Part shown: positions 1 to 64,000 of the stretch, in pieces | Layout of the letters: every line of letters begins with the position of its first letter | Numbering within the stretch: position 1 is the stretch's first letter | Made by a program: the position numbers and the translations under genes | Notes under the pieces: model-generated | What the model saw: only the letters and a program-made list of their open reading frames with translations | The model's database searches: none | Told to the model about the DNA's origin: nothing | Assembly: GCA_964016885.1 (NCBI GenBank) | Contig: OZ024742.1 | Span: 45,384,001-45,448,000, forward strand | Reading direction: 5' to 3' | Source of the DNA: Eledone cirrhosa | Lineage: Eukaryota | Length of the DNA stretch: 64,000 bases

Positions 1-120
1 CTACAGGATTAAAGAAGTATGTTAAAGACAACTATTACTTTAAAATACAAAATGACCACCATACTTATCCAGGATATTCTTATGTTTTGAGACCATGAAT
101 CTGCACCTAGAAAATTCCTC

Positions 121-314
121 TAACCCTTTAGCATTAAACACTATATTTACTATTGTATTTTCATGGTAAACACTTTATCTCACATAATATCAAAACTGAG
201 ATTTTTATATTAATTTTGAGAACAATACCTTAACATAAAAATGAGCAAACAGTTATGGCCAGTTTGAACAGGTGAGAGAATTCTGGCTTGATATGGCCAG
301 TTTAAATGCTAAAT
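121..314. mobile_element. piggyBac-like MITE
   Basis: Ends (T)AACCCTTTAGCATT...AATGCTAAA; related copies at 50637 and 55388. Confidence 0.6.
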
Positions 315-641
315 TGCACAGATTGAACAATTTATAAATGGAAGACCAGCAGTTACCAAATCCATGCCATCTCTCTCCACACCACAGGTGTTGCCCAAGA
401 GAAAGTCAATGGCTGATACAACTCGGCACCAGCAACATAGCAGGTGAAATCACAACAGGGTTGAAAGAGATAGGGTATCTCAGTGTTCAAACAATTCCAG
501 TTCAATGCTCAGGAATGTTATCTTAATCCTGAAAGGATGAACAACAAAATTCACCTCTGTAGGATTTAAACAGCCCAGAAAACCAGAATAAATACTGTGA
601 GAATCAATTTGATGTAACAACTCCACTAAACTCATACTTAC

Positions 642-699
642 ATTATATTTTCGAGGAGCATCCTTTGAGTCTTTAGGAGAGAAGTAAATGGTTGGAAAA
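642..699 (-). CDS. PDIA3: PDIA3 exon 12 ([19 protein letters not shown])
   Basis: GFPTIYF motif across the junction; AG/GT boundaries. Confidence 0.95.
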
Positions 700-3600
700 C
701 TACAAAAGAAAAAAAATGATGAATGATGAATTAAGAGCAAAACAACTTTCACACATTTCAGATATCAAACTATGAAATCCTGTAGCAAAACTATATCTAT
801 TTGATATCAACACACATGCCTCTAGTCTAACAAGTGTCCCAGGAAAATCACCACCACACCTGAGGCTTATCAATTATTCAGGACATGTTTTGTGAGACCA
901 TGAAGCTGCACCTAGAAAATTCCTCTCTAAAGCACAGACTGAGCAACTTCTGAATGGAAGATCCACAGTTGCCAAATCCATGCCATCTTTCCTTTCCACA
1001 CCACAGGTGTTGTCCAAGGGAAAGTCAATGGCTGATACAGCTTGACTATATACCTATTTTATATAAACTCAAATTCAATTGAAAATTTAGTGTGTAGGAT
1101 TGTTCTTTAAAATCCTGTACTACAGTTTTGTTACTTATCCCAGCTAATTATTTGCTAATAAACTCGAGTTCATTGTAAACTGCTACATGCACGAGAGAAA
1201 TTCACTAGAGAGAGTTAACTACAGGGGCATTAAGTTGATGAATCATGAATGTTACTGAAAGTTGTAGCACAACTAGACAGAATCAAGCTAGATGCAGTTC
1301 AGTTTTATGCCAGGTAGGTGTACTGCAGATGCCCTCTTCCTTGTGAAACAACTTCAGGAGAAATACTTAGCTGAGAGTAAGCCTCAGTATCTGGCATTTG
1401 AAAAAAGCCTTTGATGGAATTCCCTGCTCTATAATTTGGTGGTCACTAAAGAAGGTAGACGTAGACAAATGGATTGTGAAGGCTGTGCAAACCATATATA
1501 GAGGTGCAGCCAGCAAAGTGAGAGTTAGTAATGAGTTCAGTGATGAATTTGAAATGCAGGTGACTGTGCTCAATTTATTTCTGTTTATCATTGATCTCCA
1601 GGCCATTACTAGGGAGTTTAAGACTAGCACTCCATGGGAACTCCTATATGCTGATGATATAGTCATAGCTGAATGTGAGGCAAAATTCTACACAAATTTA
1701 CTTTTAAAGTAAATTTAGCTCAATTGCCAGGGAGGCTTCCTAGAAGTTATGTAATGTCAGCATGCATGATGATATCAGTGAGCTGAGAGAAAAACTTGGC
1801 ATAAGAGGAACAGGATGTAGTGTGCAAGACTATTGGTATGGACATGTGGTGTGTATGCAAGATGACAGTTGCTTTAGTTGTTTCACAAGACCAGTCAAAA
1901 TTCACAATTTTGAGAATTTAATAGATTTAGTTGAAAGATAAAACAATATTTTAGTTTAGAAATAAGTAACAAAATGTTTAAGCAAAACTGAAAAGTAAAA
2001 ATAAGACAAATGTTGCAGACTTACCCAGAAACTTCATATGGTTTGGGAACATCATTAGCAGTAGCATCCATTTTAGCAATGGTTATGTCAGATTCTTCTT
2101 TCAACTAGATAATTCAGAAAATATAAACGTAAAATAAATGAAAGAGCAGTGTGGATTGATCTATCATCATTTTAAGTTTGCATGGGCTGGATAGAGTAAT
2201 AGTTTTTTTATATTTTTTTTATATAGTTTCTACAGATGAAGGCTTTTTCTAATGCCAACCACAATAGAGTACCGAGATGAGAATATACTTTCATATACAC
2301 CTCTATTATGAATCACTCAATGTTAGTGCTATTGCTTATTAATCCTAACCAGTCATGTCCGCACTATGAGCACCTCCAGTTGATATTTCATATGTAGAAC
2401 CAGTATAAGTTTTAGCCAGTTCTCATCTAAGTACCAAATAAGTAAATATCACCAATGATGGATAAAAATTCAGGAACAGTCTTCTAGCATACTCACCAAT
2501 TACTGAGCTATATGTAGCATGATCACAACTAAAAATAATCATAGCAAGGCTCTTGTATGTTTATTATATATGAACATTTGCTTTTGTATACATATATAAA
2601 CACACCTTTACAGCTATCAAATTCACAGGGTACCATTCAGTGGAGTTAAAATAGCAACATTTTTGCAAATTTCTTAAGCACAATCATGCCTATACCAACT
2701 ATTCCAGTTTCATTTTAAATTGAAGCCATGACAAGATGGTAGTTAATTATGACATGTCCACAGTGTCGACTGAGGACAAGACAAGATGGTGGCTAATTAT
2801 GACATGTCCAGTGTCGACTGAGGACAAGATAAGATGGTGGCTAATTATGACATGTCCTACACTAGTGTCAACTGATGCCAAGACAAGATGGTGGCTAATT
2901 ATGACATGTCCACACTAGTTTCAACTGAAGCCATGACAAGATGGTAGTTTAATTATGACATGTTCATACTAGTGTCAACTGAAGCCAAGAGAAGATGGTG
3001 GCTAATTATGACATGTCCACATTAGTGTCAACTGAGGCTAAGACAACTATACTGCTGACTTAGATTGTTGGCAGTACAAACGGCTAATTCAAAGATGTCC
3101 ACATTGGTGTAAAGTATACAAGTTTCAGAGCTACAGCAAATAATCAAGAAAATAAGCTAAAATAAACAGTTTCAGTTCTTATAAAATTTACGATGTAATT
3201 AGAAAGGAAAGAGTGTTAAAAATCATTTACTTACTAGTTCTGCCAATTCTGTATATTTAGGTTCAAGTGATTTGCAATGACCACACCACGGGGCATAAAA
3301 TTCAATAAGTACATCTTTCTCTTTGTCATTAACAATTTCATCAAAATTTTTAGCGACAACAACCTGTGAAAATAAAATAAGCCAACCACGGTGACACTTT
3401 CTTTCAATTAAAGATCTTAAATAGCAAATTAAAAGAAAAAACCTAAAAGTTAACCATTTCTATTTAATGGTTTCTGATCTAAGCACAAGGCCAACTATTT
3501 TTGAGGAGGGGCAAGTCAAATCAATCCCAGTGTATTACTGGTATTTTATTTTATCAACCCTGTAAGCTTTCCTCAGTGGGATTTGAACTGCAACTAAATG

Positions 3601-4363
3601 CCACAAAGCGTGCTTGTCCAACACTACAGATATGGCCAATCCACCACCTTAAACATTTTTATAAAAACCAATCTTATATAATAAAAAATCATTCACTTAC
3701 TATTCCTTTAGAAAATTGTATGAGGTGCTATGTGACTATCACCAAGGTTGGAACCCCAGTCAATTGCAAGATTAATCCTCTAGGTGCTGCTGCTGATACT
3801 CATTTGTTCAGCTGAGTTAACTAAAGTAGCATGGAATGAAGTATCTTGCTCAAGGACAACACACAACCCAACCTAAGACAAACCCCACAATTTTACAATC
3901 AGGAGACCAACAATTTAATCAAGGTTACAGAAGGTTACATTGGATATGATTAAACATTTAGTGAATAGAATTATACAAAATCATAATCTAATGTAAAAAA
4001 AAAAAAAATTAATTTTATAAAATATAGATTATTGCATGTATTTCTAATTGGATATTTCTAAAGTTGAAATACCATACCAAGTAAAATATCTGAGAAATAA
4101 TTATTTCATGAAAAGCAATTATTATTATGGAGTAAGTGGATTGATAGAATTACAATGTTGGTTGAAACACCTAATAGTAATAGTGTTCTGAGTTCAAATC
4201 TTGCTGCTGTGTAGTTATCACTTGGCTCTTGGACAATTCAAACCAGGCCTCTAGTTTAGGGACAACTTTCTCATTCCTACCATTAATAATGAGGGCCTTC
4301 CTTTACTGACTAGACAAAATTAATGGGATAATTTATTTATGGAATATAACATGTAAATACAGT

Positions 4364-4402
<39 letters not shown>

Positions 4403-7400
4403 AGATTGAGAAAGAATGGAATGTAAAATAGAATTTTACCTTAACTGGTGCTGTATTATCAGACGGTACATTCTCAGACTTTAAATATGGTTGTAGTTTA
4501 TCATCAAGGAAATCATTTACAAACTTTTCTAAATTATCCATACTGAAAGTATAAAATTGACAAAAAATGTTTGATGTTAAGTCTGTATGCATCAAGATGG
4601 TGGTACAATGTTGTATAGGAGGTAATACTAATGTTTAATTAGGGTTGACCAAGGGTTAAACAACAGTGTTCCTATTGTTACATAAACCTTTGATCCAGTT
4701 CCATGTGGATTCCATTCAAAAAAGTGTCTTAAAAAAATTTACTAAAAAACAATTATATAAATATATTCTCCATCTAAAAACTTTTCTTTCATTTAATGTC
4801 TAATTAAATTGAGAGTGGTGGAGATTGTCCATATAATGTAAGTGCGGATTCTGCACTTGTTTGAAACCCTAAACGCTCCATACCAAAATAAATTTGGAAG
4901 TCACTGGTCTAGATTATTCACTTTGAAAATGATTTGAAACATTGTTAGAAGTATGATGACAGGCGGAAATTGAGAGAGATTAGACATGAAGACCTAAGAA
5001 AATTTCAAAATGTTAATCAATGGAATCATTTATTTTAATAAATACTTGCATGTCAAAAGCATCTGTAAAATTTGTTTCACGAACATACCAACATATAGTA
5101 AAATAATGTGTTCGTGTGATCTAGAATGTTACGGTTGAAATATCTGTTTAGCACCCCAACACACACTCCAGTCAATGAAACCCATGATGAAGACATTTCG
5201 GCTATAATCATCATCCTTTTTCAATAAAAGTGTCTATAACTAATGTTTATACCTACATTACTTAATGTGTCCATATTTTCTTCGAGGACAGAGCACCGAC
5301 TTCAAATTAGTTTTAGTATGAGTAGAAAAGTATGTTGAAAGGGTTACATGTTCTACAAGTATCCCTTATAGCAACAGAAGGTTAGTGTATATAGTTTGGT
5401 GTGGAATGTGACAACAGTTGAGGTCATGTAGCAGTAAAATTAGGAGAGAGAGAGTTTGGTATGTAAAGTCAATTCATTAGAGTTATTGACAAAATTTGAA
5501 ACTGAAAGTTGCATGAACATATATACTAAAGGTATATATTGTTGCATGAACATATATACTAAAGAGATGTAGAAAAAGTTCTAGAAATGGAAGATTTCTT
5601 TAAGTAATGTATTGTCGAAAAAATATTGTTAAAGTTTGAAAAGAATTATTTAAATGACAATGCTTGAATTTATAAATTATTTCATACAGATTTTAGCTCT
5701 TTACCTGAATTCATCTTTCATAATAAATTTCCTGTCTTTAGAATCTCTAGCAGTAATAATGGGTTTACCAGATGAGGAGTCACTTTCTCCAAATTCATTA
5801 AGTTCATAGCTGAATGTATCTCGGTCACTAATGGCAAAATTTACATCTCTTCCTTCACCTTGTAACTTCTTGGCTATTTTCATAATCCTATAAATTAAAA
5901 GAAAACCAGAAATATTTATAGTTGAAAGCAAATACAGAATTTAGTAGTCAAATGTTTGATTAATTTAAAGAAGTCTGGAGGTAATCTGCACTATTTCATA
6001 GTTCCACATCCGAACACTAATTTCGGTATCGAACAAAGTTGAAATAGTGAACACGTTTAATGCTCCCTGCATAAAATATACTAATTAGAAATAATAATCA
6101 ATGTTTAATACTTTCAATTATTTTGCCAAGTATGGGTGACAACTCATGACATGGTTTTGATCTTATTCTGATCTCATCAAAGAAGCATAGCCTTCACTAC
6201 ACTTGTAGTGATGAGAGAATCATTAAGTAAATGTAAATACTATCTACATAGATTCGACAAGATTAAATAGAATTGATAAACTACAGCATTGCGTACAATT
6301 GATAACTATTGTATATGATTGAGTACAATTGATAAACAGTATAGCATTAAATAGAACAGATAAACATTACTATATACCATTAAATAGAACTGATAAACAT
6401 TACTATAAAGCATTAAATAAAATTGATAAACACTGTATAGGGTTGAATATAACTGAAAAATTACTGCTAAAAAATATTTTACCATAAAAGTCCATTACTT
6501 CATAAATATTTCAAATGGTGATTAACTTTTCTAAATTCATGCCATCGACATGACTTTCAGATAGTCTAAGTGAGATAGCTAAAAAGTACAAAAACAACTA
6601 GCCATATTTTATAATTTAGGAATTTACCATGAATGTTACTATGATAAAGAGACAAAAAAAGAAAAGAAACAAAGGTTTACCTGTTCCTCCAATAGTTAGT
6701 ACCTTTAGGATTTTTTGCATAGTCAACCTCATAAAATGCAACAACCAGTGGCTTTTTAAAATCATTGGCATTTTCTTGGACTCTATGGCCACATAAACCA
6801 ATGCTGAAATAAGAAAAGAAAATTAATTAAAATGTATGGCATTAGACAGTTATTGATTTAACTTAGTGATTGGAAGTGGGGGTTGATTATAGCATTTAGT
6901 TATGGCTTTTTACATTTTGAGTTCAAATCCCACTGAGGTGAATTTTGCCTTTCATCTTCCTGGAGTCAATAAAATCGATTTTCCACGTCACACAAATTGC
7001 TGGCCTTGGACTTAAATTAGACAATTCTATGCTTTTTAATTCTCCATCTTATTCCATATCCCCCACCTACCCATTTATTACCTATTATCTACAACTTGTA
7101 TTGGTGTTCACCCAGGATGGGTTGAGCTGATTCCAACCAGGGTATCATGAGTATTGTGAACAGAGGCCACACACATGGCAGTCATAGATGTCTGATGCAG
7201 ATATTGTCAGACTTGTGCTTTTAATGACAGCTAAAGAACCCCAAGAGCCATGTGACAGTGTTAAACCAGACCAACAAATTAAATCTACTACCCAAACAGG
7301 CCACAACATAATTTGAACCCAGAATGCAAAGAGCTGGATGGTACCTTCTCTGATGCTCATCAATTCTGCCAATCTACTACCCTAGACTGGTACTCTATTT

Positions 7401-10400
7401 TGTCAACTATTCAACGGCCTTTCTATCTACTAGGTGTGCGACACAGCAGTCTTCTATCTACTAGGTGTGCGACACAGCAGTCTTCTATCTACTAGGTGTG
7501 CGACACAGCAGTCTTCTATCTACTAGGTGTGCGACACAGCAGTCTTCTATCTACTAGGTGTGCGACACAGCAGTCTTCTATCTACTAGGTGTGCGACACA
7601 GCAGTCTTCTATCTACTAGGTGTGCGACACAGCAGTCTTCTATCTACTAGGTGTGCGACACAGCAGTCTTCTATCTACTAGGTGTGCGACACAGCAGTCT
7701 TCTATCAACTAGGTGTGTGGCAAGTCTTCCTCTCAGCTCAATATGTAAGCCTTCCTATCTGTTCAATATGTAACACAACAGCCTTCCTATCTGCTACATG
7801 TGTGACAACAGCGTTCCTACCTGCTACATGTGACAACAGCGTTCCTACCTGCTACATGTGTGACAACAATATCTGTGAGATATGTGATACAACAGTCTTC
7901 CTATGCGAGTCTCAGTGTCAACAACTAATCAGAGATAATATAGACTGCATGTGAACATTAACATTTCTTTAGACAACCATGAGGACATCAATTTTAGTAG
8001 TGATAAAAAATAATTTATAGCCATTAAACTTACTCTATGACCCAATTTCTGTTCTGCCATCTCGAAATTGACAGTTTTAAGAGTCTAAAAATGTACAACT
8101 TACACATTTGGAAAAGATAATATACAAATATTATAAGACATTCACACATACCTGGATTCTTTTACCCAATCTTTAAGTTCATGGAATGTATTTTCACCTG
8201 TATATTCAATTTTGTTTTCTTCAAATTTGCTATGTAGCCTCTTTGGTTGGAACATGACAACAGTACTAGAAGAGAAAATAGAGTATAAATATGAACCCCA
8301 AGTGTGGTTGGGTAAAGAGGAGAGGATGTGATTTTCACATACTAAGGTGTACGATTATAGTGTGTCAGAGTTTAGGCAGGGTGATCCTGGTTAGGAAATA
8401 CGAGTGTTAGGGTTTTAGAGATGGGGTGTGTACAGTAACGGTGAGAATAACTAAGAGGCAATAGTGGAAGGAAAGGGACATGGACAAAAAATAAATAATG
8501 AAATATTGTGTACAATGCTCAGGTGCACTACAACTCATCAAAAAGTGTATGTATAGTACATAGGGTAATGTACAAACGTCAGGAAAATGAACAGTGCACA
8601 AGTCATGATATACACACGTGTGCATGTGTATGGAAGGGGTACATCAGGTGTAGTTTTGGCATATTTCGGGAAGCATGAGGGTTTTAAAGGATGCAGTGTC
8701 TCGGCAGCTAACAACTGACGCAGGCAGTTTGTTCCATGCTTCAGCAACTCTGAGCATGAAAAAATGTTTACGAAAGTCATGGGAGCTGTGCTGTTTTCTG
8801 TGTTAGACATGGAGATCAAAAAGGTGCTCAGGGTTGTTGTTGGCGAGATGGTTAATAACTTTGTGGGTGTTTACCAAGTCCATTGCCAGACGTCGGAGCT
8901 TCAATGAATCCATGCCCAGGGAAGCAAGACGTTCAGAGTATGGTAGGTGTCTGATGGAGCGTATGCGCTTGGTTGCACGTCTCTGAACAGTTTCCAGGAG
9001 CTGAATGTTCTGTTCCAGACTGATGATGCAAATTCCAAGTGTGGTCATACCATAGCTGTAAACAGCTTTAAATAGATGGCTGGAGAGTGGCTAACAAAGG
9101 TCTTGCTGAATGATGCCAAGACACCCTCGGCCTTCTTGACAATCTTAGAGACATGCTTTGTCCAACGCAAATCACTGCTGAAAGTAATGCCCAGGTCACG
9201 TTCACAAGAGGACTTCTTGATATCAGTGTTGTGGAGGGAGTATGTGGACGCTGGATTTTTCCTCCCCAAATGCATGGTGGTACACTTGTCCACAGCTAGC
9301 TTCAGTTGCCAGTCTGTGATCCATTGCTGAATTGTGTCCAGGTCTGATTGTAGGAAAGAGTTGTAGATTTCAGGATCAGTCCTTTTGATTTCAAGGTACA
9401 GCTTGATGTCATCTGCATATTTCAGTACCGTGGCATTCTTTAAGTTGGCATCTATGTCATTAATATATGCCACAAAAAAAAGGGGACCAAGAACAGATCC
9501 CTGTGGTACACCAGATGACATCTCATATGGTGAAGAATGCTGTGCTAGAACCGTGACTACCTCTTTTCAGCTGCGAATGATGGACTTCAACCAGTTAAAA
9601 AGATCATCCCTCACACCCATTGCAAGTCTTTTGTGTGGCACAGAATTAAAAGCCTTAGCAAAGTCAAGGTAAACAACATCCACCCATGAACCGCTGTCAG
9701 TGATCCAGGTAATGTCTTCAAGGAACTCGATAAGCTAATCACAGCAGCTGGAGTTAGGGATAAATCCAAACTGCGAGGGCTGGATGAGGCTGTGAGAGCT
9801 CCAGAAGTTCCAAAGTGTTTCTCTGACACAGGATTCCATCAGTTTGGCAATACAGCTAGTAAGACTGACTGGACAATAGTTGACAGGTGACATGCGGTTG
9901 CCCTTTTTGAACAGGGGAATGACACTGGCAGTTTTCCACTGCTCCGGAGTAGCACCATTGTTGAGACAGTATTGAAAGAAAGAAAGAAAGCTGGTGCAAA
10001 AGGAAGTACCCGCCACGTTTGAGAAGCAGGTATGTAACACCATCAAGACCAGGGGAGGCATAGTTGCGCTTATTCTTAAAGTGACGTCGCAACATTGCAG
10101 GTGTAAATTCCATAGTTGTTATGGAATTTGATGTTAGAGATGGTGGAGATGGTACATTCTGGTTTTCAACAGTAAAAATACTTGCATAGCACTCAGCAAC
10201 GAGTTCTGCACATTCTTTGGGATCGTCAGTGATCTGGCTTGCGTGGTGATTGCAAAGAGGACCAACTGGAGAGTGAGGTCTCTGCTTTGAATGAACATAT
10301 TTCCAGAACACCTTACTGTCAAGATTGGTTGCTATGCACTGTTCAAATTCAAGCACTGCCTTCTTTGTCACTTGCTTGATATGGTTGGAAGATTTATTCC

Positions 10401-13400
10401 ACTTTTTTCTGTTGGCATCTGATTTATGCAGTTTATATTCCTGTTCAGCGTTCCGACGTTCTTTCCTGGCAAGTTGGACCGCTGAAATTTCCCAAATTGC
10501 ACTTTTGGGGTGGTTTTTTTTCTGCTTACATGGCACCGATGCGGCACACGCTATCCATATTGAGTCCAGGATGCTTTGGAGTATAGTGTTCACATCTCCA
10601 GAGTTATACAACTCATGCCAGTTTGGGTGCTGTAGCTCAGTGCAGTACAAGTTCCAATCTGCTTTCTTCCAATCAAAGATTGATGGTTGTTCTGGTTTTT
10701 GTTGCTGCCCGCAAGAGCCAGATTTGCAATGAACATGGCATGATCAGAGTCGCCTAGAGGTTCCTCAGTAGTACAACTGATAACCACTTCAGGAGTAGTG
10801 GTGAAGATCAGGTCCAAAGTGTTGTCACCTCTTGTTGGAGAGGTGACTACTTGTGACCAGTTTAAGTCCAGCACTAGCTCAAGGAAATCGTTTGCACTTT
10901 GTGACCAACGAAAGGTTTCCCAATCGATCTCAGGATGATTGAAGTCACCTGCAATAAACACATAAGTGGCTGTTTTCCTGGCAGCAGCAGCTGAGGATAT
11001 CGCAAAGCTGTGTGTCCTGATGTTAGTTTGGGGGGGCGATAAACAGCACCAAGCAGAAGTGTTGACATGGTCATACGTATGTCACAAAAAAAAAAAACTT
11101 GTGATTCATTCAAATCAACGCAAGGAATTACCGAAAAGTTTGAATGAACGTAGACTATCACACCACCACCACAGCGATTAATGCGGTCCTTGCAGAAAAG
11201 GTTGTACCCAGTAATGCTGAAAACCCCATCACAGAGTAAGGAATGTGCCCCATGTTTCCGTGACTGATGAAGTCAGGGTCGATGCTTCTGACGTAGGAGT
11301 TAAACAGATGTATCTTGTTGCATAAACTGCGAGCATTTAAGGACAACAATTTGTACCCTGCTTGCAGTTTATGATGGTGTGTAGAGGGTGGCAGGTTGTT
11401 CTGGTTTAGTTTCCCAGAGTTGTTGCAGTTTTTTCATTGCCAGTTATTGTGGGTAGAGCACACTCAGACCAGCTGATATCTCTCTTCCACGTTTCACCAG
11501 CCTTAAAACTCCAGATCTGCCCATCATCACGCAGACTAAAACTTTCATGTTGTGCTGAGTTCTGATTCAAGGAAGCTGCAGCACGTAGCTTTGGACGTAC
11601 ATGGGGTGGTAGGCCTGGGCGTGTTCGGAAAGTAATCGATTTTCACGCCCAGCTTTAACAGAGGGCAGAGGATATGAAATTGCCTCAGCGGGGTCTGAAA
11701 AAGCCTGATGAGTATGGGTTTTGGACCAGGTCGACCAAGGCGGAGAGCACCCTTTGGGGGAACACAGCTGAGGTCTTTGGCTGAGCTGGCAGCAAATGCC
11801 TGAAAATTAGCCTTGTCCTCTGGTACCCCATTGGCAATTACTTCATGGGTAGCAGATTCCGCAGTCTTCTCAGTGTGCCCAGATACGGCAAGAGGTACAG
11901 GGAGATTCTTTAGCAAGACATTCCAATAAGACCCCTCATTGTGGGGTCCTACCAGAATGTTTGCTTTTATTCCCGTTACTTCCCTTCTTAAAGCAGAAAT
12001 CATTAGTTGCAATTCTGCAAAATCTGTACTGGTCGGTTGCTGTTGATGATGTTCCTCCAAGGGAATGGTAGGGGAAGACAGTCGTCCGTGTCGAGATGTA
12101 CTGGGAGCGGAAGACATAGGTTGTTGTTTCTGATGTTCTCCCACAGGAATAGCAGCAGAAGCCAGTGTCATAGGTTTTTGCCGTTGTTCAGTAACAATGG
12201 TAGAGGAAGATAGTCATCGTTTTTTTTTTTTTTCAACATTGGTGGAGGCAGGCACTGAAAGGGCCAGGATTTTAGCTGGACCATCTCCCAGATTCCATCC
12301 ATCATAGTATTATGATGTCTCTTTTTTTGGCCTGGGATCTTCCGGAAGCCTGTGGCGCATTGAAGGCACAGACAGATGCAACAAGTTCCACATTCGACCC
12401 AGTGATTACGGAACGAGTTTTCGGGTTCCGTACAGATATGGCAGGTGTGATTTTCTGGGCAACGTTCTATTTTGGAACATCGACCAGTTTTGTCGCATAC
12501 TTCATCCATGGATATCACCATGGCAATTTTGTTATTTCTACCCATCCGTAGAAAAACACAATGTAAACAATATAGGTTTAGCGCACTTGATTACGATAGA
12601 AATAAAATGTTTTTTGTTTTGTTTTTTTGTATTTTGTTTCCGTTTTCCCAATTGTGTGTGTGTGTGTGTACAAAAAAGTCTGCACATGTAAACAAATAAA
12701 TATGCTGCGTAAGTTAAGATAAATGTTTGTTTAGGTTTTGTTTTTGTATTTCTGTTTCTGTTTTCCTATGTATTATGTGTGTGTGTGTGTGTGCAACAAG
12801 ATCTGCACACGAATATATAATTATATATATAATTCACGTGATGCGCATGAAGGACGATAACGATAGCTGTATAACAAAGTGCAGGGCAATAAAGATAGAC
12901 GGTAGCCACGGAATAGGCAGACCCAGAAAAACCTGGGACGAGCTGATAAATTCCGACCTCACACACTTACACCTCACCAAGACAATGTCACTGGACCGAG
13001 ACCTTTGGCGGTACTCAGTAATAGAGAAGACCCGCCTTACCTAAATACAAAGTAAAACCTACTACAGTCAGTAGGCATCTCTAACAAAATACACCCCCGT
13101 CCCACCACCCCCACCCCATCCACACCGCCCCTTTCAATGTAAAGTTATGTTGGTGCCACAACATCCAGGCCGAAACAAATGAGCGTGTAGGTGTCACGTC
13201 AAAAAACACAGTCCACGCTGTAATGTGGCCGTGTAGGCAACACGGTAAAAACCTGCCAGCCCCACACTGTAAATGTGGTTGGTGTTAGGAAGGGCATCCA
13301 GCTGTAGAAAACCCGCCAGATAGTCCTATGCGAGCAAGATAACCACTCTTGCCTCAAGTGGGAAAACCCCCGTCCAAACCCATGCAAGCGTGGAACACTG

Positions 13401-16400
13401 ACGTTAAACGATGATGATGATGATGATGAATTAAAAGGTATATGTGGGTTAGGACTTCACCAGAACAGCATGCCATCAATCCATGCAGTCCGTTGTCATC
13501 AGTTGTAAGGTTCAACATAAGTGATCTTCACTACATCACCCCATGTTTACTTGGTACTGATTCTTCTACAGGTCTCAACCAGCGATTTCTCTGCATTTTT
13601 TTATACAACTACCATCTTCTATACACATCACATGTCCATACCAGTAGTCTTCTCCAATGCACACTCCATCTAATTCTTATGCCAAGTTTTTCTCTCAATT
13701 CATTAATGCTGCCACTTTCATACACATTAACATTACACATCCACCAGAGCATACTCCATTTCTTTCTAACCTTTGCTGTCTAGAATTCCTCTTATGGATT
13801 ATAATCAACACGAGGTGGCAGAAGACAGAAGGTTGTCTTGAAAGCGTTTCCAGTTTTCCTGTTATAAAACTGTTTTGTCATCTTCCTTGTCATAAATCTC
13901 AGCAAAAATGTCTAAGGGTGCTAGATCTATGCCTCCATATTTTTCTTCAAGTTTGTGTCATGCTCTTACTCTACAGTCACTAACCACCAGTCTATGCTTG
14001 GTGGTGCATTTTTCACTGAGGAATGCTTATATCATTTTATATCATGATAAAAATAAAGTTGATTTGGCTTGCATGTCCTCATGTACCCTTTCCATACACA
14101 TGCACACGTGTATATCATGACTCATGCACTGTTCATTTTCCTGACGTTTGTACATTACCCTATGTACTATACATACACTTTTTGATGAGTTGTAGTGCAC
14201 CTGAGCACTGTACACAATATTTCATTATTATTATTATTAATAGAGCATGTGAATTGGCAGATTCGGTAGAGGGTCGGACGCCATGCTTTGACGCATAGAG
14301 TTACGGCCCTTGCCATTCTGAGTTCAAATCCCGCCGAGGTTAACTTTGCCTTTCATCCTTATGGGGTCGATAAAATAAAGTACCAGTAATACACTGGGTT
14401 ATTGCTGGCCTTGTGCCAAAAGTAGAAACAATTATTATTATTATTAATAGATGAAGTGAACAGTCAGGTCATTTGATCACAGAGCTCCAGGAACTTTGAT
14501 TCTTCATTTCTCACACTAACCCTGTAGCCTCCATGGTATATATCGTGGTGCTGTCTTATATGACCATAATATAATGAGGTCACAGTCATTTGTCATTGAA
14601 ATAGTATATAATAGGACCTCGTAGAACTGGTTTTTCCAATCATCTGCATGACCATTTATGGAACCTTTGCAGAAATGATAGTCACAGTTGTATTTATGTA
14701 TGTGTAAGTAAACTTATCTCAATTTGCAGTTCAGTATGTGTGAGAACTTATTTCAATTTGTAGTTTTCTTCAAATATTAATTCCACTAGCAGAAAATCAC
14801 CCTTTGGGTGGTTTTCTGCTAGCATGATGATGCATACGCCAAATAAAATCATAATTGACAATATGCACAGAAATTGAAGAGGCTGTTACACTCTTCTGTA
14901 ATCAGTAAAGTAATCCCATGATACATTTAAAAAAGACGATATATATAAACTGAATTATAACGAAATGTAATGAAAATGGAGAAAATTAGTGATGGAAATA
15001 TAAATGTTATATATGTGATCTAGCATACGAACGCTAACCAGAAGTGTTGACATTTGAAAATTTTAAAAGAAGTGAATCTTAAAATAAGCAATCATTATAT
15101 ATAAGAATATTTATGTTTAATTAAGTGCTATGAAATTTAGTAGATAAATTACATAATATTCATTTATGATTTATTCAAAGTAATGAATATGAATCCGCAA
15201 GCTACCAAGCACCCATGTGAAGCCCCAATCCAGAGAGAGGAATCACACACACCCCCCCAGCAAAAATCGACCCTTCCCTACGAGTGTTGACAAATGCCCA
15301 AAACTCCGAGTTGGTACCATCAATGTAAGCACAATGAAAGGAAGAGCAGGAGAAATCGTAGAAATGCTAGAGCGAAAGGAAATTGATGTATGCTGTGTGC
15401 AAGAGACTAGATGGAGAGGAGAGTCTGCTAGAGTCCTCGTAGGAAAAAGTCAGTGCTACAAATTGTTCTGGGTGGGAAATGACGATGGGATGGGTGGTGT
15501 AGGTATACTACTAGCTGACAAGTGGGTAGATAAAGTAATCTCAGTGTACAGGGTAAATGCAAGAATCATTAAACTCAGGCTAGTCCTGAATAAAACAATT
15601 TCAACAATAATATCAGCTTATGCACACCAATCGGGGTTGCCAGACGAACTTAAGGATAGATTTTACGAGTCCCTAATGCACACTACTGCTCTAATAAACG
15701 ACAATGACTTCCTAATCATCGCAGGAGATTTTAACGGACACGTAGGTAAACACTGTGACGGCTTCAATAGAGTCCATGGGGTTGGCACAAGAAATGAAGA
15801 AGGATTCAGACTTATAGAGTTCTGCGATGTCAATGACATGTCGATATGTAACACAAACTTCAAAAAACCCGACAACCACCTGATCACCTATAGATCAGGG
15901 GAGCATTCTAGTCAGATAGATTTTATCCTCATCAGAGCACGTGACAGATGGACGGTCGTAAACACAAAAGCCTTCTCTAGTGAGGAATGTACCTCCCAAC
16001 ATAGCTTAGTCGTCAGCGACTTCACGGTCAGAACTAGACGAACCTGGAAACAGAGGCCAACCTGGAGAAGAAAGATCTGGAAGCTGAAAGACCCCTCAGC
16101 CAGTAACAGATTTAAAGATATTTTACTCAACGCCTACGACAGTAGAGAAGAACAGATAGCGACATTCAATGTAGAAGAGCACAGAGTTCCTAAAAAATAA
16201 CTTACTAGAGGCGACGGATGAGGTCTGTGGCTGAAAGTAATACCACAAGCAGGAGAAGAGTGACTTGGTGGTGGAACAATAAGGTAGATAAGGCAGTTAA
16301 GGCCAAGAGACAGGCATGGAAAGAATGGAAGAACGGGGGGAGCAGGGTACATTACAGAGACCAAGAGGGAAGCTAGGCGACAAGTATGCTTAGCTAGGAG

Positions 16401-19400
16401 GGAAGCAGAGGATAGAAAATTCAAGCATGTTTTGCAATGTGAGGACCAGAAACAGGAAGTGTTCAAGATTGCGAGGCAGTGTGTCAGAGAGAATTGTAAT
16501 GTCATTGGAGAGAAGTGTATCCGGAATGATAAAGGAGAATGCATGGGAAGAAGAGACCCTACCCCAAGTAGACCCTATAGAAGGGCCAGCAGTACAAGTC
16601 AGCAGCAGCGTAGTAAGTAAGGAAATCAAAGATATGAAGATGGGGAAGGCAACCGGTCCATCGGGTATAGCTGCCAAGATGCTGAAGGCATCTGGGTTTG
16701 TAGGTCACACTATAACCACACGTATTGTTAACCAGGTAATACTAGAAGGTATCATACCAAAAGATTGGTGCAGTAGCATCATTGTCAACTGCTACAAAGG
16801 TAAAGGTGATGCACTCGATAGAGGAAACTATAGAGGTGTAAAGCTGATGGACCAGGTCATGAAAGTAACAAAGAGTTATAGCACAGTTGATTAGGGACCG
16901 GGTGAAACTAGATGAGATGCAATTTGGGTTTGTACCAGGAAGAGGAACCACTGATGCCCTCTTCCTTGTGAGGCAGTTACAGGAAAAGTACCTAGCTAAA
17001 AGTAAGCCACTCTACCTGGCATTTGTCGACCTTGAGAAAGCCTTTGACAGAATGCCACGTGCTGTAATCTGGTGGGCTCTTAGAAAACTAGCAGTAGATG
17101 AATGGCTTGTGAAAGCTGTACAAGCCATGTATAGGGGAGCAGTCAGCAAAGTTAGGATTAGCAATGAGTATAGCGAGGAATTTAGCGTACAGGTTGGTGT
17201 CCACCAGGGTTCTGTTCTTAGCCCTCTCCTCTTCATCATAGTCCTGCAGGCAATAACGGAGGAGTTTAAGACCGGATGCCCATGGGAACTCCTGTATGCT
17301 GATGACCTCGCACTCATAGCTGAATCTATAGTAGAACTAGAGAAGAAATTCCAAACTTGGAAGCAGGGACTAGAAAGAAAGGGTCTCAAAGTCAACATGA
17401 CAAAGACTAAGGTCCTTGTAAGTAGATGAGAAAACAGAACCCAGATCCCCTCGGGGAAATGGCCTTGCTCAGTATGTAGGAAAGGTGTAGGTAGGAACTC
17501 CATTCTCTGCCCCAAATGCAAACAATGGGTACACAAGAGATGTAGCGGGATCTCAGGAAGCTTAATTAAGAATGTAGGCTTCACATGCAGCAGCTGTACT
17601 GGGACAGCAAGCAGCAAACAGCCACAGGAAACAAGTACCACCAATCTCTGGGAGGGCTCTGTAGAGACAGTAGACAGCTTCTGCTACCTAGGTGACCGAA
17701 TTAGCAGCGGAGGTGGGTGTTCAGAAAGTACAATAACTAGGGTAAGAAAGGGATGGAAGAAGTTCAGGGAACTACTGCCACTGCTAGCTGCAAAAGGCTT
17801 CTCCCTCAAAATGAAAGGTAGACTGTATGATGCGTGTATCCGAACAGCAATGTTACATGGTAGTGAGACCTGGGCGCTGAAGGTGGAAGACTTACATAGA
17901 TTAGAGAGAAACGAAGCCTGCATGCTCCGATGGATGTGTAATAGTATATACACGAACGACAAAGCATAAATGAATTGAGAGAGAGACTGAGCATAAGAGG
18001 AATCAAATGCTGTGTGCAGGAGAGGAGGTTGCGTTGGTATGGACACATATGAAGGATGACAGCTGCATAAAAAGGTGCCGAGCACTAGAAATCCATGGAA
18101 ACCGTGAGTGGGGAGACCCAAGATGACCTGGGATGAGGTGATAAAAGCTGACTTTACCCAATTACACCTCTCCAACGCGATGACACACGACCGTGACCTC
18201 TGGCGTCACACAGTACCCGACCTCCCATGAGTACAAGCTGAAGCATATAGACAATATGCCCCCACACCCTCCCACTGCAAGGTGGTCGTGGAGGAGCCAC
18301 GGCAAAAAAGCACCCAGCCCACACTGTAACGTGGACGTGTAGGTGCCACGGAAAAAGCACCCAGCACTCACTGTAAATGAGGTTGGTGTTAGGAAGGGCA
18401 TCCAGCTGTAGAAATCAAGCCAAATCAGTTCCTGTATAAGCAAGGCATGGTCAGCCGACCAGACACTGCCCACAACAGGACAACCCGTCTAACCCATGCT
18501 AGCGTGGAAGAACGGACGTAAAACAGTGATGATGATGAATCCAACTTGTAACATGTTCAGAAAAAATATCCATGACAGTGTCGCAGTCCTCCAATCATTA
18601 CATATAAGATTCACTACATTTATATGCACTGAAGTTCAATTGAAAATTCAATAATCTCTACAATTCTCTATATTACAATTTTATTATACAAGAATTTCTC
18701 TATACCCCGACGCTATGTGCGTGTCTGTATATACATACATTTATATAAGTATATAAATATAAATGCGCAAAAAATACACTCAGACATACATTCACACAAA
18801 TACACACTCACAGCATAGTTTTTTTTACCATCCCCTTCCTTTTACACACACATTCCAGCAAGCATCAGATGTAAAGAGAAGAGTAGTATAAGGTAATCAA
18901 ACTACCCCTCTTTCTTTACATGTGACAGAATCATAGAAATTTATATATAGATATCTACTTGAATGTTGGCTAATAATTCATTTAATATGGTGATTTACAA
19001 TGGAAATCTAAATGACATTTTACAAAATTTACCTGTAATTTAAATAGTTTTAATACAAATGATGTGTTTGAAAGATCACATTCATTAAACAAAAAAGTTA
19101 ACTGTTTTATGAAACCAGTATAAATGCTTGATTTCAGAATTGAATTGAAACACACAGTACTTAATTAGAAATATAGCAAAATGGTTAAAAAAAATTAAGG
19201 AAACTGCCTAATATTACAAAGAAAAATACCTCCTATATAATCACAGTAAATTTTAAAAAGTCAACACTAGACATTTCCAAAAGATTTTTGTTTCCAAGAG
19301 ATAATACAAATATTTTAGATAACTTACTCTTTATAGCCATGTTTATCTAATATTGAAGTTTCAGATGTATGTGCAAATCTGAATTCAGAACTTAGAGAAT

Positions 19401-22400
19401 CAGCAACTTTCTGGAAAGTTTTTGACAATGCATTTTCACTAGAAAAGAAACCTAAATTAAAAGAATAAATAGATGTTTATATACATATATATAGCATAAA
19501 ATTGTAAGATTTACAAATATTCAAAATATACAACAATATGTTAAGTAAATGCACAGGACAGCACAAAGATATCCATAAGTATACATGGTATAAAAGCAAC
19601 AAGGGACAGAGGTCAGTAATTTTTATTTTGTCTCTGATATCTTCAATATTCTGTGCAGGATGTTCATGTTATGAGAGGGGCTGAGCTGTCAACTGATCCT
19701 ATCTAGTTATCTGCAACCTGAGACTACCCACAAAACTGATTCAGCTCAACGTAGAATATAAGCATTGGCTGATGAGGATAGAATCAGATATCCAGGTATT
19801 GCATAGTACTGTAACTCCTGATGGAGTCATAGGAGCGCCATATTGACAGTGTTCCTAGGTCATTTTGTTAAACCTGGCAGGGCCCATCTCTCCAGGTCTG
19901 AATGCAGCAGATTTCTTCCAAAGGATAGAGAGAGAGAATAAGAGAATGGAAGTGAAAAAAGGGTATAAAGGAAGAATCAACCCAAGTACTAGACTGGTAT
20001 TTTTTTTCATCAACCTCGAAAGAATGAAAGCAAAGTTGACTGGCAGGATTTGAGAGCAAAGAGTCAAACAAATGCTGCAAAGCATTCTGACGTTCTAGTG
20101 AGTGCCATTTCGCTGCATTCTATCCTGGTACTATTGCATCTAAATTCAGAGACCTCCCTGAACAAATTAAAGACATTGAAAAGACATGAAGACTGTTCTG
20201 CTTCAGCTGTTGCATGGAGCAGGTGAAAGTGGCTCAGTATGGCAAAAGGATCCCCGGTTCAATCAGGTTAAAGAAGGAAGCTTATAAACTTGGCTTTTCC
20301 TTTTTGCGTTCGCAATACAAATAGGCACAAAAATCATAGAGACAGTAAAGGCATCCAATGTTGAGACATGGGAGGACTTTGGGGTTAAGCCAGAATATCA
20401 CTTTAGATCAGCAAATAAAGTATTCTGATAAACCATCACAGTTCATTCTTCTCAAATTCAAATAGGTCCAACTAAATTTCAGTCACCCCATTATGAATTA
20501 AAATACACAACCTGTGGGTGATTAGGCTACAGTCTCCATCTTACCAAAGAGATGCTTGTTAAATTATACATTAATGTTTAAATATAGTTTTTACAAAGAT
20601 ATTCTCGGAAATAAAAATACCAATAGAAAGAATTCAAGTTACACCTCAGGATTAAATATTATCATACTTGCAGAATCAAATGAGTAAGGATACATCATTG
20701 GTGCAACATAATTAACAAAAGTCTAAAACAATCAATCTTTAATAACTCTCACCATCACTGTACCCCCATAGGCTAGAGTGGGCTCTTCAGTCAAGTTAAT
20801 GACCGACACTCTCCATGGCGCTGGTGCCACAAAAATGTGCCCAATACACCTTGTAAAATGGCGCATTAGGAAAGACATCCAGCTGTAGAAGATACACCAA
20901 AGGGTTAAAAGGGCTCTTCAGTTGTGTCCTTGACAACTTCATTAGTGTTGATACCACAATAAAATGCACCAAATGCACTCTAAAGTGATTAGTGTTAGGA
21001 AGGGCATGCAACTATAGAAAACTTGCCAATCAAAGGGTTGCATCAATGGGAACAACTTCCCTTCTGTTGCAGCCATGACAACATGTTTCCAGTACACTCT
21101 GAGATGTGACCCCTAACCCATTTGTGAGAACAGTAGCTCTGATTAAATAATGACTTGGACTGTGACAACCCATCTACTCTGTTAACATGATAATGATAGT
21201 ATAAACATATCCCTTACCAATTATTGAATAATCTTGACTCGATAAATATTTGTCTGCATCTTCAATACCGAGCAATGTTTTAGAAGAAGGACCTGCTTTA
21301 GACTTCATCAACTTGACAATACCATCTGTAACAAAAAAGTAAAAAATTAGAAAATTTCCCAGTAGAAAGCATTATTAAATTTGTTAAAGCATTTACAATT
21401 TTCAGATCAAACAAAATCAATATTTTTCTCAAATTAGCTTAATGAACGATGTGCTACTGTGAAAACAGCTATTCGGTATATTGGAACTCTCAGACATGTG
21501 GTATAGTCAAGAAGTTGCTTTTTTTTTTACTACATGGTTACAAGTTCTATATCACTGCATGACACTTTGAATCTATGAGTGAGTGAAAATAGTAGAGGGA
21601 AACTATACTGTGTGTGTAGGTGTCCATATGTATGCATCTCATCACTTCATATTTGATATAAGTGCAAGCAGTTGTTTGTTTATGTTCCCCATAAATAGAA
21701 GTCAACAGTTAAACATGCTAAGATCTTGTACCTTACTGTACAAGATGATGATTGCAAGCACGAACAAAATGCCTGGATAGTTAAAAGAATATAATAGTTC
21801 AAGATCCAAATTAAGTGTGTTGACATCACAAATGAGTGATGAGACAATCCAAACAAAGATATTCAAAGTGTAGTAAAAATATAGAGTGTATCAAATGTAT
21901 ACATTATTAAATATCCTGTTTCTGGTAAGACAAGAGAAGTACTTGGCAGCATATTCTACATTGATTTGTTAACCTATAAGAACTATCTATTTTGGGAAGT
22001 ACAAAGTTTGGTAAGGTATTGTATTACATCAATAGTTTCTTTAAAAAAAGTTTCACATTTGATCTATACAATGTTTCCTATTTTGTTGTGTATTCTAGTT
22101 TTTAGAATAGGTATGGCACATTCCTGCATGTCATAAGAAGCAACTAAAAGTGTTGGCATCAACATTACCTCAAGAATGTCTCATCTAGCACATGCCAACA
22201 TGGAAAAACATGTGAAAATCAAAGGTTAACCTTTATTTTTAAATAGTGGTGGGTGAACATAAAACTATTCAAAAATAATGTCAATATTTAAAAGCTTACC
22301 TCCAAAGTGAAATTAATAGTCTAAAATATCTACTCAAATTGACAAGAATGTTTGAGTATAATTGACTTTGAATAGGTATGCTGTATCCCCCCATTTCAAA

Positions 22401-25400
22401 AGGAGCAACTAAAAGGGTTGGTGCCAAAAAGGCATCTGGTCATAAAATATTGCCACAAAATGGACCCAAAGAATACAGCTGATCATAGGGATTGCATAAC
22501 TAACCCCTCCTTTAGTAAGAAAATAGGTGGAAAGGAACTAGTTTGTAGATTGAGACAAGACCATCTTTCATTGGACATTAGATATAGGAATTAAATTAGT
22601 GCTATACAATACACCCAACTCCCTGGTATAATAAACAACAACAGTGTGGAAGCTCGGCTACACCAATAACATCTGATAAAAATTAATTTTACCTGCTTCA
22701 CGTGGTCCATTATATTCTTCAGAAAATTCTCCTTTGCGGAAAATTTTTAAAGTAGGGTACCCTGATACCCCATACTCTTGGCAGATATTTGTCTCAGCAG
22801 TACAATCAACCTAGAAAATGATACAAGAACTGATTCAACTAGTAGGTTTGAATTTTTTATTATTTTCCTTCAACTTTTGTTCTAACTATTCTATATATTG
22901 AATATCAATGTCAATATTGGATGCTTAAGATATAATAGGTAGAGGCATGACTGATTAAGAAGTTCGCTTTGTATTCTATCCTGTTACATTGGTTCTTGGG
23001 CAAGTGTTTATTTTAGCCTTGGACAAATATGGGAGGCAGGAACTATAAGGAAGTCTGATGTATGTCAAATGGTGGTGATGACTTGCTGTTCCAAACTATA
23101 TTCCATGCAGCTCAGCAGTTCAACATGTGAAGACCACTACCCATTCATTGCTTTGTTTCTAAAGTCTTATTTTCCAATAATTTTGAAAATAAAAGATTGA
23201 GGGATTTAGTAAAATAAATTGTTTGTGTTTAAAGTATAACAAAGATTCTTAAAATTCAATGGAGGGCTTTGAACAACTTTTTATCATAGATCGGGGGCAG
23301 TTTGGTATCAAAAGAGTTAAAAAAACAAGGGTTGGTGTTAGCAATTACATCTGGCCATAAGATATTCCTTAAAAATTTAGGCTCATAAGGAAATGTTAAC
23401 ATAAAAACGATTCCATAACTAAAAAAAAGTTTTCTGAAATGGCCATATTTTTAATGAAATTCATTTGAAAGTCTAAAATGTTAAAGGATTTACCAAAATT
23501 TACTTTTTCATTATTAAGTTCATATTCACATAACTTGTGAAACTATTTTTACGTCTATTTCACCACGTTAGCATGAGTTGGACAAGACTTTTTAAGGCAT
23601 AATTCTACAAATAAATGCCTTTCCTCACTATAAGGTATATATATTAACAATGACACTTTCTCTGTGCACGAGACAAACATAACCAGTGATGTTAAATCAG
23701 TTTTCATCCTCCAAATTCACTCACCAGACATTGAACCTAAACCTATCTTCCATAAAATTATAGGATTTTAACACTTAAAATGATATTTTATCATAAAAAA
23801 GATTTTGTATCATGGAAATAAGAGGTAATTTCTCAGGCAATAAAATCAAGAATGTTAACTAAACTTGACAATTTAAGAAACTTACTTTTACTAATGGCAC
23901 AGGTGGGTCATTATTCTTTAGTGTTGTTGCTGCTTTTTCATATTCAGGGGCCAACCTCTTGCAATGTCCACACCTTTAAAAAAAATAAAGACATGAACCT
24001 ATGAGTTAAAAATGATAAATACATCAGACATAACTAATCTATTCTATACTCAAAGCTGCTCCAAATTATTTTTTTCTAAGGGCATTTTCCATCTTATTCT
24101 TACTTCCTCATGCACTCACATTTCAACTTTGCGTTTCATACTCGCAAGGTTGAAAAAGTACCAGTCTAGTGAGGTGGATTGCTTGATCAGGAGGTAGAAA
24201 CGCTGTACATAATCTAAATATTGGGTACACAAGGTGTAGTGGGATAGCATGAAGACTAACAGCAGCAAGGTAGACTTTGTATATAATAGATACACAAAGA
24301 AAGTTAAAATAAATTTTTTCCAGTCCCAGGAAGGATCCATAAAAATGGCTGATAGCTTCTGTATTCTAGATCGAATTAGAAATAGAGGAGGTTGCTTTGA
24401 GAGTATAGTAGCTAGAAGAACAGGATGGAAGTTTAGGGATTTTCCTTCTCTTAAAAGATAAGCTCTATGAAGCCAGTGTGATGTATGATGTTGCATAGCA
24501 GTGAGACATGGGTAATGAAGGCTGGAGAGAAATGGAACAAGCATGCTTCAATGGATGTGAAATGTTAATATACGTGAATGACAAAGCATAGGTGAACTGA
24601 GGGAAAAGCTGGGTATAATAGGAATCAATTGCAGTGTGCATGAAAGATTGCACTGGTATGTGATGCGTATGGATGATGATCATTGGATGGAAAAATTCCA
24701 AGAAATTCAAGTGGAAAGAAGCTGCAGCAGAGGGAGGTCAAGGAAAACCTGGTCGAAAGTTGTGAGCTGATCTCAAACTACTAAAGCTCGCAGAGATGAC
24801 GAAGGGCCGCGATGAGCGGAGAGATGTCCCAGAAAAAACTCATGCAACCCATGCAAGCACAGAAAAGCCAAATAAAAAGATATGCACACACATGGTCTAT
24901 GAGTGCATCTCAGAAGTGTACTTGAAGTACAAGGAAACAAAAGAATCTATGAAAGCCCCAAATAAAATTCCTCTCAAATGAGCTGTCCGCACCCCCAAGG
25001 CTAATCCTTCTAAACATATCTAATACGAGTCAATGAGGAAGCCATCACAGTCATTCAACCTGCTAAAAATAATTATCTTTAAAAAAATAATTATCTAGGG
25101 GGGGAAAAAAAAAAAAGAAAAAAAAAAAAAAAAAAAATCACACTTTGCTGTCTTAACGAAATGGATTAGTGAAGGTTAGAATGTCTGGTCAGGACTGACA
25201 GGGAAAAAAAAACTGCCACATGTCTAAAATTGATCCCATTTTAAATCGGATATAAGATAGTTAAGGTTGATTAGTCACGCTATATAATGTTGCTTACTCG
25301 TGATAAAACCTGACTTAAAAAGAAAAGAAATTACGAGAATATGTGCACGATTTGATTTTAAAATTTTAATTAAATCTCAAATAATTTAACATGCTAAGTG

Positions 25401-27044
25401 GTCAATTTCTTGCAAAAAAAAAAAAAGACAAATCAAGAAAACTAATTGGGCGGTTTTTAAACGTCGGTTAATCAGCAACATGAAAATGATTCAAACCACG
25501 ACATATTCATTTGAAATACAGGTGTATATTTTAAACTACTTTTGGCTGTTTATTCCCAACATCAGAGCAGATCTATTATCAATGACTTTCCAGCAGTGAC
25601 AATAAGAATTATAAAAGCTTTTTGTTTTCTTTTTAGACGGAAAAGGTGTCGGTTATTTCTATCTAACAAGGCCGAGTGAATGTATAGGAGAGAGAGAGCG
25701 AGAGCAGTGGTGTTTAACACCGACGTCTCAAAACAATGCTCTCGTTTGGTTTTAAAAACATATATGGTAGAATTTAGAAAATTGTTCCGTCGTGGGGCGT
25801 ATGCTACAAGTTCAAAATCGCTGGTGTAGAAGTTCCATTGTAGCAGGACTACTTGTTTAGCCCTGGGTCTTCTGATAGAGAAAATCAATGATCAAAGGTG
25901 TTCTAGTGGTGACCATCCAGTCTTTTCTATATTAGAAAACATTGAATGTATCAGTCTTTAAAAAAGTACGATAGGTTGACATTTTTATCAGCAGATGAAG
26001 CAATTGTGTAAAGAGAATAGAGTGTCTTATTTGGCTGAGTTTGATTAACCCAAAGAACCACTTCGAAATGCAATAACATTTCAAGTAACTTCAGTGAATA
26101 TACCGTATATACTCGTGTAAAGTTACACCTCCATTTTACATATATTTGCAATATATATTTTGATTTGAGGTTTTATGCCCAGTAAATAAATAGCAAGCTT
26201 GTGATTCACCTTGTATTTTTATAGTAAAAGATGTGATTTATAAACGAGTATATATGGTTACTCGCTGAAAAATATATACACATCCAAATTACATATAAAT
26301 GATTCTAATCAACTGATAAATGCCATCAACTGTCCAACGACAAATTGACAATCCAACCAGAAAAAAGTCAAATTATTCAAACTTAATATACACCCATGTA
26401 TAAAAATAACATATTTTCAATAATTGTTATTCAATCTTAATACAAGCCGGTTATAGGGATAGTAATGAAATATTTTCAATAATCATTTAACTTAATTACA
26501 TACACAGGTAAAATAGTAATGAGATTTTCAAATAAAATAATATTAAATAATTTAACAATTAAAATATGGTAATTAAAAACATACAGTAAATTCTTACACT
26601 TTGCTACTGTATTTTATCACCCATGGAAGAATGAAAGAAAAAAATAACCATAGAAATATTTCAACTCGAAATAGAAAAAGACTCAACATTGTTTCATGTT
26701 TCTGATTAAAGAATCTAAAGGTTATTTGTTATATATTATTGAAAAATTATTTTTATTATTTTTAACGTAGCAGCATTAAACATTTTCAGCAGCAAAAATT
26801 TAACGACTAAAAATGTTTTAAACATTATATGATAAAAGTCAAGCGTTAGATGATAAATACAGGCATATATAGGAAATGTATATATATCTTACCATGGCGC
26901 GAAGAATTCCACTAACGTGATATCGTGGTCGGCGATTTTGTTCTTAAAGTTGGAATCTTTCAGGTCTAAAACATCACTTGAATAAGTCACGCCGGTCGTA
27001 AATACTAGCAATACAACCTGAGATAATAATGTTGTATGAAGCAT
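642..27044 (-). CDS. PDIA3: Protein disulfide-isomerase A3 (ERp57), spliced gene, coding exons 1-12; final exon outside window
   Basis: 12 exons with GT..AG boundaries join in frame: signal peptide, two WCGHC thioredoxin sites ([32 protein letters not shown]) and the ERp57-typical b' motif [18 protein letters not shown]. Confidence 0.96.
1175..1880 (+). mobile_element. Degraded RTE LINE RT fragment
   Basis: ORF 1398..1712 KAFD...PWELLYADD; homologous to younger RTEs in the window. Confidence 0.85.
2025..2104 (-). CDS. PDIA3: PDIA3 exon 11 ([27 protein letters not shown])
   Basis: [11 protein letters not shown] motif; AG/GT boundaries. Confidence 0.97.
2721..3045. repeat. Minisatellite, ~53-bp unit, ~6 copies
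   Basis: ACAAGATGGTGGCTAATTATGACATGTCC recurs at 2731, 2781, 2829, 2883, 2936, 2989. Confidence 0.9.
3235..3363 (-). CDS. PDIA3: PDIA3 exon 10 ([11 protein letters not shown]...[16 protein letters not shown])
   Basis: Second CGHC; AG/GT boundaries. Confidence 0.97.
3465..3650 (-). mobile_element. Meta-domain SINE, diverged
   Basis: Similar to the copies at 14245 and 57357. Confidence 0.65.
3785..3930 (-). mobile_element. CORE-SINE fragment
   Basis: Reverse strand GTGTTGTCCTTGAGCAAGATACTT is CORE-like. Confidence 0.55.
4440..4542 (-). CDS. PDIA3: PDIA3 exon 9 (MDNLEKFV...PYLKSENVP...PVK)
   Basis: Within ORF 4401..4595; YLKSE x-linker. Confidence 0.95.
5705..5887 (-). CDS. PDIA3: PDIA3 exon 8 (IMKIAKKL...KFIMKDEF)
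   Basis: Within ORF 5701..5931; AG/GT boundaries. Confidence 0.95.
6681..6803 (-). CDS. PDIA3: PDIA3 exon 7 (IGLCGHRV...[13 protein letters not shown])
   Basis: AG/GT boundaries, ERp57-typical motif. Confidence 0.96.
6870..7020 (+). mobile_element. Meta-domain SINE, diverged
   Basis: B-box GAGTTCAAATCC followed by TTTGCCTTTCATC. Confidence 0.65.
7420..7720. repeat. Minisatellite, 31-bp unit, ~9 near-identical copies, degenerate tail to ~7920
   Basis: CTTCTATCTACTAGGTGTGCGACACAGCAGT in tandem. Confidence 0.95.
8152..8265 (-). CDS. PDIA3: PDIA3 exon 6 ([16 protein letters not shown]...)
   Basis: AG/GT boundaries, in phase. Confidence 0.93.
8490..12825 (-). mobile_element. CR1-group LINE, near full length, frameshifted, in PDIA3 intron 5
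   Basis: ORF1 remnants (12545-11545) with a Cys-rich finger; APE motifs ([20 protein letters not shown]); RT motifs ([15 protein letters not shown]); C-terminal [18 protein letters not shown]. Confidence 0.9.
12833..13428 (+). mobile_element. RTE LINE 3' fragment
   Basis: HVMRM..GRPRKTW; long 3'UTR; (GAT)n tail. Confidence 0.92.
13490..13785 (-). mobile_element. Old RTE 3' fragment
   Basis: Degenerate homology to the RTE C-terminal coding region. Confidence 0.6.
14078..14228 (+). mobile_element. Short CR1 3'-end copy, inverted relative to 8495-8645
   Basis: Near-identical reverse complement; ORFs 14023.. and 8538.. share peptide text. Confidence 0.9.
14245..14430 (+). mobile_element. tRNA-derived Meta-domain SINE with 21-bp TSD
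   Basis: A-box TGGCAGATTCGG, B-box GAGTTCAAATCC, GCCTTTCATCC..GGTCGATAAAATAAAGTACCAG; ATTATTATTATTATTAATAGA on both sides. Confidence 0.88.
15197..18534 (+). mobile_element. RTE LINE, near full length, disrupted (APE-RT-PHD), antisense in PDIA3 intron 5
   Basis: ORF 15217..16200 APE; 16427..17429 RT (QGSVLSP, YADD); (GAT)n tail; flanking ATGAATCC direct repeat (possible TSD). Confidence 0.95.
19328..19451 (-). CDS. PDIA3: PDIA3 exon 5 (FFSSENAL...FRFAHTSE...)
   Basis: AG/GT boundaries, b-domain RFAHT motif. Confidence 0.93.
19975..20120 (-). mobile_element. Meta-domain SINE, diverged
   Basis: Similar to the other SINE copies. Confidence 0.6.
21218..21325 (-). CDS. PDIA3: PDIA3 exon 4 ([15 protein letters not shown]...SIIG)
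   Basis: AG/GT boundaries, in phase. Confidence 0.94.
22693..22810 (-). CDS. PDIA3: PDIA3 exon 3 ([25 protein letters not shown]...GPREA)
   Basis: AG/GT boundaries, GYPTLKIF thioredoxin motif. Confidence 0.96.
23886..23973 (-). CDS. PDIA3: PDIA3 exon 2 ([29 protein letters not shown])
   Basis: AG/GT boundaries, in phase, first CGHC. Confidence 0.96.
24205..24870 (+). mobile_element. Degraded RTE 3' fragment
   Basis: [27 protein letters not shown]; RTE 3' end ACCCATGCAAGC. Confidence 0.8.
26103..26257. mobile_element. Tc1/mariner-superfamily MITE
   Basis: TIRs CCGTATATACTCG / CGAGTATATATGG, TA at left flank. Confidence 0.65.
26893..27044 (-). CDS. PDIA3: PDIA3 coding exon 1 ([10 protein letters not shown]...EFFAPW)
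   Basis: ATG at 27044, hydrophobic signal peptide, GTAAG donor splits the Trp codon. Confidence 0.93.
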
Positions 27045-27328
27045 TGTGCTATATTATATATGTGTTGTATGGATGTAGTTTGGCAGGTGAAAAAGAGAAG
27101 AAAGTATAAAATATTTCACTTGCTGAGTGAAATGCAGGTTAATTAAATTGCTATATGTATGTAATGTGCTGCTTGTTTTCCTAGTGAAGGAAAAACAGCC
27201 GGCAAGTGGCAACTCTGATGAGAAACTCCAGCTGATATAATATGGATGAGTTAAATGTATTATAGAGAGAGAGAAAGACAGAGTGAGAAAGCAATGGCTT
27301 CTCCTCACTGCTGTGTTGGCCAACTTTC

Positions 27329-27339
27329 ATTGGTCCACG
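27329..27339 (+). promoter_or_regulatory. ERSE-II ER-stress element upstream of PDIA3
   Basis: Exact ATTGG-N-CCACG (ATTGGTCCACG) about 290 bp upstream of the ATG of an ER chaperone gene; ETS-like ACTTCCGG nearby (~27356). Confidence 0.7.
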
Positions 27340-27739
27340 TAAATATATATCGTACACTTCCGGAATTACAGCCTCGAACCAAAGAAAGGAGGTCATCAGG
27401 TCAACAAAGGTCACCAAATGTCACTTACCTTGAATTTCAATCACCATCATTTTATTATTATTATTATTATTATTATCATTATTTATTATTATTATTATTA
27501 CACTAATTATTTTAATCAGTCGATCAAATCATCCATTACACTTCCACTGCTGGATAAAGCCCTTTCCTTTTCCCGCGAGATCCATCTAAAACTATCAGCT
27601 ATCGAGACCAACTTCGCTAAAATACATCAGCAAAAGATATACATAGGGGCTATACAAAAATTTGGAGCTCAACTGCCTCGTGTTGTTTTATTGCATGTTG
27701 TTGGCACAAGTCGGCTTTTTATTCGGTGTATTTTAATCA

Positions 27740-29245
27740 TTTGATCTGACAGTAGTTAGAGGGTGTGTCTGTTTCCTAGATATCACCCAGTTGATCCGAC
27801 AGCAGTTAGAGTGTGTATCTATTTCCCAGAGATCACCTTATCTGCCACCCAGTTGACCTGACAGTTGTTAGGGCGTGTTTGTATTCCCCAGAGATCACTC
27901 TATCTGCCAGATAGTTGATCTGACACTAGTTAGAGCGTGGTTGTATTCCCCATAGATCACCCTATCTGTCACATAGTTGATCTGACACTAGTTAAGGTGT
28001 GTATGTATTCCCCAGAGATCACCCTATCTGTCACATAGTTGATCTGACACTAGTTAAGGTTTGTTTGTATTCCCCAGAGATCACCCTATCTGTCACATAG
28101 TTGCTCTGACACTAGTTAAGGTGTGTATGTATTCCCCAGAGATCACCCTATCTGTCACATAGTTGCTCTGACACTAGTTAGGGCGTGTTTGTATTCCCCA
28201 GAGATCACCCTATCTGTCACATAGTTGATCTGACACTAGTTAGGGCGTGTTTGTATTCCCCAGAGATCACCCTATCTGTCACATAGTTGATCTGACACTA
28301 GTTAGGGCGTGTTTGTATTCCCCAGAGATCACCCTATCTGTCACATAGTTGATCTGACACTAGTTAGGGCGTGTTTGTATTCCCCAGAGATCACCCTATC
28401 TGTCACATAGTTGCTCTGACACTAGTTAGGGCGTGTTTGTATTCCCCAGAGATCACCCTATCTGTCACATAGTTGATCTGACACTAGTTAGGGCGTGTTT
28501 GTATTCCCCAGAGATCACCCTATCTGTCACATAGTTGATCTGACACTAGTTAGGGCGTGTTTGTATTCCCCAGAGATCACCCTATCTGTCACATAGTTGC
28601 TCTGACACTAGTTAAGGTGTGTATGTATTCCCCAGAGATCACCCTATCTGTCACATAGTTGCTCTGACACTAGTTAGGGCGTGTTTGTATTCCCCAGAGA
28701 TCACCCTATCTGTCACATAGTTGATCTGACACTAGTTAGGGCGTGTTTGTATTCCCCAGAGATCACCCTATCTGTCACATAGTTGATCTGACACTAGTTA
28801 GGGCGTGTTTGTATTCCCCAGAGATCACCCTATCTGTCACATAGTTGATCTGACACTAGTTAGGGCGTGTTTGTATTCCCCAGAGATCACCCTATCTGTC
28901 ACATAGTTGCTCTGACACTAGTTAGGGCGTGTTTGTATTCCCCAGAGATCACCCTATCTGTCACATAGTTGATCTGACACTAGTTAGGGCGTGTTTGTAT
29001 TCCCCAGAGATCACCCTATCTGTCACATAGTTGATCTGACACTAGTTAGGGCGTGTTTGTATTCCCCAGAGATCACCCTATCTGTCACATAGTTGATCTG
29101 ACACTAGTTAGGGCGTGTTTGTATTCCCCAGAGATCACCCTATCTGTCACATAGTTGATCTGAAACTAGTTAGGGCGTGTTTGTATTCCCCAGAGATCAC
29201 CCTATCTGTCACATAGTTGATCTGACAGTAGTTAGAGGGTATATT
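27740..29245. repeat. Minisatellite, 62-bp unit, ~23-24 copies
   Basis: GTTGATCTGACACTAGTTAGGGCGTGTTTGTATTCCCCAGAGATCACCCTATCTGTCACATA in tandem. Confidence 0.97.
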
Positions 29246-29454
29246 TATTTAGTACCTCGTAATTTTACGGCAAAACCTGTTTCTACTCTGTCTTCCTCTT
29301 CCTAGTATCTTAATGATTTCATTAATGGTACAAGGTAATACATTTGTGTGGTGGAACACTGTCAGTTAAATTAATCTCATTTAATCACTGGTATTGATTG
29401 GGGAGGATTAGAATGTAAACCCCCAAACCATATGACTTGAAACTAAAACGTATA

Positions 29455-29990
29455 GCTTACACCTCACTACCATCACTACACGCCACTTCCATCACCTACA
29501 CCCTATCAATAACATGTACCCTACACCCCACACCCTATCAATGATGACATGTAGCCTACACCCCACTACTATCACACACACCCTATCAATAGTAACATGT
29601 AGCCTACACCACACTACCATCACCTACACCCTATCAATGGTAACATGTAGTCTACACCCCACTACCATCACCTACACCCTATCAATAGTAACATGTAGCC
29701 TACACTCTACTACCATCACCCCACACCCTATCAATAACATGTAGCCTACACCCCCCACACCCTATCAATAATAACATGTAGCATACACCCAACTTCCATC
29801 ACCACCACACCCTATCAATGGTAACATGTAGCCTACACCCTATTAATGGTAACATATAGCCTACACCCCACGCCCTATCAATGGTAACATGTAGCCTACA
29901 CCCCACTCCCATCATCCTACACCCTATAAATGGCAACATACAACCTACACCCAGCAACCATCACCCCACACTCTATCAATTGTCAGAAGT
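29455..29990. repeat. Degenerate C/A-rich minisatellite (~40-52-bp units)
   Basis: Recurrent CACCCTATCAATRGTAACATGTAGCCTACAC. Confidence 0.85.
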
Positions 29991-30430
29991 AGTCTGTACC
30001 CAGTTCTCATGACCCCCCCCCCCCTCCATTCAATGTACTTCCAACCTTGATGAGGATACAAGTGTAGTGTAGGTTGCACAATAAAATGCACTTAGCCCAC
30101 AGAAGAATATGTAAGTGTTGGTGTCATGATAAAATGCATATTAGGTGATAGTGCAGCTACTACAAAAAATAAACACCAAGTCCATCCTGTCAGATGGTAC
30201 TGCTGGTGACAAAATAAAATAAAACTCAGCACATGCATAGAAACCATGTCAAAAGGGAATGTAAGAGCAAGACACAGTCATCTGACTTGTCTAACCTCAG
30301 AACATGACAAACCATCTAATACATGCAAGCAGGAAAACATGGAAAACAGATATAGAATGGTGACACACACACAAACACATATGTATATATATATATATAT
30401 ATATATAACTTTATACATGTGCATGTACAG

Positions 30431-30477
<47 letters not shown>

Positions 30478-30480
<3 letters not shown>

Positions 30481-32503
30481 TCATCATCATCATCACCGTT
30501 TTACATCCGTTCTTCTACGCTAGCATGGGTTAGACAGGTTGTCCTGTTGTGGGCAGTGTCTGGTCGGATGACCATGCCTTGCTCATACAGGAACTGATTT
30601 GGCTTGATTTCTACAGCTGGATGCCCTTCCTAACACCAACCTCATTTACAGTGAGTGCTGGGTGCTTTTTCCGTGGCGCTTACACGTCCACTTTACAGTG
30701 TGGGCTGGGTGCTTTTTTGCCGTGTCACCTCCACGACCACCTTGCGGTGTGGGGGCATATTGTCTATATGCTTCAGCGTGTACCCATGGGAGGTCAGGTA
30801 CTCTGTATTACTGCGTGACGCCAGAGGTCGCGGTCGTGTGTCATCACCTTTGAGAGGTGTAATTGGGTAAGGTCGGCTTTTATCACCTCATCTCAGGTCA
30901 TCTTGGGTCTCCCCACTCCGCGGTTTCCATCGACTTCTAGTGCTCTGCACCTTTTTATGCAGCTGTCATCCTTCATACGCATCACATGTCCATACCAGCG
31001 CAACCGCCTCTCCTGCACACAACATTTGATTCCTCTTATGCTCAGTCTCTCTCTCAATTCATTTATGCTTTGTCGTTCGCGTATATTACTGTTACACATC
31101 CATCGGAGCATGCAGGCTTCGTTTCTCTCTAATCTACGTAAGTCTTCCACCTTCAGCGCCCAGGTCTCACTACCATGCAACACCGCTGTTCGGATACACG
31201 CATCATACAGTCTGCCTTTCATTTTGAGGGAGAAGCCTTTTGCAGCTAGCAGTGGTAGTAGTTCCCTGAACTTTTTCCATCCCGTTCTTACCCTAGTTAT
31301 TGTACTTTCTGAACACCCACCTCCGCTGCTAATTCGGTCACCTAGGTAGCAGAAGCTGTCTACTGTTTCTACAGAGCCCTCCCAGAGATTGGTGGTACTT
31401 GTTTCCTGTGGCTGTTTGCTGCTTGCTGTCCCAGTACAGATGCTGCATGTGAAGCCTACATTCTTAATTAAGCTTCCTGAGATCCCGCTACATCTCTTGT
31501 GTACCCATTGTTTGCATTTGGGGCAGAGAATGGAGTTCCTACCTACACCTTTCCTACATACTGAGCAAAGCCATTTCCCTGAGGGGATCTGGGTTCTGTT
31601 TTCTCGTCTACTTAGAGGACCTTAGTCTTTGTCATGTTGACTTTGAGACCCTTTCTTTCTAGTCCCTGCTTCAAAGTTTGGAATTTATTCTCTATTTCTA
31701 CCATAGATTCAGCGATAAGTGCGAGGTCATCAGCATACAGGAGTTCCCATGGGCATCCGGTCTTAAACTCCTCCGTTATTGCCTGCAGGACTATGATGAA
31801 CAGGAGGGGGCTAAGAACAGAGCCCTGGTGAACACCAACCTGTACGCTAAATTCCTCGCTATACTCATTGCTAATCCTAACTTTGCTGACTGCTCCCCTA
31901 TACATGGCTTGTACCGCTTTCACAAGCCATTCATCTACTCCTAGTTTTCTAAGAGCCCACCAGATTACAGCACGTGGAACTCTGTCAAAGGCTTTCTCAA
32001 GGTCGACAAATGCCAGGTAGAGTGGCTTACTTTTAGCTAGATACTTTTCCTGTAACTGCCTCACAAGGAAGAGGGCATCAGTGGTGCCTCTTCCTGGTAC
32101 AAACCCAAATTGCATCTCGTCTAGTTTTACCCGGTCCCTAATCAACTGTGCTATAACTCTTTCTGTTACTTTCATGACCTGGTCCATCAGCTTTATACCT
32201 CTATAGTTTCCTCTATCTAGTGCATCACCTTTACCTTTGTAGCAGTTGACAATGATGCTACTTCACCAATCTTTTGGTATGATACCTTCTAGTATTACCT
32301 GGTTAACAATACGTGTGGTTATAGTGTGACCTACAAACCCAGAGCCTTCAGCATCTCGGCAGCTATACCCGATGGACCGGTTGCCTTCCCCATCTTCATA
32401 TCTTTGATTGCCTTACTTACTACGCTGCTGCTGACTTGTACTGCTGGCCCCTCTATAGGGTCTACTTGGGGTAGGGTCTCTTCTTCCCATGCATTCTCCT
32501 CAT
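30478..32503 (-). mobile_element. RTE LINE, 5'-truncated, same family as 15197..18534
   Basis: ORFs 31612..32187 (RT) and 30893..31222; tail abuts (TA)n. Confidence 0.95.
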
Positions 32504-32537
32504 TTAGTAATCTATAATGACTCTTCCATGCATCTTT

Positions 32538-32615
<78 letters not shown>

Positions 32616-32616
32616 T

Positions 32617-33548
32617 AAGGCAGGTTATACGATGCCTGCATACGAACAGCAATGCTGCATGGCAGTGAGACCTGGGCATTGTGTGCAGAGGATATACGCA
32701 GACTAGAGAGGAACGAAGCTTGCATGCTCCGCTGGATGTGCAATAGTAATATACGTGAACGGCAAAGCATAAACGAACTAAGGAAAAAATTAGAAATAAG
32801 AGGGATCAGATGTTGTTTACTCGAGAGAAGGCTACGTTGGTACGGTCACGTGATGCGCATGAAAGACGACAGCTGTATAACAAAGTGCAGGGCAATAAAG
32901 ATAGACGGTAGCCACGGAGTAGGCAGACCCAGAAAAACATGGGACGAGCTGATAAATTCCGACCTCACACGCTTACACCTCTCCAAGACAATGTCACTGG
33001 ACCGAGACCTTTGGCGGTACTCAGTAATAGAGAAGACCCGCCTTACCTAAATACAAAGTAAAAACCTACTACAGTCAGTAGGCATCTCTATCAAACCCCC
33101 CCCCCCCCGTCCCACCACCTCCACACCATCCACACCGCCCCTTTCAATGTAAAGTTATGTTGGTCCCACAACATCCAGGCCGAAACAAATGAGATCGTGT
33201 AGGTGTCACGACAAAAAAACACACAGTCCACGCTGTAAATGTGGCCGTGTAGGCAACACGGTAAAAACCTCCCAGCCCCACACTGTAAATGTGGTTGGTG
33301 TTAGGAAGGGCATCCAGCTGTAGAAAACCCGCCAGACAGTCCACGCTGTAATGTGGCCGTGTAGGCAACACGGTAAAAACCTCCCAGCCCCACACTGTAA
33401 ATGTGGTTGGTGTTAGGAAGGGCATCCAACTGTAGAAAACCCGCCAGACAGTCCTATGCGAGCAAGACAACCACTCTTGCCTCAAGTGGGAAAACCCCCG
33501 TCCAAACCCATGCAAACGTGGAACACGGACGCTAAACCTGATGATGAT
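32617..33548 (+). mobile_element. RTE 3' fragment between (TA)n runs
   Basis: ORF 32652..33050; 3'UTR with an internal duplication. Confidence 0.93.
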
Positions 33549-33563
33549 ATATATATATATATA

Positions 33564-33628
<65 letters not shown>

Positions 33629-33638
<10 letters not shown>

Positions 33639-34168
33639 AGAATCAAAGCTATGTTCAAAGCATTTATTCACTTACAATTGTTTCATCCAAACCTAGGCTT
33701 GGAGTCTTCGGAGCATTTTTCAATGTTTGTACACATACTTGACCTCCTTTCGAACGCAAGAGACATACAGATACATATGTATATATTGATGTACAGTGGA
33801 GTGACATATATTATATTATATTATTTCTGAATGGCAATTTAAATTCAAAATCAAAATCACATTAAAACAGAATCAAAGCAAAATTAAAATACAAAATTAA
33901 TGCAAAATTAAAATACAATTGGCAGTTAACATAGATAATTGATTGATTTTGAATTTAAATTGCCATTCAGAAATAATATAATATAATATATGTCACTCCA
34001 CTGTACATCAATATATACATATGTATCTGTATGTCTCTTGCATTGGATAGGAGGTCAAGTATGTGTACAAACATTGAAAAATGCTCCGAAGACTCCAAGC
34101 CTAGGTTTGGATGAAACAATTGTAAGTGAATAAATGCTTTGAACATAGCTTTGATTCTTGTGAATTCT
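33629..34168. repeat. Long inverted repeat (~225-bp arms, ~88-bp spacer)
   Basis: 33629-33854 is the reverse complement of 33943-34168 with only a few mismatches. Confidence 0.95.
34082..34128 (+). ncRNA. Minimal type I hammerhead-like motif (mirror copy on minus strand ~33669-33715)
   Basis: tgct-CCGAAGA-c-[tccaagcc ta ggtttgga]-t-GAAAC-aatt-GTA-agtg; palindromic helix III ACAATTGT; core has C instead of U at position 4. Confidence 0.55.
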
Positions 34169-34328
34169 ATATAACTGCTCTGTAGAACAACTGATGTTAT
34201 TACATTGAGCTATTTATCTTACTGGTAATAAGGTAGTAATAAATTACTGACCTTCACTGTTTAGGGTTTAAAATATATATAACTATAAAAAGTTTTAGTA
34301 TATACATAACCATAAATAGTATCCTTAA

Positions 34329-34373
<45 letters not shown>

Positions 34374-34460
34374 AAGATTGGAATTAAAGTATTCCGCAGT
34401 TCACAGTAATAATAATAATACTAGCTCGAAGAAAAACAGAGAATTTTCATCTGAGTTCAA

Positions 34461-35080
34461 ATACAAATATATTACACAGAGAGAAGTGTGTTACACAGTG
34501 AGATGTGTGTAAAAAATTATTACATGTGAGTTTAACCGTTACTGTATGGAGAACAATACCTACAGGTTAGCAATTAAATAGAAAAAAACCTAAGTCAGAA
34601 TCAAATCTCTGAAGTAGAGTTTTAAATTACTAACCTTATAACTATAAGCTTGCTGATACGAAATTAGTTCGTTTCACCACAGAAATGTGTGGTATAACAG
34701 CCCATAGGATCTTCAGTCAGCAAGTATGGGTACTGTTTACCACACTCCTAGCCTAGGCTAGATGTGTGGTAAACATCTTAGGCTAGATGTGTGGTAAACA
34801 GTACCCATACTTGCTGACTGAAGATCCTATGGGCTGTTATACCACACATTTCTGTGGTGAAACGAACTAATTTCGTATCAGCAAGCTTATAGTTATAATT
34901 TAAAACTCTACTTCAGAGATTTGATTCTGACTTAGGTTTTTTTCTATTTAATTGCTAACCTGTAGGTATTGTTCTCCATACAGTAAATGGTATTCTCCAT
35001 ACAGTAATGGTTAAACTCACATGTAATAATTTTTTACACACATCTCACTGTGTAACACACTTCTCTCTGTGTAATATATT

Positions 35081-35085
<5 letters not shown>
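34461..35085. repeat. Long inverted repeat (~285-bp arms, nearly spacer-less)
   Basis: 34461-34745 mirrors 34789-35085; centre CTAGCCTAGGCTAG. Confidence 0.95.
34810..34885 (+). ncRNA. Type I hammerhead-like motif with atypical helix II (mirror copy ~34648-34723)
   Basis: cttgctga-CTGAAGA-...accaca/tgtggt-GAAAC-gaa ctaat ttc-GTA-tcagcaag; 8-bp helix I, 5-bp helix III. Confidence 0.65.
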
Positions 35086-35138
<53 letters not shown>

Positions 35139-35141
<3 letters not shown>

Positions 35142-35801
35142 TCATCATCATCATCGTTTAATGTCCATCTTCCACGCTAGCATGGGTTAGACGGGAGTTG
35201 TGCCAACTTGAGGCAAGGTTAGTCGGGTGACCGTGTCTTGCTCGTATAGGACTATCTGGCAGGCTTTCTACGGCTGGATGCCCTTCCTAACACCAACCAC
35301 ATTTACAGTGTGGAACTGGGAACTTTTTACCGTGTTACCTACACGGCCACATTACAGCGTGGACTGTGAGTAGTTTTTTTTTTTTTTTTTTGTCGTGACA
35401 CCTACACGATCTCGATCTCATTTATTTGGACTGGATGTTGTGGAACCAACTTTACAGAGAGAGGGTGGTGTTGGTGGGAGTGGGAGGATAGGGTAGGGGT
35501 AGTGGATTGGGGTGTATATTTAGTTAAGAGGTGCCTACTGACTGTAGGTTTCACTTTGTACATAGGCAAGGTGGGTCTTCTGTATTACTGCATAGCGGCA
35601 AAGATCTCGGTCCAGTGACATTGTCTTAGAGAGGTGCAAGTGTGTAAGGTTGGAATTTATCAGATCGTCCCAGGTTTTTCTGGGTCTACCTACTCCGTAA
35701 CTACCATCAATTTTGATCGCCCTGCACTTTTTTATGCAGCTGTCGTCTTTCATGCGCATCACGTGACCATACCAACATAGTCTTCTTTCAAGTAAACAGC
35801 A
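35139..35801 (-). mobile_element. RTE 3' fragment between (TA)n runs
   Basis: ORF 35535..35897 (part); (GAT)n tail. Confidence 0.92.
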
Positions 35802-35953
35802 TATATATATATATAATATAGAGAGAAGAAAACGCATGAGAGAGTGCATGTTTATCAGGTTACAAGGGATACCACTAGCTTTTTCCTTTGAGCTCATGAA
35901 TTACAGGGACTAACACGAGTTTCTGACTCCATTACTTCCACCAACAGTTTTGC

Positions 35954-36167
35954 AAGAGATTTTAACATGAATGGACCTGTTATTTTTATCTATTTTTTTC
36001 AAATTTCAACCCGGCCGTCCCCTCAATCTATCTTATTTCTCATTCTTTCTTTTGATGAAGGACTTGCGTCCGAAATGTTAAGACCCTCTTCCTGCTATAT
36101 CAAACGTTAACCTAATATATACCTTCCATATACTGTACCAATTGTGTTGTTATTTCTGTTTACCTTT

Positions 36168-36172
<5 letters not shown>
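35954..36172 (+). mobile_element. ~220-bp non-coding element with minimal hammerhead-like core (Penelope pLTR/retrozyme-like)
   Basis: TTGATGA-a-ggac ttgc gtcc-GAAA-tgTTA at 36052-36080; inverted copy at 38484-38704, partial copy at 44272-44410. Confidence 0.65.
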
Positions 36173-36247
<75 letters not shown>

Positions 36248-36833
36248 CATATATATATATAATAAATAACAAACAAACAAACAAATTATCGCTCTACATG
36301 GCTGAATACAATAAATGTAATCTGAGTTTTTCGAATATTAATAATAATATTCGATTCGTTTGCAATTATGCAAACAGCCTCTTTTAAGCCATGTCAGTAG
36401 AATGAGCCCCTCATTCTTGCTCTTGTGTTGGCATGTAAACAGAAATGCAGAGACTAATGTTTCTGGGTATTACCCTTCATCAATGCAGTTCACTCTTCAC
36501 CTGCCAACTATCAGAGCTAGTGAAAATATATGATGTTTTCTAAAATATACAGTGACTGATCGGCCTGATTTGCATATATATATATATAAAATGGCGAGCT
36601 GTGTGGTTGAAATTAAGTATAACGAAAAATAAAAGTTACGTCGAAAGAGGGTAATATCCATCGTCAGTTGTCTGCTAGGAATCATAGGTATTTCTTCGCA
36701 TTAGAGACAAGATACCTCAGCCTAGGGCGAACAATAACTAAAATAAGTTACTTTTTCCACGGAAACTTCAACACTTATATATATATATATATATATATTT
36801 TTAAATCCACTGTCAGTAAATACACCAGGATTT

Positions 36834-36894
36834 TTTCATTCTGATGACTGAAAGCAAATTTTGCTTGCTTTCAAGAAACCACTGGTAAATGAAA
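36834..36894 (+). ncRNA. Type I hammerhead ribozyme motif
   Basis: tttcatt-CTGATGA-c-[tgaaagcaa attttgc ttgctttca]-a-GAAAC-c act g-GTA-aatgaaa; all three helices pair; cleavage triplet GUA. Confidence 0.78.
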
Positions 36895-36927
36895 TAATTA
36901 TCTTATGTTGTTTATTACATAACTAAA

Positions 36928-36969
<42 letters not shown>

Positions 36970-36972
<3 letters not shown>

Positions 36973-37783
36973 TTGTATGATGCCTGCATACGAACAGCAA
37001 TGTTGCATGGCAGTGAGACCTAGGCATTGTGTGCAGAGAATATACACAGACTAGAGAGGAACGAAGCTTGCATGCTCCGCTGGATGTGTAATAGTAATAT
37101 ACGTGAACGGCAAAGCATAAATGAACTAAGGGAAAAATTAGAAATAAGAGGGATCAGATGTTGTTTACTCGAGAGAAGGCTATGTTGGTATGGTCACGTG
37201 ATGCGCATGAAAGACGACAGCTGTATAACAAAGTGCAGGGCAATAAAGATAGACGGTAGCCACGGAGTAGGCAGACCCAGAAAAACCTGGGACGACCTGA
37301 TAAATTCCGACCTCACACACTTACACCTCTCCAAGACAATGTCACTGGACCGAGACCTTTGGCGGTACTCAGTAATAGAGAAGACCTGCCTTACCTAAAT
37401 ACAAAGTAAAACCTACTACAGTCAGTAGGCATCTCTAACAAAATACACCCCCGTCCCACCCGATCCGCACCGCCCCTTTCAATGTAAAGTTATGTTGGTG
37501 CCACAACATCCAGGCCGAAACAAATGAGATTGTGTAGGCGTCATGACAAAAAAACACACAGTCCACGCTGTAATGTGGCCGTGTAGGCAACACGGTAAAA
37601 ACCTCCCAGTCCTTCACTGTAAACGTGGTTGGTGTTAGGAAGGGCATCCAGCTGTAGAAAACCCGCCAGACAGTCCTATGCGAGCAAGACAACCACTCTT
37701 GCCTCAAGTGGGAAAACTCCCGTCCAAACCCATGCAAGCGTGGAAGATGGACGTTAAACGATGATGATGATGATGATGATGAT
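36970..37783 (+). mobile_element. RTE 3' fragment between (TA)n runs
   Basis: ORF 37027..37398; (GAT)n tail. Confidence 0.93.
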
Positions 37784-38338
37784 ATATATATATATATTAT
37801 GAAGTAAAATGACAGGAGGCCAAATAGGTTGAATTTCCTCAATTATATATTTCTGCAAACATAATGCACATTTCAGTGGCCAGGTTGCGTAAGAACCCGA
37901 TGACATCTTCAGATGCAAATTGCATAATAGATGAATACCAACGGAATGATGGTAAACACATTCCAAGAGGATTTAAGGAAAAAAGCAAAGAAAAAACAGT
38001 GAAAAAAAACGTGTGTTTATGTGTTTGACTCAGTGACGATCGAAGCAGCATGTTGTTATTAGGCCCCGTCATCTCTGAGTGATTATCTTCAACAGATCCT
38101 TCCTAAGGTGAAACTAATTGTTCTCAGAAATGGTGAATTAACTGTTGTGGAACTACTTCTACCAAACTCGTCCCATGGACTGAGTGTTGTACTACTACGG
38201 ATATAACTCACCAGTGTTCTACTATATATATATATATATATATATATAAGCAAAATGAATAAATGTAGGAGTTGCATGTCGTTAGAACAAAATTTTACTT
38301 CTTACATGATGTTTTACCTTACGATACATATATCCTCT

Positions 38339-38374
<36 letters not shown>

Positions 38375-38483
38375 AAAGGCAAATAGAAATAGCAAAGCAA
38401 ACGTCAGTAAAATGAAGAAATATATTATTAGTTTTACGCTTGATATAGTAGGAAAAGTTTATATATATATATATATATATGTA

Positions 38484-38701
38484 TGTAAAAGGTAAACAGA
38501 AATAACAACACAATCAGTACAGTATATGGAAGGAATATATTAGTTTAACGCTTGATATAGCAGGAAGAGGGTCTCAACATTTCGGACGCTAGTCCTTCAT
38601 CAGAAGAAAGAATGAGAAATAATAGATTGAGGGGACGGGCGGGATGGAATTGGAAAAAATGTTTTTAGATAAAAATAACAGGTCCATTCATGTTGACATC
38701 T

Positions 38702-38704
<3 letters not shown>
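38484..38704 (-). mobile_element. Second copy of the ~220-bp hammerhead-like element
   Basis: Reverse strand CTGATGA-a-ggac tagc gtcc-GAAA; same ends as 35954-36172. Confidence 0.65.
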
Positions 38705-38747
<43 letters not shown>

Positions 38748-38806
38748 TCATCGTCGTTTTTAACGGCTACTTATATTATGATGATATATATATACACATG
38801 TACACA

Positions 38807-38886
38807 CAGGGTGTCCCCAAAAATTGTATATACATATTTATATAGAATGTTGTTGAAGTGTGTATACATCTTTTTGGGACATCCTA
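38807..38886. mobile_element. Tiny Tc1/mariner-type MITE
   Basis: CAGGGTGTCCCCAAAAA..GTATA / GTATAC..TTTTTGGGACATCCTA. Confidence 0.6.
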
Positions 38887-39334
38887 TATATATATATATA
38901 TATGATGATGATGATATATATGTGCATGTCAAAAGTAAACAGGTGTGCTATCTCATGCCCAATCATTGATCTATTTTATCTATTTGTTGAATTTTGTTAA
39001 AGTTTATCATGCCACGTATTCGTTAAGTATATATAACATTTTCCTTTATTATATTGATTACATTAAACTTAACATAAGTTTTCGTTGGTTTTTAACAACA
39101 CTGAGAAGTTTCCATACTTTAGGAGTGCTGGAATATGCATGCAAGTATGACGTTTTTAATAATGTACCCTGAAAAAATTAGAAGATATAAATCGGAATGT
39201 TGATAGCTGAATTACAAAAGTCATGACTTTATGGCCTTATTGTGAATACAAATGTGCACAAGAAGAAAAGGGGGAAAGGGGGTAATAAAAGAAGAAAGAA
39301 CAAAGTGGGTTCTGGAGTAAAGAGAAAATCCACA

Positions 39335-39590
39335 AACTCAGTCACTCACCATATGAAGGAGTACTGGAACAACTTCCCTCTAAAGGTGAGTAGGGGAGAA
39401 GACCCTACACACGCTTAGTCACCCATCATATCAAGGGGTACTAAGAACCCTACCCCTCCACACACTCAGTCACCTACCATATCAAAAGGTACTGAAACAA
39501 CTTCTCTCTAAAGGTGAGTAGAGGAGAAGACCCTCCACACACAGTCACTCACTCATTCACTACAAGGGGTGCTGGAGCTTCTCTCTAATA
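39335..39590. repeat. Degenerate tandem duplication (~125 bp)
   Basis: CTCAGTCAC..CCATAT..GTACTG..ACAACTTC.CTCTAAAGGTGAGTAG..GAGAAGACCCT occurs twice. Confidence 0.7.
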
Positions 39591-40754
39591 ATTTCTAAGG
39601 TGGAGGCTGATTTGGCTTCTCTGTCTATCAAGTGTAGGAGGTTAGGGTGAAGTTAGGTGAGGGGAGTGGTATACTACTATTACTATAAACATAGCAGAGA
39701 ATGAAACCTCCATATGTCACATCAATCAAAACAAAAGAAAGCTGATAATTTGCTATATAAAATAATTTTGTAGTGGAAGTGAATAAACACACTGTGTCTA
39801 TGAACATTCATAAATTTGTTAATTTAGCTTTCAACAAATAAAGACCTTTAAAAACACTATATTTCATTTTATTTAGAAATTCAAAAGGTCTTTAGAGTAC
39901 AGTCAATTAAACAAAAGCTTAATTAAAAGCTTTTGTATATTTATATTAATTAGTGTTCCTATCTCACTTTATCTAATTGGTTATATATCACCATCATCAT
40001 CACTATTTAACGGCTATTTTCCATGCTTGCATAGATTAAATGACTGTCACGTGTTGAGATCTGACTGGTAAGGTGACTAAGTCCTGATCATACATTTTGT
40101 TTTGGCTTGGTTTCTATGGTTGGATGTCGTTCCTAACATCACCAAATTGACGTGTACAGTTTGCACAGATGGATGCCCTTCGTAACATCAACCACTTTAC
40201 AGCATGTACGGGGAGCATTTTATCTTGAGGCTGGCATTACCACTTTTACAGAGCTTTTCATCATGGCACCGGCACTATCTCAGGAGGCATTAATGGGTGG
40301 GGGTGAGACTGGGGTACAGATATTGCACTGCTGGAGGTGGGGGTCATGGTGATGGCTTTGAAGTGGATGGTGTCTGACATATTGTGGGGTGTTCCTGGTT
40401 TTCCTTGATGGCCTAAAAGGTGTTTATATACTACTTGGAGTAAGTGGGTAGGTGATGTATCTCATTTTGGAGTGTATCAGGCTTCCCTGGGATGGGAAAA
40501 TGTTGGTGTACAAGGGTTCAGCAGGGGTAGTGAATCAAGGTTCCTCCTAGCTTTCCATGCTAGCATGGGTTTGGCAAAGAGGTCTTGAGTATACTGGCAG
40601 GTAAAGATCTGAGAGTTGTTCAATCTCTCTGCTTCTTTTGGTTTAGGGAGGAGAAGTGGATCAGGGGTTTACTGGCAGGGAGTTCACGAGCATATTGGCA
40701 GGCAGGGGGTGGGACCTGAGTGGGTTTAGGTTGGAGGGAGGTATATGGTTCGCT

Positions 40755-40945
40755 ATACTCTGATTCAGCATAACACAGAATGTGACAAGGCTGGCCCTTC
40801 AAATTACAGATACAACACATTTTTACCAGCTGAGTGGACAGGAGCAACTGGAAATAAAGTTTCTTGCTCAAGGACACAACGCGCTGTTGGGAATCGAACT
40901 TACGACTGTAAGCTGAATGCCCTAACTACAAAGCCACGCACCTTC
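40755..40945 (-). mobile_element. CORE-SINE
   Basis: Reverse strand: GTGGCTTTGTAGTTAGG..GTTCGATTCCC..GTTGTGTCCTTGAGCAAG. Confidence 0.75.
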
Positions 40946-42078
40946 ACACTTTATCTACAGTAGTATTTCTAAATTAGCAGTAGCTATTTTATCAACTTAG
41001 GAAGGGTGAATGTCAAAGTCAACCATACCAGAGTTTTCAACACAGAAGGACAAGCTATTTCATGCAATTGTTCATCCTGCTAGCAGTCACCAAATCTTTT
41101 TAAATTACACCCCCACTGACTTAAAAAAAGGAAGAACACATTGGATATTGTTAAAGTTTCTCAAGAATGTAGTTCTATGTTTGCTCCGATTGCATGGCGC
41201 CTCAGGAATGTGTCTTTTACCAGAACTTCAGGACAACTAATAACTTGAATGAAATTTGTTTGACAGAAATTATGCAGAAGTTGTCACCCCCACCACGCCG
41301 CTGCTGCTACCATTACCACCATCACCACCATTTGTATAATACAGTTACACTTTTTGAAAGCTGTTGCCTTTCTTCTCACACAGTGTCTATTTCTTTCTCT
41401 GTCACCAAACCTCGTTCATTCTTTGAAGTAAAACCGCACCATGAGATACTGAAAGGAGTGAGTGTAACAGCTGAGCCTATTAGTTTCTAATAAAAAGAGG
41501 GAAAGTAGGATCAATCAAAACATAAATTTAGATAAAACTCTCTGCCTTCAATTGGTCATGATTCTTTCATTATCTGGGAAGTAGAGGGGGTCTACTCTTT
41601 TAGTTAATGTGTAATATGTGTATTTTATTTTTATTTCATAAGCTTTATTCAAATATTGAACATATATAAGCAAATAGAATCAGTACTCACTACACAAAGT
41701 AGAGTTACATTCAATATTCAAGTGCCTTTCATAACAATTTGCATGTGTATATATGTGGGTAATCAATTAACAGATGTGTGCGTGTGTAGATGTGTTTGTC
41801 TCTGTGGAAGTTATCTATTAACAGATTATATCATCACCATTTAACATCTACTTTCCCACGCTGGTATGAGCAATGCCATGGTTACCTGACCATGGCATTG
41901 CTCATACAGAACCGAGTTTGGCTTGATTTCTACAACTTCATTTACAGTGTGGACTGGGTGTTTTTTGCGTAACACCTACACGACCACTTTACAGTGTGGG
42001 CTGGAGGCTTTACTGGAAGTAACTTCAACTTGCCCTATATATATCATCATCATCGTTTAGCGTCTATCTTCCACGCTA

Positions 42079-42116
<38 letters not shown>

Positions 42117-42339
42117 GGGCCGGCCGGCGAAGAAACAACACCACATGTTCGGCCAGCCCTTGTATCATGAAAAGAAAATCCTTTTCGGGGAAATTATTGG
42201 ATTTTTCCAAATTTAAAAGTTTCTTAGGAACTTTCAATGTTTATTTTAGGTTTTGCTGTCTTAAGAGCTCAGGCTATCATAATTGTCCTCGGTGAAATAT
42301 GTATAACGGAGTTTAAGATAAACCCGAATCAACTGAATA

Positions 42340-44231
42340 TGGCCGCCATTCGGATATTATTGCTGAAATGCTGAAAGCACTATGGTCATCCGGATAGTAA
42401 ACCAAGTCATACAGAATGGGGTCATACCAAATGACTGGCGTAGCAGCATCCTCATTAACTGCTACAAGGGTAAAGGAGATGCCCTAGATAGAGAAAACTA
42501 TAGAGGCATTAAATTGGTTGACCAGGTCATGAAGGTCACAAAGAAATATAGCGCAACTAATCAGAGAGCGAATTGATCTAGATGAAATGCAGTTTAGGTT
42601 TGTGTCAGATAAAAGTACCACGGACAAGTACCTAGCTAAAAGTAAACCCCTATACTTAGCTTTTGTTGACTTGGAGAAAGCTTTTGACAGAGTCCCCCGC
42701 TCCATTATCTGGTGGGCTCTTAGAAAACAAGGTGTTGATGAATGGCTTGTGAGAGCTATATAAGCTATGTATAATGAAACAGTCAGCAAGGTTAGAATTA
42801 ACAACAAATATAGTGAAGAATTTAGTGTAAATGTTGGTGTTCATAAAGGCTCTGTCCTTAGCCGACTACTATTTATTATTGCCCTTCAGGCTATAACAGA
42901 GGAGTTCAAGACTGGCTACCCATGGGAACTTCTATACGCAGATGATCTAACTCTCATAGCTGAATCGATAGCTGAACTAGAGAAAAACATTCCAAACATG
43001 GAAGCATGGCCTAGAATCAAAAGGCCTTAAATTTAACTTAAGACTAAAGTTCTGGTATGTAGAAAGGAAAATAAGGCACAGGTGCCCTCAGGGAAATGGC
43101 CATGCTCAGTGTGTAGGAAAAGAGTAGGTAGAAATTCCATATTATGTCCCAAATGCAAACTATGGGTACATAAAAGATGTAGTGGGATCACAGGTAAGCT
43201 ATCTAAGAACGTAGGTTTTATGTGGCCGATGCTCAGGTGCAATAAGTAGAAAGTGCCCACAGGATACTAGCTCCTTCTATTACCCAGATGGTTCTATAGA
43301 AATAGTAGACACCTTCCGTTACCTGGGTGACAAAATCAGCAGTTGGAGAGGGTGCTCTGAAAGTACAGTAGCCAGAGTCAGAACGGGATGGAAAAAGTTC
43401 AGAGAACTTATACCACTATTGGCCACTAAAGGTTTCTCTCTAAAAATGAAAGGCAGATTGTATGATGCCTGTATACAAACAGCAATGTTACATGGCAGTT
43501 AGACATGGGCTTTCTGTGCAGACTGGAGAGGCACGAAGCCTCCATGTTCCGTTGGATGTGTAATAGTAATATACGTGAACTAAGTGAGAAATTAGGAATA
43601 AGAGGGATCAGATGCTGTTTACTCAAGAGAAGACTATGTTGGTATGGTCACGTGATGCGCATGAAAGACGACAGTTGTATAAAAAAGTGCAGGGCGATAA
43701 AAATTGATGGAAGTTACGGAGTAGGCAGACCCAGAAAAACATGGGACAATTTGATAAATTCCGAACTTGTCACTGGACCGAGATCTTTGACGCTACGCAG
43801 TAATACAGAAGACCCGCCTTTCTTATGTACAAAGCGAAACCTAGTCAGTAGGCACCTCTTAACCAAATATATACCCCATCCCACTACTCCTATTCCTCCA
43901 CTCCCACCAACACCACCCTTTCTCTGTAAAGTTATGTTGGTACCACAACATCCAGTCCAAAATAAATGAGGTCGTGTAGGTGTCACAACAAAATAACACA
44001 CAGTCCACGCTGTAATGTGGCCGTGTAGGTAACACAGTAAAAACCTCCCAGTCCACACTGTAAATGTGGTTGGTGTTAGGAAGGGCATCCAGCCGTAGAA
44101 AACTTGCCAGACAGTCCTATATGAGCGAGACATGGTCACCCAACCAATCTTGTCTCAGTAGGACAATTCCCGTCTAAATCCATGCTAGCGTGGAAGATAG
44201 ACGTTAAACGATGATGATGATGATGATGATG

Positions 44232-44232
<1 letters not shown>
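42340..44232 (+). mobile_element. RTE LINE, 5'-truncated, degraded
   Basis: ORFs 42382, 42767 (YADD) and 43505; PHD remnant; (GAT)n tail. Confidence 0.92.
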
Positions 44233-44265
<33 letters not shown>

Positions 44266-44879
44266 ATGTGTGTAAAAGGTAAATAGAAATAACAAACTTA
44301 ACAAAACAAATGGCACAGTACATGGAAGAAATATATTAGTTTAATGCTTAAAATAGCAGGAAGCAAGTCTTAACATTTCGGACACAAGTCCTTCCTCAGA
44401 AGATAGAGTTAGAAATAAAAGGTGAATAGAAAGTAAAGAATGATAAGAGGAAGGCACGGGGAAAAAGTGTGTGTGTGGGGTGGGGGTGGGGGTGGGGTGA
44501 AAACACACTTGTATATTTAGTCGCCCATCTTGGAGTATATAAATATATATTATTAGTATATCTTTGAATTTTGGTCTTTGTATTTATTATTACTCTATAT
44601 ATACACACACATGTATCAACAGTGGAAGTATACAATCAAATCTCAAAGGAGAGTAAAGAAAGACTTAAAGGTTGTAATTGCCAGTTACAGAATGAGGCAT
44701 TTGCTCATGCAAAACAAATGTTAAGAGAAGAGTTGGGTTAAAGTGTGGAAGTTAGTGATGTGTGTTAGAAATAAGCAGAGCACAAACATTCAAAAGTATT
44801 AGAAGAAAATCAACTTACTTTCATAAAAAAACCTGTTTAAACAGTTTTTTTTATGAAAGTAAAGAGTGTGAATATTTGG

Positions 44880-45580
44880 TTGACTGTGTTCATCAGCTAG
44901 CTTGGACTCGACAATCTTCCAGCATCTCTTTGCCAGACACTTAGCATAGACTTTACCCAGGAGGCTTAACAAGGAGATCCCTCTGTAATTGAAACAGTCT
45001 CTCTTGACTCCCTTTTTGAACATACAGAATATCACTCCTGAATTCCATTGCTTAGGTACTTTTCCAGAGACCCAGGCCACCCAGCAAATACAAGTCAGAC
45101 AGAGAATACTTTCTCTATTTAAGGCTTTTAACATCTTGGGCCGGATTTCATCTTCTCCAGCGGCCTTGCCACATTTAAGCTCTTTAACTGCTCTTGAAAC
45201 CTCAACCTCAGAAAGATTAGTCATCGCTCCCAGATGCATCTCGTGTACAGCAGAACATTCTATTGTGATTGGGTTCAGATCAATAAAGTATTCTCTCCAC
45301 CTCTCTGAAGAGGTAGAGCCACTACTTCTCCGAATTGAGAGAACACAGCTCCGAGACTATGGGTATGTAGTTAGAATGTTTCAGGAAAGAATTGCTGGAC
45401 AGATTTTACAGGCAAAACCAGCCAGCAGGAGACCCAGAGCAAGATGGTTGGATAACATCCATGAGCTTGGCTGGTTTCACTTGGGGAAACGGTTGCTTCT
45501 CACAGGACCTGCTGAAAGGAGTGTTTGAGGACTCTGCTGCCACAACCCTCTCTCTCTTGAGAAAAGTATGGGCACAGATG
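44880..45580. mobile_element. Fragments of a second RTE family (RT piece on minus, 3' piece on plus)
   Basis: KAAGEDEIRPKMLKAL..FKKG..NYRGISLLS; LLLRIERTQLR..RRPRARW. Confidence 0.75.
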
Positions 45581-45699
45581 GACTCTCCAATTGAACAATG
45601 TAGGTCTGAGGAAGGTGCAGGTCACCTAGGTAAAGGAAGATATCAACTATTTCTAAGGATTGGGAAAATTTTATTTCACTGGGGCTCTTGCTACTAACT

Positions 45700-46860
45700 A
45701 TTCCTGTTTGTCTACCTACAATTCCACTACATGAGCAGCTGGTTTTAAACTTCTTTCTTATGGCCTAGAGAACTATAATGAACAGAGAGGTGGAGCTGAG
45801 CCCTGATGAACACCTTCCTACACATTTCATTCTCCATTAAACTCATTACCTACTCTCATATTACTGACAGCAACTTTGTACATGGGTTGCATTGCTCTTA
45901 CAAGCCATTCTTCTTTGTCTAGTTTCCTTAAGGATCAACAAGAGCTTGATTGAGCAGCTTATTTAGGAACATCTTTTATAGATCTCTCACTAAGAAGAGG
46001 GCATCTGTAGTGCTCCTCCCTGGCACAAAACCAAACTGTATCTTATCTAATTTGACTCTTTTCCTAATTAGCTGCTTTAAAACCCTGTTACTTTTATAAC
46101 TCGATTCATCAGTTTTATGTCCTTGTAGTGGTTCCTTTCTGAAGCATCACCAATTCCCTTGTATGCATTGGTACGTGCATGTGATGCACATGGATGATGG
46201 TTGCTGGGTGAAGGATTGCCAGCAAATCCCAGCAGAAAGAAGCTGCAGTAGAGGTAGACAAAGGAAGACCTGGGCAAATCACAGAGATGATGAAGGAACA
46301 GTAGAGAGATGCTGTGTGAAAAGGACCCATCCAAGCATGGAAAAACATGGATAAACAATGATGATAATTGCTATACCTGTCACTGAGTACAACACCATCA
46401 TGTATTACCTGATTGACTATATGGGTGACTAGTCCAGCACTTACTTCACCAGATGATTTCAGCATCTCTGAAACTATTTCTGATGGTCCAACTGTTTTAC
46501 CCTTTTTCATCTCCTTGATTGTTTTTTTGACTCTGTAACTGTCAACTTTGATAGCCAGTCCATGTGGAGTCTCCCAAGGGTAGTCACTGTTCCTCCCACT
46601 CATTCTCCACATTAATCAACTTATAATAATATTTCCAAGCCACTTTCTTCTGAGCATCAGTGAGTTTATGTACCAACATCCTGGTCTTCCCTGACACACT
46701 ACCTTGCTATGCACAACACTTCAGGCTTCAGGTCATCACGTTGCATAATGTTGGTAAACTTCCAGTTTCTTTACATTCTATGTAAACCTGTTGTCTAGTT
46801 TCTCTTTTAGCTACTTGATATTGTTCTTTGCTGCCCTCATTTTTCCAGTCTTTCCAACCC
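45700..46860 (-). mobile_element. Old RTE RT fragment with a nested opposite-strand RTE 3' end (~46165-46365)
   Basis: KEMKKGKTVGPSEIVSEMLK; nested HWYVHVMHMDD..RGRQRKTW. Confidence 0.75.
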
Positions 46861-46934
46861 ACTATCCGACATGTTAACAATTCTGCCAACATACTGCCCT
46901 TTTGTTTTGTTAAAAAAAAAAAATAATAATAATA

Positions 46935-47400
46935 ATTTCTTTATTGAACACTGGAGCCCAAAACATTGAGGGCAATACAATAAACAGAAACAGTGAGGAT
47001 TTACATATAAATAGACAAGTAAAGAGAGAAATCAGGTAGCAGGCAACAATTTGATAACAACAGGATTCCTCAATAGTGGGGGAATGTCACCCAAGGATTA
47101 TTAAAAAACTCCACAGATCCAGGATCCCCCTGACCCCCAAGGGCCTTGTAGGTAAATGCCCTTCTCCCCTCTCCATCTTACAGGTACACACTTAGAGTAG
47201 GCCCATTCACACGGGCCATCCCCATAAATTCATTCACCAATTAATAAATATACTGGGGGTGGTTAGAGTTACTTTCCTCTCCACTCTCAACTTCCTTTTC
47301 AAATGGAACTTGAAAGGTTGATGAGGGCTTGGTTTCATCTACCACACAACCACTTCTACCATAGCCACATGAAGAAAGATGCTGCCATTTCTGACCAAAA
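46935..47400 (-). mobile_element. Possible L1/Tx1-type LINE 3' remnant
   Basis: Reverse strand reads ..ALIN/FKFHLKRKLRVERK.. and ends in AATAAA plus an (ATT)n tail; recognition is tentative. Confidence 0.35.
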
Positions 47401-47759
47401 GAAGATGGTGGGGGCAATCAACCCAATGTTAGTCATGAAAATGGTTGTTATTAAGGCAGAGAGAGACCGATAAAGCCAGTGTTAAATCCTCTTTCACTTC
47501 TTTTTCGTCCTCGATCTTCATGTTGTTTGACACCATTTTGAAAAAATATTGCTCAATGCCATTCTGAAAAACCTCCAATAAAACAGATTTTCAAAGAGAA
47601 CAAAAAAAAAAGAAAAGGCCCTTGGAGCCTGAAATTTTATGTTTCTTTTGTATAAAAAAAACAAAAACAATACCTGGTAAATATTTCCCAAAACAGGTAA
47701 CAAGTGCCAAACTCAAGAACTGAGTAATGACACACACTCAATGTATAATAATAATAATG

Positions 47760-48440
47760 GTCTCTACTTTAGACACAAGGCCAGCAATTTGAAGGGGAGG
47801 GGAAAGTCAATTAAATCGAACCCAGTACATTACTGGTGTTTTATTTTATTGACCTCATAAGGATGAAAGGCAAACCTCAGCAGGATTTGAACTCAGAAGG
47901 GCCGTAACTCTATGCCACGAAGCATGGTGTCCAACGCCGACGCTCTACTGATACTGCCAATCCACCATCCTAATAATGATAATAATTGTTTCTACTTTTA
48001 GCACAAGGCCAGCAATTACCCAGTACATTACTGGTACTTTATTTTATCGACCCTGTAAGGATGAAAGACAAAGTTAACCTCGTAAAGGGACGTAACTATG
48101 CTAGAAAGCATGGCGTCCAACCCTCTATCAGTACTGCCAATTCACTGAATGATAGTGATAATAATTTCTTTATTATTCTTATCAATATTATAGAACTTGC
48201 TTACATTGAGTGTAAATAATAATAATAATGATTTCTAATTTAGGCACAAGGCCAGCAATCCGGGAGGGGGGGGGGAGTCAATTATATTGATCCCAGTACT
48301 TTACTGGTACTTCATTTTATCGACCTTGGAAGGATGAAAGGCAAAGTTGACCTTCAGGATTTGAACTCAGAATGTAAAGAGCTAGAACTATATGCTGCAA
48401 GTCATTTTGTTTGACACTCTAATGATTCTGCCAATCCACA
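47760..48440 (-). mobile_element. Three tandem Meta-domain SINEs
   Basis: Copies at ~47760-47970, 47985-48145 and 48230-48440, separated by (AAT)n. Confidence 0.85.
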
Positions 48441-48455
48441 AGATCCTCATCACCA

Positions 48456-48618
48456 TTAAAGGCCGGCTGCTATCTGTCTGTTAATTTTTTCTATAAGAAG
48501 ATAATCCAGTCGACGTTGCCTGTATCGGACTACAGCATAAGAAAAGAGACCTGTTAGAGCTGTCAGACATTCAAAAAGCAAAAATCTTTTCTCTTCTTTC
48601 CATGTATTTGTTGGGCAA
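48456..48618 (-). CDS. JTB: JTB last coding exon (TM helix, basic tail, TAA)
   Basis: AG acceptor; CPTNTWKEEKRFLLFE...RQIAAGL*. Confidence 0.9.
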
Positions 48619-49669
48619 CTACAATATAAATAAATATATAAATTTGTTATTATAGAAAGTTATTGTTTTTTTTTAAAGACATACTTGACAAATATTTTAT
48701 CAGATTTTGATAGAATAATCCATCATCTTAACAGAATTTAAAAGGATAATTTATTATGTTAGCAGGATTAAATTGAAGAATTCCTGTTGTTTTATGAATA
48801 TAACACACACATATATATACATGTGTGTATATATATACACACAAGGGTAGGCTGAAAAGTTCATAGGATGACTATGAAGGAGTGATGCTATGAAATCTAA
48901 AAACATCCGGTCCATGCTATAAAATGGAGGTGATAGAAGTGGCATTTAGCCATTAAAAAGCATGCCAAAGTATGGGGTGGAGAGGGTCTCTAAGACAACC
49001 ATTCTAGTGCTGGTGGCACAAATAAAAGCACCCAGTCCATGCTGTAAAGTGGTGCTGATGATATGAAGGGCATCCACCCAGTATATTATTAATGCCAAAT
49101 TATGAGCACAAAATACAAATATCACAACAATAACTGCGTAAACTGTAATAACACTACCCATGTTATGGCTGTGCATGGTAGTGGGGTGGCTAGTGCGGCC
49201 ATGTGTGAGACCCCCCCCCCCCCCCCCGACCATCATCAAGTAATTGCACAACAACAATAATAACAATGATGATGATATATAGTGTTATAACACCATCATC
49301 ATTTTACATCTACTTTCTGTGCTGGCATGGGTTTGATAGTTGTAGATACCATCCTATACATGTTAGATGACATCTTGTTTCCATGTTTTATTTTTGGCAT
49401 GAGTGTATTAGGAGCATTTTATTATGGTACTAGCCCGAGAGATATTGTCAAGTATTCAAGCTACCCTATAATTATATAAATAAAGGGTTGGAGGGATCCT
49501 CAGTTGTGTCAAAGGCATGACAACCTCCCTGAGCATACATGAGACCATACATAAACACCCAAGTCCCTGGCCTGCCTAGGAGATTAGTAGCTCCACTTCG
49601 GTACTGACTATATGGACCTCTCCAACCCTTGCTAGCAGGGAAAACAGACATTTAAATGACAATGATGAT

Positions 49670-49719
<50 letters not shown>

Positions 49720-52700
49720 TTACTGAAAGGTCAGTAGCTCAGTTTAAGTACTGACTGGTCAGTGTTGATGGTAGTTACAGCTGGAACATCTTTGATCAGG
49801 TGTCCGCTGGATCAGCAGCTTATATCATAAACACAGTAGTTTACTTACTTCTTAAATAGATGTCGACCATTTGGACAACGTATTAATGTTTTATAACCTG
49901 TGTCTTGACAGTATCGTTTCTCTAATTGCTACAAACAGAATAGAATGAAAAATAATTAAAATGACAAATAGGAAAGGAGGCAAGCATACTTCACTGGATG
50001 TGAAATGTTAGTGTATATGACATGACAGAAAACATAAGTGAACTGAGAGAAAATCAGATTATAAGAGGAATTGAATGTGGCATGCAAGAAAGATGATTGC
50101 GCTGGTATGGTCATATGATGCCCAAGGAGAGTGAGAATCATATACAAAAAAAAAAGTGCTGAGAACTTGAAGTGGTTAGAACCTGTGGTAGAGAAAGACC
50201 AAGTTCAAGAAATTAAACCTCACAAAAGAGATGATATAAAGCTGAGTTGACTGGTGACATGCTATTATACAAAAGACCCATTCACCAATACACGCACTGC
50301 GACATTGAAAGTAAATGAGGTGAAAAACCAGAGGCTAAAGTGTCTGGCAATTAAACAGAGACAATTTAGAATTGGAGAGGACACTTTTGTCTAGATGAAC
50401 ATGCATGTGATAACCTCTCTAGTGTTGGTCCCATGATAAAATGCACCCTGTGCATTCTGTAAGAGTGCATGAGAAAAATGGGGCTGCTCTGACTTGTCTG
50501 ATCACAGACCATGACAACCTGTCCAACCTATGCCAACATGAAAAGCCATGTGTTTCTGGGTTCATTTTTAATGTGCAGTACCTCCATGAAATCATTTATT
50601 TGCTCTCTTTTCAATGTGCCCCTGCCTATTTTACTTTTAACCCTTTAGCATTTACATTACTCTATATTTACTATTGTATTTTCATGGTAAACACTTTATC
50701 TCACATAATATCGAATCTACGAGATTCTGATATTTATTTTGAGAACAATACCTTAACATAAGTATGAGTGGCCAGTTACAGCTGGTTTGAACAGAAAGAG
50801 GTGAACAAATTCTGGCCGGTTTAAATATTTCGTTTTTGGACTACAAACGATTCACGACATTTAAAGAGTATAAGTATAAAAAAAGAAATTTTAGAAAAAC
50901 TACTTTGAATACTCTTGAAATGGTCTGCATGAAAGAAATCATTAAAATATAATTTTACATAGTGCAAAAGTAATCTCAGCATTAAAAAACCCCCCACAAA
51001 AACTATCATATTCACTTTTCATTTATTTTATGGCATCAACATTTTCATCACACTCTCTGCAGCCTGGTCACTCTCTTCCCTGATGTAACTGTTTCATATT
51101 CAACACACGGTCTGAAATGAAGTCACTTACCAAACAAGTGAAACTCCAAAAGTGTTAACCAATTTTATTGAAAGGTACTAACTATATAATATTTATAGGA
51201 GTTATTTCCCTTGTATTATCAACATATCTCTGACAAACACTCACTCTCGGGTCCCAAATAATTGTTTCTACTTTTGGCACAAGGCCAGCAATTATCCCAG
51301 TACATTACTGATACTTTATTTTTTCGACCTCGTAACGATGATAGGCAAATTTAACCTCGACGGGATTAGAACTCAGACAGTAAAGGTACGTAGCTATGCT
51401 AGAAAGCATGGCGTCTGACCCTCTACCGATACTGCCAAATAATAGTTGGGGAAGAGCTATGATGTTAGAGTTAACAGTGCAAAATGGCTGAAATCCATTT
51501 TGGCTGGAACATAGAATGTTGGTGATACATGGTCCGATTCTATTCAGGATCCTCCTATTGTAAGTCTTTGCTGCAATTTGAATAAGACTGATGCCTATAT
51601 AGTTATGCAGATGGTAAAGTTACTTTTCTTGAGTAATATTCCCCATTCCTGATGCCTGTGACCTCCAAAGGTTTAAATGCAGAAATCTCTTAGAAAGTTG
51701 TGAGCTTTGGGTAGTTTCCATAGATCTATAATCAGGCCATCAAGCCCAAGAACTTTGCTTGGTTTCATTGTCTTTAGCACAATGTCCACTTCTACATGCT
51801 TACGTCTGGGTGGACTAAAATAATGTATCAATTGCTACGCCTGACTCACAAAGATGGTTAGCTGATAAGAGTTTGTGGAAGCGCTCCCCACAAGGCGATC
51901 TTCCTTTTGTATATATACACCACATCCTTCCTTTTCTTCTTACCAGAAAGTTCTTTTATCAATCTTCTTCACAACTTTTGCTTACCAAATTCGCTTACAA
52001 GGCAGTGGTTGACCTGCGGCTATAGAAAAGATTTGTTCAAGGTGCTATAAGTGAGATTAAACTCTAAATCTTGACATTGAAAAGCCAACTGCTTAACCAC
52101 ACAGCTATGCCTGTGCCTAGTATATTTGTTATTAATGTAAAATAACAATCATTAGGTAACATAAAGATATCACTGAAGTCAACAAATAAAATCCTTTTAC
52201 ACTCACCAATTCCAGTTTATTGCATTCTAAACATGATTCTATGACAGTTCCATAACCATTCACACATGTGGAAGTATTATCGGACTGGGCTGAAACAATC
52301 GAAACATAGATAATACAACAGCCTTTAGAATTCAAAATTTCAAAGCCACAACAAAGCGGAATGGATGGATAAACAAACAAGTTGGATGAAACAAGATGTG
52401 TTTTTACCTTAATTTATTTATATGTCCTGATATTTTGAGATTAAAATCTCTTCTTCCAAGGAAAATAAAAGGGACTAATCCAGTGTCCAAAGTGGTATGC
52501 TATACCATACTGAATTTATTCTTCACAGCATAAATATAAGATATTATATCAAGGAGATTCTGGATTAGCGATAGCGTTTGTTCTTATCACTGTACACACC
52601 CACCCTCTACTTTATGAGGACACCTACACCAGTCATAGCTCCTTTAATATCCGTTATCATCACTGTACACCCCTACTCATTAGTCATATAATGTTGGAGA

Positions 52701-55067
52701 GAGAGAATGAATTGATTCCTTAAAGAGGAATTGCATAATAGAAACTGTTTGAAAAACAGTATGGAACACAGCTAAGAATAATTTTGAAATATCTACTAAT
52801 ATAATAGCCTTGTGTATTTATCTGTCACACAATAGAGATGACTGAGGAAGGCAGGGGTGGGGGTGAGAAACTATAGAAGTCCCGCGTTCTAAGATTCATC
52901 ATAGCTGTGTTTGTATGTTTGTATCACTTGTGTGAGTGAGCACAAAAGAAACAACCAACAAACAAACATCTCTTTTTTATATTATGTATAGATATTACAA
53001 TTAGCGATCATTTTTTATGGCACGGAGCCAGCTAGTATATATCTAGAATAAGGACAGGCTGGAAGAAGTTTAGGGAGCTGCTCCCTCTGTTGACAAAGAA
53101 GGGTTTCTCCCTGCGTACGAAAGGACGGTTATATGATGCCTGTGTGAGATGCGCAATGCTGCATGGTAGTGAGATATGGGCAGCAACTGTAGAAGATATG
53201 CGACGGCTGGAGAGAAATGAAGCATGTATGCTCCGTTGGATGTGCAATGTCAATGTGCGTGAACGACCAAGCATAGACGAGTTGAGAAAGAAACTGGGTA
53301 TAAGAGGGATAAGTTGTGGTGTGCAGGAGAGAAGGCTGAGATGGTATGGACATATGATGAGCATGGAGGATGACCAATGGGTGAAGAAATGCCAGGAAGT
53401 CCCAGTGGAGGAAGACGCAGTAGAGGTAGACCACAAAAAACATGGGTGGAGGTGGTGAGAGCAGACCTCAGATCGCTGAAACTCACAGAGGAGATGACGA
53501 AGGACCGTGACGGGTGGAGAGATGCTGTGCTGAATAGGACCCGTCCAACCCTTGCAAGCAGGGAAAAGCGGACGTAAAATGATGATGATGATGATGATAT
53601 AGATCAAGTTAACAACTTACCAATAGCATTTAATTCTGTTTCCTTATTGATCATATGGTGAGATGACCATTTACTTTCAACTACTACAGTGATAACTGAT
53701 GCGCTGAAATACAAAAGGAAAATAAACAAACAAATTAATAAACAATAATAATTATAAAATGATGTAGTGAGACATCTTTATCAAACTCTATAAGAGTGTA
53801 TGGAAAGATGGGAAAAAAAATCGCAACAAGGTATTAAAAATAGAACAGTTTTAAATATGGCATTGAACTGATGACCTAACTGGATGGTAAGAAATCATAG
53901 GTGCTTGCTGTCAACAGGTACAGAGAGATTACTTGAGGTTCCCACTAGTAATGTGTACTCTTCCTGGGATCAACAAAAGTAGTGTTATGGGTCAACAAAG
54001 TAAGTTCAAAATTTCAAGAGGGTGCATGATCATTGTTTTTACGTCCATTTTTCCATGCTTGCATGGGTTAGACAGGTCCTTCTCAGCACAGCATCTCTCC
54101 ACTCACTGCATTTCTTCATCATCATCTCTGTGAGTTTCAGTGATTTGAAGTTAGCTCTCACCACCTCTGCCCAGGTCTTTCTTGGTTTACCTCTACTGTG
54201 GCTTCCTTCCACGGGTATTTCGTGGCACTTTTTCACTCAGTGATCATTATCTATGCACATCACATGTCTAATGCCATGGAAACCGGGATAAGCACTGGCC
54301 TCGTGAGCCTCAGGGCTTGAGACAGACTTTCGACTATTTTTTTAGACACAAAAAGGCTGTTAAAAATATACTTTCAAATTTGTTTCCAAATCTAGAGAAA
54401 TAATCTAATAATTTTAGACAATTTTTAGAACTTGATCTACACTTAAAATTCCCAGCCACTGAACTTGAAATTTAGAACATAGTATCATCTATCTCATTAA
54501 ACAAATAAGTTTTTTGTTTGATCCTGCCACTTGACTGAATATTCAGTAGGGAGATAAAACTGCGAAAACAAGATATAAAGTTTTGTACCGGTAGTGTTGT
54601 GAGTGGAGATGGGGGAATCATGATGAATTTGTGTATAAAAGTTTGCAAAGGAAAATAATTAATTTATTCTAATTTGTGAACTTTTTACCAATGCAAATTA
54701 TTACTAGTTAACTGATTTTAAAGAGATATTGAAGTGAATGTTCTCACTTTAGGAGATTTGCTAAACAACAGCTAATAGCTGAGGGAGTTCACTAGGATAG
54801 AAATTACAAGTGTGCTTGCCAATAAGGGAGCTCTTATGCAGTTACATGACCAGCTAGGAATAGCAGTCAAATCTATCTTAAATCATACCTTAACAGAAAG
54901 ATAACAAAGCCTGGAGATACACTATATCTGAAAAGATAGTATAATCACAGCTGGAATTCCTTTCATTGTACATCTACACAACCAGGGGCCAAATTATAAA
55001 AAAGTACTTACCTAATTAGTATAATGATAGCAATGGCCATCCGTTTCTTAGTACAGAGTTCAATCAT
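48456..55067 (-). CDS. JTB: Protein JTB (jumping translocation breakpoint) homolog, 5 coding exons, 154 aa
   Basis: Exons 55012-55067, 53621-53703, 52207-52289, 49849-49928 and 48456-48618 splice in frame. Product: MIELCTKKRMAIAIIILISASVITVVVESKW..., a Cys-rich domain (CLEC..YCQDTGYK..IRC..NCP), a TM helix and the tail RYRQRRLDYLLIEKINRQIAAGL*, which is the JTB family architecture. Confidence 0.88.
49849..49928 (-). CDS. JTB: JTB coding exon 4
   Basis: AG/GT; YCQDTGYKTLIRC. Confidence 0.88.
49970..50285 (+). mobile_element. Old RTE 3' fragment
   Basis: Degenerate RTE C-terminal homology (..TGCGCTGGTATGGTCATATGATG..). Confidence 0.65.
50637..50825. mobile_element. piggyBac-like MITE
   Basis: Begins TTAACCCTTTAGCATT; internal sequence matches the 121 and 55388 copies. 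Confidence 0.65.
51262..51440 (-). mobile_element. Meta-domain SINE
   Basis: Close to the 57357 copy. Confidence 0.82.
52207..52289 (-). CDS. JTB: JTB coding exon 3
   Basis: Within ORF 52132..52380; AG/GT; ESCLECNKLEL. Confidence 0.87.
53042..53597 (+). mobile_element. RTE 3' fragment (short-UTR family)
   Basis: ORF 53090..53458; (GAT)n tail. Confidence 0.9.
53621..53703 (-). CDS. JTB: JTB coding exon 2
   Basis: AG/GT boundaries, in phase (ASVITVVVESKWSS...). Confidence 0.85.
54028..54268 (-). mobile_element. RTE 3' fragment (short-UTR family)
   Basis: ORF 54039..54236 RGKPRKTW. Confidence 0.85.
55012..55067 (-). CDS. JTB: JTB first coding exon (acceptor at 55095, so a non-coding exon lies further upstream)
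   Basis: TTTTCAG acceptor, ATG at 55067, GTAAGT donor. Confidence 0.85.
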
Positions 55068-55387
55068 TTTGATCTGTGATAAATATATTCATCGGCTGAA
55101 AATAATTGGTTTTCTAGGTTGAGAAATAAAGAGAGAAAATGATTGAACTAAAATTTAGTTTTTTGAATTTGTGAGTCTTTTAAAGGAGTTCAGGAATACA
55201 ATGTACTGAGAGAAAAATATCTACAATATCCTGTATCATTTAGTTATGAATTTTACATTCTTAGTTAAAAAACCCAGTGTAGTCACCTTTGCTTTTCATC
55301 CTTCCATTTTGATAAAATAAGTAACTGTTAAGTATTGGCTGTTTGATTCAATCAACCACATCCATATCTAAAATGTGTGATGCTACA

Positions 55388-55584
55388 TTAACTCTTTGAC
55401 ATTTACAATACTCTTTATTTACTATTGTATTTTCATGGTAAACACTTTATCTCACATAATATCGAATCTATGAGATTTTGATATTATTTATTTTGAGAAC
55501 AATACCTTAACAACAGCTGGGTTGAACAGAAAGAGGTGAAAGAATTCTGGTCAGATATGGCCATTTTAAATGCTAAAGGGTTAA
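55388..55584. mobile_element. piggyBac-like MITE with TTAA at both ends
   Basis: TTAACTCTTTGACATTT ... AAATGCTAAAGGGTTAA. Confidence 0.72.
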
Positions 55585-55794
55585 ACCCAGAGATTAATAT
55601 TCAGAAAATAATTGTAACTCCTCTTTAAAATACAATCTTTTTTAATACTAATTGACCCAAAATTGCTCCAATTCTATGATGACAGTGTTCTTGTTTTAAA
55701 GTGCATCATCTTTTCCATTGTAACTTTAGATTATATTGCTACGTCAGTCATTGGGTATGACACTATCATGTATTTTTACCAAAAAACAATTCTT

Positions 55795-56620
55795 AGACGA
55801 TGAACAGGATTGACATGCACAGCCAAGTTGGAAATGGTATCAAGATTGGTGGTTGTAGGATCCGTCAGCTGGAATTTGCAAACATGGTACTACTTAACTT
55901 GGAAGGTGATTTCCAACATGCACTTAATAGGTTTACTGCTGAGTGTTGCACAACAGAAATGAAAATCAATGCTGTGAAGACTGAGACACTTGTCCTTTCA
56001 AGGAAGGTTGTGCAGTGCACTCAATGTGAGTGAAATTCCACTGAAGCAGGTGTAGAAGTATCTTGGGGGGCCATTTTTGAGTGATGGAAAGTAGGAGGCT
56101 GAATTAAGTAGAATAATGCACCATATTCAGCATTTGGTCATCAGAAGGTGTAAAAGTCAAACTTGCTATTTTTAATATGGTATTCATGCTAACCCTTATC
56201 TATGGTCATGAATCTTGGGTAATGACCGAATGAATACAATTGCGAATACAAGCGGCCAAAATGGGGTTCCTCCAAAGAGACTTTGGAGTAACGTTGTTCG
56301 ATAGAATGTAACTTGGAGATCAAGAAGTCACTCCAGGGAGAACCACTAGTTCTCTGAATTGAGAGATCACAACTCTGATACTACAGGCATGTGGTCAGAA
56401 TGTCTAACGAAATAATCACTGGACAGATTTTATGGGCAAAACCAACCAAGAGACTCAGGGATAGATCCTGAGCAAGATGGTTGGATAACACCCATGAGCT
56501 TGGCTAGACACACTTCGGGATTTAGCTGGATCAATTGGAGACAGTTGCTTCTGACAGAGCCAGCTAGGTGTGCTTGAGGACTCTGCCCCTCCCAGAAATA
56601 AGTCGGTAAAGAAGATAACT
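55795..56620 (+). mobile_element. Degraded RTE 3' half (family without PHD)
   Basis: LQHAL..F..EC...MKIN..KTE-like; YGHESWVMT; related to 45305-45580. Confidence 0.75.
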
Positions 56621-56814
56621 AAGGAAAGAATTATTTGAAATTGAAATGTTGTGTGTGTGTATTAAAATAAATAAGTGTTTTTGATTTTCTCTGTAGACAC
56701 GAGGCAACCTTAGCTCACTGCTTATTTCTGAAAGTGACTAATACGATAGATTGTTAATACATGATGTATTATTATGGTTGATGAACCCAGTTGGTGCTTG
56801 TATAGACTTTTTTT

Positions 56815-59200
56815 TCCGTTAAATAACAATTGCTTAGCTAAAAATATAGTATATAATTGTAATGTAAAAACTAATTTAAATTCATTTAATTATGTAGGAT
56901 CTACTTCCACAGATTTTAAATCCTGTTTCAATAACCATAAAAACTCTTTTACACATCTAAACAAAAAATCTTCAACCTCTCTATCTAGTTCATTATGGGA
57001 CCTCAAATTAAAGAACGTTAAATATTCGTTGCTTTGGAATATTATTTCAAAAGCTACTCCTTTTAACTCCTCTTCAGGAAATTGTGATCTTTGTATAGAG
57101 GAAATATTCTTTATATTAAAGACCAAAAATTCCCTGAACCTAAGGAACAATTTATTCAGTTGCTGTAGACATAGATTGAACTCAACGTTTAAATATAAAT
57201 TTAAAATGTAATATATAATTAATTAATTCTATTAATATATTGAACCTATCGATAAATCATTAGATTCCTTCATTTGACTGCTTAAGCTCTCAAGTTAAAA
57301 AATTTTTTTTTCATAAATATAAATAAAAATAAAAAATTCTTCTAGAGAAACATACTTGTTTCTACTTTAGGCACAAGGCCAGCAATTACCCAGTGCATTA
57401 CTGGTACTTTATTTTATCGACCCCGTAAGGATGAAAGGCAAAGTCAACCTCGGCGGGATTTGAACTCAGATCGTAAAGGGACGTAACTATGCTTGAAAGC
57501 ATGGCGTCCGACCCTCTACCGATACTGCCAATCCACAAGGGGAAAATATTTTATTTGAAAGTTTCTCCTACTTTTGAAAGTTTCTCTTTCTTTTTCTTAT
57601 GGCTATAAAATTAAGTTAAACATACTGAGAACTAAATATTATATAGAAACTTTAAATTTTTATACTGAATCTATTAAACATATTCTTATTTTAAAATTAT
57701 AACTTGAGATATTCTATAATATTTAAAAAAAAATTTTTTAAATTATAGTGATTTAAAAAAAAATTATATTGATTTAAAGTTATATTGCTTATAATTATAT
57801 TTCCAAATCGTAATATAATTCATTTTTATTTTTTATTTTAATTTATTTTATTTTATTTTATATTATATATATTATGTACTTCAATTATACTATGTACTGT
57901 ATTTATAAATCTCTCTCTCTAAATGTATGTGTGTATATATATATATGTATGTATATATATATGTGTGTATGTATGTATATATATACGTGTGATGCATATC
58001 TACCTGTATGTGTAAGTATGTATATGTGTATCTATGTGGGGATTGTGTGTATATATATATATGCATACAATTCGAATGCACTTGTTTATAAGGATTTTCT
58101 TAAGGTTCGTGATAAACAAACTTATATAATAACAGTCACAACTACATAACAGGTGGATTTATTAGATATAAAACTTATATTAAAATAAATTTGTATAATA
58201 ACATAAGATTTGCATAACCTAAAATTTCCTTTACTATCTTAACATTTGTAACATTTAATATAAGTAAATAACTTAATTTCCTTCACGCTGTTTTGATATT
58301 ACATAGAAATGATTTTCTCGGTTTTTTCTGAGATTTTCTCCGAAAAATCTATTAGTTTATGAAAATTCCTATATTGTATGTATCTATATGTAGGTGTATG
58401 TATATATATTTATATGTATATATATCTGTGTGTGCGTATGGATATATATGAATATATTCTTTTAATAATATATAGATTTTTTTATAATATACAGTCTTAA
58501 TAATATATAGATTTCTTAATAATATATAGATCTCAATTTTTTAATGTATAGATCTCATAATCTAATTGATAAACTAAACATTTAATCATATTTGAACAAT
58601 GGTTAAATTCTCCTATTATTTATGTTATTTTCCATTCACGCTTATTTAAACTTCTCTACTCATCCATTAAATATTTATTCTTTCACTTCATCTCAAAAGT
58701 TAAGCTAATACAACAACCTATCACTTAGAGCTTTCGCTTTCTCTTTTCTTTTTTCTTCTTTTTTTCCTTTTCTTAGAGTTTGCTCTTTTTTCTCTTTTTT
58801 TTCTATCTCTCTTTTTTGTTTCTCTCTCTCTCTTTCTCCATAATCCAACGGCTTATTTAAATCTACTCTGATTTAAAATTTCCGAAACTAATTTACATAA
58901 TAGTATAAATAAATTTATAACCCCACTATCCGGGAGCTTCCAACAGAAATGGTCGCATTCTTTAAGGGTATGTCAATATTTATTTATAAAACTGCTCTAT
59001 ATTATATTTTATCTGATGAAAGCACACCATAATTTAACTTAGTGTCCTTGAAATATGTATAATGAAATAAATATGGTTTTATAAATATAGTTTCCATTTG
59101 TTAATATATCATATTTTTACTCCAATAATTTGTTGAGTGCTTTATATCAGTTATAAAAATATTTGCTTGTTGTATCCCAACAATTTAAATAGAACTTCTA
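56815..59200 (+). mobile_element. Penelope-like element 3' remnant: GIY-YIG endonuclease plus AT-rich trailer (right end uncertain)
   Basis: ORF 56774..57211: C..KNIVY..NYVGST..FK..NNH..CDLCIEE..LNLR..CRH; decayed CTGATGA..GAAA motif at ~59013. Confidence 0.78.
57357..57537 (-). mobile_element. Young Meta-domain SINE
   Basis: Reverse strand A-box TGGCAGTATCGG, B-box GAGTTCAAATCC, Meta domain. Confidence 0.88.
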
Positions 59201-59203
59201 CAT

Positions 59204-62200
59204 ATCATCATCATCAACGTTTAACGTCCGTGTTCCACGCTTGCATGGGTTTGGACGGGGGTAGTCCCACTTGAGGCAAGAGTGATTGTCTTGCTCGCAT
59301 AGGACTGTCTGGCAGGTTTTCTACAGTTGGATGCCCTTCCTAACACCAACCACATTTACAGTGTGGGTCTGGGAGGTTTTTACCGTGTTGCGTACACGGC
59401 CACATTACAGCGTGGACTGTGTGTTTTTTTGTCGTGACACCTACACGATCTCATTTGTTTCGGCCTGGATGGCGCGGCACCAACATAACTTTACATAGAA
59501 TGGGGTGGTGTGGATGGGGTGGGGGTGGTGTGGATGGGGTGGGGGTGGTGGCGGGACGGGGTGTATTTTGTTAGAGATGCCTACTGGCAAGGCGGGTCTT
59601 CTCTGTTACTGAGTACCGCCAAAGGTCTCGGTCCAGTGACATTGTCTTGGAGAGGTGTAAGTGTGTGAGGTCGGAGTTTATCAGCTCATCCCAGGTTTTT
59701 CTAGGTCTGCCTATTCCGTGGCTACCGTCTATCTTTATTGCCCTGCACTTTGTTATACAGCTATCGACTTTCATGCGCATCACATGTCCATACCAACGTA
59801 GCCTTCTCTCGAGTAAACAACATCTGATCCCTCTTATCTCTAATTTTTTCCTTAGTTCGTTTATGCTTTGCCGTTCACGTATATTACTGTTACACATCCA
59901 GCGGAGCATGCAAGCTTCGTTCCTCTCTAGTCTGCGTATATCCTCTGCACACAATGCCCAGGTCTCACTGCCATGCAGCATTGCTGTTCGTATGCAGGCA
60001 TCGTACAACCTGCCTTTCATTTTTAGGGAGAACCCTTTAGCAGCTAATAGTGGTATAAGCTCTCTGAACTTTTTCCAACCAGTTCTGACTCTAGCTACAG
60101 TACTTTCAGAGCACCCTCCGCCACTGCTGATTTTATCGCCCAGGTAACGGAAGCTGTCCACTATTTCTATAGAACCCTCTGCACAGTTGAAGGAGCTAGT
60201 ATTTTGTGGGCACTTGCTGCTACTTATTGCACCAGAACACCGGCCACATGTAAAATCTATGTTCTTAGTTAGCTTACCTGTGATCCCACTACATCTTTTA
60301 TGCACCCATACTTTGCATTTAGGACATAAAATGGAGTTTCTACCTACGCCTTTCCTACACACCGAGCACGACCATTTCCCAGAAGGGACCGCCGCCTTGT
60401 TTTCTTTCCTACAAACTAGTACTTTGGTCTTAGCCAGGTTAATTTTAAGTCCTTTTGACTCTAGGCCGTGCTTCCATGTTTGGAATTTCTTCTCTAGCTC
60501 GGCCATTGATTCCGCTATGAGTGTCAGGTCGTCTGCGTATAGGAGTTCCTATGGGCAGCCTGTCTTGAACTCCTCTGTTATAGCCTGAAGGGCAATAATA
60601 AATAGTAGGGGCTGAGAACAGAGCCCTGATGGACGCCAACTTTTACGCTAAACTCTTCACTATATTCGTTGTTAATTCTAACCTTACTGACTGTTTCTTT
60701 ATACATGGCTTGTATGGCCCTCACAAGCTATTCGTCAACACCTAGTTTTCTAAGAGCCCACCAGATAATGGAGCGGGGGACTCTGTCGAAGGCTTTCTCC
60801 AAGTCGACAAAAGCTAAGTAGAGGGGTTTACCTTTAGCTAGGTACTTCTCCTGTAGTTGTCGTACTATGAAAAGAGCGTCTGTGGTACTTTTGCCTGACA
60901 CAAACCCGAACTGCATTTCATCTAGGTCAATTCTCTCTCTGATTAGTTGCGCTATTACTTTTTCCGTGACCTTCATGACCTGGTCGATTAATTTAATGCC
61001 TCTATAGTTACTCCTACCTAGGGCGTCTCCTTTACCCTTATAACAGTTAACGATGATGCTGCTATGCCAGTCCTTCGGAACAACCCCATTCTGTACGACT
61101 TGATTAACTATGCGGGTGACCATGGTGTGTCCCACCGTGCCAGATGCCTTCAGCATCTCAGCAACTATTTCCGAAGGCCCAGCCGCCTTACCCGTCTTCA
61201 TATCCTTGATTGCCTTACTTATTATACTCCCCTCGACTAACACTGCTGGTCCCTCTATTGGGTCGATATGGGGGAGACTGTCTTTCTCCCATTTATTCTC
61301 CTCATTTAGTAGCGTTTCATAGTGACACTTCCAAGCTACCTTCTTATCAGCGTCGGTGATGGCAAGTGTGCCATCGTCGTTTAGTACACACTTCTCCCCG
61401 ACAATATCACGGTTTTCCTTGACGCATTGCCTAGCAATCCTGAACACCTCACGTTTTTGGTCATCGCGTTGTAGAACATGCTTGAACTTTCTTTCCTCAG
61501 CTTCCCTTCTTGCTAAGTACACTTGTCTCCTAGCTTCCCTAGTCTTCCTGATAGTCTTCTCTACTTCCCCCATCCCGCCATACTTTCCAAGCCTGCTTTT
61601 TGGCCTTAATTGACCCCTCCACCTTACTGTTCCACCACCATGTTACTCTCCTCCTGCCTACAGGCCTGCTCCAGCCACAGACTTCGTCTGTCGCCATCAG
61701 CAGGTTTGCTTTCAGAAATTCCCACTCTCCCTCTATATTGTCCGACTCTAAATGTTCTTCCTTACTGTCGAAAGCATCAAGTAATATGCTTTGAAATTTA
61801 TTCCTGGCTGTGGGGTCCTTTAGCTTCCATATTTTTCTCCTGAGGATAGTCCTCTTCTGCTGTCGAGTACGTCTCGTCCTGACTATGAGGTCGCTAATTA
61901 TCAGTCTATGTTGGGAGGTGCATTCTTCATGGGGGAGGGATTTAGTGTTTACAACAGACACTCTGTCACGTCTTCTGGTAAGGATATAATCTACCTGGCT
62001 TGTGTGTTCCCCGGATCTATAGGTGATCAGGTGATTGTCACGTTTTTTGAAGTTAGTGTTACAGATAGTTAGGTTATTTGCATCACAGAATTCCAGGATT
62101 CTGGAGCCTTCCTCATTTCTAGTACCAAACCCATAGCCTCCATGGATTTCGTCATAGCCGTCACAACGTTGTCCAACGTGACCATTTAGGTCGCCTGCGA

Positions 62201-63075
62201 TAATTATATAGTCACTGTCGGATATTTGGGAGGTAGTTAGCATCAGTGTCTCATAGAATCTGTCTTTTATAGTGCCGGGCAGTCCGGATTGGGGTGCGTA
62301 CGCAGATATTACTGTCACCGTAGTTCTATTGAGGACAAGTCGTATTTTAATTATTCTGTCGTTCACTCTATTTACGTCTATTATCTTATCTGCCCACTTT
62401 TCTGCTACCATGATTCCTACTCCACCCAGCCCATCGTCGTTTCCCACCCAGAAAAGCTTATAACATCGTTTTTTACCCTCAATAAACCTAGCAGACCCAC
62501 CCCTCCACCTGGTCTCTTGAATACAACAAACATCGACCTCCTTACGTTCAAGCATTTCTACAACCTCGTTAGAGCGACCCTTTAAGGTGCCTACATTCAT
62601 GGTACCAACTCTGAAGTTTTGGATTGCGTTTGGGGGTTGGGGGCGGTGGGGGGCGCGGGGCGATGGGGTTATGTTAGCCGTCCGCGGTCGAAACAATGAG
62701 GAGTGCTCGCATTCTCGTCCAAGAGGTGAATTTGTCTTTATCTTTGGCATTGTCGCTGAGCGTCCAGATTTTTCTCTCTCTCTCCTCCACTCTCCAGGAT
62801 TCCGCAGTCCATCCATCCATCCATCATATATCGAAAGGCAACCAGGCAAGCGATAGTATAGGCCTCTGGCTTCTGATTGGTCCGCGTAATAATACTGGTG
62901 ATGCGTGGGGGCTCTGGCTTATGATTGGTCCACGTAATAGCAATGGTGGTGCGTGGGGGAGGGAGGGGTGTTGGGTAGCTAGATAGAAGGTAATGATTGA
63001 ATGGGGTCCTTGCATTTCACAAGCGATTAACAAAAATACAAAATTTGTTCTGTTCAATACGACCAAAAACTTTCG

Positions 63076-63077
<2 letters not shown>
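59204..63077 (-). mobile_element. Apparently full-length RTE LINE (5'UTR, APE, RT, PHD, 3'UTR) with a few inactivating lesions
   Basis: ORFs 62849..61539 (APE), 61573..60728 (RT N-half, TAG stop), 60506..59571 (PHD and C-terminus); (GAT)n tail. Confidence 0.96.
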
Positions 63078-63110
<33 letters not shown>

Positions 63111-63815
63111 ATATATATATATATATATACAATATATATATATATAATATATATATATATACATACAATATATATATATATATATACAATATATATATAT
63201 ATAATATATATATATATACATACAATATATATATATATATATATATACAATATATATATATATAATATATATATATATACATACAATATATATATATATA
63301 TATATATACAATATATATATATATAATATATATATATATACATACAATATATATATATATAATATATATATATATACATACAATATATATATATATATAT
63401 ATATACAATATATATATATATATATATATACAATATATATATATATAATATATATATATATACATACAATATATATATATATATATATACAATATATATA
63501 TATATAATATATATATATATACATACAATATATATATATATATATATACAATATATATATATATAATATATATATATATACATACAATATATATATATAT
63601 ATATATATACAATATATATATATATAATATATATATATATACATACAATATATATATATATATACATACAATATATATATATATAATATATATATATATA
63701 CATACAATATATATATATATATATATATACAATATATATATATATATATACAATATATATATATATAATATATATATATATACATACAATATATATATAT
63801 ATATATATATATACA

Positions 63816-63877
<62 letters not shown>

Positions 63878-64000
63878 ATATATATATATATATATATATA
63901 CAATATATATATATATATAATATATATACAATATATATATATATACATACAATATATATATATATATATATACAATATATATATATATATATATACAATA
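63078..64000. repeat. Compound (TA)n microsatellite with periodic interruptions
   Basis: (TA)n punctuated by CAA, TAA and CATACAA. Confidence 0.97.

Follow-up and report, generated by a model that had tools for sequence, protein, structure and literature searches.

In this study, we analysed a 64,000-nt window of the Eledone cirrhosa genome (contig OZ024742.1) and found that the 5-kb patch at 33629–38704 is a stack of Penelope-like element (PLE) ends lying within TA microsatellites. Eight ribozyme families occur in the interval, comprising the ends of four protein-coding PLEs (cassettes A, C, D and F) and four units without an ORF (B, E, H and I). Most of the cluster is published PLE biology; what is new is a non-circularly permuted hammerhead in cassette I, whose sequence predicts self-cleavage. 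The locus very probably arose by independent insertions into TA microsatellites of the four coding PLE ends, the four ORF-less units, likely trans-mobilised by PLE enzymes, and two LINE ends, with one ORF-less unit carrying the permuted and putatively self-cleaving ribozyme.

Features of the interval

The patch lies between the exons of a PDI-family gene (2068–26912, − strand) and a Pfam match to JTB (48471–48626, − strand), which agrees with the first-pass annotation. That annotation had described non-coding cassettes between (TA)n runs; the (TA)n delimiters stand, but about 1.5 kb (35140–35802 and 36971–37785) is LINE coding sequence. The features are:

33629–34331, + strand: cassette A, 5′-truncated Hydra-clade PLE end whose 5′ arm (33629–33854) is inverted
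34372–35083, + strand: cassette B, PLE-type unit of 539 nt that lacks an ORF and is inserted as a foldback, cores at 34818 (+) and 34716 (−)
35140–35802, − strand: LINE 3′ end with an (ATG)n tail and no hammerhead
35939–36171, + strand: cassette C, copy 1, Neptune-like PLE end with a decayed hammerhead (T at C3, 36052)
36262–36576, − strand: cassette H, ORF-less unit of about 430 nt, type I core at 36483 decayed in the window copy
36590–36750, − strand: cassette I, 3′ part of a retrozyme-type tandem unit that measures 579 nt and has no ORF
36660–36731, − strand: non-circularly permuted hammerhead in cassette I, block order S-G-C
36800–36926, + strand: cassette D, 3′ fragment (short end) from a second Hydra-clade PLE, with the type I hammerhead intact and its core at 36841
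36971–37785, + strand: LINE 3′ end of the same family as 35140–35802, (ATG)n tail, no hammerhead
37802–38104, − strand: cassette E, 3′ fragment from a unit of about 2.2 kb that lacks an ORF and shows the partial tandems of PLEs; its type I core is at 37912
38095–38222, + strand: cassette F, 3′ end from a third Hydra-clade PLE, which breaks off within its own hammerhead and is fused head-to-head to cassette E
38372–38460, − strand: outermost 3′ end of a family related to C, without the ribozyme
38484–38704, − strand: cassette C, copy 2, Neptune-like PLE end whose core at 38603 reads CUGAUGA

The segments 35820–35938 and 38250–38342 gave one weak match each. A longer relative of the LINE piece at 35140–35802, which we take to be RTE-like, matches Pfam RVT_1 in locus L152.

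A relaxed descriptor picked out six hammerhead cores across the 12 non-TA segments; 300 dinucleotide shuffles averaged 0.017, and none of them reached six. Type I cores with pairing stems are located in A at 34086 (+) and 33711 (−), in B at 34818 (+) and 34716 (−), in D at 36841 (+), in C at 38603 (−) and in E at 37912 (−). The first-pass annotation had placed CUGANGA cores at 34082, 34810, 36052/38597 and 36834; type I cores are indeed present in these cassettes, but cassette A reads CCGAAGA and the copy at 36052 is decayed. Of its two weaker candidates, the one at 37865 falls in cassette E, whose type I core is at 37912; the one at 38074 has no CUGANGA and is the point where E (−) meets the 3′ half of a ribozyme from a different family, with about 10 nt of microhomology at the join. 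Cassettes H and I, with the decayed type I core at 36483 (−) and the intact permuted hammerhead within 36731–36661 (−), had been overlooked. An Rfam scan of the region returned 34 matches at E up to 10 and no ribozyme family among them.

A permuted hammerhead in cassette I

The cassette I motif contains CUGANGA, GAAA and NUH in the order S-G-C. On the − strand, the 5′ strand of stem II occupies 36731–36727, AUC 36713–36711, GAAA 36694 and CUGACGA 36667–36661, and the predicted cut falls between 36711 and 36710. In the proposed fold, the strands would run from the stem II 5′ strand through the cleavage block and the GAAA block to CUGANGA, stem II being completed by the upstream strand, and a kink-turn-like loop would fold stem III back, bringing the distal ends of all three stems together. 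The base after A9 would pair solely in the first stem II pair (10.1–11.1), which is standard in only 14 of 21 sequences. A kink-turn consists of a 3-nt bulge followed by tandem G-A and A-G pairs, between two helices. In the stem III loop, G1b, A2b and A1n are invariant (21/21) and 2n is a G in 16 sequences and a U in the other 5, while a divergent group has a plain 3–5-nt bulge in place of the kink-turn-like loop.

Covariation analysis supports this fold. Four helices were paired in 92.4% of cells, compared with 80.4 ± 1.0 in shuffles (0 of 500 reached the observed value) and 28–45% in slid controls, and double changes occurred at 15 of the 22 pairs of the four covarying helices (0 of 500 shuffles); since the motifs in the alignment are repeats related to one another, these shuffle counts are not probabilities. 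Copies that were truncated or had internal deletions (such as those at L442, L289, L142, L411 and L112) were left out of the count, and alignment A2 left out the divergent group, which was out of register in MAFFT; this group and L253 were counted by motif anchors. In the motif-anchored count of 29 sequences, stem I scored 164 of 174 against a shuffle maximum of 140, and stem III 106 against 105, barely above; the stem II register was chosen per sequence in this count and is therefore biased. Stems I and III both covary. With the upstream strand, stem II is 83% paired with double changes at three of five pairs, whereas the conventional stem II, using the strand directly after CUGANGA, is 34% paired and covaries at its first pair only. 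A closing helix after A9 found no support, 133 of 300 swapped pairings being equally good. The additional fourth helix extends stem III, instead of joining outer stems I and II.

The pattern for the permuted motif has 18,903 matches in this genome compared with 31 for the control, and 10,788 compared with 0 when all three blocks are required in S-G-C order. Cassette I dimers were found, and a sister family at locus L436 forms a four-unit tandem with the motif in every unit and TA on both sides. The published type-SGC ribozymes cleave as monomers (Eckert et al. 2023; PMC10085705), the kink-turn-like loop, or the bulge of the divergent group, occupies the very point at which a monomer has to bend, and the tandem units lie 580–780 nt apart. 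These points make it unlikely that the motif is active only as a strand-swapped dimer, in which each unit would supply the CUGANGA for the core of the following unit, an alternative favoured by the occurrence of the motif in tandem units, by the requirement of most PLE hammerheads for dimers (PMC4209133) and by the sharp bend and zero- to one-base linkers that the single-molecule fold demands. We consider it quite unlikely that the motif no longer cleaves and is a structured relic or a PLE protein binding site near the RT start. In vitro, PLE insertion could proceed without hammerhead cleavage, and that cleavage depended on protein (PMC11167929), eight of nine tested Xenopus retrozymes did not cleave, and the motif lies 14–130 nt from the 3′ end in most copies, but across divergent families the catalytic positions are all kept while positions 7 and 17 vary and pair 15.2–16.2 switches between UA and CG.

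Relationship to type-SGC ribozymes and Naiad PLEs

In the available part of PMC10085705, type-SGC ribozymes are known from metatranscriptomes only and type-CSG from two metagenome sequences, with no genome of a known organism for either. Judged against that part of the source, cassette I resembles type-SGC in its S-G-C order, short stem I–stem II linker, kept core positions and covarying stems I–III. Unlike either type, it occurs in an animal genome, in more than 10,000 copies and within retroelements; unlike type-SGC, it has its stem II 5′ strand upstream of the cleavage block, an arrangement assumed there to be absent, together with a kink-turn-like stem III loop and no interaction helix joining outer stems I and II. 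Our metagenome pattern scan gave three matches, none with stem I pairing, which we took as chance.

Inspection by eye showed the same permuted fold at the 3′ end of the consensus 3′ UTRs of the published Octopus elements Naiad_Obim and Naiad_Ovul, with a near-identical 5′ flank. In six nematode Naiads, also inspected by eye, the blocks run C-S-G and all three stems have complementary strands. Craig et al. (2021; PMC8557442) found no canonical hammerhead in Naiads, labelled eight of them 'HHR_half_core' and described no permuted fold; the permuted form is the likely explanation of why Naiads were thought to be hammerhead-free. Naiad PLEs (PMC8557442) and cassette I elements share (TA)n targets, tails and inversions, although the cassette I family has no ORF. 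Searches of this genome gave no match to the exact Naiad_Obim-type motif and flank and no Naiad ORF; upstream of permuted motifs, PLE protein matches numbered 0 of 87, and for a Naiad ORF 1 of 121 had just a stop-interrupted chance motif. The cassette I ribozyme was most likely inherited from Naiad-clade PLEs.

We lean towards a wider reading of these sequence comparisons, in which Naiads do have hammerheads, in non-circularly permuted form. Nematode Naiads would have the order C-S-G, and those of cephalopods a seventh arrangement, opened inside the CUGANGA block and closed by the kink-turn. In E. cirrhosa, the ribozyme would have been taken over by ORF-less retrozymes in at least 19,000 copies, in which it would cut and circularise RNA that the PLE RT puts into TA microsatellites, with a genome total of perhaps 200,000–300,000 hammerhead motifs.

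Protein-coding PLE ends

Cassettes A, D and F carry a hammerhead near the 3′ end, are inserted into (TA)n and lead to a single ORF with an RT and, at its C terminus, a GIY-YIG endonuclease (the endonuclease half was read in D, and the ORF is decayed in F). Hydra-clade PLEs are defined by a CxCX5C linker, by lacking CCHH, by CxxC and CxH flanking E and N, and by the motifs RWK and DKT (PMC8557442; PMC4209133). The RT plus GIY-YIG ORF of A lies upstream in L151–L154, and in colinear copies shows RWR, DKT, YRDD, CxCX5C, GIY-YIG and CxxC/CxH, with RWR (clade motif RWK) and DKT being read in A only. For D, the CxCX5C linker and CxxC/CxH are intact, and a Hydra endonuclease upstream and the D ribozyme downstream share the same locus in 4 of 30 loci. 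The decayed parent ORF of F was traced in L254, L265 and L266, running from the RT thumb to the endonuclease in L254, with CxxC/CxH kept and the linker decayed. The cassette C parent shows RYIDD, CX4CxxC and CCHH, in line with the CX2-5CxxC linker and CCHH in a C-terminal GIY-YIG of Neptune PLEs; its RT is nearest, by eye, to the Neptune1_Ap alignment row of PMC8557442, and its Pfam GIY-YIG match is weak and below cut-off (E 0.005). The clade calls rest on protein motifs because the PLE fragments gave no RT or GIY-YIG Pfam match above cut-off; Atlas gave GIY-YIG-like clusters at 0.95–0.97.

(TA)n-targeting Hydra PLEs with hammerheads have already been published, including one from Octopus (PMC8557442; PMC4209133). 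A, D and F resemble Hydra PLEs and C resembles Neptune PLEs in protein motifs, type I minimal hammerheads and palindromic stem III, and all four share (TA)n targets, 5′ truncation and 5′ inversion with the published families. They differ in their long 3′ UTRs (about 1.7 kb in A) and in the family-wide C at core position 4 in A (30 of 32 copies), and A, D and F have a different ribozyme from Hydra-1_Obim, the sole published Octopus Hydra family. In A, C, D and F, conservation of the core does not exceed that of the flanks. The first-pass annotation held that novelty would drop if every cassette were simply the end of an annotated Penelope family, and these four fall under that case.

ORF-less units

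The annotation's view of the cassettes as small non-autonomous retrozymes survives for B, E, H and I, which are ORF-less, but not for the four that lead to PLE ORFs. Neither six-frame translation nor tblastn revealed a PLE protein match or long ORF in the B, E and I units, H had no parent ORF upstream (unit read in two loci), and no autonomous partner was found for any of the four. For B, apparent run-ons in L214 and L201 end in microsatellite or unrelated DNA, and a low-stringency search of all loci gave just more B copies; for E, tblastn with 13 PLE fragments gave a best E of 3 or worse for ORF remnants.

The B, E, H and I families each include at least two consecutive hammerhead units, as retrozymes do, while the window copies are sub-monomers. 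The longest B tandem, in L195, holds about 1.7 units and two ribozymes; E forms a tandem with hammerheads in consecutive units (L227) and H a dimer (L370). E shows a 5′ gradient, with 4504 first-look candidates at its 3′ end and 41 in its 5′ body. The core is more conserved than the flanks in B (10/530 vs 475/11379, p 0.003) and E (13/436 vs 577/7266, p 2e-5), and the free core position 7 varies (14/53 in B). A canonical type I ribozyme in a unit of about 150–1000 nt is seen in H but not in E (2.2 kb), I (permuted) or B, whose atypical stem II has a 2-bp base and a weakly folding 28-nt insert; the minimum-energy fold of the window copy of B is not a hammerhead.

The available parts of PMC7229834 and bioRxiv 10.64898/2026.07.22.740005 propose a PLE origin for metazoan retrozymes, argued in the latter from co-occurrence and pLTR trees, and do not cover cephalopods. 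As described there, B, E, H and I resemble metazoan non-LTR retrozymes in lacking an ORF and in forming tandems whose units measure a few hundred bases and hold a single hammerhead, although E is far longer (2.2 kb) and some arrays have a permuted instead of a type I ribozyme. In contrast to the evidence in the available part of the preprint, the arrays here themselves show PLE tails, inversions and TA targets.

Mode of insertion

All cassettes are dispersed repeats with the 3′ end against a microsatellite (A 32/36, C 32/35, D 35/40, F 24/27), and the window copies are of differing age (88–99% to their nearest relatives). The two reported foldbacks were both recovered, in cassette B and in cassette A, whose arms are 98.7% alike over 226 nt. 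The left arm of A stops at the short 3′ end and the right arm at the long end, which continues into the ORF start in L151. Two 3′ ends occur in A, B, D and F and match the PLE 'tail' (PMC11167929). The sequences directly show which families are present and that they are repeats, with two fixed 3′ ends, truncated and inverted 5′ ends, flanks of microsatellite and both partial and full tandems, as well as the covariation of four helices in the permuted motif. From published PLE work, we infer that the GIY-YIG endonuclease would nick (TA)n, that the RT would start at two internal sites of the RNA, giving short and long ends, one per foldback arm, and that every insertion would keep TA runs on either side, to be re-targeted later. 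The ORF-less units, which measure 539 nt in B, 2.2 kb in E, about 430 nt in H and 579 nt in I, may use PLE enzymes in trans, their tandem transcripts being cleaved by their own ribozymes into monomers, which may circularise.

The 'landing pad' of the first-pass annotation is upheld as to PLE mobilisation but not as an exceptional locus: seven insertions of six families lie in 5.1 kb compared with 0.23 per 10 kb in sampled DNA, an enrichment inflated because the families were defined from this same locus, and similar multi-family clusters occur in 3 of 40 sampled 10-kb stretches, so the cluster is not exceptional within this genome. Mobilisation by RTE enzymes found no support, the cassettes showing PLE marks (two 3′ ends, partial tandems and 5′ inversions) without the (ATG)n tail of the adjacent LINE pieces. 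That all cassettes are small non-autonomous retrozymes, possibly RTE-moved, at a special landing pad is thus highly improbable despite the four ORF-less families, the local density and the interspersed LINE ends, and is refuted for A, C, D and F by their PLE ORFs.

Significance

ORF-less arrays with PLE tails and inversions are direct genomic evidence for the proposed movement of animal retrozymes by PLE enzymes and supply short natural templates for in vitro tests of PLE-driven mobilisation. If the cassette I motif cleaves, it would be, within the available parts of the open-access literature, the first non-circularly permuted ribozyme placed in an animal genome and a retroelement, with a strand arrangement beyond the six thought possible, and standard descriptors and Rfam would be missing a whole class of genomic ribozymes. 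Its cleavage would also overturn the published claim that Naiad PLEs are hammerhead-free. If Naiads have hammerheads, the ribozyme would be near-universal in PLEs, which would sharpen the question of its role there.

Composition of the interval and origin of its repeats

The interval 33629–38704 is made of repeats in series with (TA)n between them, as the first-pass annotation had described, and it is intergenic, with PDI-family exons on one side and a JTB match on the other, in keeping with the PDIA3–JTB position assigned to it. Annotated elements cover 4,460 of its 5,076 bases and the remainder is mostly microsatellite. Two of the pieces are LINE 3′ ends, which we take to belong to the RTE clade. 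The cassettes are as follows.

Cassettes, with first-look candidates in the species' own genome (not copy numbers; 40 were scored per search)
33629..34331, cassette A, 2574 candidates
34372..35083, cassette B, 1127 candidates
35939..36171 and 38484..38704, cassette C, 4693 candidates
36262..36576, cassette H, 2952 candidates
36590..36750, minus strand, cassette I, permuted hammerhead motif, 1616 candidates
36800..36926, cassette D, 1301 candidates
37802..38104, cassette E, 4504 candidates
38095..38222, cassette F, 2859 candidates

The search of the own genome showed that all of the cassettes are dispersed repeats, with more than 1000 first-look candidates for each family tested. The neighbours of the cassettes vary between copies and the window copies are 88–99% like their nearest relatives, so the cassettes were inserted one by one. 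E and F, two different families, are fused head-to-head at 38095–38104 through microhomology of about 10 nt, perhaps by a template switch.

A type I hammerhead descriptor found cores at 34086/33711, 34818/34716, 36841 and 38603, six cores in the 12 non-TA segments, where 300 shuffles gave 0.017 on average; a slightly different type I descriptor added a core at 37912 and a copy at 36052. Hammerhead cassettes had been claimed at 34082, 34810, 36052/38597 and 36834, and all of these have a core except for the 36052 copy, which is decayed. Rfam lists no ribozyme for the interval. Elsewhere in the window, two further type I motifs are present at 59013 (+) and 44399 (−), one from an AT-rich family common in the sampled DNA and one a C-related copy, and a 62-nt unit is repeated in tandem (23 copies, 96% alike) at 27789–29235, just upstream of the PDI-family gene.

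A sample of 40 stretches of 10 kb, at even spacing, contained families A–F nine times (0.23 per 10 kb), compared with seven times in 5.1 kb at the interval; around family members, 0.23–0.80 other cassettes were present per 10 kb of flank. When hammerheads of all families are counted, these 400 kb (loci L271–L310) hold 43 type I motifs against 0–4 in ten shuffles; this is about one motif per 10 kb of genome, from many families, with 13 of the 43 in tandem arrays, and extrapolation from the 400-kb sample gives a whole-genome total of 200,000–300,000. Of the 40 stretches, 3 combine motifs of several families, with five to seven motifs in each. The cluster is dense, yet of a kind that is common in this genome.

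Families with and without an ORF

Linkage of the cassettes to the RT/GIY-YIG ORFs of Penelope-like elements (PLEs) holds for A, C, D and F, which are the ends of protein-coding PLEs, but not for B, E, H and I, four families without an ORF. Four long copies of A are colinear over 2.6–3.6 kb and run into an ORF with RWR, DKT, YRDD, CxCX5C, GIY-YIG and CxxC/CxH, a motif set matching the features of the Hydra clade given in PMC8557442. In family D, 4 of 30 loci pair the D ribozyme with a Hydra endonuclease lying upstream of it, and the D protein is 26–30% like that of A; F has a Hydra C-terminus immediately upstream in three loci (L254, L265 and L266); and C has RT and an endonuclease carrying CX4CxxC and CCHH, its protein being nearest by eye to Neptune1_Ap. 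In these four families the ribozyme core is not more conserved than its flanks. In the young family A (window 34086), 30 of 32 copies have CCGAAGA as their core, showing that a C at position 4 is present in a recently active PLE. The 3′ UTR of family D (L161–L190) contains its own TA/TG microsatellites, in which a 50-nt fragment from a different ribozyme family is nested, and D elements thereby spread new target sites. An intronless-looking ORF that resembles a thermolysin-like metalloprotease adjoins a family D copy at L159:3-2108. A decayed Hydra-type endonuclease ORF (CNC...C, YVG, CDLC, CCRH) lies at window 56765–57211 (+). The supplement of PMC8557442 already includes an Octopus Hydra family with a hammerhead of different sequence and (TA)n targets.

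In family B the unit is 539 nt long and has a 3′ tail that continues into its own 5′ body; 60 loci, some overlapping, showed 5′ truncation, inversion and partial tandems of up to about 1.7 units. Family E is a colinear 2.2-kb unit with steep 5′ loss (41 versus 4504 candidates), in which a search for a PLE protein match found none. H, about 430 nt long, has a type I ribozyme and also occurs as dimers, and I is a 579-nt unit. The core is more conserved than the non-CpG flanks in B (p 0.003) and E (p 2e-5), the copies not being independent. B has a weak stem II, and minimum-energy folding of its window copy does not give the hammerhead; in the family alignment, both sides of the mismatch at the base of stem II vary among subfamilies (U-U, A-C, C-C, A-G). 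Animal retrozymes are defined in PMC7229834 (see also PMC6765202) and have been proposed to be non-autonomous PLEs (bioRxiv 10.64898/2026.07.22.740005).

Integration signature

Two fixed 3′ ends, one short and one long, are present in each of families A, B, D and F, and neither coincides with the ribozyme cut position. The shared ends and (TA)n flanks that the first-pass annotation had proposed to look for were found, the 3′ ends mostly running into microsatellite (A 32/36, C 32/35, D 35/40, F 24/27). In the window foldbacks, the short end terminates one arm and the long end the other, and in locus L151 the long end of A continues into an ORF start. The two ends match the two internal RT start sites of a PLE described in vitro (PMC11167929), and the cassette ends agree with the tandem/inverted structures and TA bias of PLEs in PMC8557442. 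Hammerhead pairs on opposite strands, 100–700 bp apart, were reported in 2014 (PMC4209133).

Outside the window, a young 310-nt non-LTR retrozyme (L302:6883-10000, L311:1-1310 and L312:667-5880; own genome G000, C9 and C1) forms arrays of 14 and 8+8 units, 98–100% alike, each unit carrying a type I hammerhead. Its inversion and tail are of PLE type: its short 3′ end is joined exactly to (TA)n 493 times versus 0 in the control, and 19 of 30 loci have an inverted arm, with the second arm reaching about 30 nt farther. This element supports the putative step of trans-mobilisation by PLE enzymes.

A permuted hammerhead motif in cassette I

In cassette I the hammerhead blocks follow the order NUH, GAAA, CUGANGA (S-G-C). 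The window copy is intact (AUC 36713–36711, GAAA 36694, CUGACGA 36667), with the predicted cut between 36711 and 36710. A descriptor search for this block order over 1.66 Mb of retrieved loci gave 41 distinct sites. Across the genome the pattern matched 18,903 times and its reversed control 31 times; when all three blocks in S-G-C order were required, there were 10,788 matches against 0 in the control. Stem I changes in step across families, and pair 15.2–16.2 is UA or CG. In 21 aligned representatives the four helices are 92.4% paired versus 80.4% when shuffled, 15 of 22 pairs show double-sided changes, a level reached in 0 of 500 shuffles, and slid helices used as a control are 28–45% paired. 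With eight further sequences counted by motif anchors, stem I reached 164/174 (shuffle maximum 140) and stem III 106/116 (shuffle maximum 105). Taken together, comparative support for a permuted ribozyme is strong.

A conventional stem II formed by the strand after CUGANGA was ruled out (34% paired), and a closing helix after A9 was without support. In the strand after CUGANGA, covariation is confined to the first base, whose partner immediately precedes G12; this pair is standard in 14 of 21 sequences, with four pair types in all. The rest of stem II is supplied by a strand upstream of the cleavage block. Stem III continues beyond an internal loop that we presume to fit the kink-turn consensus; such a loop would give the bend required by a single molecule. 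The carriers are ORF-less units about 530–780 nt long, arranged in partial or full tandems, one of them a tandem of four units, with TA flanks, and no PLE ORF was found upstream in 87 motifs or in 121 motifs.

The non-circular permutations published in 2023 (PMC10085705) comprise type SGC, from metatranscriptomes and cleaving in vitro, and type CSG, from two metagenome sequences. Apart from one weak bacterial GCS candidate, none of those described there comes from a known organism, and CUGANGA is assumed to stay adjacent to its own stem II strand. The cassette I motif is predicted to work in the same way as type SGC, but it lacks two features of that type and is therefore not classed as such. 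No prior report of an animal permuted hammerhead was found in the literature titles surveyed; the portions seen of PMC13725137 (2026) cite permutations with no animal case, and those of PMC13282606, an Octopus vulgaris repeat annotation, lack the word ribozyme.

Naiads, another PLE clade, are described in PMC8557442 as lacking canonical hammerheads, eight being flagged as ‘half cores’. In its supplement, Naiad_Obim and Naiad_Ovul appear by eye to carry the fold of the cassette I motif at their 3′ ends: stem I and the upstream stem II strand are each 6 bp, the site is GUA, the internal loop is the same and so is the 5′ flank. Six nematode Naiads (three Nbra, Hcon, Hpol and Asuum) read by eye as C-S-G with complementary stems, and on this comparison the octopus form would correspond to the C-S-G cycle with its opening between A9 and stem II. 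Most of the other Naiad ends inspected showed by eye no such motif in the last ~330 bases. Several bivalve and hemichordate ends share another conserved, structured-looking 3′ motif with no CUGANGA, and some ostracod and spider Naiads have CUGANGA with GAAA upstream.

In summary, the ORF-less PLE-type retrozymes are a modest extension of known PLE biology to cephalopods. What was first noticed in the interval is largely known PLE biology, and the putative permuted ribozyme that it contains is a novel form of a type already known.

Follow-up and report, generated by a model that had tools for sequence, protein, structure and literature searches.

A hammerhead-bearing foldback in a (TA)n tract of the Eledone cirrhosa genome, probably a head-to-head insertion of a Penelope-like element

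Introduction

Ends of Penelope-like elements (PLEs) that lie head to head, with a central palindrome and a one-sided tail, have already been published, and self-priming is the reading that was offered for these junctions (PMC3846280). The same source records PLE terminal repeats with 18- and 38-bp 5′ palindromes. PLE hammerheads situated on opposite strands 100-700 bp apart were reported by Cervera and de la Pena (2014, PMC4209133). PLE copies that are both truncated and inverted are described in PMC8557442, as are PLE tails and (TA)n targets. Poseidon of the anole nicks and extends both strands of AT-rich DNA; its reverse transcription begins at two sites within the RNA, which delimit the tail, and the ribozyme is copied into DNA uncleaved (PMC11167929). 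Additionally, inverted copies of Penelope yield siRNAs in transgenic flies (PMC3681739).

Here we describe a foldback found in a 64,000-nucleotide stretch of the Eledone cirrhosa genome, which is called the window below. The foldback is two short back-to-back copies of a hammerhead-bearing repeat family. We consider it probable that the locus is a single insertion of a PLE, or of a non-autonomous derivative of one, into (TA)n, with two 5′-truncated, hammerhead-bearing 3′ ends placed head to head.

Structure of the foldback

Self-comparison of the window revealed a mirror repeat of 625 bp (34461-35085), which agreed with the near-perfect 625-bp foldback proposed in an earlier analysis of the letters alone, referred to here as the sequence-only reading. 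The features of the foldback are listed in Table 1. Alignment of the two arms showed 283 of the 286 aligned bases to be identical, with three mismatches, and the right arm has a 9-nt deletion, the missing nucleotides being 34630-34638 of the left arm. The tandem duplication present in the right arm only had been read as ~22 bp at ~34966-35010; it was found, with an exact unit of 21 nt. The arms meet at a palindrome, as the sequence-only reading had claimed, and CTAGCCTAGGCTAG is the longest exact palindrome at the centre of the foldback. The sequence that it had seen duplicated at the centre is an exact 22-mer (34754-34775 and 34779-34800). The 3 nt after this central repeat close a 6-bp hairpin in which 34760-34765 pair with 34773-34778, and the repeat and both arms start at the same base. 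The ~90 bp by which the left arm had been said to be longer amounted to 89 nt, and (TA)n was present on both sides, as that reading had also stated. The flanks of the foldback are not mirrored beyond the arms.

No further copy of the arm was found within the window besides the two arms, and no ORF was found when both arms were read in six frames. Neither the AC-rich end hairpins (z -1.3) nor the 89-nt tail (z -0.9) fold better than shuffles. Three features had been overlooked in the sequence-only reading, namely a complement between the 5′ flank and loop II of the hammerhead, the intron-like segment and a second hammerhead foldback.

Table 1. Positions, within the window, of the features of the foldback and of its neighbour
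Feature	Position	Strand	Remarks
(TA)20	34332-34371	.	left half of likely microsatellite target
One-sided extension of left arm, 89 nt	34372-34460	-	likely PLE 'tail'
Left arm	34461-34755	-	5′-truncated family copy, sense strand outward
19-bp tandem dimer giving two AC-rich hairpins	34472-34510	-	inside inner 3′ end; mirror 35036-35074
Intron-like segment, 75 nt, GT-AG	34560-34634	-	3′ of hammerhead; candidate, sequence pattern
Type I hammerhead motif, left arm	34649-34724	-	predicted cut 3′ of 34657 (GUA)
5′ flank complementary to loop II, left arm	34725-34748	-	
Perfect 14-bp palindrome at head-to-head junction	34748-34761	.	
Central insert, 23 nt	34756-34778	+	repeats arm's first bases, plus 3 nt
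Right arm	34779-35085	+	5′-truncated family copy, stops at inner family terminus
5′ flank complementary to loop II, right arm	34786-34809	+	22 pairs predicted
Type I hammerhead motif, right arm	34810-34885	+	predicted cut 3′ of 34877
21-nt tandem duplication, right arm only	34972-35013 (34972-34992 / 34993-35013)	+	
(AT)33	35074-35139	.	right half of likely target; then (CAT)n and LINE-related repeat end
Second foldback	33629-34168	.	226-bp arms, 3 mismatches, 88-nt AT-rich spacer; ~200 bp left of first
Outward minimal type I hammerheads of second foldback	33669-33715 (-), 34082-34128 (+)		U4C core, 7-8-bp stem II, palindromic stem III

Relatives of the arms in public sequencing runs

The family was surveyed by aligning four of nine listed public runs (X1, X2, X4 and X7; X3, X5, X6, X8 and X9 were left out) to 34372-34800. 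The listing contained no RNA run, which says nothing for or against expression. Sequences matching this 429-nt stretch comprised 397, 515 and 468 contigs in X1, X2 and X4 respectively, and 517 reads in X7. Because hundreds of contigs matched, the arms represent a repeat family that is present under two organism labels. Exact-pattern searches for relatives gave 0 in metagenome contigs and 0 in viral contigs, and the family may already be catalogued in Repbase or Dfam.

Loose ends that run into TA were counted from 24 listed of 255 rows. At 34458-34467 they comprised 1 + 5 contigs in X1, 11 + 4 in X2 and 10 in X4, together with 29 reads in X7, and this family terminus mirrors the point at which the right arm stops. 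Near 34372-34388 there were five such ends in X1 and 12 in X4, and the five of X2 begin there with a less pure TA consensus. As other copies meet TA runs at both sites, both outer ends of the foldback are shared family ends with the 89-nt piece between them. Summed depth, which is not copy number and dips wherever the present copy diverges, peaks at 34477-34506 and falls from 34627-34641 to 34717-34731 by ~60-fold in X1 and X2 and 5-fold in X4. Most copies of the family appear to be without the 5′ half of the ribozyme and to end in (TA)n at either of the two sites. The piles of read ends in X7 were rejected as biology, since the six listed of seven are all on AATT sites and are likely restriction cuts.

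Analysis of 15 listed of 38 joints showed that three change strand (34535/34589, 34568/34669 and 34599/34662); the 102-letter side of joint 34568/34669 reaches back to 34467, consistent with a copy in head-to-head arrangement. Another five, all from X4, lead back to the outer end (34372-34381), as in partial tandems, and the remainder are six skips and one joint going back elsewhere. At 34755, three contigs each in X1 and X2 continue into other sequence. One X4 contig (record 17) runs from 34637 through 226 other letters to 34373, which implies a 491-nt head-to-tail unit; this period comes from one contig, under the other organism label.

No contig or read crossed the centre of the foldback among the listed rows of X1, X2, X4 and X7, and depth at 34762-34800 was 0 in X1, X2 and X7. 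The present copy's own letters at 34663 and 34746-34747 are absent from X1 and X2, and these two runs therefore likely lack the locus and cannot test its centre. The letters at 34514, 34663, 34690 and 34712 are common to both arms and are rare or absent in X1 and X2, so the arms derive from one source or were homogenised. Additionally, at two centre positions the left arm has private letters and the right arm those of the family.

The hammerhead motif in each arm

The sense strands of the two hammerhead motifs point outward, away from the centre of the foldback. Both motifs have an 8-bp helix I, the core CUGAAGA, GAAA, a 5-bp helix III and a GUA triplet, and the strong helices I and III of the sequence-only reading were thereby recovered in both arms. 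In the right arm the core is at 34818, G12 is at 34859 and stem II is a U-U followed by 2 bp, giving a loop II of 28 nt (34828-34855). Folding with helices I and III forced turned the helix II region into two small hairpins, as had been read from the letters, and the stronger helix II hairpin sits 16 nt from A9. Because hammerheads allow 1-2 nt between core and stem II (PMC10085705), the active fold would need the U-U, two C-G pairs and the 28-nt loop; the canonical core CUGANGA / GAAA / UH is present only if stem II is taken to be the 2-bp CC/GG after the U-U. No Rfam hammerhead reached the gathering score in the window and none was among the 19 matches with E<=10 at 33500-35200; the neighbouring minimal hammerheads were likewise unmatched by the Rfam hammerhead models.

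Unconstrained nested folding of the motif alone gave P(H1)/P(H3) of 0.985/0.015, and inclusion of the 5′ flank gave 0.0/0.946. Helices I and III were jointly favoured in none of the unconstrained nested folds examined, and these models predict that the active fold for self-cleavage at the putative site is disfavoured.

Forty of the 177 variant rows of the relatives are listed, and 14 of these rows fall in the motif, at 13 positions. Core and stem positions varied at 2/40, compared with 11/36 for free positions (Fisher p 0.005 for the rows listed). The two varied core or stem sites were U4, which changes to C in half of the X4 depth, and the last pair of helix I, and the varied free positions included N7 (A, G or U) and loop III. 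Among the rows listed, this pattern suggests selection on the hammerhead fold in the family. The sequence-only reading had put forward two checks on paralogs, of which conservation of the hammerhead core stood; a second copy folding back at the same point was not found among the listed rows.

The intron-like segment follows the ribozyme on its 3′ side; in D. virilis, by contrast, the intron ends at helix I (PMC4209133). Its GT-AG pattern was fitted after the fact. The right arm is without the donor, which was lost by the 9-nt deletion, and in ~75% of the X1 depth the donor is weaker (34631 variant). Spliceosomal introns are retained in some PLE families. The terminal repeat of Penelope contains an intron of 75 bp (PMC2377424), and the equal length of 75 nt may be a coincidence.

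Complementarity between the 5′ flank and loop II

The 24 nt directly 5′ of helix I are complementary to the 28-nt loop II at -27.6 kcal/mol, compared with -8.1 ± 2.6 kcal/mol for shuffles, of which 0/2000 were as good. Since contigs from three runs (X1, X2 and X4) include this flank, it is family sequence and not a scar of the present insertion. In a transcript that stops short of helix I's 3′ strand, the flank hairpin is already the best fold. With the core forced active, knots of 6, 11 and 14 bp sum to -20.9, -23.5 and -26.0 kcal/mol with no penalty added; the nested hairpin fold (-38.0 kcal/mol) beats these short knots and is matched only by the full duplex (-38.6 kcal/mol), which is likely too long to fit. 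Eight listed variants lie in the duplex, of which five keep the pair by wobble and three break it unless the partner changes; no compensatory pair was readable from the variant table, which gives no haplotypes. A non-circular permutation (PMC10085705) was rejected because the flank is not followed by GAAA.

Two-pair stems II and U-U openings occur naturally, often with a pseudoknot on the stem I side, in the pseudoknotted hammerheads with 1-2-bp stem II of Perreault et al. (2011, PMC3088659). The present motif resembles these in its short U-U-opened stem II and in the pairing of a stem I side with a stem II side. It differs in that the complement is of 22 bp, compared with the 4-6 bp tested there, and excludes helix I in nested models. 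Long loops II were found in File S2 of PMC8557442 for two plant PLE-X1 elements only. Our literature search, for the most part of paper listings, found no description of a cephalopod PLE hammerhead or of a PLE hammerhead with such a flank duplex.

The long loop II, with its predicted pairing to the upstream flank, is the only unusual part of the locus. The complement could act as a switch, could form a pseudoknot or could be an old foldback that was fixed in the source element. More specifically, the PLE hammerhead could be switchable, with a short pseudoknot as the on state and the 22-bp hairpin as the off state; most copies would in that case start close to the cleavage site because the cut would define the template's 5′ end, and copies with the full ribozyme would be snapshots of the off state. 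We hold this version only tentatively and think it rather unlikely. If true, it would make the in vivo role of PLE hammerheads testable by counting 5′ ends in one genome. To our knowledge, no in vivo role has been shown for any PLE hammerhead, and a family that has a long flank-loop II complement, and in which copies are lost steeply across the ribozyme, would offer a direct test of such a role.

Assignment to Penelope-like elements

Several features of PLE insertions were found at the locus. Each arm has a type I hammerhead with its sense toward the 3′ end, the inverted copy is 5′-truncated and lies head to head with a palindrome at the junction, and there is an optional one-sided tail between two family-wide 3′ ends. 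The partial tandem arrangement of PLEs was found in other copies and not at the present locus. A PLE context explains why there are (TA)n flanks and an 89-nt extension, which is likely the PLE tail. EN+ PLEs are defined by an ORF with a telomerase-like RT and a GIY-YIG endonuclease. Neither an RT nor an endonuclease ORF was found in or adjoining the arms, as expected of a truncated stump, and as no such ORF is linked to them the PLE clade cannot be assigned; the Hydra and Neptune clades, which target (TA)n, are recognised by motifs of the RT, the linker and the endonuclease. The Naiad clade was rejected, since a complete hammerhead core and three helices are present here and Naiad lacks a canonical hammerhead according to PMC8557442. 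Four 11-13-nt motifs taken from the two foldbacks were absent from the supplement of PMC8557442, in which line breaks could hide a match. PLE-like sequence does occur elsewhere in the genome, as a GIY-YIG fragment at 56765-57211.

Compared with insertions of EN+ PLEs (Arkhipova et al. 2013, PMC3846280; Craig et al. 2021, PMC8557442), the locus is alike in its head-to-head arms, junction palindrome, one-sided extension, (TA)n target and target-site duplication that is unreadable inside (TA)n, both flanks being (TA)n, and also in the partial tandems of other copies. It differs in that the present copy is without an ORF and that its tail is of 89 nt, compared with the published 30-40 bp. Comparison with PLE hammerheads (PMC4209133; Hydra-clade motifs, PMC8557442 File S2) showed the same type I form, sense to the 3′ end and pairing of opposite strands ~100 bp apart. 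The U after A9 and the U before GAAA also occur in many Hydra-clade rows of File S2. The present motif differs from those of both sources in a 5-bp non-palindromic, monomer-like helix III, a 2-bp stem II and a 28-nt loop II that is complementary to the 5′ flank. It lies 196-285 nt from the 3′ ends, farther than in most Hydra rows (PMC8557442). With Poseidon of Anolis carolinensis (Frangieh et al. 2024, PMC11167929) and Penelope of Drosophila virilis (Schostak et al. 2008, PMC2377424), the locus shares two 3′ ends downstream of the hammerhead that adjoin AC-rich hairpins, an uncleaved ribozyme copied into DNA and, as a candidate only, a 75-nt intron-like segment in the terminal repeat; it differs from them in that no ORF start was found after the ribozyme. 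The structure is ordinary for PLEs and its layout, the ribozyme variant apart, has already been described; the neighbouring foldback is another example.

Alternative explanations

Non-LTR retrozymes, as known from PMC7229834 and 10.64898/2026.07.22.740005, are 150-450-bp tandem repeats with type I hammerheads, and the family could be one of these (a tandem non-coding hammerhead unit that spreads via circular RNA), with the present locus as an aberrant inverted insertion. The locus is like the retrozymes of PMC7229834 in being non-coding and AT-rich and in its type I hammerhead, with a possible ~490-nt tandem unit in one relative; it differs in being inverted and truncated. The absence of an ORF from the arms, the X4 contig that implies a head-to-tail unit and the five listed joints that return to the outer end all agree with a retrozyme. 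Against it, the 491-nt period is drawn from that single contig of the other organism label, most copies appear to be without the ribozyme 5′ half and to end in (TA)n at two sites like PLE stumps, and the window contains no tandem copy, the locus itself being inverted and not a head-to-tail array. We regard a retrozyme as unlikely, and the reading overlaps that of a PLE, since such retrozymes have been proposed to be non-autonomous PLE derivatives. A foldback chimera that arose in the assembly or the library would account for a centre that is without read support in X1, X2, X4 and X7 and for letters shared by the arms that X1 and X2 seldom or never show. Such an artefact is quite improbable, however, as the arms differ by three substitutions and two indels, the right arm ends at a family terminus past which the left arm continues, the right arm also agrees with the family at the two centre positions at which the left arm departs from it, the mirror does not extend into the flanks and other copies change strand too.

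The long inverted arms with TA on both sides would also suit a miniature inverted-repeat DNA transposon that inserted at TA with the hammerhead as a passenger. Its terminal inverted repeats would be equal, whereas the ends found here are unequal by 89 nt; moreover, coverage of the family is polar, the junction points vary, head-to-tail joints occur and other copies continue into other sequence at the point where the left arm ends. We give this origin very little credence. The same very low standing is given to the foldback as a host gene for long dsRNA or small RNA that is kept by selection. Folding predicts a 312-bp duplex (-512 kcal/mol) for RNA that spans both arms, with 624 of its 714 nt paired, inverted Penelope copies do give siRNAs in flies (PMC3681739) and arm identity is high, all of which would favour such a gene. 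The identity is explained by recent origin, however, and the locus appears to be absent from X1 and X2, which contain the family, and sits in a nest of microsatellites and LINE fragments. The sequence-only reading had proposed that transcription in either direction would give one ribozyme plus its antisense as long dsRNA; its geometry is right, but neither hammerhead helix forms in the predicted duplex.

Proposed insertion mechanism

Under the preferred reading of a PLE insertion, the PLE enzyme would nick both strands of (TA)n and reverse transcription would be initiated at two sites within the RNA: at the outer site for the left half, which would give the tail, and at the inner site for the right half; two starts, one per site, would explain the unequal ends. 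Synthesis would stop ~31 nt beyond helix I and the cDNA end would switch onto its own or its partner's new strand. A single slip would leave the 22-nt duplication together with 3 templated bases, and the halves would be joined through a shared TA. The 9-nt deletion, the 21-nt duplication and the three substitutions would be later or repair-time changes. The mirror is likely built anew at each insertion. As it stands, the locus is probably an inert stump. RNA reading through it, where made, is predicted to fold into a long duplex in which both ribozymes are hidden, and this duplex could feed siRNA or editing pathways; such foldbacks, if transcribed, would be sources of long dsRNA, as is the case for Penelope in flies. 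The zero-loop palindrome fits either a 2-nt TA overlap of two ends or a resolved hairpin, and the 6-bp hairpin closed by 3 bases could be a small footprint of self-priming, chance also being possible. Self-priming by one cDNA and the joining of two cDNAs are indistinguishable at the present locus. The sequence-only reading had inferred self-priming or template switching during reverse transcription; this fits the anatomy and the published reading of PLE junctions (PMC3846280), and the PLE context was not identified in it. The locus is a young, readable junction, and its halves starting at the same base, together with the slipped 22-nt repeat, constrain how PLE insertions are sealed.

Neighbourhood of the foldback

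The window is repeat-rich, with RT and APE-endonuclease fragments, its repeats seem similar to octopus ones, and the region around the foldbacks looks like a microsatellite hot spot with nested insertions. No sequence similarity was found between the two foldbacks, and the hammerheads of the second sit 44 nt inside its ends. A descriptor written after seeing the motifs found seven hammerhead-like motifs in the window, compared with a mean of 0.03 in 60 shuffles. A lone well-formed type I motif at 36834-36894 (+), with a 7-bp helix I and a 9-bp helix II, ~40 nt before (AT)n, is likely another PLE stump. Two weaker hammerhead-like motifs that the descriptor found, at 59005-59069 (+) and 37859-37916 (-), may be decayed or chance.

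The GIY-YIG fragment (+ strand) is a 148-aa open frame that carries the C-terminus of a GIY-YIG-like endonuclease. Its scores against Atlas clusters were 0.94-0.96, and of the four clusters listed two bear the name GIY-YIG; Pfam returned nothing for it. By eye, its sequence resembles Hydra-clade rows of PMC8557442. The frame is followed by an AT-rich stretch that is broken by a dispersed repeat (~57352-57537) with several copies in the window.

Ends of RTE-like LINEs with (CAT)n or (TGA)n lie by TA runs and face each other around the foldbacks (32810-33601 and 35085-35802), with another at 37158-37797. A ~240-bp repeat flanked by (TA)n is present as inverted copies 2.3 kb apart (35954-36195 and 38460-38704) that are 91% identical; further partial copies are at 44272-44418 and 38374-38457, and the descriptor found no hammerhead in this repeat. 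A 62-bp tandem array of 23.3 copies with 96% matches occupies 27789-29235, and ~920 bp of degenerate (TA)n (63076-64000) reach the end of the window.

Follow-up and report, generated by a model that had tools for sequence, protein, structure and literature searches.

The ERSE-II motif, ATTGG-N-CCACG, is bound by ATF6 together with NF-Y and by XBP1s, and in mammals, where it activates ER-stress genes, it is known, with exactly the same consensus as the site described here, from the HERPUD1 promoter (PMC8301375). The octopod motif differs in its setting: it lies inside the 5'UTR of a LINE, at a position inferred to be downstream of the transcription start, and it is known here from sequence alone. 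Mobile elements have been linked to the unfolded-protein response (UPR) in yeast, where Ty2 transcription is driven via Ire1-Hac1 and induction has been demonstrated; Ty2 is an LTR element rather than a LINE, and the consulted part of the review names no ERSE-II for it (PMC8498563). The same review surmises that vertebrate retroelements have lost the UPR link. The 5'UTR monomers of mouse L1 are likewise tandem units within a LINE 5'UTR and have an internal promoter (PMC9022269, PMC11602158), but mouse L1 belongs to another clade, whereas the octopod unit is 48 bp long, occurs in one or two copies, carries CCAAT and ERSE-II motifs, and is a candidate promoter. Closer in host, RTE-2_OV of Octopus vulgaris (Petrosino 2022, PMC9115989) is an octopus RTE with one EN-RT-zinc-finger ORF and UTRs of ∼600 nt that is transcribed in the brain; no promoter motif is noted in the portion of that article consulted. 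Both of the RTE-2_OV primers tested (2/2) lacked a match at up to 3 mismatches in the window, i.e., the whole 64,000-nucleotide stretch of DNA analyzed here, and RTE-2_OV is probably another family than the present LINE. For O. vulgaris, 13 recently active RTE families have been described, and the word "promoter" is absent from the text consulted (PMC13282606). Ribozyme-headed RTEs (HDV-like, or twister in Perere-3) share the clade of the present LINE by architecture; no ribozyme was detected in its leader in tests of low power. In a search of the open-access literature by title and start of abstract, no article described an ERSE-II as part of the promoter of a LINE. Stress-activated transposons are already known, and within the literature searched such an ERSE-II would be the new aspect.

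The LINE under study lies on the minus strand, from ∼63070 down to a (TGA)n tail at 59205 to 59216 that forms the 3' end of the element (shared homology ends at 59204). We take it to belong to the RTE clade, a label that draws on its architecture. It encodes an APE endonuclease, a reverse transcriptase (RT), and a Cys-rich finger, with matches to PF03372 and PF00078. ORF calls, domain searches, and homologue alignment place the APE endonuclease in a first minus-strand piece (61539 to 62816; first in-frame ATGs at 62816 and 62750) and the C-terminal RT with a Cys-rich, PHD-like finger in a third (59571 to 60629); a second piece in another frame, placed by domain search and homologue alignment, holds the linker and N-terminal RT (60593 to 61609). 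Two homologues with one ORF each, 1071 and 1104 aa long, are collinear with the pieces (46 to 57%), as expected of an APE-plus-RT element with a single ORF. The earlier note had called this a full-length RTE, which is correct as to length; the ORF, on the other hand, runs through frames −3, −1, and −3 with two frameshifts and so lacks the intactness of an autonomous copy. Judged by its reading frames, this copy is itself unable to make an intact protein. The 3'UTR is short with a microsatellite-like tail, and similar ends occur in loci L001, L006, and L007. At the other end, the 5'UTR occupies 62817 to 63078 (−), its 5' end being placed at ∼63068 to 63078 by multicopy depth reaching 63078 and by a public record that leaves the stretch at 63068 to 63070. 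A TA-rich microsatellite array (63076 to 64000; TRF and flank inspection) flanks this end and runs out of the window. Target-site duplications of 7 to 15 bp are typical of RTE-type LINEs (PMC6007223); none of at least 8 bp was found at the two ends of this one, where the 5' flank is the TA array leaving the window.

Directly upstream of the ORF, the leader contains a 48-bp direct repeat whose units, 62861 to 62908 and 62909 to 62956, are 85% identical (TRF: period 48, 2.0 copies, 62864 to 62959). The placement of this duplication and of its motifs agrees with the earlier note, which had described the motifs as tandem ERSE-II-like elements. This description holds for the outer unit (62909 to 62956, −), which was covered in all four public runs compared and carries the exact ERSE-II ATTGGTCCACG at 62924 to 62934 (+), the same letters that occur at 27329 upstream of the PDIA3 gene. 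It holds less well for the inner unit (62861 to 62908, −), a duplicate that is absent from some copies: here, ATTGGTCCGCG at 62876 to 62886 (+) has 1 mismatch, which falls in the CCACG half and leaves the CCAAT intact. A true ERSE-II is thus present in the outer unit only, and with one-unit copies also occurring, "tandem" says too much. Both CCAAT boxes of the leader lie inside the 48-bp units. Read on the sense strand of the LINE, 62924 to 62934 is also a near-UPRE (1 mismatch) with TACGTG; TACGTG was recorded at 62936, and GCGTGGG is present in both units. The claim that the LINE and PDIA3 sites share their orientation relative to transcription is borne out, as both the RTE and PDIA3 lie on the minus strand and, on the strand that is transcribed, each of the two sites is ACGTGGACCAAT. 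No heat-shock element pattern was found in the LINE leader. Metagenome contigs gave 0 matches to the 27-nt unit pattern, and no relative turned up in viral contigs. A TATA-like hexamer (62855 to 62860, −) sits directly below the inner unit and could mark a second, downstream start site.

To ask whether the leader belongs to the element, 4 of 20 listed public runs, from 3 studies, were compared with 61879 to 63078 at 82% likeness: X1 (possibly the source sample), X4 (another sample from the same study), X5 (another organism label and study), and X18 (raw RAD reads from the third study). In X1, summed word depth was 9,170 to 26,526 over the six bins spanning 62839 to 63078 and 154,000 to 550,000 over the ORF bins; this measure is not copy number and is read only as many copies, mostly 5' truncated (single X1 contigs in the joint table had depths of 6.8 to 17.5). 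Record 16 of X4 aligns over 62919 to 63070 and then continues for 85 unlike letters, as expected of another insertion. Record 24 of X5 (depth, 79.6) aligns over 62922 to 63054 with 10 differences, of which the 9 listed all lie at or above 62960, outside the motif; X5 has no contig over 62839 to 62918, and hence none that joins the unit to the ORF in that organism. Overlapping records chain from 62704 to 63070, with no single record spanning the whole leader. The region is thus part of the element, being multicopy up to at least 63068, with one copy in a different flank. On these records, the 48-bp unit is a component of the family's 5'UTR.

The number of units varies among copies. A loose end before 62908 in X1 matches 62830 to 62859 over 27/30 letters, corresponding to a copy exactly one unit shorter, and X18 reads directly above 62860 carry outer-type letters at 62873, 62884, 62895, and 62901 (4/7 diagnostic sites). 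The exact motif results when 62884 is A, as it is in 196/198 plus-mate reads of X18; with 247 molecules beginning at 62704, these reads probably stem from only one or a few RAD loci. Contigs placed on the inner unit mostly show the mismatched form, with A at 62884 in 1,206/5,645 of depth in X1 and 4.4/50.9 in X4, a count biased by the tendency of exact-form contigs to be placed on the outer unit. The dominance of the mismatched form on the inner unit suggests the spread of a subfamily whose inner site is damaged, and we infer that the two-unit form is a subfamily trait. The exact motif is found in other copies, in the X18 reads and apparently in the outer unit of X5, and by this comparison the exact ERSE-II form is widespread in the family. 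Of the refuting conditions named in the earlier note, two were examined and neither held: the region lies within the repeat family, and the motif occurs in further copies. No variant was seen at 62924 to 62934 among the 40 of 240 variant rows listed, which is not proof of conservation.

The second exact ERSE-II of the window lies in a host context. A tblastn search recovered PDIA3 in 12 exon-sized pieces, which run on the minus strand from 27044 down to 642; the first coding exon (26892 to 27044, −; tblastn and homologues) had 3 homologues, the closest named ones being Octopus sinensis PDIA3 and an Argonauta PDIA3-like protein, which identifies the host as an octopod, and starts 285 nt from the ERSE-II at 27329 to 27339 (+; motif scan and alignment). 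A nearby sequence at 27354 to 27363, CACTTCCGG, ∼15 nt from this ERSE-II, resembles an ETS site. A long tandem array with a period of ∼62 bp (27738 to 29249) starts ∼400 nt beyond the PDIA3 ERSE-II. In human, PDIA3 is given as a target of XBP1/ATF6 that has ERSE and UPRE motifs (PMC6111088), and the octopod site is therefore plausible as a UPR element of the host. By analogy, this site suggests that the motif is used in the octopod host.

The motif was chosen post hoc, and several estimates bear on its frequency by chance. Exact ERSE-II matches number 2 in the window against 0.07 expected, a count reached in 1/100 shuffles; with up to 1 mismatch, the 4 matches against 1.95 expected (14/100 shuffles) are not above chance. 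First-order simulations of the 319-nt leader gave the exact motif in 57 of 100,000 cases (∼6e-4), and 2/102 ATTGG boxes in the window are followed by all five CCACG bases, namely, the PDIA3 and LINE sites. As a control, we assembled a panel of 80 distant RTE-like loci, from which L060 and L072 were left out for having <100 nt upstream, leaving 78 upstream regions (20 clusters, 35.7 kb). ERSE-II, even with 1 mismatch, occurred in 0/78 of these, a soft control given that the regions are at most 700 nt long, take in the start of the ORF, and do not necessarily reach the real 5' ends. CCAAT was present in 31/78 and an internal direct repeat in 26/78, some of low complexity. Since internal repeats are found in 26/78 but ERSE-II in none, duplication appears ordinary for RTE leaders and the motif lineage specific. 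Many members of one cluster of 34 loci (L028-L079) have tandem units of 63 to 66 or 128 to 132 nt upstream of the endonuclease. Extra conservation of the 48-bp unit relative to its flank was not significant (Fisher P = 0.05 to 0.18), nor was the excess in X5 after removal of window-private changes (P = 0.14). In addition, the exact form is a single step away from the inner one, the common CpG transition from CCGCG to CCACG, and need not owe its origin to selection.

The distant loci also bear on the origin of the leader. In 28/80 of them, a 13-nt block is located 80 to 306 nt upstream of the endonuclease, and never downstream. The LINE under study lacks this block in its leader and has it instead in the 3'UTR, at 59341; the same 3'UTR placement recurs in sister copies at 13287, 18391, 30631, 33303, 33415, 35288, 37637, and 44078. 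Upstream regions of nine distant loci align to 59306 to 59353 (−), a stretch of 3'UTR with homology to a block that distant RTEs carry in the 5'UTR, and none align to the leader. The presence of an ancestral 5' block in the 3'UTR suggests that the 5' leader was replaced in this lineage, a change that would be in keeping with the gain of a new promoter. The block may have relocated from 5' to 3', or a bipartite element may have been captured. Identification of the block with the Ceph/RTE 5' domain of Kojima (PMC5786205) was considered and is unsupported: a search of one supplement file did not find the motif there, and the SepiaSINE block given in that file has a different sequence.

Taken together, these features lead us to a tentative reading, plausible though somewhat short of probable, in which the exact ERSE-II of the unit serves an internal Pol II promoter as a composite site for NF-Y and an ATF6/XBP1-type factor and raises transcription of intact copies under ER load. 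The site lies ∼135 to 155 nt inside the repeated 5' end and hence within the retrotransposed 5'UTR. Because the leader is copied with the element, the retrotransposed RNA would start at or above ∼63070, with the exact site ∼135 to 155 nt downstream of the start. NF-Y would bind the CCAAT box, and an ATF6/XBP1-type bZIP would bind the ACGT half one base away. Such a pairing has precedent in an invertebrate, as tick ATF6 and NF-Y activate a CCACG/CCAAT promoter in an HEK293T reporter (PMC11741349). The ancestral RTE leader would have been replaced by the present one in this lineage, and the inner unit would be a later duplicate whose bZIP half has decayed. A broader version is, in our judgment, doubtful: that the lineage swapped its ancestral leader for an ERSE-II promoter that ATF6/XBP1 switches on in cells under ER stress or with high secretory activity (oocytes, neurons, and glands), with many 5'-intact copies seeding UPR-responsive sites genome-wide.

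Two alternatives concern where the motif came from. If the duplication were host flank or a separate repeat rather than part of the LINE, the lack of a target-site duplication and of any single record across the leader would be explained; the multicopy depth, the records chained from 62704 to 63070, and the copy with another flank make this very improbable. The 14-bp identity between the LINE and PDIA3 sites, pointed out in the earlier note, is real and comes with a common orientation, as might be expected had the ERSE-II passed from the LINE to PDIA3 or been taken up by the LINE from the promoter of that gene. Yet the motif itself accounts for 10 of the 14 bases, and outside the shared bases the flanks match the PDIA3 site at only 25/117 positions for the outer unit and 30/117 for the inner, which is background. 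No other alignment exceeded microsatellite matches, and the E value against the whole window was 0.28. With flank identity at background, the two sites are independent. Exchange between them in either direction is therefore extremely improbable, and a LINE origin of the PDIA3 site, with flanks matching at only 21 to 26%, was rejected. The further suggestion that the LINE spreads such sites near host genes finds no support at this locus, where the PDIA3 site and the element have no flank in common.

Two others accept the motif as part of the element and dispute its function. The unit may be a genuine internal promoter module without being a UPR switch, with NF-Y serving basal or germline transcription and the ACGT half being incidental or read by another factor. 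Other candidate readers of that half are HIF-type factors (RCGTG) and CREB3-type bZIPs. Such a role would account for the retention of CCAAT in both units alongside the loss of CCACG from one, and the same bases fit other factors, with TACGTG at 62936 and GCGTGGG in the two units. NF-Y binding is, moreover, common in mammalian transposons, mainly LTRs (PMC12065363). We regard this alternative as possible but rather unlikely, as the exact spacing and orientation of ERSE-II are rare among the ATTGG boxes of the window. Unlikely in turn is a neutral match, under which the family is transcribed by host read-through and a motif arising by chance or CpG decay has hitchhiked. Some RTEs are described as lacking promoters and using 5' ribozymes (PMC8501958, PMC6765202, PMC5786205), and the frequent direct repeats upstream of RTEs, the nonsignificant conservation, and the post hoc choice of motif are all compatible with this. 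The low simulated frequency of the exact motif in the leader argues against it, as do, more weakly, the searches for ribozymes and structure. Rfam models gave only chance-level matches on the leader and one chance match on L001; at the gathering score there were none in the window and none in 20 control loci either, making this a weak test. An HDV-like descriptor and a hammerhead core found nothing at the LINE 5' end, and the leader folds no better than its shuffles (z = +1.39).

Under the broader version outlined above, the family would be, within the literature searched, the first LINE of an animal to be placed under control of the unfolded-protein response. If the promoter hypothesis holds, heat or ER stress could increase retrotransposition in octopods, and the family would supply UPR enhancers in mobile form. 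The hypothesis is concrete, comprising 11 bp, with the mismatched inner unit as a natural control and the PDIA3 site as a host comparison.

Several other repeats were observed in the window. A second RTE family is represented at 15193 to 18538 (+) and 30484 to 32500 (−), its copies being 95% alike and 72 to 75% alike to the family under study. The copy at 15193 to 18538 lies antisense inside a PDIA3 intron and has no ERSE-II upstream. The same intron holds a degraded two-ORF LINE (9045 to 12213, −), which we take to be CR1/L2-like. Finally, an ORF at 56765 to 57211 (−) resembles a GIY-YIG endonuclease of Penelope-like elements.
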